DNA of 64,000 nt from Verrucomicrobiota bacterium (lineage in GTDB: Bacteria; Verrucomicrobiota; Verrucomicrobiia; Limisphaerales; RI-55). The notes under the pieces are model-generated. The model worked only from the letters and a program-made list of their open reading frames with translations. It searched no databases and had not been told where the DNA came from. How positions within the stretch are numbered: the stretch's first letter is position 1; every line of letters starts with the position of its first letter. The translations under genes and the position numbers were made by a program. This document shows positions 1 through 64,000 of the stretch, piece after piece. Where the stretch lies: NCBI GenBank assembly GCA_041689265.1, contig JBDNGP010000045.1, positions 1,029-65,028 of the forward strand, in the 5' to 3' direction.

Positions 1-44
1 GCGCGCGATGATCTGAACGGGCGTGTTTCGCTGATGTCGGTGAG

Positions 45-1091
45 CTAGGCGGGTGTGGCGGCCCGCCTGAGGCGGTCGGAGATGCCCTTCCATTCCGCCG
101 TCTCCGGCACGGCTTCGATGATAATCCACCGGGCACCGTCCTCGTCGCAACGGTGGAGTTCCGCGTAGAGCGCACGGGCGTAGGCCTCGGCGTCATGTGG
201 AATCACGTGGATGCTCATCCACCCTTCGGGTGAGGGAATGTGGGTGTGGCAGATTACCGTGGTTCGCACCGGGTCGATTCCCGCTGTGCCGGTTTGAGCC
301 AGCAAATCTTCCGTCGAATTCCACGCGAACGCCGTTAGTGTTCCCTTCGGTGCGTAATGCCTCGGAAGCTGCCCGGGGCTGCGCAACGGGCCGGACTCGT
401 CGTGGCCCGGTTCGCGCAATTGTCCGAGCGTCGCCAACAGGCTTTCTTCGTGGATCATTCCCGGTCGCAGAATTCTGGGGGCGGCGCCAGTGAGATCGAC
501 CACAGTTGATTCGATGCCGACCTGTGATTGCCCGCCGTCGACAATCAGCTTCAACCGGTTCCCCAAACTACGCCGGACGTGCTCGGCGTTTGTCGGCGAA
601 ATCTCGTTTGAACGGTTGGCGCTCGGTGCGGCGAGTGGAAATCCGCAGGCGCGAATCACCTGTTGCATGAACGGATGCCCGGGCCAGCGGATGCCGACCG
701 TTTCACCGTCGGCGGTCACGATGTCCGGAATCAACGACGACCTCGGCAGCACCATCGTCAAGGGCCCCGGCCAGAACGCCCGGGCCAGTCGCTCGGCGGA
801 CTCGGTCCACTCCTTCACACACGTCCGCGCCATCGCGACGTCGGCAACGTGGACGATGATCGGATTGTGCGCGGGTCGCCCCTTGATCTTATAAATCTGA
901 CTGACGGCCTCCGTCGAAAGCGCGTTGGCCGCGAGTCCGTAAACCGTTTCCGTCGGCAGGCCGACGAGGTCGCCCGACTTGAGCCGTTCAACGGCGATAC
1001 CCACCGCAGTGCGAAACAGCGCGGGAGTGTGGGTGGACAGAACTTCACAGGACATAAGGCGGGAGCAAAGTAACGGCAACTCGTCCGGCAA
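45..1091 (-). CDS. tsaC: L-threonylcarbamoyladenylate synthase, Sua5/YwlC type (YrdC domain + C-terminal Sua5 domain)
   Basis: 348-aa ORF with YrdC-fold motifs LVGLPTETVYGLAANA, KGRPAHNPIIVHV, PLAAPSANRSNEISPT, VDGGQSQVGIESTVVDL. The true start may be the internal Met at 1052. Confidence 0.85.
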   Translation of the reverse strand: MPDELPLLCSRLMSCEVLSTHTPALFRTAVGIAVERLKSGDLVGLPTETVYGLAANALSTEAVSQIYKIKGRPAHNPIIVHVADVAMARTCVKEWTESAERLARAFWPGPLTMVLPRSSLIPDIVTADGETVGIRWPGHPFMQQVIRACGFPLAAPSANRSNEISPTNAEHVRRSLGNRLKLIVDGGQSQVGIESTVVDLTGAAPRILRPGMIHEESLLATLGQLREPGHDESGPLRSPGQLPRHYAPKGTLTAFAWNSTEDLLAQTGTAGIDPVRTTVICHTHIPSPEGWMSIHVIPHDAEAYARALYAELHRCDEDGARWIIIEAVPETAEWKGISDRLRRAATPA

Positions 1092-1124
1092 AACAAGTCG
1101 GCGGATTTTGCTGTTCGGATCGGA

Positions 1125-2180
1125 TTGCCTTTTTATGCTGTCGACATGCTTGCAACTCTCACAGCCAAACTGGCCGGTGGTGATTCCCTCACCCGCGCGG
1201 ACGTCGCGCAGGCCGTGAAGTCGTTGACGACAGAAAACAGCCCGGCCAAGGACAAGGCGGACTTTCTTCTGGTGCTGGCTGACAAGGGGGAGACGACGGA
1301 CGAGATTGCGGCGTTCGCCAGTGAGCTGCGGGAACTTTCAATCACGCCCCCGCTCGATGTTGAAACACGGGCCCGCGATATTCTGGATGTCTGCGGCACC
1401 GGTGGTGATCAGCTGGGCACGTTCAACATTTCGACGACCGTCGCTTTGGTCGTGGCGTCGGCCGGGGTCACGGTCGCCAAGCACGGCAATCGCGCGATCA
1501 CGTCCAAGTCCGGCAGCGCCGACGTGCTGGAAGCGCTCGGCATCCGGATCGACCTCACTCCGGCGGAAGCGGCGGTCGCCTTAAGGGAGCACAATTTCGC
1601 GTTCCTTTTTGCGCCGCATTATCATCCCGCGTTCAAACACATCGGTCCGGCGCGGAAGATTTGCGCGGAGAAGGGGCGTCGAACGATTTTCAATTTTCTC
1701 GGACCGCTGCTGAATCCGGCGCGACCGACCTGCCAGCTGATTGGTGTTCCGCGCAGCGAACTTTGCGAACCGATGGCGAAAGTTTTGCAGATGCTGGGCA
1801 TCCGTCGCGGCATGGTGGTGAGCGGAAAAGTTGGCGACAAACAACTCGACGAACTGTCGACGTTGGGGCCGACGACAATCGCGGAATTTTATCAGGACCG
1901 GGCGTTTGCTTTGAGCACGCTGGAGCCGGAGAATCTGCCGGTCGCTCCCGCGAGCGTCGCGGATCTCGCGGGCGGGGACCGTGAGGAGAACGCCGGGATC
2001 ATCCGCCGGATTCTTTCGGGCGAAGATCGCGGGCCGAAACGCGACGCCGTGCTGCTCAATGCCGGTGCTGCATTCTTCGTGGTGGGCAAGACGGATTCGA
2101 TTGGCGAAGGCTGGGAGCTGGCAGCGGAGCAGATTGATTCGGGATCGGCGCGGGAGAAATTAAAAACCCTCGCCGGTTAG
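1125..2180 (+). CDS. trpD: anthranilate phosphoribosyltransferase
   Basis: Motifs DVCGTGGDQLGTFNISTTVALVVASAGVTVAKHGNRAITSKSGSADVLEALGI and FAPHYHPAFKH. An alternative start at 1146 (MLATLTAKL) is plausible. Confidence 0.93.
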   Translation: MPFYAVDMLATLTAKLAGGDSLTRADVAQAVKSLTTENSPAKDKADFLLVLADKGETTDEIAAFASELRELSITPPLDVETRARDILDVCGTGGDQLGTFNISTTVALVVASAGVTVAKHGNRAITSKSGSADVLEALGIRIDLTPAEAAVALREHNFAFLFAPHYHPAFKHIGPARKICAEKGRRTIFNFLGPLLNPARPTCQLIGVPRSELCEPMAKVLQMLGIRRGMVVSGKVGDKQLDELSTLGPTTIAEFYQDRAFALSTLEPENLPVAPASVADLAGGDREENAGIIRRILSGEDRGPKRDAVLLNAGAAFFVVGKTDSIGEGWELAAEQIDSGSAREKLKTLAG

Positions 2181-2191
2181 GGCGAGGGTTT
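2160..2191 (-). terminator. hairpin between convergent trpD and the PEP-CTERM gene; candidate terminator for the minus-strand gene
   Basis: 11-bp stem aaaccctcgcc / ggcgagggttt with a 6-nt loop. On the minus strand it is followed by UUUUAAUUU. It overlaps the last trpD codons. Confidence 0.4.
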
Positions 2192-2232
2192 CAGCAGTGC
2201 AGTAATCGAAGAAGAAGTAAGACGACTGCAAA

Positions 2233-2844
2233 TTATTTTCGGCGACGGAGACGGCTGGCCAGGAATACCGAACCACCCGCAAGCAAAAGCCAGGTCGAGG
2301 GTTCGGGAACCGTCCTAAGGGCGAGGCCGTCCAAGACGACATTGTCCAATCGGAAAGTGCCGGAAGGGCCTGTCGCTCCGGTTCCATAAATTCGGACTTG
2401 TGCCGAACTCAACGTGGAAAACCCAGAAATTGGTACGGTCGCGGGATAGAACGTATTCCCTGTTAACGTAGCCGTCATGCTTCCGGACGAGACGTTCAAA
2501 CCGTTGATAGTAACTTCGTAGCCAGACGGTCCTGTGGAACTTCGTCGGTAATCGAACGACAGGGAGGACAAATCGAGTGCGATTCCGGGATTTGCCGTGA
2601 CGGTAAATTCCCAGTATCGGTCACTTGCGTTCCAACCATTACCGCTGATGGCGTCCCCGGGGCTTCCGGTAGAAAAACCAAAAGCTACGGCGTTTCTGGA
2701 AAAGTCCGATGCCGAAACTTCGCCATCAACAAAACTCGGCGTCGCCACATCACCTTCAAAATCATAAGTCACCAACTGGGCTCCGGCGTCACCGCTCCAG
2801 GCGAGGGCCAGGAGAATTGTGGACAAAAACAACGTCTTTTTCAT
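2233..2844 (-). CDS. PEP-CTERM sorting-domain secreted protein
   Basis: Signal peptide MKKTLFLSTILLALAWSGDAGAQ. The C-terminus VPEPSTWLLLAGGSVFLASRLRRRK is a PEP motif plus TM helix plus basic tail. The ORF track extends to 2880, but the Met at 2844 gives a canonical signal peptide. Confidence 0.8.
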   Translation of the reverse strand: MKKTLFLSTILLALAWSGDAGAQLVTYDFEGDVATPSFVDGEVSASDFSRNAVAFGFSTGSPGDAISGNGWNASDRYWEFTVTANPGIALDLSSLSFDYRRSSTGPSGYEVTINGLNVSSGSMTATLTGNTFYPATVPISGFSTLSSAQVRIYGTGATGPSGTFRLDNVVLDGLALRTVPEPSTWLLLAGGSVFLASRLRRRK

Positions 2845-3078
2845 AACAACAGGAACAGGGATTGGCGTTCGGGATTTCATAGTTTGGTGGTCGGATTCGG
2901 CTCTGGCAAGGGTGTTCTCGGCCTAGTCGTGTGACAATCTTGCATCCCTCTGATTTTCAACCGGCTAAACCAAATTTTTGGATGTCATTATCACCGGACA
3001 CAAAGCATAGTGTAGGGGAAATACGCGAACCGGCGGGAAACCGCCGATGTCTGAACCCGATATCGAGAAAGGAATAAC

Positions 3079-3393
3079 ATGGAAAATACAGAATTTAGTG
3101 AAGCCTCCGAGTCTTCACGGGATAAGATCATGTCCGATTTTAAAACTCTGATGCACGATGCGGAGGATCTGATGAAGGCGACGGCCGGTGATCTGGGCGA
3201 AAAAGCCAAGGAAGCGCGGGACCGGTTAAAGGTCGCCCTGAATCGGGCCAAGGATTCGTGTCAGGGCGTGGAGGATAAGGCTGCGGCAGGAGCCAAGGCC
3301 ACTGACAAGGTCATCCGCGAGCATCCCTACCAATCCTTGGGAGTTGCTTTCGGAGTCGGGCTGTTGATCGGCGTGCTGGTCAACCGCCGTTAG
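3079..3393 (+). CDS. DUF883/ElaB-YqjD family tail-anchored stress protein
   Basis: 104 aa with a helical charged N-part and a C-terminal HPYQSLGVAFGVGLLIGVLVNRR anchor typical of ElaB/YqjD. RBS gagaaagga lies upstream. Confidence 0.75.
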   Translation: MENTEFSEASESSRDKIMSDFKTLMHDAEDLMKATAGDLGEKAKEARDRLKVALNRAKDSCQGVEDKAAAGAKATDKVIREHPYQSLGVAFGVGLLIGVLVNRR

Positions 3394-3396
3394 CCC

Positions 3397-3795
3397 ATGA
3401 GCGAACCGGAAGAATCCGGGCCGTCGCGCGGCCCGCTTGAGTCCGCCAAGAATGTGATCGAGTCCGTGCTGGGCCTGGTTGAACGGCGGGTTGAACTCGC
3501 CGCCGCAGAGCTTCAGGAAGAAAAGTTCCGGCTGGTCGATCACCTGTTCCGGCTTGCGGTCGTGGGCGTGCTTGGTTTGATGGCGATGTTCGTCGCGACG
3601 ATTTTTGTGATCGTTGTGACGTGGGACACGGCGGCGCGGCTCTACGTCATCTTCGCGCTGGCGGCGGCGTACGGGGTGGCCGCGTGGCGCTGTTATGGGT
3701 CGCTGAAGCGGGCGGTTGAAGAAAGCCCGGATCCGTTCTCGGCGACTGTGGAAGAATTACGAAAGGACCGTGAATGGTTTCAGAAGAAAAACTGA
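3397..3795 (+). CDS. YqjE-like membrane protein (phage-holin-3_6/DUF1469-like)
   Basis: 132 aa with two TM helices (LAVVGVLGLMAMFVATIFVIVV, LYVIFALAAAYGVAAW). It starts 3 nt after the ElaB-like gene, matching the yqjD-yqjE-yqjK order in E. coli. Confidence 0.6.
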   Translation: MSEPEESGPSRGPLESAKNVIESVLGLVERRVELAAAELQEEKFRLVDHLFRLAVVGVLGLMAMFVATIFVIVVTWDTAARLYVIFALAAAYGVAAWRCYGSLKRAVEESPDPFSATVEELRKDREWFQKKN

Positions 3796-4055
3796 GGCAG
3801 CTCAAAGAGGAGAAGGACCTGTTGATCGCCCAGTGTGATCTGCATCGCGGCATTATCGCCGTGGAGATCGCGCGTACGCGGCATTCGTTCGACTGGTTTT
3901 CACGCTGTTCGGAAACATTCGACCGGGTGCGTCCGTGGATTCCGCTGGCCGCACCGGTCGCCGGGTTTTTCATGATTCGAAACTGGCGGACCGTGCTGAA
4001 GTGGTCCGGTCGGACGGTGGGTTGGAAACTGCTTGGGCGGCTGATTCGTTTTTGA
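3774..4055 (+). CDS. YqjK-like small protein
   Basis: 93 aa. N-terminal LRQLKEEKDLLIAQCDLHRGIIAVE heptad segment and a hydrophobic segment PWIPLAAPVAGFFMI. It overlaps the upstream gene by 22 nt. Confidence 0.45.
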   Translation: MVSEEKLRQLKEEKDLLIAQCDLHRGIIAVEIARTRHSFDWFSRCSETFDRVRPWIPLAAPVAGFFMIRNWRTVLKWSGRTVGWKLLGRLIRF

Positions 4056-4070
4056 TCGAACGCCGACACG

Positions 4071-4100
4071 AAAAAGCCCGGGAGTGATCCCGGGCTTTCG
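4071..4100. terminator. bidirectional rho-independent terminator between convergent yqjK-like and secG
   Basis: aaaaa-agcccggga-gtga-tcccgggct-ttcg: a 9-bp GC-rich stem flanked by an A-run on one side and a T-rich run on the other. Confidence 0.65.
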
Positions 4101-4168
4101 TCGTTAAGAGGGATTCACTTACTGCTGAGGATCAACCGGCGCCGATTCCGTGGCCGGCGGGGTGGTGG

Positions 4169-4498
4169 TCACAGGTCCTGAGGGACGGCGGCGGGAGCTG
4201 TCTTCACCGGAGTGGCCTCCAGCTGTTCCTTCACAATGATGCTGTTGCGATTCGCGCTTTTCGTGTAGAGCAGTGACAGGACGATCACCAGGACGAAGAA
4301 CATGATGGCTGCCCATTTGGTTGCCTTCGTGAGGACGTTGCCCGCGCCAGAGCCGACCAGTGCATCGACGGCGCCGCCGCCAAAGGCCGCGCCGCCGAGG
4401 CCTGCTTCCTTTTTCGGCAGCTGCATGAGTATGAGCAGACCGAGAAACAGGCAGTCGAGAACAAGAAAGAAGGTGAGAATGTAGATGAGGATATCCAT
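4169..4498 (-). CDS. secG: preprotein translocase subunit SecG
   Basis: 109 aa. MDILIYILTFFLVLDCLFLGLLILMQLPKKEAGLGGAFGGG..., two TM helices and a Gly-rich loop. Sits in the classic pgk-tpiA-secG arrangement. Confidence 0.85.
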   Translation of the reverse strand: MDILIYILTFFLVLDCLFLGLLILMQLPKKEAGLGGAAFGGGAVDALVGSGAGNVLTKATKWAAIMFFVLVIVLSLLYTKSANRNSIIVKEQLEATPVKTAPAAVPQDL

Positions 4499-4507
4499 GA
4501 TGATTCG

Positions 4508-5272
4508 TTAAATAATGTTTTTGATGATGTCACCAAAGCTGCGTTCTTCGAGGGACGCACCGCCGACCAGTGCGCCGTCCACGTCGGGCTGGCTCATGAG
4601 TTCGCGGGCATTTGCGGGCTTCACACTGCCGCCGTACTGGATGCGGACCTTTTTCGCGGCGGCTTCGCCAGCGATGTTGCCGATCAGTTTCCGGATGAAC
4701 GCGTGAACTTCTTGGGCCTGGGCGGAACTCGCCGTCTTACCGGTGCCGATCGCCCAGACAGGTTCGTAGGCAATGATCGTTTCTTCGATCTGTGTCGGGG
4801 TCAATCCCGTGAGACTGCCGCGGACCTGATTCTCAACGACTGCGTTGGTCCGGCCGGATTCGCGGTCTTCGAGCAGTTCGCCGACGCAGACAATTGGTTT
4901 AAGCGAGGCGGCATGGGCGGCGGCGGCTTTGGCGGCCACCAGTTCGTTGGACTCTTTCTGAAACTGACGACGTTCGGAGTGACCGAGGATGACGTAGTGG
5001 ACGGACAGGTCGCGCAACATGCCGGCGGCAATCTCGCCGGTGTGGGCGCCGTAGCTGTGCTCGCTCATGTTCTGGGCACCCAGCCGCATGTTCGAATCGA
5101 CGATGGCTTTCGAAACCTCGCTCAGCGCGGTGAACGGCGGGCAGACGACGATGTCCACTTCCTTCACGCCCTTCGTTTCGAGCTTCAACCCGTCCAACAG
5201 GTCGAGGGCGTCGGCAACGGTTTTGTTCATCTTCCAGTTGCCGGCAATGATCAGTCTGCGTTCTTTTTCCAT
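4508..5272 (-). CDS. tpiA: triosephosphate isomerase
   Basis: Motifs AGNWKMN, ILGHSERR, IAYEPVWAIGTG, QYGGSVKP. Confidence 0.95.
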   Translation of the reverse strand: MEKERRLIIAGNWKMNKTVADALDLLDGLKLETKGVKEVDIVVCPPFTALSEVSKAIVDSNMRLGAQNMSEHSYGAHTGEIAAGMLRDLSVHYVILGHSERRQFQKESNELVAAKAAAAHAASLKPIVCVGELLEDRESGRTNAVVENQVRGSLTGLTPTQIEETIIAYEPVWAIGTGKTASSAQAQEVHAFIRKLIGNIAGEAAAKKVRIQYGGSVKPANARELMSQPDVDGALVGGASLEERSFGDIIKNII

Positions 5273-5308
5273 ACGTTTGCTATCGAATCTTTAAAGCTGT
5301 TAAAAAAA

Positions 5309-6565
5309 TTATTTGTCCGTCAGCGCGGCGACCCCCGGCAGTTCGTTTCCTTCGAGAAACTCCAGGCTCGCTCCGCCGCCGGTGCTCATGAACGTGACCT
5401 TGTCACCGAGACCGGCCTGGTTGATCGCCTTCACGCTGTCGCCTCCGCCGATGATCGATTTGGCACCGTTTTTCTGGGTCGCGTCCACCACGGCCTGGGC
5501 CACGGCAAACGTTCCTTTTGAAAACCGTTCGTCCTCGAAAATGCCCATCGGGCCGTTCCAAAGAATCGTCTTCGCGCCGGCGATCACATCGCTGAACGTC
5601 TTGGAAGTGGCCGGACCGATGTCGACGCCTTCGAGGTCGTCGGGAATGTTGGGCTCGGTATTGATCGAAGGATCGTGCAGCTCGATGATGTTCTTGCCCT
5701 TTTTGTTCAGCTTGTCCGTCTTGACCGGGCGGGCGACGACGTTGTCGCTCGGGATCAGGAACTGAATTTTCTTTGCGGCGGCCTTTTCAACGGCGGCTTT
5801 TGCGACATCGGTTTTGTCCGGTTCCACCAGCGATTTACCGACCTTCAGGCCTTCGGCCAGCTTGAACGTGTAGGCCATCGCGCCGCCGATCAGAATCGTG
5901 TCCGCCTTTTCGAGCAGGCGATCAATGACCTTGATCTTGTCGGACACTTTCGCGCCGCCGAGAATCACCACGAACGGGCGGGCAGGGGAGTCGAGTTCAT
6001 CACCGAGAAATTTCAGTTCGAGTTCCATCAACAGACCGGCGGCGCATTTTCCACCGCGAGCGGCGATGACGCTGGCGATTCCGGCGGTCGAAGCGTGTGC
6101 CCGGTGCGCCGCGCCGAATGCGTCGTTCACATAAATGTCGGCCACCTTCGCCAGTTTCTCGGAAAACGCCGGATCGTTGGCTTCTTCTTCGGCATAAAAG
6201 CGGGTGTTTTCCAGCAGGAGAATATCGCCATTCTGAAGTGCCCCGGCCGTCTTCTCGACTTTTTCGCCGATGCAGTCGTCGGTGAACGCGATCGGACGTC
6301 CGATCAGATCCGCCAGTTTTGCAGCGACCGGCTTGAGGGACATGGTGGGCTCGACCTTGCCGTCCGGGCGACCGAGGTGGGCGGCTAGGATGATGCGGGC
6401 GCCGCCTTTGATCAGCAGATCGAGCGTCGGCAGCGTGGCACGGATGCGGGTATCGTCGTTGATGACCATCTGACCGTTTTGTTCGGCCATCGGTACATTG
6501 TAATCAACTCGTACAAACACACGTTTGCCGCGTATATCAAGATCGTTAACTGTCAGTTTTGCCAT
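5309..6565 (-). CDS. pgk: phosphoglycerate kinase
   Basis: Motifs RVDYNVP, AHLGRP, NDAFGAAHRAHAS, IIGGGDS, STGGGASLEFLEG. Confidence 0.95.
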   Translation of the reverse strand: MAKLTVNDLDIRGKRVFVRVDYNVPMAEQNGQMVINDDTRIRATLPTLDLLIKGGARIILAAHLGRPDGKVEPTMSLKPVAAKLADLIGRPIAFTDDCIGEKVEKTAGALQNGDILLLENTRFYAEEEANDPAFSEKLAKVADIYVNDAFGAAHRAHASTAGIASVIAARGGKCAAGLLMELELKFLGDELDSPARPFVVILGGAKVSDKIKVIDRLLEKADTILIGGAMAYTFKLAEGLKVGKSLVEPDKTDVAKAAVEKAAAKKIQFLIPSDNVVARPVKTDKLNKKGKNIIELHDPSINTEPNIPDDLEGVDIGPATSKTFSDVIAGAKTILWNGPMGIFEDERFSKGTFAVAQAVVDATQKNGAKSIIGGGDSVKAINQAGLGDKVTFMSTGGGASLEFLEGNELPGVAALTDK

Positions 6566-6719
6566 AGGGACTCAGCACAAAGGACGGGGAGAATAGCGAA
6601 GACAGCCACCGAGTCAAACGGGGAATTCGACGTGAAAAAATGTGGTTTTTTTACCATTCCCGCGCCCGGACCCTCATTGCCTACTTTACACCCCCGGTAC
6701 GGCTGACTAACGTCCGGTC

Positions 6720-7400
6720 ATGCCGTCGCCCTTTGACCCATCTGATTTCGAAGACCACGAATACAAGGCCGCCCAGGAAGCCCCGTATCGTGGCCCGGAG
6801 GAAGTGTCCGGATCGCCCGCGACCCGCCCGCCCACGCGGGACGAGGTGGATTCGCAGGTCGGCGAGATGCAAAAACGCCTTTCTGATCTAAAGCGGCAGC
6901 AGGAAAATCTGGAGCGGCAGCGGACGCAGTTGGAGGAAACGCGGCGACGTCAGGCGGAATTTGAAAACAGCCGCAGTGAACTGCTCGAACAACTGACCCG
7001 CGGCGTCGGCGTGCTCGAGGAAAAGGAACTGGATGCCCGTCGTGAAGTCGATGCGATGGCCCGGGCACTCGAAGATCTCCGGCTGTCGCTGAGCAAGATC
7101 CAAGGCCTGCGCGAGGACAGCTGGAGCTCGGAGAACATACAGATCGAGCTGACCCGTGCGTTGACCACGCTGGAGAACGCGCGGATGGAATGGCACTCGG
7201 TTCGGGTAAAATTTCCCGACGTGGACCGGACTCCAGAAGAAGCCGAGGAAGCGGCGCAACATGCCGCGCGCGCCGGCAATCCGTTTCTTCAACCGCAGGA
7301 CTGGCCGCAGCTGTTCCGGCTGGGCATCGCGCTGACCTGGCCGCTCGTGTTGTTGGGGATTGCGATCGTCGTCGTCCTGATGTTCGCGCTGCGCAATTAA
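6720..7400 (+). CDS. hypothetical tail-anchored coiled-coil protein
   Basis: 226 aa. Long Glu/Arg/Leu-rich heptad region (LSDLKRQQENLERQRTQLEETRRRQAEFEN...) and one C-terminal TM (LTWPLVLLGIAIVVVLMFAL). The opposite-strand 377-aa ORF is Arg/Pro/Ala-rich junk. Confidence 0.6.
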   Translation: MPSPFDPSDFEDHEYKAAQEAPYRGPEEVSGSPATRPPTRDEVDSQVGEMQKRLSDLKRQQENLERQRTQLEETRRRQAEFENSRSELLEQLTRGVGVLEEKELDARREVDAMARALEDLRLSLSKIQGLREDSWSSENIQIELTRALTTLENARMEWHSVRVKFPDVDRTPEEAEEAAQHAARAGNPFLQPQDWPQLFRLGIALTWPLVLLGIAIVVVLMFALRN

Positions 7401-7416
7401 GATTTGGCCGATCAAC

Positions 7417-7926
7417 ATGGGTCTGTTTGGCAAAAAGAAAAACCCTCTCAAGGACCGCGAGAATTCTCTGAACGCGGAAATTGAGAGTTTGGAAGATCAG
7501 ATCCACCGGCTGAATTCCGTACTCGATAAGGCGGCGAAAAGTGCCGATGCAAAATCTGCGGCGCCGCTGGCCGCCCGGGCTGCCGATCCCGGACGAAAAC
7601 CCGTCTCGCCCGACGGTGATCCCGTGTTCGAACCGGTCGATCAGAACCGGTTGCACGACACGAAAATACCGAACCCGTTTTCCAAAACCAAGGAACCCCG
7701 TTCGATCCAAACCGAGGGTTCCGTTTCGTTCTGGGAAAAGCTCACGCGGTTTTTCCGGGGACCGACAAGCAGCAATCCGAGGCTGGTGAACTACCTCGCG
7801 GCGGGAAACATTCACGGACTGCGTCCCCTCCGTTACGAAAAACGAATCCACCGAAACCGCACGCTGCTCTGGGTCGGCATCCTCCTCGTCGCCCTGATCG
7901 GCCTGATCAAGATGCTGATCCGATAG
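7417..7926 (+). CDS. hypothetical tail-anchored protein with short N-terminal coiled coil
   Basis: 169 aa. NAEIESLEDQIHRLNSVLDKA followed by a C-terminal TM LLWVGILLVALIGLIKMLI. Same architecture as the upstream gene. Confidence 0.55.
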   Translation: MGLFGKKKNPLKDRENSLNAEIESLEDQIHRLNSVLDKAAKSADAKSAAPLAARAADPGRKPVSPDGDPVFEPVDQNRLHDTKIPNPFSKTKEPRSIQTEGSVSFWEKLTRFFRGPTSSNPRLVNYLAAGNIHGLRPLRYEKRIHRNRTLLWVGILLVALIGLIKMLIR

Positions 7927-7941
7927 CCCGGCCCGCGCCGC

Positions 7942-9117
7942 TCAGTCGAGCTTCAGCAGCTCCCGCTGCCATTTCATCAGAAAGTCAACGGCGCGGTTCT
8001 CGTTCTGCGCGACCGACAGCATCGTGGCTTTGCTGGCGACGAGTGTCGGATCCAGCTTAAGTTTTTCAGCCTGTTGATCCCGGACCTGCCGCAACTTGTC
8101 GAAACGCGCCATGTCGCTGTCAGTGGCGCGGTTGCCGGTGCGTTTCTTTTGCTGAGGACACTCGGCTTCTGGCAATTCAACACCTGCTTCGTATGCCTCC
8201 TTGAGTCCGGTCTTCCGGCGGGCAGTCAGAAATTTGGCGAGACGCGGGCCGCGTTCGGGATGCTGTTCGGCCTGTATCGCACAGCTGATGATGATTTCGT
8301 GCGGCAAAATATAATAGGGAGGCCGGTTGCTGTTGATCGCCTCCTCCTCCCGCCAAAGCCAGATCGACCTGAGCACGGCCAGTCCACGCGGCCTGAGTTT
8401 GCTGCTGCCTTTCAGGCGCCAGACGCCGTCCAGATCCCGCTCGTCGGGCCTGGCCGCCTCGAGAATCAAACGCTGGCAATACTCCCGGTGCCAATCGGTG
8501 CGACCCAATGTTTTCAGTTCCTTGGTGAGCGCGTCGACCAATGGTTTGAGATAGTGGGTGTCGTTCCGGGCGTAGGTTTCCATCCGTTCGGTCAGCGGAC
8601 GTTTGCCCCAGTTTGCCGTCTGCGAAGTCTTTTCGAGTTCGACGCCGAGATATTTCATTACCAAATCCCGCAGGCCGAACGTCGTGTTTCCGACCAGCCG
8701 GCCCGCCAGCATCGTGTCAAAGATGTGCTTCGGAACAAAACCATACTGCCGGCGCAGCAGACGGAGATCGTAGTCAGCTCCGTGAAAAATCAATTCGCGG
8801 TCCGCCAACGCCTCCCAGAGCGGTCCGAGATCGAATCCCGCCAGCGGATCAATCAGGTAATCGCCTGATTCCAAGCCGATTTGCAGCAGGCACACCTTTT
8901 CCGGATACGCGTGGCGGCTGTCGGCCTCCGTGTCCATGGCGATCCATTTCGCCGATTCCACTTTGGGCAGAAATGCCTGCAACAACGCTTCCGTATTTAT
9001 CACGGGCGGATAGATAGAGTAACAACAGCCCGCACAAAAGCCGAAAAACATCGATACCGACAGTTTTGCTCTGGTTTGAACGGATCCAATAGTGTGGAGA
9101 ATCTCGTTCCGAAGCAT
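7942..9117 (-). CDS. rnd: ribonuclease D (DEDDy 3'-5' exonuclease + HRDC domain)
   Basis: Motifs MDTEADS, LLQIG, HGADYDLRLL, YARNDTHYL; the HRDC-like tail is LRQVRDQQAEKLKLDPTLVASKATMLSVA. The Met at 9051 is an alternative start. Confidence 0.85.
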   Translation of the reverse strand: MLRNEILHTIGSVQTRAKLSVSMFFGFCAGCCYSIYPPVINTEALLQAFLPKVESAKWIAMDTEADSRHAYPEKVCLLQIGLESGDYLIDPLAGFDLGPLWEALADRELIFHGADYDLRLLRRQYGFVPKHIFDTMLAGRLVGNTTFGLRDLVMKYLGVELEKTSQTANWGKRPLTERMETYARNDTHYLKPLVDALTKELKTLGRTDWHREYCQRLILEAARPDERDLDGVWRLKGSSKLRPRGLAVLRSIWLWREEEAINSNRPPYYILPHEIIISCAIQAEQHPERGPRLAKFLTARRKTGLKEAYEAGVELPEAECPQQKKRTGNRATDSDMARFDKLRQVRDQQAEKLKLDPTLVASKATMLSVAQNENRAVDFLMKWQRELLKLD

Positions 9118-9299
9118 TTTTCACCCGGCGGGGTCATTACAATTGGCAATTGGAGGAGCCGTCGGATTGCGATTCGGACCCGGGATGCTCCAACCACTTT
9201 GCCCGGGCTGGGTCTCATCTTCCTTTCCCAGTTCCACCAAATAAGAGACAGGCGGCCGCCTCTGACAGCGACCGCCTTGTCAGCCAGGTGAAGTCTGGC

Positions 9300-9998
9300 T
9301 CAAACGTCTCTAACTATCGGACCTCCTTCAGACACCGTCTCTGTTCCAGGCGATATCTTTTCTTGTCCGACAGACAGCGCCACTGGCGGCGATTCCAGGC
9401 ACTCACCTGATGTCACCAGCGGCGGCTGCCGTCGGTTGTTTCCGCCGCCAGGTTTCCCAACTGGCAGCGAGATTGTTGAGCCCGCGTGGTGGAGTTGCCG
9501 CGGCCGGTTGCAGGTGTTCGTTATTGGCGAACGAGCTGAAAGACACACTATTATTCAACTCGTTCAACGGCCCCTCCTGCAACCGGCTCGGCCATTGCCC
9601 ACACAGGCAAATTGTTCAACCACGATGCGGACGGTGTCGCGGTCATTCTCGTCGTCTTCCATGTGTCCGTTACCGTTGCCGGGGTTCAAGGATGATCGGG
9701 TAAAACCTTCTCCGGCCCTCAAGAGTTTTGCTCTCCGGCGTAGGCGGATCAGGGAAAAATCTCCGGTCGAAAGCGGGTTCGGATAATCGATGGTGAAACC
9801 CGACTGCGCCCGGATGGGCTGTCCATCAAAGCGGGCGTACGGAAGGCGCGGATCACTCATGCAATCCAGTCGGATGATGCGTTGAATCTGCGGGACTTCG
9901 TCAGGGTCCGGCGTTTCATGCCCGGCGTGCGTTTCCAATGAAAACGCCACGGGCAAGGCCCAACTGCAGCAGAGTGACTGGCGATTCGGATTCATCAT
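9300..9998 (-). pseudogene. possible decayed gene: two same-frame ORF fragments separated by in-frame TGA stops
   Basis: ORFs 9564..9998 and 9300..9548 share a frame, separated only by tga-acg-agt-tga. The first ~85 codons have GC-rich third positions and a signal-like N-terminus (SLCCSWALPVAFS). No family was recognised. Confidence 0.25.
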
Positions 9999-10439
9999 CT
10001 TTTCATGCGTGATCCGCTCGTTTGGTTTGGGTTGACGGAATAGGTTCTCAGCGGGGGAATGTATCCAGAAGAGGCCGGACGAATCATGGCCGGGGAAGGT
10101 ACGGAGGCAGTCGTGGCGTCAAGCCACACTTCTTCTACGACGGGAGGGAGCAGGCGATGGATCAACTGCTTGATCCAATGTACGCGCCCCAAGTGACGCC
10201 AATTCGATACCCCAATATCAAACCATCGGTTCATACGACAGACTTACTTCTGCGCCCGCGTTGTCCCATCACGACTGAAGGATGCCCCCATCCTCAAGTC
10301 TACAGAACACCCCTGTTCTGTGACGGGTCGGAAACGCGACCTGGGCGAACAATTTCCGAGTAACTGAGTGGTGCCAATCTATGGGTGAAACGGGCTTTGT
10401 CCAGTAGAAGTTTTAGATGGATCTCTTCGCTCTGAAAAT

Positions 10440-11384
10440 TTAATTCAAGGCCCCGCCACAGCTGCTCCCGCTGCCGGCCGTGCAGGCCAGACAATGAATC
10501 CCGGTTTCGATTTTCCGGTCATTCAGCGAGGCGGGCGTGACGTCCCAAAGATGGAGCGGTTTGCCGTTGCATAGCTGCATTTTCAACATCTGGTTGAAGT
10601 CGCAATCGTAGACCTCACCCATCCAGCCGATGCTGATGGTGTTGCGGCACATCAAGCCGTCGACGGCGGAAGGATTGAAATTATTGGCGAGCAGTTGGAG
10701 GTATTCGTCCCATTGGCCGTGCCGGCGCAAATCTTCGGCAAACCGCGCGATGGGCTGGTTCGTGATGGCAAACAGCCGGTTGAATACGATGCCAAATTCG
10801 CGCACCAACACCTCTTTGTAGTCGGCTTCCAGCTCGGCCTGCGGTCCGGGCAGTTTTGCTCCAAGCGGGTTGTAGACGAGATTCAACGGCAATCGCGTGC
10901 CGTAGCCGACGGCGTTCAACTTGCGGAGCGCGGAAATGCTTTTCTCAAACACGCCCTCACCGCGTTGCGCGTTCACGTTGTCCGCCGAATAACAAGGCAA
11001 CGAAGCCACCACCTCCACCTCATGTTTGGCGAGGTAATCAGGCAGCCAGGCGAACGATTCAGTTTCGATGATCGTCAGGTTGTTGCGGTCAATCACGTGG
11101 CAACCACTGCTCCGGGCGGTCTCGACCAGGAAACGAAAATGCTCGCTCAACTCCGGCGCGCCTCCCGTGATGTCCACCGTCTCCGGTCGATGCTCTTTGA
11201 TCCATTCGCCCACCCGTTGCGCGGTGTTGGCGTCCATCATTTCCGTGCGCCATGGAGCCGCGTCCACGTGGCAGTGCGTGCAGGTCTGGTTGCACTTCCG
11301 GCCGACGTTGATCTGCAACGTGGTCAATCGGTCACGCCGAAGAGTTAATCCGTGCTCGGCGAGTCGTTGATCGAAACGGTTCAT
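10440..11384 (-). CDS. arsS: radical SAM/Cys-rich protein, ArsS-type (arsenosugar biosynthesis radical SAM family)
   Basis: CNQTCTHCHV radical-SAM CxxxCxxC cluster near the N-terminus and a C-terminal Cys cluster HCLACTAGSGSSCGGAL. It lies directly downstream of arsM. The start was moved to the Met at 11384 because the longer ORF overlaps arsM by 100 nt. Confidence 0.75.
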   Translation of the reverse strand: MNRFDQRLAEHGLTLRRDRLTTLQINVGRKCNQTCTHCHVDAAPWRTEMMDANTAQRVGEWIKEHRPETVDITGGAPELSEHFRFLVETARSSGCHVIDRNNLTIIETESFAWLPDYLAKHEVEVVASLPCYSADNVNAQRGEGVFEKSISALRKLNAVGYGTRLPLNLVYNPLGAKLPGPQAELEADYKEVLVREFGIVFNRLFAITNQPIARFAEDLRRHGQWDEYLQLLANNFNPSAVDGLMCRNTISIGWMGEVYDCDFNQMLKMQLCNGKPLHLWDVTPASLNDRKIETGIHCLACTAGSGSSCGGALN

Positions 11385-11439
11385 GTTGTGAATTGTCGAC
11401 CTGCCAAACCCTGTGCCCGTGACGTTGCGACCGTCAGAA

Positions 11440-12603
11440 TCAGCATCCGCTTCCCCCGTCGCAGCACTGGCTGGCCGTTGAGGTCGCGGCGTAGCCCGTT
11501 CCTTTTGTTTCGCGAGGATGGCGGATAGTGGCTCGGCCACAGTCGTATGGTTGCGCGTTTTCAGGGTTCACCGGTACGCGCGGTTCGATGAATTCAAAAT
11601 GTTCGACGTAGGGAGATTTGGCGAACAGTTGAAAGGTCTTGTCGCATACCGCCGTCCGGTCACCGCGCCGCAAACGGTGCCCGTCATCATCCAAAACCTC
11701 GCGAAACGGACCGCGATAAACCACTGCTTGGTTCAGTTCCCAACACGCGCCCTGCTTGCCCTTGAACGCCTCGACGGTGACGGAGCGAAACTCGATTCCC
11801 TCAACGGTCTGCCACGGTTGCGCGTCGCGCTTGAGCAATCGCACACCGTAAAACCCGGCTTCCTCAAACGCCTTCAGGAATTGATCCTCGCGCCACGCAC
11901 CGCTGATGCAGCCGCTCCACAACGTCGGGTCCTGCTGCATCGCGTGCGGCACATCCTCGTCGCTGACGATGTCCGAGATGACGGCGCGCCCACCGTTGCG
12001 CAACACGCGAAAAATTTCCGCGAACAGTCGTTGCTTGTCCACCGACTCGACCAGATTGAGGACGCAGTTCGAGACCACCACGTCCACGGACTCGGTTTCA
12101 ACGAGCGGCTGTTTGACGCTAAGATCCGCCGCGAGATCCTGGGCGCGAAGAAAGGTGTTGGCATCGGCGATCGGGTTTTTCTTCAACTCCGCGTCAAGGA
12201 GGTCAAGATCAAGCCCAAGATCCTGGATGCGGCCCTTGCGGAACTCGACGTTTTCATAGCCGAGCCGTTCGGACACGATGGGCGCGTTGCGTCGCGCGAC
12301 TTCTAGCATGTCGTCCGTCATGTCCACGCCGATGACCCGGCCCGTCGGCCCGACGACCTGCGCGGCGATGAAACAGATTTTTCCGGTGCCACTGCCGAGA
12401 TCGAGCACCGTTTCTCCGGATTTTAGGAACCGGCTTGGATCGCCGCAGCCGTAGTCCTTTTCGATCACCTCGCGTGGGATGATTTTCAGGAGGTTGGTGT
12501 CGTATTCCACCGGACAGCAGAGTGCTGCTTCGGGGGCTTTGGCCGCCGCCGCGTAGCGGGTGCTCACGGAGGACTCGGAATTCAATTTGGTTGGCTGGTT
12601 CAT
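11440..12603 (-). CDS. arsM: arsenite S-adenosylmethionine methyltransferase-like
   Basis: Class I SAM motif VLDLGSGTGKICFIAAQVVGPTGRVIGVDMTDDML. N-terminal Cys pair ALCCPVEYD plus GCG and later WSGCISGA cysteines, in the ArsM pattern. Cys-rich C-terminal tail SQCCDGGSGC. Confidence 0.75.
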   Translation of the reverse strand: MNQPTKLNSESSVSTRYAAAAKAPEAALCCPVEYDTNLLKIIPREVIEKDYGCGDPSRFLKSGETVLDLGSGTGKICFIAAQVVGPTGRVIGVDMTDDMLEVARRNAPIVSERLGYENVEFRKGRIQDLGLDLDLLDAELKKNPIADANTFLRAQDLAADLSVKQPLVETESVDVVVSNCVLNLVESVDKQRLFAEIFRVLRNGGRAVISDIVSDEDVPHAMQQDPTLWSGCISGAWREDQFLKAFEEAGFYGVRLLKRDAQPWQTVEGIEFRSVTVEAFKGKQGACWELNQAVVYRGPFREVLDDDGHRLRRGDRTAVCDKTFQLFAKSPYVEHFEFIEPRVPVNPENAQPYDCGRATIRHPRETKGTGYAATSTASQCCDGGSGC

Positions 12604-12833
12604 TTGCGGGATTTGAAAATGGGTGTTGGACGGACTGAATGCGGCCAGTCCGTACGATAAGCAAACATGTCTTGAAGGGCTCGCTCCGGCGTTTCATCGG
12701 GCGTGCCGTCACCTGCCTGAGCGGAGTGCCTGTTCAATTCTATCGGAATCATGAAGGTCGGACACCCCGCCGCCCGCATTATTCCGCTCCGCGATAGGAG
12801 TTGTTCGATGGTTTGCGTTCGAGGGGGTGTTGG

Positions 12834-14126
12834 CTACCTTACTTGTCCGGCGCCTAGGCAATGCCACTTGTAGGTGACCAGTTCGTCGAGTCCCATTGGA
12901 CCTCGGGCGCCGATCTTGTCGGTGCTGATCCCGATCTCGGCACCCATTCCAAACTCGCCCCCATCGGTGAACCGCGTGGAGGCATTCCAGTAAACGGCGG
13001 CGGAATCGACTTCCTGTAAAAACTTATTCGCCAGTGTTTCGTCCGCCGTGACGATCACGTCCGAATGGCCAGACCCGTGCGTGTTGATGTGCGCGATGGC
13101 GTCGTTAATTCCGTCAACGATCTTCACGTTGAGAATGTAGTCGTTGTACTCGGTTTCCCAATCCGGTTCGCAGGCGGCCCGGATGGTGGTCTGCGGATTG
13201 TTGAGTTTGGACTGGAGAATGCCGAGAGCGGAGGCGTCGGCGCGCAACTCGACGTTATGCGCGGCCAGGCCGGGATAGACGGCGGGCAGGAAGGTTCCGG
13301 CGATTGATTTGTCGACCAGCAGTGTTTCGGCGGCGTTGCAGACGGACGGGCGCTGGCACTTGGCGTTCACCACGATTTCGACGCCCATTTTTTCATCGGC
13401 GGCACCGTCCACGTACACGTGGCACACGCCCTTGTAGTGTTTGATGACTGGTACTTTGCTGCATTCGGTGACGGCGCGGATCAGCCCTTCACCGCCGCGC
13501 GGCATGCAAAGATCAATATAGCTTGTCAGTGATAACAATTCAGGAATCGCAGCGCGGTCCGTCGTCGGCACAACCTGGATGGCGTGTTCCGGAAAGTTTG
13601 GGAGGACCTTGCTCGCGGCCCGGACCATGACGTCGGCGATCATCCGGTTGGAGTTGAGCGCCTCCTTGCCGCCGCGAAGAATCGTGGCGCTCCCGGCCTT
13701 GAAGCAAAGGCTCGCGGCATCCGCGGTCACGTTCGGGCGGCTCTCATAAATGATGACCACCACGCCAAGCGGCGCGGTGATTTTGCGGAGCTTCAATCCG
13801 TTCGGGCGCACCCGGTCGTCGAGGAGTTTTCCAACCGGGTCGGGCAGTCCGGCGACTTCACGGATGCCGTCCGCCATGCCCGCGATCTTCTTTTCATTCA
13901 GTTCCAGGCGTTCGAGCATGGCCGAGGAAAGGCCCATGCCGGACGCGATCTTCAGGTCCGCTGCGTTGGCGGCGAGGATGGCCGGTGCCGCCGAATTAAT
14001 CGCGTCCGCCATGGCCAGCAGGCACGCATCTTTTTGCTGGCGGGTCAGCGTGGTGAGCTGGCGGGAGGCGATTTTGGCCTGTTTTGCCAGCGCCGTCATT
14101 TGTTCGGTCAACGACATGCGCGGCAC
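12834..14126 (-). CDS. proA: glutamate-5-semialdehyde dehydrogenase (gamma-glutamyl phosphate reductase)
   Basis: 430 aa. Motifs IYESRPNVT, ILRGGKEA, CNAAETLLV, HINTHGSGHSD, ASTRFTDGGEFG. Confidence 0.93.
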   Translation of the reverse strand: MPRMSLTEQMTALAKQAKIASRQLTTLTRQQKDACLLAMADAINSAAPAILAANAADLKIASGMGLSSAMLERLELNEKKIAGMADGIREVAGLPDPVGKLLDDRVRPNGLKLRKITAPLGVVVIIYESRPNVTADAASLCFKAGSATILRGGKEALNSNRMIADVMVRAASKVLPNFPEHAIQVVPTTDRAAIPELLSLTSYIDLCMPRGGEGLIRAVTECSKVPVIKHYKGVCHVYVDGAADEKMGVEIVVNAKCQRPSVCNAAETLLVDKSIAGTFLPAVYPGLAAHNVELRADASALGILQSKLNNPQTTIRAACEPDWETEYNDYILNVKIVDGINDAIAHINTHGSGHSDVIVTADETLANKFLQEVDSAAVYWNASTRFTDGGEFGMGAEIGISTDKIGARGPMGLDELVTYKWHCLGAGQVR

Positions 14127-14358
14127 GATAGATGAAAAATCGGGAAGGAAGAACAGATTTTTCTCCGTCGGGCGTCCGGATGAACAAAGGCAACGAATTG
14201 ATGTTCAAAAAGTTGCAATTTTCGACTGGCCGACCGAAAGGGGATTCTGAGAAGGTCCCCCCTCTCGACGGACATGAACCTTGGTGGTTTGCCGGCCTGC
14301 AAATTCCGGCGGCACCGTTTGACACCAACTCAAACCACTTATTCAACACCAAAATTAG

Positions 14359-15174
14359 ATGATGATAAAACGAAGTGTTAGCACCAACGCCCTTGCTGTG
14401 TCAGCCGTTCTTTGTGGAACGATGGGGATGACGTCGGCCGTTCATTCCCAGGACGCTGCAGCTCCTGCGAAGGATGCTCCCGTCGAAGTACAGAAAAAGG
14501 AAGAACCGAAAAAGTGGACCCAAACCGCAGGGCTTGGCCTCACGTTGACCGGCGGAAACAGCGATACGCTGTTGTTCACGGCGGACTACGGAGCCGTTCG
14601 GAAATGGGGTGACAATGAATTTGGTGTCGGTGTGGCGGGTGGTTACGGTGAGTCGGACGACGTGGTGAACAACAACTTCGTGTCGGGGTTTGCCCAGTAC
14701 AATTACCTGTTCGGCCCGAAGAAACGCTGGTTCGGATTTGGCCGTGTCGAGGGGAATCACGATGAGATCTCCGACATCGCCTACCGTGTTCCAGCCAACG
14801 TCGGTTTGGGTTACTACTTCTTGAAGCAGGGAGTTGACGGAAATAAAAAGATCAACCTGGCAGCCGAGGTCGGTCCCGGTTACGCTTGGGAAAAGGTGGG
14901 AGGAATCACCGACAGCTACGCGACGATCATTATTGCGGAGCGCTTCAATTATCAGATTAGTGAGAAAACACGATTGTGGCAGTCCGCAAATTACACTCCA
15001 TCGCTCGAAAAGTTCGACAACTACACTGTGTATGCGGAAGTTGGTGTCGAGACCCAACTGGTCGGAAATCTTTCCATTCGTTCCGTGTTCTCCGATTCCT
15101 ACCGGAGCCAGCCTGCCGCCGGTCGGGAGAGCAACGACTATAAATTCATCACCTCGCTGGCTTACAATTTCTAA
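14359..15174 (+). CDS. DUF481 family outer-membrane beta-barrel protein (YdiY-like)
   Basis: Signal peptide, GLGLTLTGGNSDTLLFTADY repeat-like beta strands, alternating aromatic pattern, terminal ...SLAYNF. Confidence 0.7.
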   Translation: MMIKRSVSTNALAVSAVLCGTMGMTSAVHSQDAAAPAKDAPVEVQKKEEPKKWTQTAGLGLTLTGGNSDTLLFTADYGAVRKWGDNEFGVGVAGGYGESDDVVNNNFVSGFAQYNYLFGPKKRWFGFGRVEGNHDEISDIAYRVPANVGLGYYFLKQGVDGNKKINLAAEVGPGYAWEKVGGITDSYATIIIAERFNYQISEKTRLWQSANYTPSLEKFDNYTVYAEVGVETQLVGNLSIRSVFSDSYRSQPAAGRESNDYKFITSLAYNF

Positions 15175-15204
15175 ATTGAAACCAGACGAAGCCAAAAACT
15201 TACC

Positions 15205-16071
15205 ATGGAAGAAACTAATCCAGCTGTTCAGATCAGCATTCCCAAGGACCTGACGGAGGTGTCCGCCCTCGCTCAAAAAGCGCAGGACCTCGCGATGGAA
15301 CACGGACCGAAGCTCCTCATGGCAATCGGCATTCTGGTTGTCGGCATTCTGGTCGCGAAAATATTGCGTGCTGGAATCCGCAAGATGTTGGGAATGAGAC
15401 ATGTCCCGCCGATCGTGGCGTCTTTCGTCACCAACATTGCCTATATCGGCATGCTGGCCTTCGTGGTGATCGCCGCGATGCAGGCGATCGGGATCGCCAC
15501 CACGTCGTTTATCGCGGTACTCGGTGCGGCCGGTCTGGCCGTCGGTCTCGCGTTGCAAGGGTCGCTCTCGAACTTTGCGGCCGGATTCATGTTGGTCATC
15601 TTCCGTCCGTTCAAACTCGGTGACTTCGTTGACGCCGGAGGGACCACCGGTGTGGTGGAGGAGATCCAGGTGTTCAACACGATCTTGAAGACTCCCGACA
15701 ACAAGAAGGTGATCGTTCCGAACTCCAGTATCACCGGCGGCAACATCATCAACTTCTCGGCCCACGACAAACGGCGTGTCGACTGGGTGTTCGGAGTGTC
15801 CTACGGCGACGACATCGACAAGGTGAAGGCTACGATCCGGCGAGTTGTGGAGGCGGACAAACGCGTGCACAAGGATCCGGCCGTGTTCATTGTGCTCAGC
15901 GCGCTTGGCGACAGCAGCGTGAATTTCACCGTGCGCGCCTGGGCGAATTCCGCAGATTACTGGGGCCTGTTCTTCGACATCAACGAAGCGATGAAGAAGG
16001 CGTTTGACGCGGACGACATTTCCATTCCGTTCCCGCAGCGCGACCTTCACGTGTTCCAGGAAACGAAGTAG
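15205..16071 (+). CDS. mscS: small-conductance mechanosensitive channel (MscS family)
   Basis: Three TM helices, then LSNFAAGFMLVIFRPFKLGDFVDAGGTTGVVEEIQVFNTILKTPDNKKVIVPNSSI. Confidence 0.9.
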   Translation: MEETNPAVQISIPKDLTEVSALAQKAQDLAMEHGPKLLMAIGILVVGILVAKILRAGIRKMLGMRHVPPIVASFVTNIAYIGMLAFVVIAAMQAIGIATTSFIAVLGAAGLAVGLALQGSLSNFAAGFMLVIFRPFKLGDFVDAGGTTGVVEEIQVFNTILKTPDNKKVIVPNSSITGGNIINFSAHDKRRVDWVFGVSYGDDIDKVKATIRRVVEADKRVHKDPAVFIVLSALGDSSVNFTVRAWANSADYWGLFFDINEAMKKAFDADDISIPFPQRDLHVFQETK

Positions 16072-16102
16072 TCTTCTCCGGTAGATTCAGTTTCTTCAAC
16101 AA

Positions 16103-16137
16103 CTGCCAACGGCCGAAAAGCGCTGGCAGTTTTTTTA
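16103..16137 (+). terminator. rho-independent terminator after mscS
   Basis: ctgccaacg-gccgaaaag-cgctggcag stem (one mismatch) followed by a T7 run. Confidence 0.65.
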
Positions 16138-16226
16138 TGTACGGATCTCGTCGTACGGAAATTATTAGCCGGTTTGCCCGGACAAATTTGCCGCATCACA
16201 ATTGTGTGTTTCCGAAAAACATGGGT

Positions 16227-16253
16227 TAAAGTTTCGTAACCCGTTTTCAATCA
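16227..16253 (+). promoter_or_regulatory. candidate sigma-28 (FliA-type) promoter upstream of fliW
   Basis: Perfect -35-like TAAAGTTT, then an 11-nt spacer, then ttcaatca. That -10 is a poor match to GCCGATAA, so this is tentative. Confidence 0.25.
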
Positions 16254-16307
16254 ACGGTCTTTAATCGATGGCATTGTCGGTGCTAGGTCGCCACCAGCAT
16301 TGACATC

Positions 16308-16739
16308 ATGAAAACGGCAGAACTAAACGAGCTATCACCGCTCACGATAAAATCGGAAAACGTTATCGAGCTTCCGTCCGGCCTTCTGGGCTTCGAGCGG
16401 ATCAAAAAGTATGTGCTGCTGTCGACGCCCCAGGAGGCGCCGTTTCTGTGGTTGCAGATGCTGGATGACCCGAACCTAGCCTTCGTCGTCGTCTCACCGT
16501 GCGCCGTGGTCGCGGATTACCAGCCCGAGATCAGCGACGAGGATTGTGACTATCTCGGCCTCCAATCTCCGCAGGACGCCATCGTTTTCAACATCGTGAC
16601 CACGCGACCGGATGGCAAGGCCACTGTGAATCTCAAGGGACCGATCGTGATCAATCGCTTCACGCTCACCGGCAAACAGGTGGTTCCCAAGAATGCCGCC
16701 GACTATTCGCTCACCCACGAGCTGGTCGACGCCAACTGA
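16308..16739 (+). CDS. fliW: flagellar assembly factor FliW
   Basis: 143 aa. [33 protein letters not shown]; sits directly upstream of csrA. Confidence 0.88.
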
Positions 16740-16747
16740 TCCATCCC

Positions 16748-17017
16748 ATGTTAATCCTTTCCCGCAAAACCAACGAAAGCATCGTCATCGACGGACGGAT
16801 CACCGTGAAGATCGTCCGGCTGGACGGCGACGTTGTGAAAATCGGCATCGAGGCACCCCGCGACGTGCCGGTGCATCGACAGGAAGTGTACGACGAAATT
16901 CAGCGCAACAACAAGGAGGCGCTCACCACCAAAACACAGGGTGTGCCCCGGCTGAACGTCAAGAAGTCCAACACTGGAGAATCTCAGGAAGGCCTGGTGG
17001 TTGTGTCATCCAAATGA
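16748..17017 (+). CDS. csrA: carbon storage regulator CsrA (flagellar-type, extended C-terminus)
   Basis: [52 protein letters not shown]. Confidence 0.93.
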
Positions 17018-17072
17018 CGCCGCCCGGCACGGAACGCCAAACAAGTAACAAGTAACAACCACCAAGAAAACC

Positions 17073-17882
17073 ATGGTCATCAACACGAACATACAGGCAC
17101 AGGCTGCGGCCTCAAACCTGTCCACCAGTACGAGCATGCTGAGCAAGTCGCTCGCGCGATTGAGCAGTGGCTCCAAGATCGTCAACCCCGCCGATGACGC
17201 CGCCGGCCTCGCTGTGGCCTCCCGGCTCGACGCGCAGATCAAGCGGCTCGGTGCCGCAAAATCGAACGTCGGCAACGCCATCTCCTTCACCCAGACCCAG
17301 GACGGGTATTTGAAGAAGGTTGCCAAGGCTTATGATCGTATGAGTGAACTCGCGATCCTCGCGCAGGACATCACCAAGTCCGACGCCGACCGCTCGCTCT
17401 ACAACTCTGAATTTTCCCAATTGCAGGCCTACGTCACCAACACGGCCGACCGCGATTTTAACGGAGTCAGCCTGTTCTCGACGACAGCGCTGAACGTCAC
17501 CATTGATTCCGAAGGCGGCACGTTCACGATGAACGGCATCGATATGGCCGCCAGCCAGTACACGAATGCGATCTCCGGAACCACCGACATTACGACCACC
17601 GGCACGGCCATCACAGCACTCGGATTCGTCAAAGCCGCGATCACGAAACTTGCTGAAGACCGCGCCAGCATCGGTGCTTATCAAAGTCGTCTGAACCTGA
17701 CCTCCGAACAACTCATGGTGAGCAAGGAGAATCTCGCCGCCGCCAGCTCCGTCATTCAGGACGTCGACGTTGCCGAGGAATCCACGCAGTTCGCGCGCTA
17801 CAACATTCTTGTCCAATCCGGCACCGCGATGCTCGCCCAGGCCAACCAGCTTCCGCAGAGCGTTTTGCGACTGCTCCAGTAA
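17073..17882 (+). CDS. fliC: flagellin (short, D0/D1-only type)
   Basis: N-terminal MVINTNIQAQAAASNLSTS...LSSGSKIVNPADDAAGLAV and C-terminal LAQANQLPQSVLRLLQ. Only 269 aa, with a Thr-rich central patch SGTTDITTTGTA. Confidence 0.93.
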   Translation: MVINTNIQAQAAASNLSTSTSMLSKSLARLSSGSKIVNPADDAAGLAVASRLDAQIKRLGAAKSNVGNAISFTQTQDGYLKKVAKAYDRMSELAILAQDITKSDADRSLYNSEFSQLQAYVTNTADRDFNGVSLFSTTALNVTIDSEGGTFTMNGIDMAASQYTNAISGTTDITTTGTAITALGFVKAAITKLAEDRASIGAYQSRLNLTSEQLMVSKENLAAASSVIQDVDVAEESTQFARYNILVQSGTAMLAQANQLPQSVLRLLQ

Positions 17883-17986
17883 ACGGGCGTCCCAATTGAT
17901 CGCATGGATGCACAATGACCCACTCAGTTCCATTTCATAAGGCGGACGAAACAGACGACTGTTTTTTGAAATCAAACTGACCGATC

Positions 17987-18030
17987 CCGGACCTCTTCCG
18001 AAAGGAAGCCAGGTCCGGTCGGCGTTTATG
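17987..18030 (+). terminator. imperfect hairpin between flagellin and the giant ORF (possible leaky terminator or attenuator)
   Basis: ccggacctcttcc-gaaa-ggaag(cc)aggtccgg followed by tcggcgtttatg. The U-tract is weak. Confidence 0.3.
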
Positions 18031-18077
18031 GACCGCAAGTATTCATCCGGAAAAGCACTGCCTGGCCGACCCTTCTC

Positions 18078-21000
18078 ATGACCGAAAACCAAACAACCAA
18101 CACGAGCCGCCACGAACAACACGTCGATCCGGGTGCCATTCTGGCCGGGGCCGAGGACTACGTCGTGGTGCGCATGTCCGCGGAGTTTCCCGCATATGAG
18201 ACGCACTCCGATGTGGACTTGCTGTGCGGCGATCCGTTAAAAATACTGGGCCACATTCTGCGCCGGGCAAAGACCTACGAAGACCGTGGATTCAAAGTGG
18301 AAGTTTCGGCAACCGGGTGGCAGTTGCACGTCGATTTTTTTCCCCCGAAGGCCAATCGACTGGATTTTCGTTTCGATCTGATCGGCGGTTTTGAATCGTT
18401 TAACAAGGTTTCGATTGCGCCGGATTACGTGACCGCGATCTTGAACCGCAAACGGAAGGTGACCCGGGACGGCCGCACGTTTCTGATCCCCGACGAAGCG
18501 GATGATCTGGCGCTGCGACTTCTGGAATATGCAGAGAACATCGACTCCCGTCCCGACAAGGTAAAGCATCTGAAGTTCGTCCAAAGTGCTTCGAATCTCG
18601 GTTATGTTGACCGGCTCAGAACGTTCACCAATCTGGAGGTGACGAGATCGGGTGAAACCATTTCTTGCTCGATCAAACCGATCAGGGCCGAGTCCGTGAA
18701 ACCGGATTCACGAGGCGCGAACGATTATTATCAGCTTTCAAAAACATGCCAGGTGCCGGATCTGGCGGTGTGTTACGAATCGTTGTTCGGCCGCAGAAGC
18801 AACGGCCGCTTCGTGGAAGTCGGCGCGTTTGATGGCGAGTATGTGAGCAATACGAGCGGACTGGCGGACCAGGGCTGGACAGGGCACTACATTGAGCCGG
18901 TCCCTCAATCCGCCGAAAAATATCGCGTCCGTCATGCGAACAATCCGCATGTCACGGTTTCCAACTGCGCGATTGGTGCCCGCCGGGAACGCATCCAAAT
19001 GCACGTGGGTGGTCCCCTCTCGACCGCGATCGCGGCCATGCGAAATCATTTTGAAACGCTGTCGTGGGCAAAGGGGACATTTCAGAATGGTGAAACCGTC
19101 GAGGCCGAGCAGTTTACGCTGAACGAGTACCTGACCGCCGAAAAAATCGAGCCGGGATTTGATCTCATGGTCATCGATATCGAAGGTGGCGAGTGGGCCG
19201 CCCTCGAGCCGTTCGATATCGCGCACTGGCAGCCGCAGATGGTCATCATTGAACTGCACGATCAGAATCAGGATTACACTGTGATCCACGACCAATGTGC
19301 GAAACTGGTGCGATACTTTGAGCAGCGCGATTATCTCCCGATTTTTAAGGACTCCACCAACACCGTGTACGTCCGGCGCAAAAAGTTGATGACGCGGTGT
19401 GAACGCATGGATTACCTGATGGTCTGGGGCCACGGTCTCGCCCATACAGACGAGATCATGAACATGATTCGAATCCGTCGTGAGCTGGAAATCATTGCCG
19501 TTCACAAGAAGCAGATCGAGGACATGCCACAGTTCGTGGAGGATCTCTATGCGTGTGACACGGTTCCGTACGAACATCTCCAGGAGAAAACCAAGTATCT
19601 GCTGACCATTCCACAGGACGCGCTTTTCATTCTCGTTCGCAACCACAACGCGCAGGAAAAAATGTACGGTGATGGCGAGTTCCGGCACATCCAGTGCGCC
19701 CTTATCAAGGACGTGAAGGAAGAGGTGCGCAACGCCTTCAATCCGCGTTTGAACGGCAAACGTACCGAGGACCACGTCATCCACGGTTCGGATTACGAAA
19801 GCCATGTTGTCCATGCGTTGCAGGTCTTTGGCCTGCCAACAATGGAGCACTATCTCCGGCAACCGAACAGCCGCTTCAATCTGCCCTATCATCTCGAACC
19901 GTTTGAAGCCTGCCAGGTAATCGATGTGCCGCTGAAACAACTGCGAGCTCGAATTCTCGGGCGCGGGTCAGTGCCGATCGACCAGACCCCGCATTTCGAC
20001 TACGTCACCGGCGATTCAGCGAGTTATATCAACTACCACCACCAACATCTTGGAGTGGCGTTGACGGATGACCATTTTCCGGCTGCGTTCGATCGTTTGA
20101 TCAACGAGTTTGATTTTAATTTTGATGTCGGTTCCGCCAAGCCCGGCCATCCCGTCGTGCGCCGCGACACTGATGGTAATTTTGTGCTTCAGGACGGAGT
20201 TCATCGGGCCGCCATTCTGTGCGCTGGCGCTGTCCCCTCGGTGCGCGTGATAGAAATTCTTCCCGCGCTGCAGCCGCTGCCTCTGGCCGCCGTGATTTTC
20301 AGCAAAGATCGCGCGATGCAACTGGATGCCACGCTGCGTTCGCTCCATCTGCACTGTCCGGACGCAACGTCCGCCAAACTCGGCGTGCTCTACACCACGT
20401 CGTCAGAGCAGCACGCCGCCCATTACGAGGTGCTCAAGAGTGTGCATCCTGGGGTGAACTTTGTTCGCGAGCGGGATTTCCGGGATGATTTGCTGAAACT
20501 GCTTGGAAGCGCAGCGCACGTGTTGTTCGCGGTGGATGACTGTTTGTTCGTCCACAATTTCCGTATGTCGGAAGTCTTGGAACAGCTCGGTCGCAATCCG
20601 GCCGCCCTCGGTTTCTCCCTACGGCTGGGTCGCAACACGAACTATTGCTATTCTTTCGATCACGCACAGCGGTCACCCGAATTTCAAACCATCAACAACA
20701 GCGTTCTCAAATTCCGCTGGTCCGGTGCGGAGTATGATTTCGGTTATCCGCTCGAAGTTTCCAGTTCCGTCTATCGGACGGCGGACCTGCTGCCGTTGCT
20801 GACGGAACAGAGCTTCCGCAGTCCGAACACGCTCGAAGCGATGCTTTCCGAAAACGCCGGACAGTTTGCCTCGACCCACCCGGAACTGCTCAGTTTTTCG
20901 CAATCCGCCGCGTTTTGCGCACCGCTGAACATGGTGCAGTCCGAGTGCCCAAATCGCGCCGGTGAAGCGGGTGAAAATTCTCCGGATGAACTCGCGCAAC

Positions 21001-24000
21001 GTTTCGCCAACGGAGATCGCATCGATCTGGCGTTCACTTTCGGATTCACGCCCGGTGCCTGCCATCAGGAAGTGCCTCTCCAGTTCACCTCGGATCGGGT
21101 CACCCAGGTCCAACCTTTGCTTTCGAAGAAAACGCACTCGTACGGTTCCATCGGTCACCGCCTCATGCGTAGAACAATTCCCGTTTCGCGCAAACGAAAA
21201 TGGCAGAGTGCGATCCCGGACGAGGTTGCGTTTTGGAATCAATACATCTCCACGCGAGGAGGCGGACGCTGGGAAAAGGAACTTGAATTCCGCCTGCGTC
21301 CCGACACGGATCTGCAATCCTACGTTACGCAAGGGGTCGAAATTCCGTCCGGCGGCACGCTGCGTTTGTTGGATGTTGGCGCCGGCCCCATTTCGTTTCT
21401 CGGAAAGCGTTGGGCTGGACGCACGGTGGAACTGACCGCCGTCGACCCCCTGGCCGAGCACTACCACGAGATTCTTGATCGTTGCGGCGTGAAACCTCCG
21501 GTTCCGACGGAACTGGCAGCAGGGGAAACGCTCACGAGCCGTTTCGCGTTGAATCACTTCGACGTCGTGCATGCGCGCAATTGCATCGACCACAGCCTTG
21601 ACGCGCCGCAGGCCGTCGACCAGATGCTTGGGATCACCAAACCGGGTGGCTGGGTCATGCTCGAACACGGCATTTGTGAATCCAATGCCAACAATCAGAG
21701 CGGCCTTCATGGCTGGAATTTTTTTGCCGAAAATAATGATTTTATCATCGAAGCTGCGGGTGGCGAACGGGTGAACGTGACGCGGCGTTACGCCGGAGTT
21801 GCGGAAGTTACCTGCGTCGTCGATGCGAAAAGGAACTGGATCTCCGTTCGCATGCAGAAACGAGTGTCCACGTTGGCCGCCGACAACCGCCCGGTGGTTT
21901 CCGTGGTCGTTCCTTGTTACAATCAAGCGGAGTATCTGCCGGATGCAGTGGAGAGCGTCGCCAAACAGACGTTCAGGGATTTTGAGATCGTCATTGTCGA
22001 CGACGGGAGTCCGGACAATACCGTCGAGGTCGCGCGCCAGTTGGCTGCCCGTCACTCCGATTGCCACATCTCGATCGTCAACAAGCCGAACGGTGGCCTC
22101 GCCGATGCCCGTAACGCCGGCATTCGTGCAGCACGCGGTCAATATATTTTACCATTGGATTGCGACGACAAGATCTCAACAGATCATCTCGCCAAGACCG
22201 TTGCGTTTCTCGAGGCCAACCCCAAGGTGGCCATCGTCGGGACGTTCCGCCAGGACTTTGGCGCAGCCACTGGCGTCGTGCAGGCGGTGCACTACAACCT
22301 CGCTGAGATCCTGCAGGGCAACCGCAACAGCTACTGCTCACTCTATCGCCGTGACGTGTGGGAGGCCGTCGGCGGCTACCGGACGGACATGGTGCCGGCT
22401 GGTTACGAGGACTGGGATTTTTGGATTGGTTGTGCTGAACGTGGTTGGTTCGCGAGCATCCTGCCCGAACCGCTTTTCCATTATCGAGTGAAGGCCGAGA
22501 GCATGTTCACCGAAGCCGCGGAACACGATGACGAACTGCGCGCGCAGATTGCTCTGAATCATCCGAAGCTGTTTACCGCAGATCAACTTGCCGACGCGAA
22601 CCGCTGCCTGGCCGGAATGAAAACTTCGTTGGATGGAACTTCCACTCCCGTTGCCGATAAATCCGAACGGGCAAAAACAGCGTCGCCCAACGATCCGTTA
22701 GACGCGCTTGAAAAGATGATCAAAGAAGCACTGTCGATCAATCCGGACGGGATCGAAGCCCTCCAGTTGCTGGCCGCGCTGCACATTCAGCGCAAAGACT
22801 GGCATGCCGGAGCGCAGGCGGGGCAACGCCTGTTCAAGCTTGATCCCGACGGCGTCAAGTCACTCATGCTGCTCGCCCAATGCCTGCTTGGCGGTGGGGA
22901 CGGCGAGACTGCCATAATGATATTTCAACGGGTTCTGGCAATCGAACCTCAGAACGAACTCGCCGGGGCGTGCCTGGCCGATCTCACTGAGCCGGATGCG
23001 GAACCTTCCAATACGGAGGAAGCTTTTGGGCAGGCTGAACGTAATGTTCGCCGGGTGTTGAGCCTTGAGCCGGACAATGTGGATGCTCACCGTTTGTTGA
23101 CCGGTATTCTCGCCGGTCAGAGCCGATGGGCGGAGGCGATCGAATCAGGCAACCGCGTGTTGGCTGCCGAAACGAACGACGTCGACACCCGCGCGTTGGT
23201 GGCGAAATGTCATTGGGAGACGGGGGCCCGCACTACGGCTGAACTATTGTTTGAGGAAGTGCTCGAAACGGATCCAACCAACACAATTGCGTGCGAATGG
23301 CAGGCGGGATTGAATGATTCTGAAGCTGGCGTTCCCGTCGCGACGCCTGCCCGTACGGCCGAACTGCCGAAGCCCGGGAAGAGGTTTCCCGAATCAAAAC
23401 TGGCCCATCAATATTTGGACGGTCTGGAGGGGCTGGAAATCGGCGGCAGTGCGCACAATCCGTTTGGACTGAACAGTCGGAACGTGGACTACACCGCCGA
23501 TCTCGCGACGGTCCACAAGCTCGAAGAAGTAAAGATCTGCGGTGAGGCGCTGCCAGTTGACATCGTCGCTCCAGGCGATGTATTGCCGGTGGCTGAGGGT
23601 TCGCAGGATTTCGTCATTTCTTCGCATGTCATCGAACACTTTTTTGATCCGATCAAGGCGATCAAGGAATGGCAGCGTGTGGTTCGGCCGGGTGGATACG
23701 TTTTCATAATCGCGCCGCACAAGGAACGAACGTTCGACAAGGAACGTTCGCGAACGCCGCTGGCCGAACTTCTCGATCGCCATAACGGAATCATTTCCCC
23801 GCCGGCTGTGGATACCCATCATCACTACACGGTTTGGACCCCGGAAGACCTGCTGGAGGTATGCCGGCATTTTGACTGGAACGTCGTGGAGTTTCACGAT
23901 GCGGACGACAAGGTCGGCAACGGTTTCACGCTGGTCATCCAAAAAGCGCCCAAACCCGCTGAACAGGCTTTCAAGGTCAATCCCGTTGATGACGTGCCTC

Positions 24001-27000
24001 GAGAAAATGCGACGTCAGGGAAAGATCATTCAAGATCGATCGGTGTGCCAGATGAACTGCCGAAGGTTTCGGTCATCGTTCCCACCTTCAACCGTCTGGA
24101 TCGCCTGCCAGTCGCATTGAAAAGCATTCTTGCCCAGACGTTCCGGGATTTCGAAATCGTCGTCGTCAACGATGCGGGCGAGGACGTCACCGACGTTGTT
24201 TCCGCGCTCCAACATGACGGGCGCATTCGTGTCATCACGCACCCGGAAAACAAGGGGCTCGCGGCCGCCCGGAACACCGGCATCCAGGCCGCCCGCGGCA
24301 AATACATCGCCTACCTCGATGACGATGACCGGTTTTACCCGGACCACCTTCAAACGCTGACGGGCTTTCTCCGCGACCACCCGGGAACCGTCGCCTACAC
24401 GGATTCTAATCGGGCTCACGAGAAGAAAATCAACGGGCAGTGGCAGGTCACGCGCCGCGATGTGGCCTACGCCCAAGACTGGGACAACGACAAGATCCTC
24501 ATTGATAATTTTGTTCCGGTCTTGTCCTTCATGCACGAGAAGTCATTGCTGGAAAAATCCGGTGAATTTGACGAGACGCTTCGCCGGCATGAGGACTGGG
24601 ATTTATGGATCAGGCTGTCGCGGCATTTTGACTTCGTGCGCATCCCCAGGGTCACGTCCGAGTTCTCCTGGCGTGACGATGGAACGTCCATGACCGGGCA
24701 GAGCCAGTCTCTTTTCTTGGAGACAATGCGGCGTATTCACACCAAGTACGCGGAATTCGCTGGGGGACGCCCTTATCTCCTGGAGGCACAAGAGCTCGCA
24801 CGGGAAGAACTGACCCGGACCAGCGACGCCGAACCGAAGTTCAAGGTCGGTTTCATGACGCTGGATCCGAAAGTCACAGCATGCGCCTACCTGAGACTTA
24901 CCGCACCGCTCGACCATCTTCATCGTCGCGGGCAGATTGAGCACCTTTCGGTGTGTGATTTCGTAGAGGATCAGTTGACCACGAACGATGAGAACTTGCG
25001 GAAAGTTCAAGTACTGGTCGTGCAGCGTGGCATGGCGGCCGGCATCCCTTACGACGTGATGCGAAAGGCGTTCCCGCCTTCAGTCCGCATCGTTTTTGAG
25101 CTTGATGACGCATTGACACTTCTTCCGCCCAATCACGGCGCGTTTGACTATTTTCAATCCGTCCGCCCACAACTCGAGGAGTATCTGCGCAAAGCGGATC
25201 TGGTGACGGTGTCGACGCCGAAGCTGAAGGAGTTGTACTCGGGTTTTAATGATCACATAGAAGTGCTGCCCAACGCGATTGATACCCAGATCTGGAAACC
25301 ACAAGCGCCGCGACCCGTTGACGGTGAAAAGATCAGAATCCTGTTCAGCGGTACGTTGACGCATCAACACGATCTGGCGCTGGTCGAGCAGGCGATCGAA
25401 CGCATTGCGCTTGAGTTTTCCGAGCGAGTGGAATTCCTATTCTGGGGAAACATTCCAAACAATTTACGGCATCTACCTCAGATCAAATCGATTGCGGAAT
25501 TTACCAACGACTACCGAACCTACGCGCAACGGCTGCAAGCGATGCCGATTGATCTCGCGCTGGTTCCGCTCGAGGAGACAACATTCAATCGTGCGAAGTC
25601 GGCGATCAAATGGCTCGAATACTCGGCCTGCCGAATTCCGGCCATCTTCACCGATATCGACGCCTACAATCAAACTGTCGAGCACGGCATCAGCGGCTGG
25701 CTGGTTCCCAACTCCAGTGATGCGTGGTATGGCGCTATGAAGCGTCTGGTCCTGGATGATTCGTTGCGTTTGCGCATCGGTGAGACCGCGCACAAAACGG
25801 TGATGAGGGAGCACACTCTCAAACAGCTGGCACCACTCTGGGTGAAATCCTACGAGAAGGCATTGCGGCGTTCCGTGAGAAAGGCGGTCAAAAAGACTCT
25901 GCCAGTTTCAATTGTCATCCCGACGTTTAACAATCTTCATCTGACGCGCCGGTGCCTGGACTCCGTTCTGTGCAATACGCCGCAAGGTCAGTTCGAACTC
26001 GTGGTTGTGGACAATGGATCCACCGACGGAACGGTTCCGTTTCTCAGTGAGATGCAGAAACACGGTCGGCTTCGGTTGATCAGCAACCTAAAGAATCACG
26101 GCTTTGCGCACGCCTGCAATCAAGGCGCCGCCGCAGGGCAGGGAGACCACGTTCTCTTTCTGAACAACGATACCGTCGTGACCACCGGCTGGATCGGAGC
26201 CCTCCTGGAAACCGCCAACAGGCATGATGTGGGTGCGGTTGGAGCCAAACTCCTTTATCCCGACGGCACCATTCAACACGCTGGGATCGGTTGGATCAAT
26301 GGCGTTCCAGATCACCCGATGCGTCATCAACCGGCGAATCATCCGGAAGCCAATCAATTTCGTGAACTCGACATGGTGACCGGCGCGTGCCTGCTGGTTC
26401 CACGCAAACTGTTTGTTCAACTGGGTGGATTCGATGAGATCTATCGCAACGGTGTGGAGGATATCGATTTGTGTCTCCGCATCCGCGTCGCCGGCCACAA
26501 AGTGGTTTATCAACCGGGAGCCGTGGTGTTCCATCATGAGGGCAAATCCTCCGGCCGCTTTGACCATGTGTCAGAGAATCTTCAAAAGTTCGCCGAACGA
26601 TGGAAGGGTCGCTTTGACAACGATTATCGATTTCTGTTGCCGAAGAAGGGGCAGACGATGCGTGCAAAAATCAGCGTTCTCAATCCCGCCGCCGGAAAGA
26701 GAGATTCAGCCGCCTCTGATCATAAAGTTAAGATCAACTGGTGCGGATCATTTTTTGACTACGGCAGTCTGTCGAATATCAACCGGGTGCTGACGGATGC
26801 TTTGGAAGAGCAGGGGACAAATGTCTCGCGGGTGCAAACTCACGATCTTGATGCCAAGCCGCCGAAAGCGTTGCGCGTGTATCGTCGCAAACTGGCGGCG
26901 GAAGCGAACGCCGATGCGGCGTTAACCGTGCGTCACGCGTGGCCGCCGGACTGGTCGCGTCCGGTGAACGGAAAACTCGCTGTGATTCAACCGTGGGAGT

Positions 27001-29819
27001 TTGGTTCCCTGCCGAAACAATGGGTTGAAGACGCGAAGAAAGTCGACGCATTCTGGGTGCCGTCAAGCTACGTGAAAAAGGTCTACGTGGAATCCGGTGT
27101 GCCCGAGGACAAGGTTCATGTGGTCCCGAACGGCATTGATCCCGAGCTGTTCCGGCCGGACGCCAGACCGATCAAACTCAAGACGAAAAAGACGTTCAAG
27201 TTCCTGTTCGTCGGCGGCACGATTCATCGCAAGGGACCGGACGTGTTGCTCAGGTCATACTGCGAAACGTTTGGTGCGAAGGACGACGTCTGTCTCGTGA
27301 TCAAAGATTTTGGTGGTGGTTCGGTTTATGCCGGGCAGACGCTCGAACAACAGATCGAGCAGCTCAAAAAGCAACCGAACGCGCCGGAGATTCTTTACCT
27401 CAACGAGGAGCTGCCGCCGGCCGATCTGCCGGGGCTGTTCACTGCGTGCGATTGCCTCGTGCATCCGTATCGCGGCGAGGGATTCGGGATGCCGGTTCTG
27501 GAAGCGATGGCTTGCGGGTTGCCGGTGGTCGTGACGGCGGGCGGTTCGACGGATGACTTTGTCCCGGTCGAGGCGGGTTATCATATTCCGTCTGTTCGGA
27601 AAGTGTTTGGTCAAGCAGTCGGGGATATTCCTTTGGCTGGTGATGGCTGGTTGTTGGAACCGAATCTGGATGCGTTGAAGTGGGTGATGCGGCGGGTTTT
27701 TTCCAACCGCGACGAGGCGGCGGAAAAAGGCGGTGCGGCGAGCCGGTTCGCGCACGAAAACTACTCGTGGAAACTGGTTGCCCAACGCGTGGCGCAGCTT
27801 GCGGCCGAGTTGATTGGAACGGAACGGAAACCTGCCGCGAACGCGACGGCAAAACCTGTTGCAAAGACTGTCCAGAGAAAAGCGCCGGTTGCGATCGAGC
27901 TGCCGGACGTCGCCCGGTTGGGCTATGTCGGGGCCGCTCGTCAACTTCTCAAGCAGAAGAAACTAGTGCCCGCGTGGAATGCTGTTCAGGACGCGTTGAA
28001 AGTGCGTCCGTTCCATCCGGAAGCGTATTTGTTGATGGCTGAGATCGCCTGGACCGCCGGACAATCGAAGCTGATGAAAGAATGCGTCGACCGCGTGTTG
28101 GCGATGACGCCGAACTGGAAACCGGCAAAGAAATTTATCAAATCACATCCAGTGCGGACAGCATCGGCGAAGGTGACGTTTGCTCCGGTGCCCGAAGAGG
28201 ATAATCCGCGTCTGACCGTGTGTCTGATCACCAAGAACGAAGAACAGTTCATCGGCCAGTGTCTGGATTCCGTGAAATCCGTGGCGGACCAGATTGTGGT
28301 CATGGACACCGGGTCGTCTGATCGGACGGTTGAGATCGCGAAAGGGCGCGGTGCCGGGATTCATCACTTCGAGTGGTGCGACGATTTCAGCGCGGCTCGC
28401 AATGCCGCCTTGGAACACGCGACCGGCGACTGGGTTCTCGTGCTGGACGCGGATGAAGTGCTGTCGCCCGATTCGATTTCAGAGCTGAAGAAGTCGTTGA
28501 AAACGAAGAACGCGATCGGCTGGCGGTTGCCGATCATTGACGACGGACGCGAAGCCGAGGGCTGCAACTATGTTGCGCGTTTGTTCCGCAACGCTCCGGG
28601 CCTGTTCTACGTCTGCCGGGTTCACGAACAGGTGTTCAGCAGCGTTGAAGTTCGGCGGGAAGAGTGGGGCATGACTGCGGACGTCGGCCAAGCGACGCTG
28701 CGTCACTACGGTTACACCGAGCAGCTGGTGAAGGATCGCAACAAGGTTAGTCGCAACCTCAAGTTGCTTGAAAAAGCGATTGAAGAGATTTCCGACGATC
28801 CGAATTTGTTGATGAACTACGGACTTGAGCTTGTCCGCTCGGAACGACTGGAGGACGGTCTGGCGCGATACGCCGAGGCGTTTGAGTCGATGAGCGGAAA
28901 GCCGAAGAACGAAGTGACGCCTGAATTGCGTGAGACGTTGTTAACCCAATACTCATCACAGCTGATGAAGGCGAAAAACTGGCACGAGATCGTGTGTGTT
29001 CTGAACTCCGGCATCGCCCGTTCCGGCGGGCTCACGGCGTCGTTGCACTTCAGTCTCGGACTGGCCCACCAGGAATTGCACGAGTGGACCGAGGCTGCTG
29101 AAGAATTTCGTCAATGCCTGAAGAAGCGGCATCAGAAGACGTTCTCCGTTTCCAACAAAGTGATTGCCGGTGGCGCGCCACGTCATTGCCTTGCGCTGGC
29201 GCTGTGGAAATCTGGCGATTGCGAATCTGCCGCCAGGGAATTTGCCGCCGGACTGACGGAAGACCCTTCGTTGCTTTCTCTGCAAATGGATCACGCCCGG
29301 TTCCTGTTGGATCAGGAGCAGCCGATCGAAGCGTTACAGCAGTTGCATGGTTTGGTCGTTGCAAACGCCGGCATTCAGGAAGCCTGGGTGATGGGCGGAC
29401 GAATCGCGCTGAGTGACCCGGACTTTATCGAGTTCGCCCGCGACTGGACGGTCGAAGCGGTCCGCCAACACCCGCAGAATCATGTGGTCGTCGCGCAACG
29501 CGCGGAAACCTTGATGGTGAGCCAGCAGTTTTTCGACGCGTTGCCGTTCTGGCGACAGCTGGACGGTCATCCGAAGGCGGTGTCCGCCCGAATCATTTGT
29601 GAACTGATGCAGGGTGGATCCAGCATTGACGCGCCGCCGGTCAACGAACGGGAAGTGAGCCAGGAGTTTTTGAACTGGTACCGCCGGTTAATCAGCTACA
29701 ACGCCGTCGAAAGCGTAAGTGCGATCCACGAGCGGTTGGAGACGCTGCGGATCTTCCTGCCCACGGCGGTCGCCACGTTGGAGGCGGTGCTCCGGCAGGC
29801 TGAAGTCGAAGTGGCGTAA
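18078..29819 (+). CDS. giant multidomain glycosyltransferase/methyltransferase fusion protein (3,913 aa)
   Basis: Single uninterrupted 11,742-nt ORF. Recognisable modules are listed as separate 'other' features. I saw no signal peptide or TM-length hydrophobic stretch, and no NRPS/PKS or adhesin-repeat motifs. Confidence 0.85.
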   Translation: MTENQTTNTSRHEQHVDPGAILAGAEDYVVVRMSAEFPAYETHSDVDLLCGDPLKILGHILRRAKTYEDRGFKVEVSATGWQLHVDFFPPKANRLDFRFDLIGGFESFNKVSIAPDYVTAILNRKRKVTRDGRTFLIPDEADDLALRLLEYAENIDSRPDKVKHLKFVQSASNLGYVDRLRTFTNLEVTRSGETISCSIKPIRAESVKPDSRGANDYYQLSKTCQVPDLAVCYESLFGRRSNGRFVEVGAFDGEYVSNTSGLADQGWTGHYIEPVPQSAEKYRVRHANNPHVTVSNCAIGARRERIQMHVGGPLSTAIAAMRNHFETLSWAKGTFQNGETVEAEQFTLNEYLTAEKIEPGFDLMVIDIEGGEWAALEPFDIAHWQPQMVIIELHDQNQDYTVIHDQCAKLVRYFEQRDYLPIFKDSTNTVYVRRKKLMTRCERMDYLMVWGHGLAHTDEIMNMIRIRRELEIIAVHKKQIEDMPQFVEDLYACDTVPYEHLQEKTKYLLTIPQDALFILVRNHNAQEKMYGDGEFRHIQCALIKDVKEEVRNAFNPRLNGKRTEDHVIHGSDYESHVVHALQVFGLPTMEHYLRQPNSRFNLPYHLEPFEACQVIDVPLKQLRARILGRGSVPIDQTPHFDYVTGDSASYINYHHQHLGVALTDDHFPAAFDRLINEFDFNFDVGSAKPGHPVVRRDTDGNFVLQDGVHRAAILCAGAVPSVRVIEILPALQPLPLAAVIFSKDRAMQLDATLRSLHLHCPDATSAKLGVLYTTSSEQHAAHYEVLKSVHPGVNFVRERDFRDDLLKLLGSAAHVLFAVDDCLFVHNFRMSEVLEQLGRNPAALGFSLRLGRNTNYCYSFDHAQRSPEFQTINNSVLKFRWSGAEYDFGYPLEVSSSVYRTADLLPLLTEQSFRSPNTLEAMLSENAGQFASTHPELLSFSQSAAFCAPLNMVQSECPNRAGEAGENSPDELAQRFANGDRIDLAFTFGFTPGACHQEVPLQFTSDRVTQVQPLLSKKTHSYGSIGHRLMRRTIPVSRKRKWQSAIPDEVAFWNQYISTRGGGRWEKELEFRLRPDTDLQSYVTQGVEIPSGGTLRLLDVGAGPISFLGKRWAGRTVELTAVDPLAEHYHEILDRCGVKPPVPTELAAGETLTSRFALNHFDVVHARNCIDHSLDAPQAVDQMLGITKPGGWVMLEHGICESNANNQSGLHGWNFFAENNDFIIEAAGGERVNVTRRYAGVAEVTCVVDAKRNWISVRMQKRVSTLAADNRPVVSVVVPCYNQAEYLPDAVESVAKQTFRDFEIVIVDDGSPDNTVEVARQLAARHSDCHISIVNKPNGGLADARNAGIRAARGQYILPLDCDDKISTDHLAKTVAFLEANPKVAIVGTFRQDFGAATGVVQAVHYNLAEILQGNRNSYCSLYRRDVWEAVGGYRTDMVPAGYEDWDFWIGCAERGWFASILPEPLFHYRVKAESMFTEAAEHDDELRAQIALNHPKLFTADQLADANRCLAGMKTSLDGTSTPVADKSERAKTASPNDPLDALEKMIKEALSINPDGIEALQLLAALHIQRKDWHAGAQAGQRLFKLDPDGVKSLMLLAQCLLGGGDGETAIMIFQRVLAIEPQNELAGACLADLTEPDAEPSNTEEAFGQAERNVRRVLSLEPDNVDAHRLLTGILAGQSRWAEAIESGNRVLAAETNDVDTRALVAKCHWETGARTTAELLFEEVLETDPTNTIACEWQAGLNDSEAGVPVATPARTAELPKPGKRFPESKLAHQYLDGLEGLEIGGSAHNPFGLNSRNVDYTADLATVHKLEEVKICGEALPVDIVAPGDVLPVAEGSQDFVISSHVIEHFFDPIKAIKEWQRVVRPGGYVFIIAPHKERTFDKERSRTPLAELLDRHNGIISPPAVDTHHHYTVWTPEDLLEVCRHFDWNVVEFHDADDKVGNGFTLVIQKAPKPAEQAFKVNPVDDVPRENATSGKDHSRSIGVPDELPKVSVIVPTFNRLDRLPVALKSILAQTFRDFEIVVVNDAGEDVTDVVSALQHDGRIRVITHPENKGLAAARNTGIQAARGKYIAYLDDDDRFYPDHLQTLTGFLRDHPGTVAYTDSNRAHEKKINGQWQVTRRDVAYAQDWDNDKILIDNFVPVLSFMHEKSLLEKSGEFDETLRRHEDWDLWIRLSRHFDFVRIPRVTSEFSWRDDGTSMTGQSQSLFLETMRRIHTKYAEFAGGRPYLLEAQELAREELTRTSDAEPKFKVGFMTLDPKVTACAYLRLTAPLDHLHRRGQIEHLSVCDFVEDQLTTNDENLRKVQVLVVQRGMAAGIPYDVMRKAFPPSVRIVFELDDALTLLPPNHGAFDYFQSVRPQLEEYLRKADLVTVSTPKLKELYSGFNDHIEVLPNAIDTQIWKPQAPRPVDGEKIRILFSGTLTHQHDLALVEQAIERIALEFSERVEFLFWGNIPNNLRHLPQIKSIAEFTNDYRTYAQRLQAMPIDLALVPLEETTFNRAKSAIKWLEYSACRIPAIFTDIDAYNQTVEHGISGWLVPNSSDAWYGAMKRLVLDDSLRLRIGETAHKTVMREHTLKQLAPLWVKSYEKALRRSVRKAVKKTLPVSIVIPTFNNLHLTRRCLDSVLCNTPQGQFELVVVDNGSTDGTVPFLSEMQKHGRLRLISNLKNHGFAHACNQGAAAGQGDHVLFLNNDTVVTTGWIGALLETANRHDVGAVGAKLLYPDGTIQHAGIGWINGVPDHPMRHQPANHPEANQFRELDMVTGACLLVPRKLFVQLGGFDEIYRNGVEDIDLCLRIRVAGHKVVYQPGAVVFHHEGKSSGRFDHVSENLQKFAERWKGRFDNDYRFLLPKKGQTMRAKISVLNPAAGKRDSAASDHKVKINWCGSFFDYGSLSNINRVLTDALEEQGTNVSRVQTHDLDAKPPKALRVYRRKLAAEANADAALTVRHAWPPDWSRPVNGKLAVIQPWEFGSLPKQWVEDAKKVDAFWVPSSYVKKVYVESGVPEDKVHVVPNGIDPELFRPDARPIKLKTKKTFKFLFVGGTIHRKGPDVLLRSYCETFGAKDDVCLVIKDFGGGSVYAGQTLEQQIEQLKKQPNAPEILYLNEELPPADLPGLFTACDCLVHPYRGEGFGMPVLEAMACGLPVVVTAGGSTDDFVPVEAGYHIPSVRKVFGQAVGDIPLAGDGWLLEPNLDALKWVMRRVFSNRDEAAEKGGAASRFAHENYSWKLVAQRVAQLAAELIGTERKPAANATAKPVAKTVQRKAPVAIELPDVARLGYVGAARQLLKQKKLVPAWNAVQDALKVRPFHPEAYLLMAEIAWTAGQSKLMKECVDRVLAMTPNWKPAKKFIKSHPVRTASAKVTFAPVPEEDNPRLTVCLITKNEEQFIGQCLDSVKSVADQIVVMDTGSSDRTVEIAKGRGAGIHHFEWCDDFSAARNAALEHATGDWVLVLDADEVLSPDSISELKKSLKTKNAIGWRLPIIDDGREAEGCNYVARLFRNAPGLFYVCRVHEQVFSSVEVRREEWGMTADVGQATLRHYGYTEQLVKDRNKVSRNLKLLEKAIEEISDDPNLLMNYGLELVRSERLEDGLARYAEAFESMSGKPKNEVTPELRETLLTQYSSQLMKAKNWHEIVCVLNSGIARSGGLTASLHFSLGLAHQELHEWTEAAEEFRQCLKKRHQKTFSVSNKVIAGGAPRHCLALALWKSGDCESAAREFAAGLTEDPSLLSLQMDHARFLLDQEQPIEALQQLHGLVVANAGIQEAWVMGGRIALSDPDFIEFARDWTVEAVRQHPQNHVVVAQRAETLMVSQQFFDALPFWRQLDGHPKAVSARIICELMQGGSSIDAPPVNEREVSQEFLNWYRRLISYNAVESVSAIHERLETLRIFLPTAVATLEAVLRQAEVEVA
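18150..18575 (+). other. giant ORF module: nucleotidyltransferase-fold-like N-terminal region (tentative)
   Basis: HSDVDLLCGDP followed by WQLHVDFFPP and FRFDLIGG resembles the hSDxDLl...hxD pattern of minimal pol-beta-type NTases. Confidence 0.3.
18795..19340 (+). other. giant ORF module: FkbM-family methyltransferase
   Basis: FVEVGAFDGEYVSNTSG (VDVGANxG-like) and FDLMVIDIEGGEWAAL (IDLLKIDVEGxE-like). Confidence 0.75.
20140..20260 (+). other. giant ORF motif: ParB/Srx-like DGxHR segment (tentative)
   Basis: PVVRRDTDGNFVLQDGVHRAAILCAGA resembles the ParB-N/sulfiredoxin-fold core. Confidence 0.25.
20275..21100 (+). other. giant ORF module: unclassified, possibly GT-A-like
   Basis: LAAVIFSKDRAMQLDATLRSL...FAVDDCLF has a Rossmann-like beta-alpha start plus an acidic DD motif. 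No family was assigned. Confidence 0.3.
21230..21800 (+). other. giant ORF module: class I SAM-dependent methyltransferase
   Basis: Motif I LRLLDVGAGPISFLG; later FDVVHARNCIDHSLDAPQAVDQMLGITKPGGWVMLEH. Confidence 0.7.
21891..22520 (+). other. giant ORF module: GT2 glycosyltransferase #1
   Basis: VSVVVPCYNQAEYLPDAVESVAKQTFRDFEIVIVDDGSPDNT, LPLDCDD, YEDWDFW. Confidence 0.85.
22690..23290 (+). other. giant ORF module: TPR block 1
   Basis: Repeated 34-aa-like units ending in ...LSINPDGIEA, ...FKLDPDGVKS, ...LAIEPQNELA, ...LSLEPDNVDA, ...LETDPTNTIA. Confidence 0.6.
23397..23945 (+). other. giant ORF module: Methyltransf_11-like SAM methyltransferase
   Basis: GLEIGGSAHNPFG; SQDFVISSHVIEHFFDPIKAIKEWQRVVRPGGYVFIIAP. 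Confidence 0.65.
24063..24760 (+). other. giant ORF module: GT2 glycosyltransferase #2
   Basis: VSVIVPTFNRLDRLPVALKSILAQTFRDFEIVVVNDAGED, YLDDDD, HEDWDLWIRL. Confidence 0.85.
24837..25870 (+). other. giant ORF module: GT-B fold glycosyltransferase (GT1-family-like)
   Basis: KIRILFSGTLTHQHDL..., IDLALVPLEETTFNRAKSAIKWLEYSACRIPAIFTDIDAYNQTVEHGISGWLV. Confidence 0.6.
25899..26640 (+). other. giant ORF module: GT2 glycosyltransferase #3
   Basis: VSIVIPTFNNLHLTRRCLDSVLCNTPQGQFELVVVDNGSTDGT, FLNNDT, GACLLVPRKLFVQLGGFDE, VEDIDLCLR, FHHEGKS. Confidence 0.85.
26721..27820 (+). other. giant ORF module: GT4-type (GT-B, EX7E) glycosyltransferase
   Basis: FKFLFVGGTIHRKGPDVLL, VHPYRGEGFGMPVLEAMACGLPVVVTAGGSTDDFV. 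Confidence 0.8.
27900..28135 (+). other. giant ORF module: short TPR block 2
   Basis: AWNAVQDALKVRPFHPEAYLLMAEIAWTAGQSKLMKECVDRVLAMTPNWKPA. Confidence 0.45.
28206..28720 (+). other. giant ORF module: GT2 glycosyltransferase #4 (GT2+TPR type)
   Basis: LTVCLITKNEEQFIGQCLDSVKSVADQIVVMDTGSSDRTVEIA, WCDDFSAARNAALEHATGDWVLVLDADEVL. Confidence 0.75.
28720..29816 (+). other. giant ORF module: C-terminal TPR-like helical repeat region
   Basis: NLKLLEKAIEEISDDPNLLMNYGLELVRSERLEDGLARYAEAFE..., WTEAAEEFRQCLKK, LALALWKSGDCESAAREFAAGLTEDPS. Confidence 0.5.
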
Positions 29820-29946
29820 TCGGCGCGCGAGGTCGGCTGACAGCGTGTTGCGGCACCGGAACGCGGGCCGGTTGAACTTCGTTTCATTGCCCGCTTTACA
29901 CCGGTTCATCCCGACCCCCATACTTTTGGCCAATTACTGAAGCGCA

Positions 29947-30663
29947 ATGGCCAAGCAAGTTGTCGAAATGGAAATCGAGTCGGTGACGATGGAGCTTCCG
30001 GACGTGAAGACCATCCGCCTCAAGTGGCCGGACGGCTACGATCCCGACTTCAAAACCGGGCAGTTCATCACTGTTTACTGGCCGGATACTCCAAAATACA
30101 AACGCGCGTACTCACTGTCTTCCTGTGCTCTCGACCGGGGCGCCTACGAAGTCACCGTCAAACGTGATGGCAAGATGGGGACCCGGATCGCCGATTGGGC
30201 TCGAGTGGGTGACAAGCTGTTTGTGATCGAGCCGGTGGGTAAATTCCTTCCCGTGTTCGAGCCGGACAAACACTTGATCTGCATCGCCGGGGGATCGGGC
30301 GTCACTCCGTTTCGCGGGTTCGCCCGGGAAGCGTTTCGCCGTGAACTGTCCACCCGTATCACAGTGCTCTACAGCGTGCGGACGACGAATGAGATTATTT
30401 TTGACGAGGAGTTTCGCGAGCTGGCCGCGCAGAATTTGAATTTCGAATTCGAGGTGACTTGTACCCGGTTGCACCCGGACGATTCGTGGAAAGGGCGTCG
30501 TGGACGGATCGACGCAGCGTGGATCAAGGATCACGTCGTTGACCTCAGCAACACCGTTTTTTACGCGTGCGGTCCCAACGCACTGGTTGATGCAACGGAG
30601 CATCTGGTGATCTCCGACTTGGGCGTTTCCAAGGAACAGATGAAGACCGAGAAATGGGGCTGA
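29947..30663 (+). CDS. FAD/NAD(P)-binding oxidoreductase (ferredoxin-NADP reductase-like; no fused ferredoxin domain)
   Basis: RAYSLSS (RxYS FAD motif), IAGGSGVTPF (NAD(P) motif), FYACGPNALV. Confidence 0.75.
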   Translation: MAKQVVEMEIESVTMELPDVKTIRLKWPDGYDPDFKTGQFITVYWPDTPKYKRAYSLSSCALDRGAYEVTVKRDGKMGTRIADWARVGDKLFVIEPVGKFLPVFEPDKHLICIAGGSGVTPFRGFAREAFRRELSTRITVLYSVRTTNEIIFDEEFRELAAQNLNFEFEVTCTRLHPDDSWKGRRGRIDAAWIKDHVVDLSNTVFYACGPNALVDATEHLVISDLGVSKEQMKTEKWG

Positions 30664-30676
30664 TAATTTTTCCGCG

Positions 30677-31810
30677 ATGAAACGAACCCCTCTCTACGAA
30701 TCTCACAAGAAACACGGCGCCCGATTGATCGAGTTTGGCGGTTGGGAAATGCCGGTCCTATATTCGAGCATCGTCGATGAGCATCTGTGCGTGCGGAAAG
30801 CGGCGGGAATTTTTGATATCTCGCACATGGGCGAAGTCTTTGTAAACGGGCCGGGCGCGGAGAAATTCCTGAACAAGCTGCTTACGAACAACATTTCGAA
30901 ACTCGTCGTGGGGCAGGGGCAATATACGTTGATGTGCAACGAACAGGGCGGCGTGATCGACGATCTTTACGTCTATCGAATCGGAGATGAGAATTACCTG
31001 TTGATCGTGAACGCATCCCGGATTGCCGATGATTTTGCGTGGATCGAAAAACAGTGCGCCGGACGGGATGGCGTGACCGCTTCCAATGAGTCGGAAGAGT
31101 GGGGAGCGGTCGCAGTGCAGGGGCCGCGCGTGGTCGAGTTTATTGACCAGTGTTTTTTGAGTGCTGCGACCGGCGGCACTTTGGTGTCGAAACCGACCGG
31201 GCTGGCGAAGAATGAGTTGGCACAGTTTGACTTCGATGGGTCTGCCGTTTGGGTTTGTCGGACCGGCTACACCGGTGAAGATGGTTTTGAGATCGTTGCG
31301 CCGTCGACGTTGATCGAAGCGGTGTGGGATCGGGTGCTGGCGAAAGGGCACGTCGGGTGTCTGCAACCGTGCGGTCTCGGTGCGCGCGACACGTTGCGGA
31401 CGGAGGTTTGCTATCCGCTTTACGGCCATGAACTGACGGAGACGGTGACGCCGATCGAAGCGGGCGTCGGATTTTTTGTTGCGACCGACAAACCAGCGTT
31501 CAACGGGCGAGAAGTTCTAATCCAACAGAAAACGGACAAGCCTGCTCGACGAGTCGTCGCCTTCAAAATGACCGGCAAGTCCGCTCCGCCGCGTCCGCAC
31601 TATCCGATCATCTTGCCCGGCGACGAGAATCGGACCATCGGCGAAGTGACCAGCGGGACACAGAGCCCGTCGATGAACGTCGGTATCGGGTTGGGTTTGG
31701 TGGAGGCGGAATTTGAGAAGATCGGTTCCGTGATCGAGATCGAGATTCGTGGTCGCCGGTTTCCCGCTGAGATTATAAAAAAACCAATTTACCGAAAACC
31801 AACTTCCTGA
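30677..31810 (+). CDS. gcvT: glycine cleavage system aminomethyltransferase T
   Basis: KRTPLYESHKKHGARLIEFGGWEMPVLY, AAGIFDISHMG, RTGYTGEDGFEI, GLGARDTLRTE. Confidence 0.93.
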   Translation: MKRTPLYESHKKHGARLIEFGGWEMPVLYSSIVDEHLCVRKAAGIFDISHMGEVFVNGPGAEKFLNKLLTNNISKLVVGQGQYTLMCNEQGGVIDDLYVYRIGDENYLLIVNASRIADDFAWIEKQCAGRDGVTASNESEEWGAVAVQGPRVVEFIDQCFLSAATGGTLVSKPTGLAKNELAQFDFDGSAVWVCRTGYTGEDGFEIVAPSTLIEAVWDRVLAKGHVGCLQPCGLGARDTLRTEVCYPLYGHELTETVTPIEAGVGFFVATDKPAFNGREVLIQQKTDKPARRVVAFKMTGKSAPPRPHYPIILPGDENRTIGEVTSGTQSPSMNVGIGLGLVEAEFEKIGSVIEIEIRGRRFPAEIIKKPIYRKPTS

Positions 31811-31825
31811 AATTGTCTTCCCGAC

Positions 31826-32209
31826 ATGAGCAACATTCCCGCTGACCTCAAATACGCCAAATCCCACGAATGGGTCCGTCTCGAAGGTGACATCGCTACG
31901 ATCGGGATCACCGATCACGCGCAACACGAACTGACGGACGTGGTATTCGTCGAAGTGCCGGAGGTGGGACGGCAATTGAGCGCCGGTCACGCATGTGCGG
32001 TTGTGGAATCAGTGAAAACTGCCAGTGATATCTACGCTCCGGTCGGTGGGGAAGTAATCGAATCGAACCCGGCATTGGAAGAGGATCCCGGTTTGGTGAA
32101 TCGCGAATCCTACGAGGGCGGATGGTTTTTCAAAGTGAAAGTCAGCGACTTGGGCGAACTCAATGCACTAATGGATGCGGCGGCGTATCAAACCCAGGTG
32201 GGCGGTTGA
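31826..32209 (+). CDS. gcvH: glycine cleavage system H protein (lipoyl carrier)
   Basis: [47 protein letters not shown] (lipoyl-Lys). Confidence 0.93.
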
Positions 32210-32231
32210 GATCTTGAACTTTAGAAAAAAG

Positions 32232-32268
32232 AAAAGACCGGTCGAGTAATCGACCGGCCTTTTCTTTG
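32232..32268. terminator. bidirectional rho-independent terminator (gcvH / convergent hypothetical gene)
   Basis: aaaagaccggtcga-gtaa-tcgaccggccttttcttt: 8-bp stem ccggtcga/tcgaccgg with an A-run upstream and a T-run downstream. Confidence 0.7.
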
Positions 32269-32284
32269 GTTGCAAAACGGAAAG

Positions 32285-32725
32285 TCAGTGGATCTGGCGA
32301 TAAAGCCGGACCGTGCGCCCGGGTTCGATCTGTCCGATGATAGAAAGTGTGTTGGCGCCGATTACAGGGCTGGAGTGCCGGAAGATCTTCTCGTCGGTGC
32401 GGCGGTCAAGCCGGGTGCTTCGGCCGATGCTGACGTTGATCTTGGATTTTCCGTGCGATGCCGGTTGAATGGATACTGAGATCTCGTCGCTCGTCATAAC
32501 AAAATTGCGGTTATCCTGGATCGCCAGGGGGTAATTGTCGGTTTCGAATTCGGTCAGCTGAACTTGCACAAAACTGATCCTAGCAGCGGACATGCCCTCG
32601 AACGCAAAGTGAACAACTCTCTCTTCTATTTTAAATGGAAAGTCAGGCGGTATTTCGTAACCTACTGATAAATAGTTAAATAGAGGTCGCTGGTTAGGCT
32701 GTGGTTTTATTCGCAGTTTACTCAC
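32285..32725 (-). CDS. hypothetical protein
   Basis: 146-aa ORF with coding-like codon usage in its 3' two thirds and the terminator immediately downstream. No family recognised. The 5' part lies in an AT-richer stretch. Confidence 0.45.
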   Translation of the reverse strand: MSKLRIKPQPNQRPLFNYLSVGYEIPPDFPFKIEERVVHFAFEGMSAARISFVQVQLTEFETDNYPLAIQDNRNFVMTSDEISVSIQPASHGKSKINVSIGRSTRLDRRTDEKIFRHSSPVIGANTLSIIGQIEPGRTVRLYRQIH

Positions 32726-32971
32726 AAGGCGGTTTGGCGTTTCTGAATGTCCTGCTTCAGGAGGGTTTTGCCGCCAAATTGGGAAGGAACCTCAGTTCAT
32801 GTTTGTAACCTGTTCACATTAAAATTGTTATAACTATTTTAGTGATGTGCATGTTTGTCGGTTGACAGCGTTCGAAGTCCGTCCCTACTCTCCTGCCTCG
32901 ATTTTTCGGGAAGTTCACCGGGATCTATTCACCCCGCTGAAATACCGGCAACAGAGAGGATGTGAGTTTAG

Positions 32972-33169
32972 TTGACTGAAATCAGACTTAGAAAAGGCGA
33001 ACCAGTAGAAAAAGCACTGCGCCGCTTGAAGAAGAAAATCGATCGTGAAGGCGTATTGAAAGAAGTACGCAATCATCGTCACTTCGAAAAGCCCAGCGCG
33101 CGGAAGCGTCGCAAGATGAAGGCAGCGCGTTTTTCCGCGATGCTGAGTGCACGCTATGCTGATAATTGA
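32972..33169 (+). CDS. rpsU: 30S ribosomal protein S21
   Basis: (M)TEIRLRKGEPVEKALRRLKKKIDREGVLKEVRNHRHFEKPSARKRRK. TTG start with gagagga RBS 12 nt upstream. Confidence 0.9.
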   Translation: MTEIRLRKGEPVEKALRRLKKKIDREGVLKEVRNHRHFEKPSARKRRKMKAARFSAMLSARYADN

Positions 33170-33186
33170 TCGCTAATCCGTTTTGA

Positions 33187-33232
33187 ACCGGGTGCCGTGC
33201 TGCGTTGTCAGAACGGCACTCGGTCTTTTTTG
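33187..33232 (+). terminator. rho-independent terminator after rpsU
   Basis: 12-bp stem accgggtgccgt / acggcactcggt (one G-U pair), 14-nt loop, then cTTTTTTg. Confidence 0.7.
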
Positions 33233-33237
33233 TTTCG

Positions 33238-34149
33238 ATGTACGCACTTTCTACCTGTTGGAATTCCAAGAATCATACTGATGGTCGGGCCATGCTCCGT
33301 GAGATCCGTGAACTCGGATTCGAGTATGCGGAGCTCAGTCATGGCATTCGCATCAGTCTTTTGCCGGGCATTTTCGACGCCGTCGACGCCGGGGAGATCA
33401 AGATTTCCACGCTTCACAATTTCTGTCCGCTTCCGATGGGCGTGAACCACGCCGCCCCCAACGTCTTCAAGTTTACTTCTTCGGATCGTTGGGAACGTGA
33501 GAACGCGATCAAGCACACGCTCAAGACCATCGAGACGGCCGCGCGGTTGAAGGCGAGACTGGTCGTGCTGCACATGGGCCAGATCACCATGCGGGACTAT
33601 ACCGACAAGTTGCTGAGCATGGTCGAAAAGGAAGAACAGAACTCGCGTAAGTTTGAGAAGCTGATTCAGGAGGCGATGGAAAAACGCGAACGGCGCAAGG
33701 AGAAGTATATTGATCGTGCTGACGAGTTGCTGAAGATTTTTGTCGAGGCGGCAGCCAAAGAGGGGATCATGCTCGGTGTCGAGAACCGGGAGGCGATGGA
33801 GGAGATTCCACTGGAAGGCGATTTTCCGTTCTGGTTGAAGAATCAACCGGCGGAAACGGTGGGTTACTGGCACGACACCGGCCATGCGCAAATCAAAGAG
33901 AATCTTGGGCTCCTCGTCCATCGTCTACATCTGGAGAATATGGGGGAGCGTCTGCAAGGATTTCACATCCACGACGTGAAGTTTCCGGGTCGTGATCATC
34001 AGGAGCCTGGAACCGGCTGTATTGATTTCGCCTCGCTGAAACCCTTTGTGAAACCGGAACACATCAAGGTGTTCGAGTTCAGTCCGTCGCTGACTCGCGA
34101 AGCCGTGGAACGCGGAACCCGCTACGTCATGGACCTCTGGGGAGACTAG
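33238..34149 (+). CDS. sugar phosphate isomerase/epimerase (xylose-isomerase-like TIM barrel)
   Basis: GFEYAELSHG, LVVLHMG, GVENRE, WHDTGHAQ, FHIHD: the AP-endonuclease-2/xylose-isomerase-like metal-ligand pattern. The start was moved from 33205 to 33238 because 33205 lies inside the rpsU terminator. Confidence 0.75.
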   Translation: MYALSTCWNSKNHTDGRAMLREIRELGFEYAELSHGIRISLLPGIFDAVDAGEIKISTLHNFCPLPMGVNHAAPNVFKFTSSDRWERENAIKHTLKTIETAARLKARLVVLHMGQITMRDYTDKLLSMVEKEEQNSRKFEKLIQEAMEKRERRKEKYIDRADELLKIFVEAAAKEGIMLGVENREAMEEIPLEGDFPFWLKNQPAETVGYWHDTGHAQIKENLGLLVHRLHLENMGERLQGFHIHDVKFPGRDHQEPGTGCIDFASLKPFVKPEHIKVFEFSPSLTREAVERGTRYVMDLWGD

Positions 34150-35244
34150 GTGAGCGCAGGCAAAACCATCCGTCGCATCGGCTGGCGGCTCGGCATCTGC
34201 CTGTTGCTGCTGGTCTGGATATTTCACGTCATCTTCATGACAGAAGGCGGACTGGCGTGGCAGGGCCCGCCAGCGTGGGCGGAATTGAGCCGTTCCCAAC
34301 AGTGGCGGATCGCCTGGGAGACGGGGCCGCCGCAACTCTGGGGTAATCTCACTGCAGTCGACCCGTTCGCGTTGATACTCTCTTTTCTCGTCATGGGGCT
34401 GACCCTCCTGATCGGCGTCGCCCGCTGGATGATCGCACTAAGGGTTCAGGGATTGAACCTGCCGTGGAGCCGCGCGCTAGGCATTACTTTCATCGCCCAC
34501 TTTTTCAATTCGTTCCTGCTGGGCTCGACCGGTGGTGATTTGATGAAAGCCTATTACGCCGCCGGAGAGACCGCCCACAAGAAGACCGAGGCTGTGGTGA
34601 CCGTGTTTGTGGATCGTGTGATCGGTCTGTGGAGCATGCTGTTGTTCGCCCTGGCGATGGTCGCGTTCAACTTTGATCTGCTGCGATCACACAAACGGCT
34701 GCAGCTGCTGATGCTCGTCATTCTGGGAATGCTGATCGTCGGCACCGGGTTCGTTGTTCCGGCATTTTGGGCCGGGTTGTCGAATAGATGGACCGGGGCG
34801 CGCGAGTGGCTGCAACAACTGCCCAAGGGCAAATGGATCGGTCGTTCGCTCGACTCGTGTCGGGAGTTCGGGCGCAGCAAACGCTTCTTTTTCAAAATGG
34901 TTCTGGTATCGACGGTGTTGAATCTGGTGTGCGTGCTTCAATACATCATTCTGGCGCGCGGGCTGAACATCGCTGTGCCGGTCTCCGTGTGGATGTTGAT
35001 CGTGCCGTCCATCATCTGCATCTCCGCCCTGCCGATCACTCCGAGCGGTCTCGGCGTCCGTGAAAACCTCTATGTCGCCATCCTGGCGGCCACCCCGTTT
35101 CTGATCCCCGAGACCTCGGCGCTTGCGTTATCGCTTCTCGCCTACGCCGGCAGCCTGTTTTGGAGCCTGGTCGGCGGCGGCGTTTATCTGTTTTTGAAAG
35201 ATCGCCAGCATCTGGAGGAAGTGACCGAATCCGGGCCAGAATGA
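34150..35244 (+). CDS. flippase-like / lysyl-PG-synthase TM-region family membrane protein (UPF0104)
   Basis: About 8 TM helices. FIAHFFNSFLLGSTGGDLMKAYYAA and LPITPSGLGVRE motifs. GTG start directly abuts the upstream stop. Confidence 0.65.
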   Translation: MSAGKTIRRIGWRLGICLLLLVWIFHVIFMTEGGLAWQGPPAWAELSRSQQWRIAWETGPPQLWGNLTAVDPFALILSFLVMGLTLLIGVARWMIALRVQGLNLPWSRALGITFIAHFFNSFLLGSTGGDLMKAYYAAGETAHKKTEAVVTVFVDRVIGLWSMLLFALAMVAFNFDLLRSHKRLQLLMLVILGMLIVGTGFVVPAFWAGLSNRWTGAREWLQQLPKGKWIGRSLDSCREFGRSKRFFFKMVLVSTVLNLVCVLQYIILARGLNIAVPVSVWMLIVPSIICISALPITPSGLGVRENLYVAILAATPFLIPETSALALSLLAYAGSLFWSLVGGGVYLFLKDRQHLEEVTESGPE

Positions 35245-35347
35245 CGCCGGACTCCGGAAAATTAGTCCCGGTTTGCATGAGGAAATTTCACTGCCCAATT
35301 TTCATGATCAATGCTACTTCTTCAACTTTGACGTTTCCACCTGTGAC

Positions 35348-36820
35348 ATGGACAAGATTCTATTAATTGATGACGAGACGGACGTGCAGTATTCCTTTAC
35401 GCGGATTTTCAGTTCACCGGAGATCAAGCTGACCACGGCCAACAGCGGCGAAGAAGGTCTCGCCCTGCTGTCGAAAGTGCAGCCCGACCTAGTGATCATG
35501 GACGTCCGCATGGGCGGTATGAACGGTCTCGAAACGCTGCGGCAGTTGAGGGATGTGGACACGAAGCTGCCGGTCATCATGATGACCGCGTACGGCACGA
35601 CGCAGACCGCGATCGAGGCCATGAAGCTCGGCGCGTTTGACTACCTGCTCAAACCGTTTGATATCCCGAAACTGAAACAGATCGTGAGCGACGCCCTCAA
35701 GGCCTCCCGCGACATGAAACAGGTCGTGAGCTACGAACCGCTGCTTGAGTCCGAGGATTACGAACAGGGCATCGTCGGACACAGTGAGCCGATGCAGAAT
35801 GTTTTCAAACTGATCGGCCAGCTTGCGGTTTCGGACGCTACCGCGTTGATCACCGGCGAAAGCGGAACCGGTAAAGAACTCGTGGCCCGCGCGATCTATC
35901 ATCATAGCGGCCGGAGCAACAAGCCCTTCCTCGCCATCAACTGTGCCGCGATTCCGGAGAATCTGTTGGAGAGTGAACTGTTCGGGCACGAAAAAGGTTC
36001 GTTTACCGGCGCCTCCACCCAGCGGATCGGCAAGTTCGAGAAATGCCACGGCGGGACGATCTTTCTCGATGAGATCGGCGACATGAGCCTGCCGACCCAG
36101 ACCAAGATTCTGCGCGTCCTGCAGTCGGGAACGTTTGAACGCGTTGGTGGCAATGAGCCCGTAAGCGTCGATGTGCGGGTGATCGCCGCGACCAACAAGC
36201 CGTTGGAACAAGCGGTGGCTGAGCGCGAATTCCGCGAGGATTTGTTTTACCGTTTGAATGTGGTGCGTCTGCAAATGCCGCCGTTGCGTGAACGCCGGTC
36301 GGACATCCGGCTGCTGGTCAATTATTTCCTGCGGAAGTTCAGCAAGCAGCTCGGCCAGCGGCCCAAATCCATCGCGACCGACGCCTTGCAGCGGCTTGAA
36401 AGCTATCGCTGGCCGGGCAACGTGCGGGAGTTGGAAAACGTGATCGAACGCGCGCTCGTCGTTTCAAAGGGCGACGCGATCTTGAGCAACGACCTGCCCG
36501 CAGAAATTCTCGCGGGCGGCCCGCCGGCCGTTGCGACCGGAGTAGGTTCCGTGCAACCGGCTGCGGCCTCGTTCGCCGGGACGACGGCAGCGAACGGCAA
36601 ACTGGACATCCCTTCCATCGCCCGGCAGCTGTTCAAATGGGCGCGCGAAAACAGCGCGCTGAAAGTGATTCCTGCCGTGGAACGCGAGCTCATCGTCGCC
36701 GCCATGCAGGAGACGCAGGGGAACCAGGTCCAGGCGGCGAAGCTTCTCGGGATCACCCGCGCGACCCTCCGCAAACGGCTGGAGAAGTTCGGCATCAAAC
36801 AGGAACTCTCGATCGAGTAG
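35348..36820 (+). CDS. sigma-54-dependent response regulator (NtrC family: REC + AAA+ + Fis-type HTH)
   Basis: REC: ILLIDDE...DLVIMDVRMGGMNG...KPF. AAA+: ITGESGTGKELVARAIH, GSFTGA (GAFTGA variant), FLDEIGDM, RVIAATN. HTH: QVQAAKLLGITRATLRKRL. Confidence 0.9.
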   Translation: MDKILLIDDETDVQYSFTRIFSSPEIKLTTANSGEEGLALLSKVQPDLVIMDVRMGGMNGLETLRQLRDVDTKLPVIMMTAYGTTQTAIEAMKLGAFDYLLKPFDIPKLKQIVSDALKASRDMKQVVSYEPLLESEDYEQGIVGHSEPMQNVFKLIGQLAVSDATALITGESGTGKELVARAIYHHSGRSNKPFLAINCAAIPENLLESELFGHEKGSFTGASTQRIGKFEKCHGGTIFLDEIGDMSLPTQTKILRVLQSGTFERVGGNEPVSVDVRVIAATNKPLEQAVAEREFREDLFYRLNVVRLQMPPLRERRSDIRLLVNYFLRKFSKQLGQRPKSIATDALQRLESYRWPGNVRELENVIERALVVSKGDAILSNDLPAEILAGGPPAVATGVGSVQPAAASFAGTTAANGKLDIPSIARQLFKWARENSALKVIPAVERELIVAAMQETQGNQVQAAKLLGITRATLRKRLEKFGIKQELSIE

Positions 36821-36968
36821 GGCGGGGGCGTGATCGACCGGCGACAGTGCGGCCGGTGGAATGGCACGCCGGACGGCTGCATCTTGGAATCCGGAACTAC
36901 GCAAACTACTTGCTGTGCGAAGACGGCGCGAAGAAACGGTGGCCCCCTCGGAGTTATCAATCTAAAGG

Positions 36969-37001
36969 CCCTTTTACGACCCTTTTACGACCCTTTTACG
37001 G
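36969..37001. repeat. 3 tandem copies of an 11-bp unit (cccttttacga)
   Basis: cccttttacga cccttttacga cccttttacgg. The last copy overlaps the stop codon of the minus-strand XRE gene. Confidence 0.8.
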
Positions 37002-37220
37002 GATCAACGCATGAATCGGGCACTTCAATGCGCCACGGATCCGCAACAGGGTGGTGAGCGGGACATTTACGATTCCTGCTTCGATCTTTTGAATATAGCG
37101 TGGATTCACACCGGCGAGTTCGGCCAGCCGTTCCTGGGTCAGACCTCGTGCCATTCGTTCCCGGCGGACAGCCGCTCCGAAGTTCTGCAACTGCTGCCGT
37201 TCTTTGCTGCTTAAAGGCAC
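36996..37220 (-). CDS. XRE-family helix-turn-helix transcriptional regulator
   Basis: 74 aa. FGAAVRRERMARGLTQERLAELAGVNPRYIQKIEAG. Confidence 0.8.
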   Translation of the reverse strand: MPLSSKERQQLQNFGAAVRRERMARGLTQERLAELAGVNPRYIQKIEAGIVNVPLTTLLRIRGALKCPIHALIP

Positions 37221-37367
37221 GCCCCATTAGGGCGGCTTTTTGGGATTGCTGAACACGCCCTGATATGGCGTAATCCAGTGAATGGTAGAACGACGGCATC
37301 AGAAAATGAAATGCCGGGATTTGTCCTGACGCTCACCTTTAACCATCAGCGGAGTAGATGATTCACA

Positions 37368-39269
37368 ATGAAACACACCATAATACTGTGCCTGACGGTT
37401 GGAGCAATTGCGCTCGCGCCCAATCGAGCCATTTCTGAAATCCTTGCCGGCCCAATCTACAATACGGCCACCGATCACGATTACTACCTGCTGACGGAGG
37501 GTTCGTGGACTTCAGCGGAACAGGAGGCGGTCAGCCTCGGTGGTCACCTTGTGACGATCAACGGGCAGCCGGAACAGGACTGGGTCTGGTCGACCTTCGG
37601 TAGCTACGGTGGCGTCCGAAGGAGCCTCTGGATCGGACTCAATGACGTGGTGACTGAGGGCACCTTCGTTTGGTCGAGCGGTGAGCCGGTGACTTTCTTA
37701 AACTGGTTGGATGGCCAGCCAGACAATAACACGCCCGCTGGCGAAGATTACGTTCACATGATGGGCAACGACCGGAATGGGGAGTTGCCCCTGAGCGTCT
37801 ACGGCAAATGGAATGACTACCAAAACACGGATGCCGCCTACACGTCCTACAACTTTGGGCCGATGCACGGAGTGGTTGAAGTCGAACGCCCCTTTGATTC
37901 GATCGGCAAAGACTTTCTCTGGCAAATCGATCATGGTGAAAGCCGGGTTTATATTCTCGGCTCGATTCACGTTCTTCGAAGCACGGACCGCCCGCTTCCG
38001 GTCTCGATGACTCAGGCGTTCAATCAGTCGACCAAGGTTTACTTTGAGACCGACCTCGACGAAGCGGCATCTGACTCGGTTGGCAATTACGTAGTTGCCC
38101 GAGCAACCTATCCTTCCGGGCAGAACCTACAATCGAAGCTCCCCCCCGTGACCTACACAAAGCTCCAAAATTTCGCAGTGAGTAAAAGTCTGCCAGCTGA
38201 CTACTTCCGCCCGTACAGGCCATGGTTTGTCATTGCGCTTGTCGGTGCCTATGCGAATGTTGATCTCGACGTTTCGGAAGCGAATGGCGTGGACCGATAT
38301 TTCTTCAATCTGGCCAAGACCCGGGGTGTATCGCGGGCGTATCTGGAGACACCAATTGAACAATTTGATTTCATTGCCAACTCCCCGGAATCCGAATTGC
38401 TGAGTTCACTGATTATCGGGATGGAAAACCCCGGTGGGGGCACCCTGCCTCTCATTGAAAACTGGAAGCAGGGCAATACCCCGGCGCTGGCCCGCTCCAA
38501 CGCCATTATGGCTGCCCAATCGCCAGGAATCTACTCGTCCATCATCACCACGCGGAACCAGAACTGGATCGGCGCGGTGACGAACGAACTCGTCGGATCG
38601 AAGACCACCATGTTCATCGTGGGGGCCGCACACGCTGTTGGAGAGGACGGACTGCCTGCTCGGTTGTCTAGACTAGGATACTCAGTGCGACAGTTGCCGC
38701 TGATGCCACCACGCTTGCTCGCGCTGCGGGCTTTCAGGGAGATTTCCGGCTTCCAGACCAACGAAGTGGATCTGCCTGTCATCGAGGGCAATACAGTCAG
38801 CGATCTGCCCGTGCTCAAGCATTCAAGAATCCGTTTGGTGGCCACGATTGAGAATAAGCCCAATGTGACCAACGTTTGGCATCGCGACGGAATCGCGATC
38901 GGCGGTCAATCTGGTAACGAACTGGACCTGGGCGTCCTCACTGCCGGTTCGAATGGTGAATATCATCTGATTCTGTCCGGTCCCGATGGCCAACGTGTCT
39001 ACAACCGCATCCGGCTTCAGCTAAACGACCCGGATATACCCGCACTTCGAGTGGCACCGTTTTCGCCTGGCAGCGGGTTTCAGTCATTTGTCTCGGTTCT
39101 GGCGGGCCGTCACTATCAAGTGCAGGTAACAGAAGGTCTGGAGCCGGGCGGGTCGTGGCGATGGTTTGGCGATCTTGCCCCGGTCAGTTCTGCTGAACTT
39201 CCACTCACGACTCTTCCGTGGTCCGAATTCGTTCCGAGGCGATTCTATCGGGTCATGGAGGTGTATTGA
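37368..39269 (+). CDS. secreted fusion protein: C-type lectin domain + TraB/GumN (Tiki-like) domain + C-terminal Ig-like beta region
   Basis: Signal peptide MKHTIILCLTVGAIALAP. CTLD: WTSAEQEAVSLGGHLVTI, LWIGLNDVVTEGTFVWSSGEPVTFLNW, QPDN, GKWNDY. GumN/TraB: FLWQIDHGESRVYILGSIHVL, VYFETDL, MFIVGAAHAVGEDGLPARLSRLGYSV. Confidence 0.8.
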   Translation: MKHTIILCLTVGAIALAPNRAISEILAGPIYNTATDHDYYLLTEGSWTSAEQEAVSLGGHLVTINGQPEQDWVWSTFGSYGGVRRSLWIGLNDVVTEGTFVWSSGEPVTFLNWLDGQPDNNTPAGEDYVHMMGNDRNGELPLSVYGKWNDYQNTDAAYTSYNFGPMHGVVEVERPFDSIGKDFLWQIDHGESRVYILGSIHVLRSTDRPLPVSMTQAFNQSTKVYFETDLDEAASDSVGNYVVARATYPSGQNLQSKLPPVTYTKLQNFAVSKSLPADYFRPYRPWFVIALVGAYANVDLDVSEANGVDRYFFNLAKTRGVSRAYLETPIEQFDFIANSPESELLSSLIIGMENPGGGTLPLIENWKQGNTPALARSNAIMAAQSPGIYSSIITTRNQNWIGAVTNELVGSKTTMFIVGAAHAVGEDGLPARLSRLGYSVRQLPLMPPRLLALRAFREISGFQTNEVDLPVIEGNTVSDLPVLKHSRIRLVATIENKPNVTNVWHRDGIAIGGQSGNELDLGVLTAGSNGEYHLILSGPDGQRVYNRIRLQLNDPDIPALRVAPFSPGSGFQSFVSVLAGRHYQVQVTEGLEPGGSWRWFGDLAPVSSAELPLTTLPWSEFVPRRFYRVMEVY

Positions 39270-39828
39270 TTTCTGGAGATCCGGCTGCCGAGCGTCCAGC
39301 GACGCCACTCACAATGTAGGATGGTCCGCTTGCAAGGACCGAGGCCGCATCGGGCGGCGGTGGGGACACGACAACCGTAATTTCCAAATCGCGGGGAAAA
39401 ACACACTTGGTGGCGGTGAACGAACAGTTAACACTACGGACTTCAATAATTGCTCAGTGATTTCGGCGTTTCTCGACTTGCAGCACCCGAAAATCGATAA
39501 ATTTCAAGTATTCGCGGAGAAAATTGCCGAAAATCTTAATATTACGCCAAAATGACACACTACTCCCCATTGTGTAACGTCACCTTTCGGGCAGGGTAAA
39601 TTTTTTGCCGCTCTGTAGAGAATATTCGCAGATGAATCGGGGGTGGTGGGTATTCGGGGGAACGGTCAACGGGCCGCGCTCATAAGATAGATGGCGTCTC
39701 CGAACTTTCTGGACGGACGAATGGGCACTTCTCGCACGAGAATCTGGCGGGGTTGCGCTTTATCAAAGCGTGAGATTGTTTCGCACCGATGCAGGACAGG
39801 CTATTGAATCACGAGTCGTATTTTGCTC

Positions 39829-40137
39829 CTATCTGTAATTTTGCAGAAGCTCATCAATCACGGGGTCCATCTTTGATTTGGTGCCTTTCCACTTCGCAGG
39901 CGAAAGTCCGCCACCCCCCTTCAAGTGATACTCGGCAGAGGCGACTATCTCTCCATTCTTTTCGATTTTGATTGTGGCATCGACGAGATACGGAGCCATG
40001 TCCCATTTTCGGTAAGCCACGTAGGTTACTACAAACTCGTCTTTTGGTTCAGCGGTCGAGGCGACGACTCTAGCGTTGATTCCGTGTCGCGCGAACCCGG
40101 CAACCAGCACAGCCATCCTGTTCGATCTGCGGCCCAA
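39829..40137 (-). CDS. hypothetical small protein downstream of the APS kinase gene
   Basis: 102-aa ORF 8 nt after the upstream stop. No signal peptide and no confident family. Confidence 0.4.
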   Translation of the reverse strand: MGRRSNRMAVLVAGFARHGINARVVASTAEPKDEFVVTYVAYRKWDMAPYLVDATIKIEKNGEIVASAEYHLKGGGGLSPAKWKGTKSKMDPVIDELLQNYR

Positions 40138-40145
40138 TTAACTTG

Positions 40146-41726
40146 TTACCGCGTCCTGACACCGATGTAGCCCTTGCTCTCTAGATGAATCCGGATTTCC
40201 TGACAGCATTCCTCGACGTTCAGCAGGTCGGTGTTCAGCACAACCTCGGCGTCGGCGGGAGTCTCGTAAGGATCGGAAATTCCAGTGAACTCTTTCACGA
40301 TGCCCGCGCGCGCTTTCGCATAGAGCCCCTTTCGATCACGTCCTTCGCAAACGTCCAGCGGCGTCGAGAGGTGAACTAGAATGAACCCGCCGTGCTGGGA
40401 GATCAGACCACGCACCTGTTTGCGGATCGCATCGTACGGCGCGATCGGCGCGCAGATCGCGATGCCGCCGTTCTTCGTGATTTCATTCGCGACAAAGCCG
40501 ATCCGCAGGATGTTTAGATTGCGGTGCTCCTTTGAAAACCCGAGTTCGGACGAAAGGTTTTTCCGGACGATATCGCCGTCCAGCAACGTGACGGAACGTC
40601 CGCCAATTTCGAGGAACTTGCTCCACAACGCCTTCGCTGCGGTTGATTTTCCGGAACCGGACAGCCCCGTGAAAAATACGGTGAACCCCTGTTTGGATCG
40701 CGGTGGATGACTTTTCCGCAGCTCGACCGCCACGTCAGGAAAAGTGAACCACGTCGGAAGCTCGCGTCCTTCGGCAAGTCGCGTTTCCAGATCGGCTTCT
40801 GAAATTTCCTTCGTCACGCAGTCCGCTGATTCCGACTTCAACACGAAGTCGTCCTGTTCCTCGGAGTAAACCAGCTTGCGATAAGGAATGGCTTCCACTC
40901 CGATTTCCTTTTCGTATTTCCTCAACGCTGCGAGGGAGTCGGCATCATCCGGCGCGATGACGTGGGTGCAGCCGAAATTGCGCTGAATGATCGCCTGCAG
41001 CAAAGCCGTGCGCGCACCGGTCTCGCGAACCGACAATGGGAGCAGCGAGAGTGCGGCGAGATTGCTCGGATAGTGCGGGAGGATTGCCTGATGGCAGCGC
41101 ACGCGACCGAAGTGATCGCGCTCGCCGGGGTGAGTGAAACCGACGACCGGCTGGATCAGCAGGTTGGCGCGGTGCTCCAGCGCGATCTGTTTGGTCATCT
41201 CAAACTCCGCGCGATGAATCGGTTGAGTCGTTTGAAACGCGACGATCTTGCGCCAGCCGCGCTGGGCGAACTCGGTGCGCAACTGTTCGGGCGTGTGGCG
41301 CAGCGACCGATAATCGTGATGCTCCGGCGATTCGAGCCCTTGGACCGGGCCGCCGAGACAGACCGGTAAACCTTCAGCGCCATCGTCCGCGCTCCAGATG
41401 TCGTCGATCCGGAGGACGGCGAGCATCACTCCCTCGGCATCACGCAGCGCGAGCCGGCCGCCGGTAGTGAGCTTGGCGGCGAACGGTCGTGAAACTTCGA
41501 GCAGGATTGGCACCGGCCAGAGCGTTCCATCGACCAACCGGGATTTTTCGCAAACCGATTTGCTATCGTCGCGGGTCAAAAAACCGTTTAACGGCGCAAA
41601 CCCGCCGTTCAGGAGAAGTTCAAGATCGCAGGTCTGGCGGGGCGTGAGATCCCACGACGGCCATCCGTTGGACTGCGCCTTGAGCGTCGCCGCGTCGGCT
41701 TCGCTGACTAGTAAATCGTTCGGCAT
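40146..41726 (-). CDS. cysC: adenylylsulfate (APS) kinase with N-terminal degenerate ATP-sulfurylase-like domain
   Basis: C-terminal FFTGLSGSGKSTAAKAL, LLDGDIVRKNL, FTGISDPYE (CysC). The N-domain aligns to ATP sulfurylase, but QTRNPxHRAH is QTTQPIHRAE and GRDHAG is APDDAD. Confidence 0.85.
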   Translation of the reverse strand: MPNDLLVSEADAATLKAQSNGWPSWDLTPRQTCDLELLLNGGFAPLNGFLTRDDSKSVCEKSRLVDGTLWPVPILLEVSRPFAAKLTTGGRLALRDAEGVMLAVLRIDDIWSADDGAEGLPVCLGGPVQGLESPEHHDYRSLRHTPEQLRTEFAQRGWRKIVAFQTTQPIHRAEFEMTKQIALEHRANLLIQPVVGFTHPGERDHFGRVRCHQAILPHYPSNLAALSLLPLSVRETGARTALLQAIIQRNFGCTHVIAPDDADSLAALRKYEKEIGVEAIPYRKLVYSEEQDDFVLKSESADCVTKEISEADLETRLAEGRELPTWFTFPDVAVELRKSHPPRSKQGFTVFFTGLSGSGKSTAAKALWSKFLEIGGRSVTLLDGDIVRKNLSSELGFSKEHRNLNILRIGFVANEITKNGGIAICAPIAPYDAIRKQVRGLISQHGGFILVHLSTPLDVCEGRDRKGLYAKARAGIVKEFTGISDPYETPADAEVVLNTDLLNVEECCQEIRIHLESKGYIGVRTR

Positions 41727-41956
41727 AAAATCTGGCGGATTGCGGGGAATCGGAATTGCACCCGCTGGTCATATGAAAGGAAATACAAGGAGCACAAATC
41801 GACCAACGCCAAGCAAATTCGTTTCAGTGCCCGATGATTTGCGAACAACAGGCGGGAAGGTCAGTCGGTCGGGCGGCCAGCCGGATTGGATCATCCAAAT
41901 ATCAAAAACAGGCTTCGCATTTTCGCAGTTTCCCCTACATTTGGTCTCAACACACC

Positions 41957-42604
41957 ATGCTTGGATCTGGATTAGCAAAAGGCCTGAAGGAAACGGCGCG
42001 CAATTTCTTCGGAAGTTACGTGAGCAAGGAGCGGCTGCCCACGATCGAGTATCCCGAGGAACCGGCCGTCATCAAGGAGAACACCCGCCAGTTTCCTATT
42101 CTCGTTTTCGATGACAGCGACGATCCGATGAAGACGTTGCGGTGCGTCTCCTGCCAGATCTGTGAGAAGGAGTGTCCGCCCAAGTGCATCTACATCGTCA
42201 AGAGCAAGGACAAGAAACCGGACTTCGTCGGCAAGCCGCAGCTCTATCCGGCCGTCTTTGACATTGATCTGTCCGTCTGCATGAGCTGCGGGATTTGCGC
42301 GGAGGTGTGTCCGTTCGAGGCCATTTTCATGGACAACAATTTCGAGATCGCCAACACTGATCGCTTCGACGCGTTGCTCGTCAAGAAGGAGCAGCTCGCC
42401 CGGCCCAATTCATATCTGCAAAAGATCAGCCCAACCCTGGCGGCAACGATTGACGAACGCCGGGCCGACGTGGTCGTCAAAGCCGAGGAAAAGAAAAAGG
42501 CTGACGAAGCCAAGGCGAAAGCTGCCGCCGAGGAGAAGGCCGCCAAAGCAAAAACGGAGGGAACTCCGACAACTCCTGCCTCGACACCGGACGCGGGCTC
42601 GTAA
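41957..42604 (+). CDS. nuoI: NADH-quinone oxidoreductase subunit I (2x[4Fe-4S]) with Lys/Ala-rich C-terminal tail
   Basis: CVSCQICEKECP and CMSCGICAEVCP; tail KAEEKKKADEAKAKAAAEEKAAKAKTEG. The start was moved to the Met at 41957 (MLGSGLAKGLKETARNFF). Confidence 0.85.
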   Translation: MLGSGLAKGLKETARNFFGSYVSKERLPTIEYPEEPAVIKENTRQFPILVFDDSDDPMKTLRCVSCQICEKECPPKCIYIVKSKDKKPDFVGKPQLYPAVFDIDLSVCMSCGICAEVCPFEAIFMDNNFEIANTDRFDALLVKKEQLARPNSYLQKISPTLAATIDERRADVVVKAEEKKKADEAKAKAAAEEKAAKAKTEGTPTTPASTPDAGS

Positions 42605-42619
42605 AAACTGCCGCCGTCA

Positions 42620-43837
42620 ATGAGCCAACTTACGTTGACTACACCCATCCTCGCGACAGCCGACCAGATCCTGGTCAACTTCAAGCAATCCCTGGTCGGG
42701 TTGTTGCCCGAAATACTTCAGACCCCGGCAGCGGTGATGTTGTCGATCATTCCAATCATGATTTGTTTCGCCACCTTGTTCGCGCTCGCCACGTGGCTTG
42801 AGCGAAAAGGTCTGGGCCGGATTCAAAACCGGATCGGTCCGAATCGCGTCGGACTTCCCTTCACCAAGACCCGTCTCTATGGCCTCGGACAACCCATCGC
42901 CGACGGCATCAAGATGTTGATCAAGGAGGACATCGTTCCTCGCAATGCTGACAAGTTTCTGCATTTCATGGCGCCGGTGGCACTGCTGATTCCCGCGTTT
43001 CTTGCGTTCGCTGTGATTCCTTACGGCGAGGGCATTGTGCCGATCGATTTGGACGCTGGTCTCCTGTTCTTTTTCGCAATCGGCGCTTCGACGGAACTCG
43101 TCATCTTCTGCGCCGGTTGGGCGAGCCGTAATAAATACGCGTTGCTTGGTGCCATGCGGGCCATCGCGCAAATGATCAGCTACGAACTGCCGCTGATCAT
43201 CTCGACGTTCAGCGTCATCATGGCCGTCGGATCACTTTCGCTGGTCAGTATCGTGAACGCGCAATCCGGAAATTTCTGGGACTGGCACGTGTTCACGCCG
43301 TGGGGGCTCGCCGGGTTCATTCTCTTTTTCATCGCTTCGCTGGCGGAGGCCAACCGTTCGCCGTTCGACATTCCGGAAGGCGAGTCGGAGATCATCGCCG
43401 GGCATCTGATCGAATATTCCGGATTCAAATACGCGCTGTTTTTCATGGCAGAATATCTCGGCATGTTCGCGATGAACGGACTTTCCATTGCGCTGTTCCT
43501 TGGTGGCTATCACGCGCCGTTCGCGTTTCTCGAGGGATGGTTGCCGGGACCGGTTTGGTTCCTGGCGAAATTGCTGGTGCTGATCGCGCTGTTCATTTGG
43601 ATCCGCGGAACGATGCCGCGACTGCGCATGGATCAGCTCATGAACTTCGCGTGGAAATTCATGCTGCCGATGTCTTTGGTCGTCGTTGTAGCTGCGGGAC
43701 TCTGGAAATTTCTCGCCAACCCTGTGTTCGGCTGGCCGGTTTGCGGCGGCCTGATACTTGGCGTTCACCTTCTGCTGAGCAGAAGCCTGTTCGATGCGCG
43801 CGGGTGGCAGAAACGAACGTATCGATTTGCCGACTGA
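42620..43837 (+). CDS. nuoH: NADH-quinone oxidoreductase subunit H
   Basis: TWLERKGLGRIQNRIGPNRVG, GQPIADGIKML, EANRSPFDIPEGESEI. Confidence 0.93.
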   Translation: MSQLTLTTPILATADQILVNFKQSLVGLLPEILQTPAAVMLSIIPIMICFATLFALATWLERKGLGRIQNRIGPNRVGLPFTKTRLYGLGQPIADGIKMLIKEDIVPRNADKFLHFMAPVALLIPAFLAFAVIPYGEGIVPIDLDAGLLFFFAIGASTELVIFCAGWASRNKYALLGAMRAIAQMISYELPLIISTFSVIMAVGSLSLVSIVNAQSGNFWDWHVFTPWGLAGFILFFIASLAEANRSPFDIPEGESEIIAGHLIEYSGFKYALFFMAEYLGMFAMNGLSIALFLGGYHAPFAFLEGWLPGPVWFLAKLLVLIALFIWIRGTMPRLRMDQLMNFAWKFMLPMSLVVVVAAGLWKFLANPVFGWPVCGGLILGVHLLLSRSLFDARGWQKRTYRFAD

Positions 43838-43840
43838 TTC

Positions 43841-44338
43841 ATGGATTTGACGTTGTTCATCATTGGTGTTGCGACGGTGGCTGCGGCCATCGCCGCGATG
43901 TCGTTGCGCAACCTCATTCACTGCGTGCTCGCGCTGGCGGTTTGTTTTCTGGGAGTGGCAATACTCTTCCTGCGACTGGGCGCGGAGTTCGTTGGGTTTG
44001 CGCAGATCTTAGTTTACATCGGTGCCGTCGCGATCTTGATCGTGTTCGCGATCCTGCTGACGCGGTCGGGTGGTGAAGAACCGAAACCTTTTTTCAATTC
44101 CCAATGGTGGTACGGACTGGCTATCGCCGTGGCGGTCTTTGGCTGTCTCTCCTTCGCCATCCTCGGCGGAAAGTCCATTCAACCGCAGTCAATCACCGGT
44201 AACTCGACCACGGTAAAACAGATCGGCACGGAACTCATGACGACCTACGTGCTGCCGCTGGAGGTCATGGGAATACTGCTCACCGCCGCGATGCTGGGTG
44301 CGGTGGTGATCGCCTGGCAGAAAGGGGAACGGAAATGA
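43841..44338 (+). CDS. nuoJ: NADH-quinone oxidoreductase subunit J
   Basis: 165 aa, 5 TM. AEFVGFAQILVYIGAVAILIVFAILL. Position between nuoH and nuoK. Confidence 0.88.
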   Translation: MDLTLFIIGVATVAAAIAAMSLRNLIHCVLALAVCFLGVAILFLRLGAEFVGFAQILVYIGAVAILIVFAILLTRSGGEEPKPFFNSQWWYGLAIAVAVFGCLSFAILGGKSIQPQSITGNSTTVKQIGTELMTTYVLPLEVMGILLTAAMLGAVVIAWQKGERK

Positions 44339-44646
44339 ACGAACTCCAGGCCTACCTGTTGATTTCCGCCGCGCTGTTCTGTGTCGGGCTCGTCGGCGTG
44401 CTCACCCGCCGCAACGCCATTCTCGTGCTGGTCGGCATCGAACTTATGTTGAACGCCGCGAACCTGAACTTCATCGCCTTCTGGAGTTTCAGTCCGAACG
44501 CCGCCTCCATCGACGGCATCATGTTCGTGATCTTTTCAATTGGCATCGCAGCGGCGGAAGCCGCCGTTGGACTGGCATTGATCATCGCGATCTATCGCCA
44601 TTACAAATCCGTCAACGTGGATGAAGTGAACTCTCTGAAGGGCTGA
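44335..44646 (+). CDS. nuoK: NADH-quinone oxidoreductase subunit K
   Basis: 103 aa. GIELMLNAANLNF, AAAEAAVGLALI. ATGA overlap with nuoJ. Confidence 0.9.
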   Translation: MNELQAYLLISAALFCVGLVGVLTRRNAILVLVGIELMLNAANLNFIAFWSFSPNAASIDGIMFVIFSIGIAAAEAAVGLALIIAIYRHYKSVNVDEVNSLKG

Positions 44647-44649
44647 GGC

Positions 44650-45894
44650 GTGGACAAGCATTGTAACACAACGAAGCGATGGTGGGGGCTGATAGCCTCC
44701 GCCGTCCTTGCTGTGTTTGTCTGGTTATTGTGGTGGCCCGATCCTTCGCAGGGTCCTGTAGTTGATGGTAAGCGGCTTTCAGTCTGGCTCGAAATTTTTG
44801 CGACCTCCTACTACCACCCATCACGCGCCATTGATGATCTTCCCAGGTACGCCGGACTATTCCGCAAAGCTGGTCCGCCGGGGATCGTGTTTCTTGAGCA
44901 CAAGCTGACGGAAAAATCTGAATTGGAAACAAAGTATGTCAGGCTAAAGTCGAAATCGCCGGGCTGGTTATTCAAGGTTTTGCCGACTGTGCGCCTAGAT
45001 GATTGGCGGCAGAAGGAATGCGCGGCCCTGATTCTAGGGGAAATAGGACCACCAGCTTCGAACGCGGTGCCAGCGCTGGTGGGGCAGCTGAACTTCACCG
45101 AAGTCAGGGAAACGGATAAATCAAAAGGGGAATCGAACGGCACATCATACAGCCCACTTGCCCGCGCCCACGCGATTCGGGCGCTGGCGCGAATCGCGCC
45201 TGACTCGCCTGTGGTCGTTGCTGCTCTCATTGACGCCTTGAAACAGAAATATGTCTGGGTTCCGAAGTCTATCTCCTCGCCCAGTTCGTTCGGCAAGAGC
45301 TCGGTGGCCGATTACGCAGCGGACGCGTTGGCTGGATTGGGGCCAGAGTACAAAGACAAAATTCCGGGGATGATCGCAAACCTGAAATACCAGGATCAAA
45401 TGCAGTTTAGAGGTGCGGGTATGACCAATGTCTATCCGGTCGGTTCGTCTGCTCCTGGTGACGGAGAATCAGTGCCGCGACTGGTCACCGAACTGAAGAA
45501 TTCTGATCCCGAAGTGCGTGATGCGGCCGCATACGACTTGGGGGCAATTCGGCAGGACAAAGAAAAGGCTGAAGCTGCTTTGCCCGCAGTTACAGAAGCT
45601 TTGAACGATGACGATGCTTTTGTTAGAATGAGAAGTGCCGAAACCATTCTCACGATCGATCCCATACGATTTAAGTTGGTTCTACCGACCTTGATCAATT
45701 CCCTCAATGAAACGAATTACGTCATTCGGTTGCGCGCGATTGAGTTAATTCGCCAAATTGGTCCCGACGCCAAAAATGCCATGTCTTCATTGACGAACTC
45801 TTTGCACGATGAGTCAGCTACTGTGCGGACGTGGGCGCGAGAAGCGTTGATTCAGGTTGGCCTCAAAGCCGGAGTCAAATCAGGTATCAAATGA
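44650..45894 (+). CDS. membrane-anchored HEAT-repeat protein embedded in the nuo operon
   Basis: GTG start 3 nt after the nuoK stop, and its stop overlaps the nuoL ATG (ATGA). N-terminal TM RWWGLIASAVLAVFVWLLWW. HEAT/PBS-lyase-like repeats: DPEVRDAAAYDLGAI, DDAFVRMRSAETILTI, NYVIRLRAIELIRQIG, ESATVRTWAREALIQVG. Confidence 0.75.
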   Translation: MDKHCNTTKRWWGLIASAVLAVFVWLLWWPDPSQGPVVDGKRLSVWLEIFATSYYHPSRAIDDLPRYAGLFRKAGPPGIVFLEHKLTEKSELETKYVRLKSKSPGWLFKVLPTVRLDDWRQKECAALILGEIGPPASNAVPALVGQLNFTEVRETDKSKGESNGTSYSPLARAHAIRALARIAPDSPVVVAALIDALKQKYVWVPKSISSPSSFGKSSVADYAADALAGLGPEYKDKIPGMIANLKYQDQMQFRGAGMTNVYPVGSSAPGDGESVPRLVTELKNSDPEVRDAAAYDLGAIRQDKEKAEAALPAVTEALNDDDAFVRMRSAETILTIDPIRFKLVLPTLINSLNETNYVIRLRAIELIRQIGPDAKNAMSSLTNSLHDESATVRTWAREALIQVGLKAGVKSGIK

Positions 45895-47951
45895 ATTGGA
45901 TTGTCAAAAATCTCTGGCTGATTCCGTTCCTGCCGTTGCTGGCGGCGGCGGTGTTGTCGGTCATGAAGAAGTCGCAACGGCGCTTCGGTCCGCCGCTGGC
46001 CATCGGTGCGATGGGACTGGGATTTCTGCTCTCGCTCGTGGCGTTCTTCACGACGTGGACAGAGACCGGTTATCGCAAAGCTTACAACTTCGACTGGCTG
46101 TCCATCGGCGACACAACCTTGCAACTCGGCTGGGTTCTCGATCCGTTGACGGCGGCAATGTTGTTGATGGTCACATTTGTCGGCGCGTTGATCTTCATCT
46201 TCAGCATCGGCTACATGGAGCGTGACGACAACTTCCTGCGCTTCTTCTGTTTCCTGTCGCTGTTCGCGTCGGCGATGCTCGGGCTGGTCATCGCAAACAA
46301 TCTGCTGCTGCTCTTCATGAGCTGGGAACTCGTCGGGCTCGCATCCTATTTGCTCATCGGTTTCTGGTATCAAAAACCGGCCGCCGCCGCCGCCGCCAAG
46401 AAGGCGTTCATGACGACGCGCATCGGCGACCTCGGATTTCTCATCGGCATTGTCTGGCTTTACAACGAAACGGGAACGCTGCTGTTTTACGACGACGGCA
46501 ACGGCTGCCTCGAACACTCGGCGCTGACCGCGATGGTCTCGAACACCGTGGGCGCAGGCATGCTCGTCAGCACCGCGATCTCACTCCTGATTTTCTGCGG
46601 TGCGATCGGCAAATCCGGTCAGCTCCCGCTCCATGTCTGGTTGCCGGATGCGATGGAAGGTCCGACACCGGTCAGCGCTTTGATTCATGCCGCGACGATG
46701 GTGGCGGCCGGTGTGTTCCTGATGGCGCGAATCTATCCGTTGCTGGCGATTCAACCACCGGGCGTCGAAGCGGTGTCCACCGCGTTGCACGTTATTACCT
46801 GGATTGGCGCGCTGACCGCGTTGTTCGCCGCGTTCATCGCCGTCGGGCAATACGACATTAAGCGTATTCTCGCATATTCAACCGTCTCGCAACTCGGCTA
46901 CATGTTCATCGGTCTCGGGACGGGCGGTGTGGGCGTCGCGATGTTCCATCTGCTCACACACGCGTGTTTCAAGGCGTTGCTCTTCCTCGGTGCGGGATCG
47001 GTGATTTACGGGTGCCATCACGAACAGGACATCCGGCGCATGGGTGGAATTCGGAAGTTCATGCCGATCACGTTTGCGACCTACACGGTCGGCATGCTGG
47101 CGCTCGCGGGCTTTCCACTGTTGTCCGGTTTCTGGAGCAAGGACGGGATTCTTCATCATGCCCACGGATTTGAACCGACCCAATGGCCGTTTTACATCGG
47201 GCTTGCCGGCGCGTTTCTTACGGCGTTCTACATGACGCGCCAGATGTTCTACGTGTTCGTCGGTGAGTACCGCGGGGTCAAACACGCGCGGAGCGAGAGC
47301 GACACGGATGCGTATAAGAAAGATCCGCATGAAAGTCCGGGCGTGATGACGCTGCCGCTGATCGTGCTCGCGGGATTCGCGCTGTTGCTCGGGTTTCTCA
47401 GCACGCCGATGTATCCTTGGCTGGAAAGCTATCTGGAAGGGCATCACGCGGAGTTCAGCTTCTCTCATTTTTGGCAGGCCATTCCGTTCATGCTGATCTC
47501 CTCGATCGTGGTGTTCATCGGACTCGGACTCGGTTGGTGGTTTTACGGTTTGGTATCGCGCCAGACTTCCGACGAGTCCGACCCGTTGGAGAAGAAGAGT
47601 CCGGTCGTATTCGGCTGGTTGAAAAACCGCTTCTTCATCGACGAGCTGTATCAAATCAGCGTGATCAAATGGGCCGAGAACTTTGCGAAGTTCAGCGACT
47701 GGCTGGATCGACAGGTTCTCAGCGGGATCGTTTATCTGACCGGATTGGTGATCTCGGCCGCCGCGTGGGTCGCCCGGTTCTCGGATGAATTTCTGGTCAA
47801 CGCCGGATTTGATGTCGGCTGTCGCGGTATAAAAACCGGCGGCACAAAACTCGGCGAAACGCAGAACGGCCAAATCCAAAGTTACCTTCGTGTGTTCGGG
47901 ATCACGATGGTGCTCGTCGTTCTCGTGCTGGCCTGGGGAGGTTCGAAATGA
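45891..47951 (+). CDS. nuoL: NADH-quinone oxidoreductase subunit L (long form, 686 aa)
   Basis: MNWIVKNLWLIPFLPLLAA, SWELVGLASYLLIGFW, GKSGQLPLHVWLPDAMEGPTPVSALIHAATMV. C-terminal lateral-helix region from FIDELY to the end is 105 aa. Confidence 0.9.
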   Translation: MNWIVKNLWLIPFLPLLAAAVLSVMKKSQRRFGPPLAIGAMGLGFLLSLVAFFTTWTETGYRKAYNFDWLSIGDTTLQLGWVLDPLTAAMLLMVTFVGALIFIFSIGYMERDDNFLRFFCFLSLFASAMLGLVIANNLLLLFMSWELVGLASYLLIGFWYQKPAAAAAAKKAFMTTRIGDLGFLIGIVWLYNETGTLLFYDDGNGCLEHSALTAMVSNTVGAGMLVSTAISLLIFCGAIGKSGQLPLHVWLPDAMEGPTPVSALIHAATMVAAGVFLMARIYPLLAIQPPGVEAVSTALHVITWIGALTALFAAFIAVGQYDIKRILAYSTVSQLGYMFIGLGTGGVGVAMFHLLTHACFKALLFLGAGSVIYGCHHEQDIRRMGGIRKFMPITFATYTVGMLALAGFPLLSGFWSKDGILHHAHGFEPTQWPFYIGLAGAFLTAFYMTRQMFYVFVGEYRGVKHARSESDTDAYKKDPHESPGVMTLPLIVLAGFALLLGFLSTPMYPWLESYLEGHHAEFSFSHFWQAIPFMLISSIVVFIGLGLGWWFYGLVSRQTSDESDPLEKKSPVVFGWLKNRFFIDELYQISVIKWAENFAKFSDWLDRQVLSGIVYLTGLVISAAAWVARFSDEFLVNAGFDVGCRGIKTGGTKLGETQNGQIQSYLRVFGITMVLVVLVLAWGGSK

Positions 47952-49522
47952 GCAATCTCCCGTTCCTGACATTCATCACCTTTTTCCCGTTGCTCAGCGC
48001 CGTGTTCATCCTGCTGCTGAACAGCCGGATGTCGGGCATGAACCGCATGGCAGCGATGGGTTCGAGTTTCATCACACTGCTGGCGACCGTCGTGGTGTGG
48101 CTGAATTTCGATCCGCAATCTGCGGCCATGCAGTTCGTGCAGCGATGGGATTGGATACCCTCGATCGGTGTCGAATACCACGTCGGCATCGACGGACTCG
48201 GCCTCGTGATGATCATGCTGGCGGCGTTGCTCGTTCCGTTTGCGCTGTTCATTTCTCCGGGCGGCGAGGGAAAGGGTTATTACTCGCTGATTCTGTTTCT
48301 CCAGACCGGTTTGATGGGCACCTTCACAGCGCTGAATTTCATTCACTGGTTCGTATTCTGGGAGATTGCACTCATCCCGGCGTTCTTCCTGATCAAGAAC
48401 TGGGGTGGTCGCGGAGCGGATCGTGCGGCGATCCAGTTTTTCGTTTATACCATGGTCGGCAGCATCGCGCTGCTGCTCGCCTTCCTGGCTTTGTTCCTGG
48501 CCGCCGGTCGCTTGGAATCGGCGCATCCGTTTGGCTTTCTTGAACTGGCTGATTTGGCGCGGAGCGGGGAACTCTCTTCCGCGCTTTCCGTGTCGCTTTC
48601 GTCCTTCGACGCGTTCACGACTGAGCGCGGGTTGATGCTGTTTATTTTCCTGCTGGCCTTCCTCGGGTTCGCCGTGAAATTGCCGATCTGGCCGTTCCAT
48701 ACCTGGCTTCCACAAACCTACGCCGAAGCGCCGACGCCCGTGACGATGCTGCTCACCGGCGCGATGTCAAAGATGGGCGCGTACGGGCTGATCCGGATTC
48801 TGCTTCCGATTTTCCCGAAAGAAATCCAGGCGCTGCAAACGCCCCTGCTCGCGCTCGCACTGGCCAGCATTGTCTTCGGCGCGGCCGCTGCGTTGATGCA
48901 AAAAGATCTCAAGCGCATGCTCGCCTATTCATCGATCAACCACCTCGGCTACGTCGCTCTCGCCGTGTTCGCAACCGTGGCGTTCACCTTCGACGAGTCA
49001 ACGGCCGTGACGGAACGCACGGCCGCGCTAAACGGTGCCGCATTGCAAATGTTTAATCACGGCATCACCGCCGCAGCACTGTTCGGGTTCGTTGCCCTCA
49101 TCGAAAAACGGTCGGGTGGTGCGCGCGGCATGGACGACTTTGGTGGACTGCGGAAAGTGGCCCCCGTGTTTTGCGGACTGATGGGCATTTCGATTTTCGC
49201 GTCACTGGGATTGCCAGGGTTGAACGGGTTCGTCGGCGAGTTTTTGATCTTCAAGGGTGTATTTGGGTTGATGCCGTGGGCAGCAGTGTTTGCCACTCCC
49301 GGCCTTCTGTTCACCGCGTGGTTTCTGTTGAACATGATTCAAAAAGTCTTCAACGGTCCATTGATCGAGCGTTGGAAGGAGTTTCCTGATTTGACGGCGA
49401 AAGAAATTCTGGTCGTGGCTCCGGCAACGGCGCTGATGTTCGTGATCGGCATCTGGCCACAGAGCGTGGTGGGTGTGCTCAACGAATCAATGAAGGCCTT
49501 GGCGAGCGGGCTTGGAAATTAA
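47948..49522 (+). CDS. nuoM: NADH-quinone oxidoreductase subunit M (copy 1)
   Basis: WIPSIGVEYHVGIDGLGL, FVFWEIALIPAFFLIKNWGG, PFHTWLPQTYAEAPTPVTMLL. ATGA overlap with nuoL. Confidence 0.88.
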   Translation: MSNLPFLTFITFFPLLSAVFILLLNSRMSGMNRMAAMGSSFITLLATVVVWLNFDPQSAAMQFVQRWDWIPSIGVEYHVGIDGLGLVMIMLAALLVPFALFISPGGEGKGYYSLILFLQTGLMGTFTALNFIHWFVFWEIALIPAFFLIKNWGGRGADRAAIQFFVYTMVGSIALLLAFLALFLAAGRLESAHPFGFLELADLARSGELSSALSVSLSSFDAFTTERGLMLFIFLLAFLGFAVKLPIWPFHTWLPQTYAEAPTPVTMLLTGAMSKMGAYGLIRILLPIFPKEIQALQTPLLALALASIVFGAAAALMQKDLKRMLAYSSINHLGYVALAVFATVAFTFDESTAVTERTAALNGAALQMFNHGITAAALFGFVALIEKRSGGARGMDDFGGLRKVAPVFCGLMGISIFASLGLPGLNGFVGEFLIFKGVFGLMPWAAVFATPGLLFTAWFLLNMIQKVFNGPLIERWKEFPDLTAKEILVVAPATALMFVIGIWPQSVVGVLNESMKALASGLGN

Positions 49523-51013
49523 ATGCTGACCTGGACCATCTATATTTCGTTTCTCGGAATGGCACTGCTGATGTGCCTGCCGAAGGAACGTCCTCAGCTC
49601 GCCCGCAGGGTCGCGTTGCTGACGGCGTCGCTCGGTCTGGTGGTCGCGTTGATCGGCGCGTCGGCGTTCAAGCCCGACGGTGGCATCCAAACCCTGGTGG
49701 ATTATTCGTGGATTCCGACCTTGGGAATTCAATACAATCTGTCGGTCGACGGCATCAGTCTGTCGATGGTGATGCTGACGGCGATCATTGCGTTCGTTGG
49801 CGTGTTGTTCTCGTGGAATATCGAGACGCGAACTAAGGAGTTTTTCGCCTACTACTTCGCGCTGATCGGCGGTTGTTACGGCGTGTTCCTCAGCTTCGAT
49901 CTGTTTCTGCTCTTTGTGTTCTACGAGATCGCGATTGTTCCGAAATATTTTCTGATCGCATCGTGGGGTTCGACCAACCGCGAGTACGGCGCGATGAAAC
50001 TCGCGATCTATTCCTTCGCCGGAAGCGCGCTGGTGCTGCTGGGGATCATCGCCGCCTACGTCGCCTCCGGAGCGAACTCATTCAGCCTCGTCGAGCTCGC
50101 CCAACACTCGTTCAGCGAAGGTCAGCAGGCCTGGATGTTCCCGTTGGTTTTCGTCGGATTCGGCGTGCTCGCGGGCATGTGGCCGTTTCACACCTGGGCA
50201 CCGACTGGTCACGTCGCCGCGCCCACCGCCGCGTCAATGTTGCTGGCCGGTGTGGTGATGAAACTGGGGGCCTACAGCTGTCTTCGAGTGGCGATGACGC
50301 TGTTCCCGCTCGGTCTGCAAATGTGGTCGCCGTATCTCGGCGCACTCGCGGTTACGGGAATCGTTTACGGGGCGCTGGTTGCGCTGACCCAGAAAGATTT
50401 CAAGTTCGTGATCGGCTATTCCAGCGTGAGCCACATGGGGTTTGTGCTGCTCGGACTGCTCTCGCTCAGCCAGATCGGTCTGAACGGCGCCGTGCTCCAG
50501 ATGTTCTCGCACGGGATCATCGCCGGGCTCCTCTTCGCGGTCGTGGGACGGATGATCTATGATCGAACCCACACCCGGGTGTTGAACGATCTTCAGTTGA
50601 TGCAGCTGCGGAAGACGCTTCCGTTTGCGGCGATTGTTTTTGTTATCGCGGGATTCGCCTCGATGGGCATGCCTGGTTTCAGTGGATTCGTCGCGGAAAT
50701 TCAGATCTTGATCGGCGCGTGGCACGGCTTCTCCGCTTACGCTATCCTTGCTGGAATCGGTGTGGTGATTGGTGTGGCCTACACGCTGCGCGTGGTGCAA
50801 AAGGCGTTCTATCCTGACAAGACTGAAATCTCGCGCGCGGAACTCAAACCGATGGAACTCGAACCGATCACGATTCAGGAGAAGGTGGGCGCGGTTATTC
50901 TTCTCGCCTGCACCGTGGTGATCGGCCTCTTCCCGGGAGTTCTGCTCGACTGGATTATTCCTGCATTCGAGTCGCCACTCTTCGATGAATTGCGGAAGGG
51001 GGTGGGCCAATGA
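49523..51013 (+). CDS. second NuoM-like antiporter subunit (copy 2)
   Basis: WIPTLGIQYNLSVDGISL, FVFYEIAIVPKYFLIASWGS, PFHTWAPTGHVAAPTAASMLL. Starts immediately after the nuoM stop. Confidence 0.85.
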   Translation: MLTWTIYISFLGMALLMCLPKERPQLARRVALLTASLGLVVALIGASAFKPDGGIQTLVDYSWIPTLGIQYNLSVDGISLSMVMLTAIIAFVGVLFSWNIETRTKEFFAYYFALIGGCYGVFLSFDLFLLFVFYEIAIVPKYFLIASWGSTNREYGAMKLAIYSFAGSALVLLGIIAAYVASGANSFSLVELAQHSFSEGQQAWMFPLVFVGFGVLAGMWPFHTWAPTGHVAAPTAASMLLAGVVMKLGAYSCLRVAMTLFPLGLQMWSPYLGALAVTGIVYGALVALTQKDFKFVIGYSSVSHMGFVLLGLLSLSQIGLNGAVLQMFSHGIIAGLLFAVVGRMIYDRTHTRVLNDLQLMQLRKTLPFAAIVFVIAGFASMGMPGFSGFVAEIQILIGAWHGFSAYAILAGIGVVIGVAYTLRVVQKAFYPDKTEISRAELKPMELEPITIQEKVGAVILLACTVVIGLFPGVLLDWIIPAFESPLFDELRKGVGQ

Positions 51014-52515
51014 ACCCCCTTCAGTTCGATTATTCCGCGATTCTCAAACTGGCACTGCCCGAAACCATCCTCGTGCTTGGTGCGATTCTCGTGCTGTTCA
51101 TCGACCTCACCGTGATGCGGGGTCGTGACGCGGCGGATCGCTCGTCGGTACTCGCACTTGTGAGTGCGATCGTGAGCATCATTGGTATCTTCGTTTTCCA
51201 GTTTCTCCCAAAGACCGGTTCCGTGCTCGACGGAATGCTCGTTCTCTCGCCGACCACCGTGCTGGTGAAGCAATGCATTCTGGTGTTCGCGGCGCTGACC
51301 GCGTTGATCTCCTGGCGGGTCCGGTTCACGGAACACATTGGTGAATACTTCGCGCTGATTCTCTTCGCCACCACCGGCATGCTGTTCCTCAGCAGCGCGC
51401 AACATCTCCTGATGCTCTTCGTCTCGCTGGAGCTGACCAGTCTTTCGCTTTACGTGCTGGTCGCGTTCAACAAGGAAAGCCGCGCGTCGGCGGAAGCCGC
51501 CCTCAAGTATTTCCTGTTCGGTGGTGTGGCCGCTGCGTTCACGTTGTTCGGACTGAGTTTGATCTACGGCATCGCGGGTTCATTGAACTTGGAAACCATC
51601 GCGATGAACCTGAGCGGCAAGGAGCCCGACCTGATTTTCTACGTGGCGGTCGTGATGGCGCTGATCGGATTCGGATTCAAGATCGCTGTCGCGCCGTTTC
51701 ACCTCTGGGCGCCGGACGCGTATCAAGGTGCACCAACGCCGGCTGCTGCGTTCATCGCCACCGGATCCAAGGTCGCGAGTTTCTATATTCTCTTGCAAGT
51801 GCTCTACGTCGGATTTGGTGAATTCGCCGGGGACGCCGGGGGGGGACATTTCGAATCAGGCTGGCAACCGGTGCTCGCGATTTTCGCGACGCTGTCGATG
51901 GTGATTGGTAATCTCGTCGCCCTCGCGCAAACGAGCGTCAAACGGCTGCTCGCGTATTCAGCCATCGCCCACGGCGGTTACGCGCTGGTTGCCGTGATGG
52001 CCAACAGTGTCGATGGCACGGCGGCCGTGGTTTATTATTCGGTTACCTACGGGCTGGCGACGCTCGGTGCGTTTGCGGTGGTCGGAGTCGTCGAGGACCA
52101 ATGCGGAGATGACAGCATGACGTCACTCGCCGGGCTCAAGGAACGTTCGCCGGTGCTCGCGCTGTGTCTGATGGTGTTCATTTTGTCAGCGGCAGGAATT
52201 CCGCCGCTCGCCGGTTTCTTCGGCAAGTTCTACGCCTTCACTGCCGGTGTGAAATCTGGTTCACCGGATCTTGGCCTGATCTGGATCGTGGCGATCGGAC
52301 TGTTGATGAGCGCCGTGTCATTTTACTATTACCTGCAGGTGCTCAAGCAGGCGATGGTTTTGCCAAGTGCGAAAAACGCTCCGGCAATTCATGCAAACCC
52401 GGTGGTGTTGCTGGTGATCGTTCTGGTTGCGATTTCGGTCATTTTGCTGGGTTGTTTCCCGACGTTGCTTTTGCCTGATACCGGGGTTGCCGTCGGAGTG
52501 CTTTCATCGGGTTAA
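51010..52515 (+). CDS. nuoN: NADH-quinone oxidoreductase subunit N
   Basis: EYFALILFATTGMLFLSSAQHLLMLFVSLELTSLSLYVL, AEAALKYFLFGG, PFHLWAPDAYQGAPTP. Confidence 0.9.
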   Translation: MNPLQFDYSAILKLALPETILVLGAILVLFIDLTVMRGRDAADRSSVLALVSAIVSIIGIFVFQFLPKTGSVLDGMLVLSPTTVLVKQCILVFAALTALISWRVRFTEHIGEYFALILFATTGMLFLSSAQHLLMLFVSLELTSLSLYVLVAFNKESRASAEAALKYFLFGGVAAAFTLFGLSLIYGIAGSLNLETIAMNLSGKEPDLIFYVAVVMALIGFGFKIAVAPFHLWAPDAYQGAPTPAAAFIATGSKVASFYILLQVLYVGFGEFAGDAGGGHFESGWQPVLAIFATLSMVIGNLVALAQTSVKRLLAYSAIAHGGYALVAVMANSVDGTAAVVYYSVTYGLATLGAFAVVGVVEDQCGDDSMTSLAGLKERSPVLALCLMVFILSAAGIPPLAGFFGKFYAFTAGVKSGSPDLGLIWIVAIGLLMSAVSFYYYLQVLKQAMVLPSAKNAPAIHANPVVLLVIVLVAISVILLGCFPTLLLPDTGVAVGVLSSG

Positions 52516-52521
52516 AAGTTT

Positions 52522-53124
52522 ATGGAACCGGAAGAACACAGTCAGATACTTCAGATCGAGCGACCTCATCGCAAGTTGAGGACGTATTATTTTCTGACGT
52601 GCCTGTTCACCGGGCCGTTGTTCCCGATCCTGATTCTCCCCGCCTATTTTCGGTATCATACCATGCGCTACAAGATCGGGGCCGAGGGCATTTCGATGCG
52701 TTGGGGATTGCTGTTTCGCAAAGAGATCATTCTGAACTACGCGCGCATCCAGGACATTCATCTCAGTTCGAACATCATTGAGCGTTGGCTCGGGCTGGCC
52801 CGGTTGCAGATTCAAACAGCCAGCGGCAGCAGTGCCGCCGAAATGACGATCGAAGGCGTGCTGGAGTACGAGGCGTTGCGCGATTTTCTTTACTCAAAGA
52901 TGCGCGGGTTGAAGCAGCGGAAAAATGCGCGCGCGGCTTCGAGTGAGAGTTCGACGGCGGGTCAGCCGGTTGCCCTCAGCGCAAATGAAGTGGCGGAGCT
53001 GACTCAAACACTGCGCGAGGCGGCGAATGAATTGCGGCTCCTTCGCGAGCAACTTCCGCGGAAAACCGCGACCGGTTCCACTCCGCAACTTCCACCTGAT
53101 TTGCCAAGGAATCTTGATGCGTAA
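52522..53124 (+). CDS. bacterial PH-domain (bPH_2/DUF304, YdbS-like) membrane protein
   Basis: Two N-terminal TM helices, then RYKIGAEGISMRWGLLFRKEIILNYARIQDIHLSSNIIERWLGLARLQIQTASG. Starts 6 nt after the nuoN stop. Confidence 0.7.
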   Translation: MEPEEHSQILQIERPHRKLRTYYFLTCLFTGPLFPILILPAYFRYHTMRYKIGAEGISMRWGLLFRKEIILNYARIQDIHLSSNIIERWLGLARLQIQTASGSSAAEMTIEGVLEYEALRDFLYSKMRGLKQRKNARAASSESSTAGQPVALSANEVAELTQTLREAANELRLLREQLPRKTATGSTPQLPPDLPRNLDA

Positions 53125-53857
53125 ACTGCTCTTCAAATGGCTGAAGATCCCGGCGGAACCCGAACCGCCGGCGGGGAGCCACGAATCCGTTCAGGTCTTT
53201 CGTGCGGCCAAGAATTTTTATTACGTGCTCCTGGCGAAATGGGCGATCAAGCAGGTGTCCCTCCTGATCGGCATCGTTTTTTCCCTCTACATGTTGGGGC
53301 AATGGTCGAAGCAATTGAATGAGAATTTGGTGCTGGTGATCAGCGTTTTTGAATGGATCGGTGTCGCCGGTTATTTGTTGCAGATTCCGTTGTCGCTCGC
53401 GCTGGTGAAGCTCGACTACGAATTGCGCTGGTACATCGTGACCGACCGCAGTCTCCGCATCCGGGCGGGCATCTGGGACATCCGTGAAATGACGATGACC
53501 TGCGCCAACATTCAACAAGCCAGCGTGAGCCAGGGCCCGCTGCAACGAATGCTCGGCATCTCAGATCTTCTTGTGCGAACGGCCGGCGGAGGGTCCGGTG
53601 GCGAGGCTCAGAATCAACATCAGAAAGGCGCCGCCGAGTTGATGCACGTCGCGTATTTTCATGGCGTCAACAATGCCGAGGAAATCAAAGAACTCATCCA
53701 GGAACGGATGAAACAATTCATCGACACGGGTTTGGGCGATCCGGATGAAGAGGATGAAACGGTCGTTCAAGAAACGACGGCGTCGGGTCCGTCGGAAATC
53801 CTGCTGGCGGCGCGGGAGCTTGCCACCGAGGCGAGAGGGCTGCGAGAAAGCATTTAA
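53117..53857 (+). CDS. bacterial PH-domain (YdbT-like) membrane protein
   Basis: RWYIVTDRSLRIRAGIWDIREMTMTCANIQQASVSQGPLQRMLGISDLLVRTAGGG. Overlaps the upstream gene by 8 nt. The start was moved from 53027 to the Met at 53117. Confidence 0.7.
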   Translation: MRKLLFKWLKIPAEPEPPAGSHESVQVFRAAKNFYYVLLAKWAIKQVSLLIGIVFSLYMLGQWSKQLNENLVLVISVFEWIGVAGYLLQIPLSLALVKLDYELRWYIVTDRSLRIRAGIWDIREMTMTCANIQQASVSQGPLQRMLGISDLLVRTAGGGSGGEAQNQHQKGAAELMHVAYFHGVNNAEEIKELIQERMKQFIDTGLGDPDEEDETVVQETTASGPSEILLAARELATEARGLRESI

Positions 53858-53913
53858 TGGCGTAATTCATCACATGATGAATGCCAGTATTGAAGTCCCA
53901 TCGGGACGACCGG

Positions 53914-54105
53914 AAATAGCCCAGCGTTTCAACGCTGGGTTTGATGCGATCAAAATGGTCCGAGCCCCGGAAGGGGGAAAGAAAGAACGTTCGGTTGAAC
54001 CAGGAAAATTGGTCGGTCGGATGTGGTTGGGATGTTTCTTTCGTCCCGAACGAGACTGGTTTCTATTCCGGCGCGGGAAGCCAGCGTTGAAACGCTGGGC
54101 TATTT
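53914..54105. repeat. pair of inverted 25-bp hairpin-forming elements (REP-like) between convergent genes
   Basis: aaatagcccagcgtttcaacgctgg (53914-53938) and its exact reverse complement ccagcgttgaaacgctgggctattt (54081-54105). Each contains a 9-bp self-complementary stem cccagcgtt/aacgctggg. Confidence 0.8.
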
Positions 54106-54139
54106 TCTTCGCCCTAAAGGCTGCGGATTTGTTGCTCGC

Positions 54140-55213
54140 TCACGTGATCAACATCCCGTCCCCGTAGCTGAAGAAGCGGTAACGTTTTTCAATCGCCTCG
54201 GCGTAGAGCGATTTCGCGATGTCGATTCCCTCAAGTTTTCCCGGTGAAAGGAACGCGCTTACCAGCATCAGGAGCGTGGATTTTGGAAGATGAAAATTGG
54301 TGGTCAGAGCATCCACAATTCGCGGGGAATACGGGGGGTAAATGAAAATATTGGAACGATCTGTTCCCGCGACCAGGTCGCCGCCGTTTCGCTGGGCGAC
54401 CGTTTCCAGCACACGCATAGACGTGGTTCCCACGGCGATCACGCGTCGCCCGCCAGTCTTCGCCACGTTGATGGCCGCCACGGTTTCCTGGCTCAACGTG
54501 AACTGCTCCGAGTGCATCTTGTGGTCGGTGATCTCCTCCGTCTTGACCGGTGAGAACGTTCCGAGACCCACCTGCAATGTGACGAAGCACGTCTCCACTC
54601 CGGCCGCACGAATGGCATTCAACAGTTCGTCAGAATAATGTAGTCCGGCGGTCGGAGCGGCCACTGATCCGGGCTCGCGCGCAAACACCGTTTGGTAACG
54701 GGTCAGATCGAGCATGGCCCGGTCGGCATCCGGATGAATGTAGGGCGGGAGCGGCATCTCGCCCAGTTCATCGGCGCGTTCGAGAATGTTCACGCCGTCG
54801 TTAAACCGGATTCGTCCGTGGCCTTCCCCGTTCTTTTCAAGGATCGTGACGGTGACGTCGCCAGGTTCAGAATGATGGTTCAGCAGTTTGACGGTCGAAC
54901 CCGGCCGCAGACGCTTTCCCGGTTTCAGCATCGACCACCATTCTCCGTTGTCCGCCGGTTCCAGGAGCAGCAATTCCACCTTGCCGCCGGTGCCTTCTTT
55001 GATCCCGTGGAAGCGCGCGGGAATCACTTTCGTATCGTTGAAGACGAGAAGATCTCCGGCACGCAGGAACTGAAGAATGTTGGAAAACGTCGTGTGCGCG
55101 CGCGCGCCGGTAGCCCGATCATAGTGGAAAAGCCGTGATTCTTCGCGTCGTTCAGTCGGGCGTTGCGCGATCAGTTCTTCGGGCAGGGCATAGTTGAATC
55201 GTTCGGTTTCCAT
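54140..55213 (-). CDS. queA: S-adenosylmethionine:tRNA ribosyltransferase-isomerase
   Basis: METERFNYALPEELIAQRP, LVFNDTKVIPAR, MPLPPYI, YQTVFA, SVAAPTAGLHYS, AVGTTSMRVLE. The start was set at the Met at 55213; the 112-aa upstream extension is Arg-rich junk. Confidence 0.92.
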   Translation of the reverse strand: METERFNYALPEELIAQRPTERREESRLFHYDRATGARAHTTFSNILQFLRAGDLLVFNDTKVIPARFHGIKEGTGGKVELLLLEPADNGEWWSMLKPGKRLRPGSTVKLLNHHSEPGDVTVTILEKNGEGHGRIRFNDGVNILERADELGEMPLPPYIHPDADRAMLDLTRYQTVFAREPGSVAAPTAGLHYSDELLNAIRAAGVETCFVTLQVGLGTFSPVKTEEITDHKMHSEQFTLSQETVAAINVAKTGGRRVIAVGTTSMRVLETVAQRNGGDLVAGTDRSNIFIYPPYSPRIVDALTTNFHLPKSTLLMLVSAFLSPGKLEGIDIAKSLYAEAIEKRYRFFSYGDGMLIT

Positions 55214-55281
55214 TGTTGGTCGGAGGATCGTGGCGTTGATTGAGATTTCCGACAAGCCGTTTGGCGGCGGAGGTCTAACGG

Positions 55282-56253
55282 CTACCGGTTCAACCAAGCT
55301 TCTAGCCAACCTGATTGCGTTAGAAGAACGACGCCGATGACGGCGACAATTCCTCCGATCAACGAACGCAGCGGCGGTTTTTCGCCCTCCATGTAGGTCG
55401 AGAACGGAACGACCACGAGCGGCGTCAAGGCGACGATCGGCAGCACGATTCCAGACTCGGTTGATTGAAGCGCCCACTGAAGGCAGGCGACCCCGAGGGT
55501 CGGACCCATCAATGCGTTTACGACGATCCACGGTCCCGCCTTTCTCCACTGATTGCGGGTGATGACCGGCATGGGCTTGTTCGTGAGCCGGCCGAAATGT
55601 GCGAAGACCGCCCTGCGTTTCACGAACAGCACGCTGATTCCCGCGATGACCAGGCCGGCGAGGATTCGCTGAAATGTCGCCGTCAACCCGCCGGTGAATC
55701 CGTCGAGGTTGATTCCTGAAGTGTCCGCAGTCGCTTCGGCGACGGAGTAGGCCTTGCGGCTAATCACGGCCCCGCCGCCCTGGCCAAGAGCCGCGACAAT
55801 CGCGAGGACGATACCGCCGAACCAGTGGCGGTGGATGGGCTGCGCCTGTTTGCCCGGCGCGAGGGCCAGAACGATGCCCGCGAGAATCGTCGCGCAACAG
55901 ATGATCTCGATGACCGAGACGGCGTTGCCCAGCCACAGCCACTCCGCTGTCATCGCGATTGGCGCGGCGAGGCAGTGGACGATCAGGACCGTCAGCCGGG
56001 AGCCGAGTTTCGGGTAGGCCTGAAAGAGCGCGACATCGCCGAGGCCGAAACCGACCAGACCACTCAACACGAACCAAGGGAGAAAGGGGCCCTCCAGTCC
56101 GATTCCCCAGACGTAGGCGAAAATGCCGAGCAGGAAGGTCGCGATTGCAAGACGCCAGAAGTTGGCCTCGTTGCCGCCCATGTAACGCACCGAGCGATTC
56201 GCCGTCACGGCGGACAGCGAGAAGAAAACCGTGGTGAGCAGTGCGGCGAACAT
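55282..56253 (-). CDS. EamA/DMT-superfamily transporter
   Basis: 323 aa, about 10 TM helices in two EamA-like halves. Confidence 0.7.
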   Translation of the reverse strand: MFAALLTTVFFSLSAVTANRSVRYMGGNEANFWRLAIATFLLGIFAYVWGIGLEGPFLPWFVLSGLVGFGLGDVALFQAYPKLGSRLTVLIVHCLAAPIAMTAEWLWLGNAVSVIEIICCATILAGIVLALAPGKQAQPIHRHWFGGIVLAIVAALGQGGGAVISRKAYSVAEATADTSGINLDGFTGGLTATFQRILAGLVIAGISVLFVKRRAVFAHFGRLTNKPMPVITRNQWRKAGPWIVVNALMGPTLGVACLQWALQSTESGIVLPIVALTPLVVVPFSTYMEGEKPPLRSLIGGIVAVIGVVLLTQSGWLEAWLNR

Positions 56254-56316
56254 GGAGCGCGTGGATGGACCGTCGGCAGTGGTGCGAGTCCCGGTGGGGC
56301 AGGGCGGGGCGCCCGT

Positions 56317-57177
56317 CTATTTCAGCTGCCCGGAATCCAGCAGTTGAAGATGAACCCGGGCCACCTCCCACATGTATTCGTTCTTCAAATTGAGATCGAC
56401 CGCTCGTTGAAGATGTTTTCGGCAGAGCTCCCGTTCGCCCTGAACGTCGTAGAGCAGCGCGATGTAGAGATGCGCGTAGAGTTGTTGCAGGAGGATCAGC
56501 CGCTTCTCGGATTTCGGGTCCTCGGCCGCCTGCAACACCTTCTCGGGGGTGGTCGTGCCGGCGTAGAGATCGAGCAGCTGCGACATCGGAATCCGCGCAT
56601 CGCCCGAGACAGGGATCATTGTCTTGCGCGCCTCATCGACATTCTTCAGGCGGGCGACACAGAGAAAATGCCAGAGCGTGTTTTCGACGTCGCGGGGATT
56701 TACCGTGCGGTGCAGCTCGAACTGTTTCCGTCCGTCGTCATATTTCCCGTCGTAATAAAGTGCGATCCCGCGCTGCCAGTATTGAGCGGCACGATCCGGT
56801 TGGGAGTCCGCCAAAACGTTGTAGTCCACGACACTTTCGGGGATGCGGCCGAGCAGGAAATACTGTGTGCCGCGGTGATAGCGCGCTTCGGGCGCGAACG
56901 GCGCCATCTCGATCATGCGGGAGTAATCCTCGACCGCCAGTTCGGATTTTCCCTCGAGTTCATAACATCGTGCACGCAGGAAATAGCAGTTTGGATTCTC
57001 CGGATCCTCGGCGATCATCAGCGTCGCGATCTTGATGGCCTCATCGCGGTTGCCCGCCACAAAGGCCTGTTTCGCCTGTTGCAGCAGCAGCTTGGTTTCA
57101 ATTTTTTCATCCGCTGAAAAAACGGAGGTCAAACTGGTCATCAGGACCACGGCGATGGCGATTCGGATCGAGCGCAT
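56317..57177 (-). CDS. secreted TPR-repeat protein
   Basis: Signal peptide MRSIRIAIAVVLMTSLTSVFSA, then TPR units (AIKIATLMIAEDPENPNCYFLRARCYELEGKSELAVEDYSRMIEMAP...). The start was set at 57177. Confidence 0.7.
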   Translation of the reverse strand: MRSIRIAIAVVLMTSLTSVFSADEKIETKLLLQQAKQAFVAGNRDEAIKIATLMIAEDPENPNCYFLRARCYELEGKSELAVEDYSRMIEMAPFAPEARYHRGTQYFLLGRIPESVVDYNVLADSQPDRAAQYWQRGIALYYDGKYDDGRKQFELHRTVNPRDVENTLWHFLCVARLKNVDEARKTMIPVSGDARIPMSQLLDLYAGTTTPEKVLQAAEDPKSEKRLILLQQLYAHLYIALLYDVQGERELCRKHLQRAVDLNLKNEYMWEVARVHLQLLDSGQLK

Positions 57178-57404
57178 GACTGGAGGGTATCGCACCAAAC
57201 GGGAAACGTCGCCAGCGGAATAGTGCGGAAGCGGCCACTGTGCGCATCTTGGCACCGCCCCAGAGCTCCCGTCCACCACGGCGGAGCCGGGACAAGGTGA
57301 TATGGGCATCCTCCCCACTTCCCCTTTGGCGATGTCGTGCCCGCCACGTTTCCGGTAGGTCGGCAGGTCGGCCACAAGTCTGAAATTACTTGGCAGCGCG
57401 GATG

Positions 57405-57881
57405 TCAGGATTGGTTCTTCCGATGCTGGGTCAGGAATTCCTGGAGAAAAGTGAAGACCAGCGACGCGCTACAGCCGACGAGCAGCAACCCGGTGAGCGC
57501 CTCGACCTGTGCCAGAATTTGCATCTCACCGAACGGCGTCACATCGCCATAGCCCACAGTCGTGTAGGTCGCGAAGGAAAAATAGACGACCTCTTTGAAC
57601 GGCTCGATCATTGCAGTCGACCCGGCGTCCTGAATCGCCGTGATCCGGGAACCTTCGAGTCCGCCAAAATGCCCCCATTTCATGAGACCGTAAAACACCC
57701 CGGCAAACATCATGATTTCCATGATGTGAGTGACGAGGAGCATGAAGACGATGAACCCGAGTTTCACGCTGGGTCGGCGGCTCCAGCTGACCGTGTGACT
57801 TCGCAACCACACGAGCACCTGCACATGGATGCCCACGCAGCACAGCATCAGCAGCAGGGTGATGAACAGAATGCCTAGCAT
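57405..57881 (-). CDS. minimal two-TM-type potassium channel (Ion_trans_2, no RCK or ligand domain)
   Basis: 158 aa with selectivity filter TTVGYGD in FSFATYTTVGYGDVTP. Confidence 0.8.
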   Translation of the reverse strand: MLGILFITLLLMLCCVGIHVQVLVWLRSHTVSWSRRPSVKLGFIVFMLLVTHIMEIMMFAGVFYGLMKWGHFGGLEGSRITAIQDAGSTAMIEPFKEVVYFSFATYTTVGYGDVTPFGEMQILAQVEALTGLLLVGCSASLVFTFLQEFLTQHRKNQS

Positions 57882-57973
57882 TTTTCAAATGTTCCCGTGC
57901 GGCCCCGGTTCAACCCGCATGATGGAACGGCCTGAACGTTTGTTCGGCCTCGAGTTTTGGGGGCGGGAAATCG

Positions 57974-58774
57974 TTACTGTGCGAGCGGCATCCAACGCTT
58001 GATGGTGGCGTTCATCGAATCGTCTTTCTGCGTTTTGGCGATGAACTCGTTCACCTTCGTCAACAGCTCGGTATCCTGGGGCCGCACGGCCCAACCAAGA
58101 TAATCCTCATGCAGCATCCGGGGGATGACTGTGAGGCTGGCGGTTTGGTTTAACGCGGCCTGATACAACACGATTTGGGCGTCTGAGATGACCGAGTCGA
58201 TTCGTTTGTTGGCAAGGTCTTTGACCGCGTCATCAATCGAGCGATAAGTCTTCTTCTTTGAATGGGCGAACATCTCTTCGACGACGTATTCTCCGACCGT
58301 TCCACGTTGCACGCCGACGGTGCCCGGGAGAGGTTGAGGGAACCCCAGTGCGTATCGATAGAGGTCCTTGCGGTGCACAAGCATCATCTGCCCCACATGC
58401 ATGTAGGGGTTAGAAAATGCCGCCAGCATCCGGCGCTGGGGCGTGATGCTCATGGACGACATGACGATGTCCGTCCTGCCGTTTTGAAGCGCGGTGAGCT
58501 GGTCCGCCCACTTGACTTGCACAAATTCAACCGGGCGCTCCAGATACTTGCCGAATTCCCGGGCCATCTCAATTTCGAATCCGGTCAACTTCCCTGCCTG
58601 TTTAAAAACCATCGGCGCCATGTCGGGCGTGACTCCAACCTTGAGCACGTTGCCCGGCGAGTCCGTCGGTGGAGTGTAGCTGCTCGTGCCGCTGTCTGTA
58701 CCGGACTGGCAACCGCTCAAGAGCCCAAGACATCCCAGCAGGACTGGAAGGGATAACGTGCGAAGAGATTTCAT
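57974..58774 (-). CDS. family-3 solute-binding lipoprotein (amino-acid-type SBP)
   Basis: Lipobox LLSGC. LKVGVTPDMAPMVFKQAGKLTGFEIEMAREFGKYL, DIVMSSMSITPQRR. The start was set at the Met at 58774. Confidence 0.8.
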   Translation of the reverse strand: MKSLRTLSLPVLLGCLGLLSGCQSGTDSGTSSYTPPTDSPGNVLKVGVTPDMAPMVFKQAGKLTGFEIEMAREFGKYLERPVEFVQVKWADQLTALQNGRTDIVMSSMSITPQRRMLAAFSNPYMHVGQMMLVHRKDLYRYALGFPQPLPGTVGVQRGTVGEYVVEEMFAHSKKKTYRSIDDAVKDLANKRIDSVISDAQIVLYQAALNQTASLTVIPRMLHEDYLGWAVRPQDTELLTKVNEFIAKTQKDDSMNATIKRWMPLAQ

Positions 58775-58889
58775 GGGCGGACTATGTACTCGGAATTCTC
58801 CGACAGGCCAAGCAGCATTTCTTGGTTGAGGCGCGGGATTGTTACAGTTTTGAAGGTGGCCGGAAAGAGCTCCCATTCAGTTTTCAAGT

Positions 58890-59843
58890 TCAGTTGCGGA
58901 CGCTTCGATACCAATCCACAAACTTGGGGATTCCCTGTTCGATCTTGGTCGTGGGTCGGTAATCCAGTTGCGCCCGCGCCTTCGTCACATCGGCGAACGT
59001 GATCGGGACATCACCGGGTTGCAGCGGCTGCCGGTCGATGACCGCCTTCTTGCCGAGGGCGGTTTCCAGCAGCGTGATCAGCTGCGACAGAGTGACCGTC
59101 TGGGATTCCCCGAGGTTGAACACGTCATATCCCAACGACCGCTCCGTGCATGCAACCACACCGTCCACGATGTCATCGATGTAGGTGTAGTCCCGGGCGG
59201 TTGAACCATCGCCGAAAACGGGGATTGGTTTTCCGGAATCGATCAGCCGGGCAAATTTGTGAATCGCGAGATCGGGACGTTGACGTGGGCCATAGACCGT
59301 GAAGAACCGCAGCATCGTGATGTCCATGCCATACACGTGATGGTAGGTATGACCGAGCGCTTCGCAGGCGAGTTTGCTGGCGGCGTATGGGGAAATCGTC
59401 TGGAAAACCGGATCGCCTTCCGCGAAGGGTACTTTTGAATTCACGCCGTAAACGGACGACGACGACGCCATTACCAACTTGTTGACACCATGTTTTCGGG
59501 CGGCCTCCAGAATATTCACCGTGCCCTCGACGTTCACGCGTTGATAAAGCGCGGGCTCCGACAGGCTCGGACGGACACCAGCCCGGGCCGCAAGGTGAAT
59601 GACCTGATCAAACTTTGAACGAGCAAACAGATCTTCCACACCAGCCCCGTCCGTGATGTCACCCTCGACAAATTCAAGCGAACCGCCGACCGCGCGGATT
59701 TCCTCGATGTTCCGGAGCTTGATATCGCGCGCGTAAAACTCGTTTAGATCATCGATCACCGTGACGGCGTGCCCAGAACGCAGCAAACGTTCGCCCACGT
59801 GTGACCCAATAAACCCGGCACCGCCGGTCACCAGAAAATGCAT
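58890..59843 (-). CDS. NAD-dependent epimerase/dehydratase (UDP-glucuronate 4-epimerase-like SDR)
   Basis: MHFLVTGGAGFIGSH, SSSSVYG, YAASKLACE (YxxxK), RFFTVYGPRQRPD. Confidence 0.85.
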   Translation of the reverse strand: MHFLVTGGAGFIGSHVGERLLRSGHAVTVIDDLNEFYARDIKLRNIEEIRAVGGSLEFVEGDITDGAGVEDLFARSKFDQVIHLAARAGVRPSLSEPALYQRVNVEGTVNILEAARKHGVNKLVMASSSSVYGVNSKVPFAEGDPVFQTISPYAASKLACEALGHTYHHVYGMDITMLRFFTVYGPRQRPDLAIHKFARLIDSGKPIPVFGDGSTARDYTYIDDIVDGVVACTERSLGYDVFNLGESQTVTLSQLITLLETALGKKAVIDRQPLQPGDVPITFADVTKARAQLDYRPTTKIEQGIPKFVDWYRSVRN

Positions 59844-59961
59844 GGCGCGAGAGTAGGGAGAACCCCCACGCGTGAAAACCACATTTATCGCGCGGCGGTA
59901 ATTTGGATGGAATTTGAGTAAACAAACGCGGGGCAGCGTTCACTGGAATTCCTTTTTGCCA

Positions 59962-60081
59962 CGGATGAAACACGGATGACTGAATTACCACGGAGGCACG
60001 GAGGACACTGAGTTTTCACAATCGCTGGCTCAGTGTCCTCCGTGCCTCCGTGGTGAATGGTTCCTATTCGTGTTTCATCCG
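59962..60081. repeat. nested palindromic element (25-bp perfect inner stem inside a 13-bp outer stem)
   Basis: Inner stem: ccacggaggcacggaggacactgag (59988-60012) / ctcagtgtcctccgtgcctccgtgg (60029-60053), 16-nt loop. Outer stem: cggatgaaacacg (59962-59974) / cgtgtttcatccg (60069-60081). Confidence 0.85.
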
Positions 60082-60160
60082 CAGCGATAGATCTTCACGA
60101 ATTTGTTTCGCCCGCAATTTGTCACTTGAGTCCGGAACTGATTTGCAGTCTAAACGGCGC

Positions 60161-60952
60161 ATGCCCGACTGGCTCGCCGTCATCATTTTAGGACTCATCG
60201 AAGGGATCACCGAGTTTTTGCCTGTTTCATCCACCGGCCATCTGTTGCTCGCGCAGAACACCGGCTGGCTGCCGCACCAGTCCGACCTGTTCAACGTGGG
60301 CATCCAATCCGGTGCCGTGCTCGCCGTCGTGGTTGTCTTCGCAAAACGCGTGAAACAGTTTGCGACCGAATGGCGGAAACCGGACGTCCGCGATTACATT
60401 CTCAAACTAGGAGTCGCGTTCTTCGTCACCGCCGTGGGAGGGCTCGCCATCAAGGCGTTGAACTGGGAACTTCCGGAAACCGCACTGCCGGTTCTGATCG
60501 CCACCGTGGTCGGCGGCATCGCGATCATCGCCATTGAAAAATGGTTGAAGAACAAACCGAGTGCTGCGGAGATTACCTGGACCATTGCCATCGTCGCCGG
60601 GATGGCCCAACTGCTCGCCGGGTCGTGTCCGGGCACGTCGCGATCTGGCGCCACAATTCTTGCGGTGATGATGCTCGGTGTCGCGCGGCCGGCCGCGACG
60701 GAATTTTCGTTCCTGCTCGGAATTCCGACGTTGATCGGAGCCGGGGCCTACGAGGCGTTGAAAGTTCTCAAGAACGGCGGTCCGATGGAAACCACGTGGG
60801 GCATGATCATTCTGGGCACGATTGTCTCGGCGATCACGGCCTTCCTCGCGGTGAAATGGCTGCTGCGGTTTGTTCAATCCCACACCTTCATCGGATTCGG
60901 CTGGTATCGGATCGGGCTGGGCGTGGTGATCTTTCTGCTCCTGATGCGGTGA
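60161..60952 (+). CDS. uppP: undecaprenyl-diphosphate phosphatase
   Basis: EGITEFLPVSSTGHLLL and PGTSRSGATI motifs. The start was set at the Met at 60161, downstream of the palindromic element. Confidence 0.92.
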   Translation: MPDWLAVIILGLIEGITEFLPVSSTGHLLLAQNTGWLPHQSDLFNVGIQSGAVLAVVVVFAKRVKQFATEWRKPDVRDYILKLGVAFFVTAVGGLAIKALNWELPETALPVLIATVVGGIAIIAIEKWLKNKPSAAEITWTIAIVAGMAQLLAGSCPGTSRSGATILAVMMLGVARPAATEFSFLLGIPTLIGAGAYEALKVLKNGGPMETTWGMIILGTIVSAITAFLAVKWLLRFVQSHTFIGFGWYRIGLGVVIFLLLMR

Positions 60953-61159
60953 CCGGCAAGTCGCCTCGAACACAACCGATCACCGGCGCGGAGAACCGGA
61001 AGGAGCTTTGCCGGCGGGCGCTGGAGGCAGTCGTCAAGCTCAGCGACGGGCGCGGACGGCAGGTGGTTTGATCCGAGACATCTCCGATTTTCGTGGGGTG
61101 ATGTCAACAATCAGAACTTTTGGGAAAGGGGGAGCGCGAGGGGGGGATCTTTGAACTAC

Positions 61160-61387
61160 TTAATCCAAGGGTTCAGCTCGTTTGGCGAGTACACCCAAGA
61201 AATATGTGAACGCGCACGCCAAACCGGAGAGGCTAATCGTCCAAAAATGTGCGGCGCTGCTCCCCAACGATATAATTGAACCAAGCCAGCAGCCCAGGGA
61301 CACATAGTAAAGTTTGTCCCATACTCTGGTTTTCTCACTCTTCATGATTTCCACGCTATGGTTGGGAGCGGGCCGGAGCAATACCAA
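61160..61387 (-). CDS. possible small two-TM membrane protein
   Basis: 75-aa ORF (or 61 aa from the Met at 61345) in a locally AT-richer patch. Hydrophobic segments YYVSLGCWLGSIISLG and LSGLACAFTYFLGVL. No family. Confidence 0.3.
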   Translation of the reverse strand: MVLLRPAPNHSVEIMKSEKTRVWDKLYYVSLGCWLGSIISLGSSAAHFWTISLSGLACAFTYFLGVLAKRAEPLD

Positions 61388-61728
61388 ATTGAAGAGCGAG
61401 AGAGGGAGTAAAAGGGTTTGGATTATTGACAGCTGACAGGCGGCAAAGTGCGTCCGACTCTATGGAATCCGTGACGCGTCGCTGATCTGGATGAACACCG
61501 GGCGGCATTGGAATCTCCCGGTTTGTTGGTCGCTTGAACGTGATCTTGTTCCGGGCGTCGGGGCGCTGACGGCGGACGGGCGGAATCGTGATGTCGTGGA
61601 TCACGAAACGAAACGACCGCCGCGCAGGAGCTTGCCTCCCGCCGCTGATCGAACCGTTGCCATTCACGGTCAAAATCGGATCGGGATAACCGGTTGCGCA
61701 ATCCTCCGACTTCGGCCATTTTTCTTTC

Positions 61729-62199
61729 ATGAAAATTTTCCTGACCGCCTTGGCGCTCGTGCTTTCCACCGGACTTTGTTTCGCGCAGAAAAAGACCAAG
61801 GGTTACGTCGAATTGACCGAAGTGAAGATTGAGGGCGACGCGGCGCCCGGCGCGCGTGTTTCGGCGAAATTGCATTTCAAGATCGAGAAGGGCTACCACA
61901 CGCAATCGCACAAACCTTCCGAAGAATATTTCATTCCGACCGTGGTGAAGTTGAATCCGGCCGCCGGAATCAAGGCGGGGGAGATCGAATATCCGAAAGG
62001 TCACGATGAGAAAGTCGCCGGGCTCGACAAACCGCTTTCGGTTTACGACGAGGAATTTGAGATCACCGTCCCGCTCGCCATCAGCGCACAGGCGAAACTC
62101 CCGGCCACGCTGAAGGGCACGTTGAATTATCAGGCCTGCAAAGGCGCGGTGTGTTATCCGCCTCAAAAACTGGAGATCGAAATCAAGCTGGAGAAGTAG
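61729..62199 (+). CDS. DsbD N-terminal/DsbC-corrector-like domain protein (secreted)
   Basis: Signal peptide MKIFLTALALVLSTGLCFAQ. KGYHTQSH and C-terminal LNYQACKGAVCYPP Cys pair. Confidence 0.6.
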   Translation: MKIFLTALALVLSTGLCFAQKKTKGYVELTEVKIEGDAAPGARVSAKLHFKIEKGYHTQSHKPSEEYFIPTVVKLNPAAGIKAGEIEYPKGHDEKVAGLDKPLSVYDEEFEITVPLAISAQAKLPATLKGTLNYQACKGAVCYPPQKLEIEIKLEK

Positions 62200-62250
62200 C
62201 TGAAGCTTCCACGAACATTGAAGCCCGGATAACCGTGAATGGGCGTGGAC

Positions 62251-62424
62251 TAAGGAATGCAGGAATTTAGGAACGGAAAAAACGGGGAGTTCTTCCGGGA
62301 GAAAAACAGCGTGCAGCGAGACAGGCACTGTCACTTATCTGCGCTTCGCCGTTCGGCTGATGATGGGAAAGATCACAGTTGTGGTGAGAATTAAACCCGG
62401 TTTCATAATTTCCTGCCTTCCTTA
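62251..62424. repeat. imperfect 24-bp inverted repeat pair in the intergenic region
   Basis: taaggaatgcaggaatttaggaac (62251-62274) versus the reverse complement of tttcataatttcctgccttcctta (62401-62424): 20/24 matches. Confidence 0.55.
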
Positions 62425-62516
62425 TTCGACTCACTGCCTGCGCTTGGTAAAATCTTCCATTTGATTACGCTCAAATTCTGGCAGGTTTGAACGGTTTCGC
62501 GTAGGAATCTGTCCGT

Positions 62517-63896
62517 GTGAATGAACTGATGATGAACATTCAAAGTAAGGCATTTGCTGCAATCGTTTTTACGGGGGGCTGGCTGCTGGCGGCGCCGGGA
62601 TCTGGGTTTGCGGAGGACGTGAATCCGCGTCGTGATGCGGTGGTTTCTGCGGTGGAAACCGCGATGCCGAGCGTTGTGAATATCGCCACCGAGACCATCG
62701 TGTTCCGCAACAATTCGATGGACGATATCTTCAGCGAGTTCTTCGGCTATCGACGTGGCTACAAAAGCGGCAGCGTCGGTTCCGGAGTAATCATCGATGA
62801 GGCGGGCTACATCCTGACCAGTTTCCATGTGATCGAACGCGCAACCCGCGTGCAGGTGAAGCTGAACGACGGCCGTGAATTCGAGGCGGAGCCCGTGATG
62901 TACGCCAGCGGCCGGTCCGATATCGCGCTCCTGAAGATTGTCACCGGCAAGCCGGAGAAGTTTCCGGCGGTCAAGCTTGCCGACGACGGCGATCTGTTTC
63001 TGGGCGAAACCGTGATGGCGCTGGGCAATCCGTTCGGGCTCGGCGGTTCAGTGAGTCGTGGGATTTTGAGTTCCAAGACCCGCCGCCCGGTCAATGACGA
63101 CGAGCGTCTTGGCATCGAGGACTGGCTTCAAACCGACGCGTCGGTGAACCCCGGCAACAGCGGTGGTCCGCTGGTCAATCTCGACGGGAAACTGATCGGT
63201 ATCAACGTTGCGATCTACAGTGGCGGACAGTATCGCGTGCAGGCGCAGGGAATCAGTTTCGCCATTCCGGTGAAGCGGGTGCGGGAGGCGGTGTCGCAGA
63301 TATTCGTTCCCGAAACCATGCTGGGGATGTGGTTTGGCGCGCGGATCAATCCGGGCGTTTTTCCGCTCATCATCGGCAACGTGCAGAAGGGCAGTCCGGC
63401 GGACAAGGCGGGACTCCGGACCGGCGACGAGGTGGTCGGGGTGAACGGGAAGATTCCCGGCAGCTTCATCCAGTTCAACACGCTGATCGGTGAAAGCGAA
63501 AATCTGACGGCCGAGATCGAGATCAGACGGGACGGCAAACGGATCGGGACGAAGGTCGGAATGATCAAGAATTCCGACCTGTTGCGGACGCGGCTCGGCG
63601 GCTCGTTGCAGGAGCTGACGCCCGAACTTGCGACCGCCTTCAGCGTGAGCCAGGAAGCGGGACTGCTGGTAGCCGGCGTTGATGATGACGGTCCGTTGGG
63701 CAGGGCGGGCGTGCAGAAGGGGTTTCTGGTCGCGGGGATCAACGGCGTGAAACTACATGATCTCGCCCGGGCGACGCTCATAATTTCCGATAATGGTTCT
63801 GGAGATGACGTCGTCCTTAACATTATTGTTCCACGGCAGCGCGGAAGGTCCGCCCCGTATTTTGAGCAGGGCGACGTTCGGGTAAAGATCAGGTGA
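62517..63896 (+). CDS. htrA: HtrA/DegP-family periplasmic serine protease with two PDZ domains
   Basis: GSGVIIDEAGYILTSFHVI (His), DIALLKI (Asp), TDASVNPGNSGGPLVNLDGKLIGIN (Ser). PDZ: GSPADKAGLRTGDEVVGVNG and GPLGRAGVQKGFLVAGING. Confidence 0.92.
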   Translation: MNELMMNIQSKAFAAIVFTGGWLLAAPGSGFAEDVNPRRDAVVSAVETAMPSVVNIATETIVFRNNSMDDIFSEFFGYRRGYKSGSVGSGVIIDEAGYILTSFHVIERATRVQVKLNDGREFEAEPVMYASGRSDIALLKIVTGKPEKFPAVKLADDGDLFLGETVMALGNPFGLGGSVSRGILSSKTRRPVNDDERLGIEDWLQTDASVNPGNSGGPLVNLDGKLIGINVAIYSGGQYRVQAQGISFAIPVKRVREAVSQIFVPETMLGMWFGARINPGVFPLIIGNVQKGSPADKAGLRTGDEVVGVNGKIPGSFIQFNTLIGESENLTAEIEIRRDGKRIGTKVGMIKNSDLLRTRLGGSLQELTPELATAFSVSQEAGLLVAGVDDDGPLGRAGVQKGFLVAGINGVKLHDLARATLIISDNGSGDDVVLNIIVPRQRGRSAPYFEQGDVRVKIR

Positions 63897-64000
63897 AGCC
63901 TCCGCCTGAAAGCGTGAAAAACACGGGGTGCTGAATCCAGCGGTTTGTTGTTGGCCCCGGCTTTTCGTGTGGTTACAGATTCCCGCTCGCAGTCTCGATG

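Follow-up and report, generated by a model that had tools for sequence, protein, structure and literature searches.

What does the N-terminal stretch of ~1,000 residues do in a giant glycosyltransferase that is encoded next to flagellin? In the window analysed here, a stretch of 64,000 nucleotides from a Verrucomicrobiota bacterium (contig JBDNGP010000045.1), one uninterrupted reading frame of 3,913 aa (18078-29819, + strand) lies directly 3' of fliW-csrA-flagellin. The relative L006 has the identical gene order fliW-flagellin-giant ORF. A first-pass annotation had proposed that the unassigned N-terminal parts could supply sugar activation, phosphotransfer or recognition of an acceptor and may include new catalytic families. 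We found that this region is a widely conserved nucleotide-handling cassette, not linker. We place high confidence in the assignment of the domains and in the conservation of the cassette, taken jointly.

Layout of the giant reading frame

The features of the flagellin block and of the N-terminal region are as follows.

16308-17882, + strand: fliW-csrA-flagellin block, upstream of the giant ORF
16308-16739, + strand: fliW (Pfam FliW)
16748-17017, + strand: csrA (CsrA-like ORF sequence, identified by eye)
17073-17882, + strand: flagellin (Pfam Flagellin_N and Flagellin_C)
18117-18677, + strand: domain A, aa 14-200, Pol-beta-type nucleotidyltransferase (NTase) fold (AF2, Foldseek, alignment A4)
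18678-18809, + strand: low-confidence linker, aa ~201-244 (pLDDT 42-58 over aa 201-240; unconserved in alignment A4)
18810-19337, + strand: FkbM-family SAM methyltransferase, aa 245-420 (Pfam PF05050, E=6e-22; TIGR01444, E=5e-12)
19404-19859, + strand: nucleoside-diphosphate-kinase-like (NDK-like) domain, aa 443-594 (alignment A1, AF2, Foldseek, hhalign)
19902-20258, + strand: ParB/sulfiredoxin-fold domain with DGVHR, aa 609-727 (profile A1, BFVD Foldseek)
20283-21092, + strand: domain C, aa 736-1005, unannotated GT-A-like putative glycosyltransferase (hhalign, profile search)
21225-21872, + strand: SAM methyltransferase, aa ~1050-1265 (Pfam Methyltransf_12/25, aa 1098-1193)

The NDK-like and ParB/sulfiredoxin domains are together named unit B, and aa ~14-1005 form an autonomous cassette in the order A, FkbM, NDK-like, ParB/sulfiredoxin, C. 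All motifs quoted in the first-pass annotation were located at their expected sites: HSDVDLLCGDP (aa 43-53), LHVDFF (aa 83-88), FRFDLIGG (aa 97-104), MDYLMVWGHGL (aa 444-454), HVIHGSDYESH (aa 566-576), PVVRRDTDGNFVLQDGVHRAAIL (aa 692-714), AVIFSKDRAMQLD (aa 738-750) and FAVDDCLF (aa 817-824). The length ahead of the first GT2 module had been put at about 1,000 aa and is actually ~1,272 aa, with GT2 beginning at aa 1273. The second SAM methyltransferase, which sits between domain C and this GT2 module, shares 60% identity with its counterpart in L006. It delimits the N-terminal cassette and lies beyond the stretch covered before.

Within aa 1-1,090, the FkbM methyltransferase (aa 247-419) was the sole Pfam match, and NCBIfam and PDB sequences returned nothing further. 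The E-values of homologues reached 2e-48 for aa 1-240, 1e-90 for aa 430-735 and 1e-83 for aa 736-1050. The unassigned parts are known folds whose families are so far unannotated, with no Pfam, NCBIfam or PDB-sequence match. The suggestion of new catalytic families holds in that three families have neither a model in Pfam or NCBIfam nor a solved relative that sequence can detect, but all of them have known folds.

Folds and conserved residues

The earlier guess that the HSDVDLLCGDP segment is NTase-like was borne out. The AF2 model covering domain A had a pLDDT of 86.5, and every PDB match listed by Foldseek has the NTase fold (MenT3/TglT, JHP933, TM1012, FKRP, Pol lambda/mu and TUTases). In alignment A4 the carboxylate triad comprises an invariant D45-x-D47 pair and a D86 conserved to at least 90%; F99, D100, P138, R147, E150 and the K161, K163 and H164 of RPDKIKH are conserved as well. 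A full HMMER scan collected 326 homologues of domain A. No significant match to NTase-fold families was obtained at the profile level, and isolated members gave weak Pfam matches to NTP_transf_2, NTP_transf_5, AbiEii and Polbeta (one member each).

The ~270-aa stretch in which no motif had been recognised consists of the NDK-like domain and the front half of the ParB/sulfiredoxin domain; what had been listed as two separate parts is one conserved unit of ~290 aa. The AF2 model of this region had a pLDDT of 92.5 and a pTM of 0.89. The best 50 PDB matches of the NDK-like domain in Foldseek were all NDKs (E~1e-5, target TM 0.5-0.68), and NDKs also held ranks 1-3 for unit B in BFVD. G453, Y491, P497, H500, K504, Y507, K547, R551, N555, H569 and D572 are invariant in alignment A1. 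HVIHGSD corresponds to the NxxHGSD of NDKs, so the catalytic His is kept, and hhalign aligned IRxxF...HVIHGSD of unit B with IRKDF...NTVHGSDS of one NDK sequence at a non-significant E of 0.13. Neither the NDK nor the ParBc Pfam model matched unit B. Since the strand-1 lysine of NDK (Lys12 of the 'KPD' motif) is also replaced, here by WGHG, the phosphotransfer chemistry may be altered or lost.

The resemblance of the DGxHR segment to ParB/sulfiredoxin, suggested before, held up. Profile A1 matched SbnI (5uje) across the DGVHR region with E=1e-4, and BFVD ranks 8-50 were mostly ParB/sulfiredoxin proteins over ~120 columns at probabilities mostly of 0.96-1.0. The motif residues D706, G707, H709 and R710 are each at least 90% conserved. 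This domain has neither an HTH nor a dimerisation domain.

Domain C has more than 1,344 homologues, none of which gave a Pfam match on this domain. Its invariant residues are D820-D821 (VDD), S847, R849, G851, N853, Y890, S895-S896, N917, E920, H996 and E998. Comparison with a GT2 profile by hhalign aligned 101 columns in register at E=1.1e-3 (controls 0.025-0.93), which weakly favours the GT-A-like start proposed earlier; when PDB sequences were searched with the profile, SpsA was the only match, at E=0.057, and thus no WrtF-type chain was detected. Domain C is accordingly a putative GT-A-type glycosyltransferase, an assignment that is weakly supported by sequence. A C-terminal GT2 domain is present in 40 of the 120 best homologues, and the D. 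reducens member adjoins ManC/PMM and GDP-mannose dehydratase/epimerase genes.

Conservation had been proposed as a check for the D-x-D, DGxHR and DD residues, and all three motifs proved to be conserved. Across 42-44 diverse homologues, residues of the catalytic type are invariant or at least 90% conserved.

The cassette in other genomes

Domain A was fused to or adjoined unit B in 41/41 complete genome loci examined. By tblastn, 42 of 44 loci had A no more than ~1.7 kb away from B; in L040 it was recovered by HMM, and L044, the last of the 44, holds B only as a 49-residue fragment. A and B are therefore an obligate pair, in which a complete B is always fused to an A homologue or next to its gene. 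The fusions are permuted: A-FkbM-B-C, B-A (P0011, P0018 and P0029), FkbM-B, and NDK+A with ParB separate (L041 and L050 ORF 5998-6993, the latter locus consisting of a ParB piece, GT11 and NDK+A). On the IMG/VR contig L047, ORF 4765-7749 encodes A-FkbM-B-C as a single stand-alone protein of 994 aa. P0057 lies in a flagellin/Maf island and joins the same NDK-like domain to a phosphotransferase of the LicD family; its LicD-like part showed no similarity to domain A.

The pair is almost always joined by a GT11 gene or by domain C, never by both (26 loci with GT11, 10-11 with C, zero overlap). GT11 fills the exact slot held here by C in L003, L004, L005 and L007, the closest relatives among Verrucomicrobia. 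Loci outside Verrucomicrobia usually run wzm, wzt (with Wzt_C), a methyltransferase or sulfotransferase, B, A, GT11 and GT2. The wzm/wzt genes were directly upstream of the cassette in 8 loci, in which wzt and B were separated by FkbM, Methyltransf_24 or a sulfotransferase; in ~10 loci FkbM and B were either fused or translationally coupled. Two observations count against a capping role: wzm/wzt adjacency is limited to 8-9 of ~44 loci, and the Aeromonas locus contains ORFs judged by eye, on sequence, to be Wzx/Wzy-like, a setting in which a chain terminator is not expected.

Proposed role and known systems

The most likely role of the cassette is a phosphoryl/nucleotidyl decoration or capping of the glycan, which we advance tentatively; combined as a compromise with the firmer domain assignments, the overall reading is given a probability of about 0.5. 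Domain C here, or GT11 elsewhere, would add a sugar; a GDP-linked 6-deoxyhexose, for instance fucose, is the probable one. Unit B would act as a phosphotransferase, with the NDK-like domain passing an NTP phosphate to the conserved His569 and the SbnI/SerK-like ParB/sulfiredoxin domain binding the nucleotide or acceptor via DGxHR. NTase A, with its intact DxD...D metal site, could then use that phosphate as the acceptor or the donor of a nucleotidyl or phospho-linked group, and FkbM would provide a methylation step. The product may be a phosphate-type decoration or a non-reducing-end cap, possibly a methyl-phosphate or phosphodiester, on the flagellin glycan in this window and on O-polysaccharide in the wzm/wzt loci. 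Possible analogues are the kinase-methyltransferase terminator WbdD and the pair of PsmK (kinase) and PsmN (NTase fold).

The main rival, which we consider unlikely, is synthesis of a nucleotide-sugar donor fed straight to the adjacent GT11 or C transferase. In this reading ParB/sulfiredoxin would be a sugar (e.g., L-fucose) 1-kinase, the NDK-like domain would recharge transferase-released GDP to GTP, and A would be a sugar-1-phosphate nucleotidylyltransferase, matching the self-sufficient sugar activation of the first-pass annotation. One cycle would thereby employ all three nucleotide-handling domains. The near-obligate linkage to GT11 or C would be accounted for, fusions such as L050 are compatible with substrate channelling, and the cassette is carried by CPR bacteria of reduced metabolism. 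However, known sugar-1-phosphate nucleotidylyltransferases have a different, GT-A-like NTP_transferase fold. A gene for a Gmd-like GDP-mannose 4,6-dehydratase, the first step of de novo GDP-fucose synthesis, shares 8 of the 26 GT11-containing loci, where salvage would be redundant; an Fcl-like epimerase was confirmed in L037 only. The repeated methyltransferase fusion or coupling to B and the placement after wzt also suit glycan modification better. Gene context by itself cannot separate the two, and it slightly favours decoration over donor activation.

It is improbable that the three domains are pseudoenzymes or NTP-gated switches comparable to ParB CTP clamps, serving to control or put together the glycosyltransferase domains or to bind flagellin or the acceptor. 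Nucleotide-dependent switching is the best-known function of the ParB-CTPase fold (PMC12704722), Lys12 is gone, and the domains fall outside canonical enzyme families at the sequence level. Yet conservation falls exactly on catalytic-type residues (the HGSD His, the DxD...D triad and the DGxHR Arg), the nearest ParB/sulfiredoxin relative SbnI is an enzyme, and small stand-alone cassette proteins in operons with transferases suggest a discrete chemical step. A chance fusion of a MenT/AbiEii-like conflict-system NTase with a ParB-like nuclease, having no glycan role, is far less probable still. MenT3/TglT toxins and the DUF1814 protein JHP933 are the best structural matches of A, and phage and defence contexts often carry ParB-like domains; but Foldseek E against MenT was just ~2e-3, a fold-level match, the domains sit inside glycosyltransferase polyproteins, the ~50 loci examined are without exception glycan loci that carry GT2, GT11, wzm/wzt or flagellin genes, and an antitoxin-like partner was not noticed. 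Poorly conserved spacer sequence has a negligible chance: only aa ~201-244 and ~1006-1049, the latter after domain C, look linker-like, whereas each block is strongly conserved and represented by stand-alone homologues, with confident AlphaFold models for domain A and unit B, which rules this reading out save for these short inter-domain stretches.

Several known families resemble single parts of the proposed decoration cassette. Domain A shares with MenT/AbiEii, NTP_transf_5 and LicD/FKRP the Pol-beta NTase core, its DxD...D triad and, C-terminal to this core, a helical subdomain; it differs in its conserved C-terminal motif LRYxEY...RPDKIKH and in its occurrence in glycan loci. The NDK-like domain shares with NDK (PF00334) the alpha/beta fold, the active-site His in an H-G/A-S-D motif starting the equivalent strand, the upstream Arg/Lys/Asn cluster (K547, R551, N555) and the Tyr (Y491). 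Unlike the housekeeping NDK, it lacks a sequence-level match, is permanently fused to or paired with the ParB/sulfiredoxin domain and the NTase, and belongs to glycan loci. Its loop from the helix end (aa ~554) to the His strand appears shorter than in NDK, by comparison with NDK numbering. Domain C takes the place of GT11, an alpha-1,2-FucT family, as a GT-A fucosyltransferase might. It shows weak similarity of the GT2 type, the family of the GT-A fucosyltransferase WrtF (PMC12595478), but has VLYxAS where GT2 has 'DDGS' and so is missing the first Asp that binds the nucleotide. The pairing with a C-terminal GT2 among its homologues is alike in domain layout to the bimodular GT74-GT2 FucT PgtA (PMC6939170, PMC11468063).

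The free serine kinases SbnI/SerK and sulfiredoxin have in common with the domain here the fold and the phosphate-binding DG(V/H)HR motif, and likewise lack the HTH and dimerisation domain. These proteins transfer phosphoryl groups using ATP, ADP or CTP (PMC12704722, PMC5120207), and they are a precedent for the ParB/sulfiredoxin fold as an ATP/CTP-using enzyme (PMC12704722). A fusion of NDK-like and ParB/sulfiredoxin domains does not figure in the main text of a 2025 survey of the ParB-CTPase fold (PMC12704722). SbnI is the best PDB sequence relative, although just ~65 residues align by sequence; moreover, the N-terminal partner here is the NDK-like domain, and the setting is glycan assembly rather than amino-acid metabolism.

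WbdD of E. coli O9a is a kinase and methyltransferase that terminates O-polysaccharide chains. In the wzm/wzt loci the cassette likewise lies immediately 3' of wzm-wzt, where Wzt has a C-terminal glycan-binding domain, and couples or fuses a phosphotransfer-type module to a methyltransferase. In contrast to WbdD, it has no protein-kinase-like fold, possesses an extra NTase-fold partner and is tightly linked to a transferase of the GT11 or C type, and its capping activity is putative. For the lasso peptide pseudomycoidin, the kinase PsmK and then the DxD-containing NTase-fold PsmN act in sequence: a hydroxyl is phosphorylated, and the phosphorylated product then depends on PsmN to gain another group (PMC6993621). 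Although PsmK is an HPr-kinase homologue, not NDK/ParB-like, and the substrate is a peptide Ser, this sequential pairing resembles that proposed for B and A, as a comparison of type and not of homology.

Layout of the giant ORF and its surroundings

The giant ORF of the window encodes 3,913 aa in a single reading frame (18078-29819, + strand); amino acid numbers refer to its product. In its C-terminal two thirds, Pfam detected four GT2 domains, two GT1/GT4 domains, two further SAM methyltransferases and TPR repeats. The N-terminal third carries the cassette analyzed here, which consists of domain A (aa 14-200), an FkbM methyltransferase, unit B (aa 443-727) and domain C (aa 736-1005). The FkbM methyltransferase (aa 247-419) was the only Pfam match in the first ~1,090 residues, and NCBIfam and PDB-sequence searches of the raw N-terminal segments added nothing. 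The motifs quoted in the first-pass annotation were all located in the ORF where it had placed them. Its figure of ~1,000 aa ahead of the first GT2 domain has to be raised to ~1,272 residues (the first GT2 starts at aa 1273), because a SAM methyltransferase that it did not mention intervenes between domain C and the first GT2. The features concerned are as follows.

16308-16739, fliW, directly upstream of the giant ORF
16748-17017, csrA-like ORF of 89 aa, directly upstream of the giant ORF
17073-17882, flagellin gene (269 aa), directly upstream of the giant ORF
21225-21872, + strand, SAM methyltransferase (Methyltransf_12/25; aa ~1050-1265, Pfam match at aa 1098-1193)

Since fliW, csrA and flagellin genes lie directly upstream, the giant ORF has the appearance of a flagellin glycosylation island made up of a single gene. 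L006, one of the Verrucomicrobiota MAG loci that best match unit B, shows the same succession of fliW, flagellin and giant ORF, and its N-terminal domains all follow the order seen in the window. The remainder of the window consists of housekeeping genes, and no dedicated sugar-nucleotide operon adjoining the giant ORF was found there.

Three other regions of the window deserve mention. At 10440-12603 (- strand), a radical-SAM protein with DUF3641 adjoins a SAM methyltransferase; this pair, which is unrelated to the cassette, resembles the ArsS/ArsM arsenosugar pair. A C-type-lectin and TraB/GumN-family protein is encoded at 37368-39269 (+ strand), and a fused ATP-sulfurylase/APS-kinase (PAPS synthase) at 40146-41726 (- strand). 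The PAPS supplied by the latter could matter if the glycan is sulfated, and sulfotransferases occur in the relatives' loci L036 and L046.

Folds and conserved residues of the N-terminal domains

A search with aa 430-735 retrieved 57 protein clusters related to unit B (E down to 3e-90), most of them stand-alone proteins of 270-350 aa devoid of any Pfam domain. The best-matching genomes were Verrucomicrobiota MAGs (Oleiharenicola), L006 among them, with 55-60% identity. G453, Y491, P497, H500, K504, Y507, K547, R551, N555, H569 and D572 were invariant in the alignment. The first-pass annotation had separated an unassigned stretch of ~270 aa from a ParB-like motif, and both proved to belong to this one conserved unit. 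The AlphaFold model of the whole unit, built from the alignment, reached a pLDDT of 92.5 and a pTM of 0.89. When this model was compared with the PDB by Foldseek, the top 50 matches were all nucleoside diphosphate kinases (NDKs), with E of 1e-5 to 9e-5, probability 1.0 and target TM of 0.51-0.68 over ~150 columns. NDKs also took ranks 1-3 in BFVD, in keeping with an NDK fold. Ranks 8-50 in BFVD were mostly ParB/Sulfiredoxin-domain proteins, matched over ~115-130 columns mostly at probability 0.96-1.0, as expected of a ParB/sulfiredoxin (Srx) fold. In the predicted structure, unit B thus comprises two rigidly packed domains, one NDK-like (aa 443-594) and the other a ParB/Srx domain of the enzymatic type (aa 609-727).

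H569 occupies the position of the NDK catalytic His, the HVIHGSD of unit B corresponding to NxxHGSD of NDKs. Within the family motif H-V-I-H-G/A-S-D, D572 is invariant, S571 is at least 90% conserved, and the position of the NDK Asn is taken by His (H566). The strand-1 Lys of NDKs (KPD) is replaced by a conserved I-W-G-H-G, an equivalence assigned by strand-1 position without superposition. No match of unit B to PF00334 or to PDB NDK sequences was obtained even at E<=10, and neither ParBc nor NDK sequence models matched it. An hhalign comparison with a single NDK sequence gave E=0.13, which is not significant, and only its motif alignment is informative. The domain is therefore called NDK-like and not an NDK.

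In the ParB/Srx domain, D706, G707, H709 and R710 are each at least 90% conserved, and the alignment profile of unit B matched the ParB/Srx-fold serine kinase SbnI (E=1e-4) across DGVHR, that is, across the phosphate-binding motif. Pfam found no HTH in or after this domain, the unit ends ~20 residues past DGVHR where domain C follows, and the HTH and C-terminal dimerisation domains of a canonical ParB clamp were not seen. By its sequence the domain is therefore of the enzymatic SerK/SbnI/Srx type and not a partition protein. In its main text, a 2025 survey of fusions of the ParB-CTPase fold names no NDK, nucleotidyltransferase or glycosyltransferase partner (PMC12704722). The fusion of NDK-like and ParB/Srx domains carries both folds into glycan biosynthesis.

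Relatives of unit B also appeared in unusual settings. Three giant-virus proteins in BFVD matched the model over 150-207 columns (E 3e-4 to 1e-3), namely A0A5K0UAL1 (Yasminevirus, 726 aa), A0A1V0SAX2 (Catovirus, 863 aa) and A0A481Z0W0 (Mimivirus LCMiAC01, 477 aa). Two of them are annotated as glycosyltransferase, and the structural matches suggest that Nucleocytoviricota too have transferases fused to a related domain, which may be the NDK-like one. P0042 (eukprot g14428.t1), a unit B homologue from a eukaryotic proteome set (E=1.5e-45), could stem from contamination or horizontal transfer. P0057 (L052, 3811-5358) combines the same kind of NDK-like domain (WGHG...HVIHGSD) with a LicD-family domain in one protein, and its locus is a flagellin island with Maf_flag10_N, FkbM and TPR-GT41 genes. 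Homology of domain A to the LicD-like part of P0057 was rejected (hhalign E=0.64).

For domain A, a word-indexed homologue search with aa 1-240 found nothing, and an exhaustive HMMER scan returned 326 representatives (187 at E<=1e-10), which are stand-alone proteins of 160-250 aa or domains of very large proteins. In an alignment of 44 sequences, D45 and D47 were invariant, and D86, F99, D100, P138, R147, E150, K161, K163 and H164 were at least 90% conserved. The AlphaFold2 model (pLDDT 86.5) is ordered over aa ~11-200 and disordered over 201-240. It places the carboxylates of the DxD and the further D in strands 44-50 and 82-88, as in a metal-binding triad. The Foldseek PDB matches listed were all of the nucleotidyltransferase (NTase) fold (best E=2e-3, probability 1.0) and comprised MenT3/TglT, JHP933, TM1012, viral poly(A) polymerases, FKRP, Pol lambda/mu, TUTases and DncV. 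The segment from the window had no Pfam NTase match. A few of the 44 members weakly matched four different NTase families, the best scores being 0.0039 (NTP_transf_2) and 0.0071 (NTP_transf_5), each for one member, so neither the segment nor the 44 members fit an existing Pfam NTase family significantly. The NTase guess made from the sequence alone is thus supported at the level of fold and active site (Foldseek matches and DxD...D conservation), with the family being distinct.

Domain C has more than 1,344 homologous clusters (E down to 1e-83) and occurs as a stand-alone protein of ~280 aa, with a C-terminal GT2 domain, or with N-terminal TPRs. Of the top 120 homologues, 40 were extended at the C-terminus by more than 150 residues, taken as the GT2 fusion, and GT2-type Pfam matches were listed for homologues of ~510-550 aa. 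No Pfam model covering domain C was found among its homologues, whose RefSeq label is 'hypothetical protein'. Pfam GT2 matched one of 42 members, and the GT2 matches listed for P0058 and P0088 were discarded since they lie in a truncated downstream GT2 domain, outside domain C. The invariant residues include D820-D821 (VDD), S847, R849, G851, N853, Y890, S895-S896, N917, E920, H996 and E998. SpsA aligned with the domain C profile around the DD motif (E=0.057). The trimmed profile of 121 domain C sequences aligned with a 44-sequence GT2 profile at E=1.1e-3 (hhalign, probability 20%, 101 columns), compared with 0.025-0.93 for unrelated profile pairs. This alignment was in the expected register, with IFSKDR on VPCYNQ, VLYxAS on VVDDGS and VLFLVDD on YILPLDxDD. 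The E=5.6e-7 obtained with the untrimmed profile was spurious and came from GT2 residues at the end of fused sequences. Together with the SpsA score, this gives weak but coherent evidence of a GT-A relationship, and domain C is assigned to GT-A only provisionally. Homology to GT11 was rejected (hhalign E=0.12).

Domain C was also seen in a Candidatus Kuenenia MAG (L046, 231-12982), where a TPR and domain-C protein lies between polyproteins of 2,582 and 1,220 aa, whose modules comprise GT1, GT2, sulfotransferase, TylF and other methyltransferases. L046 is thus a further giant locus for glycan assembly in which domain C is employed.

Taken together, the domains all have known folds, but they are divergent and lie outside the canonical families. 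Judged by sequence, the NDK-like domain has neither the NDK sequence match nor Lys12, and the NTase domain fits no existing family model.

Partner genes and spread of the cassette

Unit B is encoded in 42 species-level genomes, from Verrucomicrobiota, Planctomycetota, Ignavibacteria, Nitrospirales, several CPR phyla, Geobacter/Geomonas, Aeromonas, Halobacteriovorax and Bacteroidota. Among the cultivable carriers are Geomonas oryzae S43 (L028), which has unit B and domain A as a stand-alone pair, Aeromonas sp. 164P, Carboxylicivirga caseinilyticus A049 and Halobacteriovorax CON-3. Wherever unit B was complete, the locus also had a homologue of domain A, either fused to it or right beside it on the same strand. 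The fusions, in which the domains are permuted, were as follows.

P0011, P0018 and P0029, unit B with domain A
L041 7154-8360 and L050 4995-6993, NDK-like domain with domain A, ParB/Srx separate
L014, L015, L019 and P0006, FkbM with unit B
L047 4765-7749 (IMGVR_UViG_3300009528_000017), A-FkbM-B-C in one stand-alone protein of 994 aa, on an IMG/VR contig filed as viral

In L050, a GT11 gene lies between the separate ParB/Srx piece and the NDK-A fusion. The L047 protein is equivalent to the entire N-terminal third of the giant ORF (NTase, FkbM, NDK-like, ParB/Srx and C), and the cassette was present on four IMG/VR contigs filed as viral. This stand-alone fusion is strong guilt-by-fusion evidence that domain A and the NDK-like and ParB/Srx domains act together.

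Twenty-six loci had a gene or domain of GT11, the alpha-1,2-fucosyltransferase family (PF01531), and 10-11 had domain C, with no locus having both. In the nearest Verrucomicrobia relatives (L003, L004, L005 and L007), GT11 directly follows unit B, in the exact slot of domain C in the window and L006, and the alternation also holds in the IMG/VR loci. This strict alternation yields a testable prediction for domain C, namely fucosyl-type transfer. Outside Verrucomicrobia, the common order was wzm (ABC2_membrane), wzt (ABC_tran and weak Wzt_C), FkbM/Methyltransf_24/sulfotransferase, B, A, GT11 and GT2. The succession wzm, wzt, methyltransferase or sulfotransferase, B and A occurred in eight loci and is absent from the window itself; the Wzt_C match in these loci (E=2.5e-5) is below Pfam's cut-off. 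A Gmd-like dehydratase gene was present in 11 of the B-containing loci, and L037 was the only locus with a confirmed Fcl-like epimerase. The C-family gene of Desulforamulus reducens comes after ManC/PMM and GDP-mannose dehydratase/epimerase genes.

Proposed role and comparison with known systems

The analysis established which folds the domains have and which catalytic-type residues are conserved, and also that A and B are obligately linked, that GT11 and C alternate and that the cassette sits in glycan loci. As to function, domain C or GT11 would add a sugar, probably a GDP-linked 6-deoxyhexose. Unit B may be a phosphotransferase working through a His569 phospho-intermediate and an SbnI/SerK-like nucleotide site, domain A with its intact metal triad would transfer a nucleotidyl or phospho-linked group, and FkbM would methylate. 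Together these parts may decorate or cap a glycan, presumably the flagellin glycan in the window and the O-polysaccharide in the wzm/wzt loci. In the joint reading, to which we give a probability of roughly 0.3, the NTase and the NDK-like/ParB-Srx pair would be an unrecognised two-enzyme system. Using a phospho-His relay on an NDK-derived domain, it would cap a terminal fucose-type residue with a phosphate-based group, possibly a nucleotidylated one or methyl-phosphate. Such terminators or decorations of glycan chains would constitute a new class, common to flagellin glycans, the ABC-transporter-dependent O-antigens of many phyla (including CPR) and viral-predicted IMG/VR contigs. In this reading, domain C would represent a new bacterial family of GT-A-type (GT74-like) fucosyltransferases that can be exchanged for GT11.

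The chief alternative is a salvage or channelling cycle for NDP-sugars that feeds GT11 or C, composed of a sugar kinase, GTP regeneration by the NDK-like domain and a nucleotidylyltransferase. It accounts equally well for the linkage to the transferase, but agrees less with the fusions to methyltransferases, the position after wzt and the presence of Gmd-like GDP-mannose dehydratase genes in the same loci. Readings of the proteins as pseudoenzymes or scaffolds, or of domain A as a toxin-type NTase, are unlikely or refuted, as is the view of the N-terminal blocks as linker, which the first-pass annotation had named as one outcome that would overturn its guesses.

In their sources, members of the cassette families are named only 'hypothetical protein' or, in general terms, glycosyltransferase. 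The literature searched yielded no description of the cassette itself, nor any work on the combination of ParB, NDK and NTase or on the cassette's sequence motifs. Three 'hypothetical' families (57 or more clusters for B, 326 representatives for A and more than 1,344 clusters for C) thereby gain a fold, candidate catalytic residues and a genomic partnership, which makes the cassette a specific, testable problem in enzymology. If it caps or decorates glycans, it would explain the terminal epitope of some Wzt_C ABC-transporter-dependent O-antigens and some flagellin glycans, and would provide new enzymes for phospho-glycan chemistry.

Among known systems, WbdD is a terminator composed of a kinase and a methyltransferase and encoded after wzt. 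The cassette resembles it in its wzm-wzt neighbourhood, with a Wzt bearing a C-terminal glycan-binding domain, in eight loci, the window excepted. Unlike WbdD, it has no Pkinase-type Pfam match, and the likeness would be a functional analogy only. The pair of the PsmK kinase and the NTase-fold PsmN is proposed as a functional analogue of unit B and domain A (PMC6993621). CAZy GT74 includes alpha-1,2-fucosyltransferases of a GT-A variant type, paired with GT2 in bimodular proteins (PMC6939170, PMC11468063, PMC8476585). Domain C shares with this PgtA type the frequent bimodular fusion to a GT2 domain. Domain C could correspond to GT74, a lead which fits both the GT2 fusions and the alternation with GT11.
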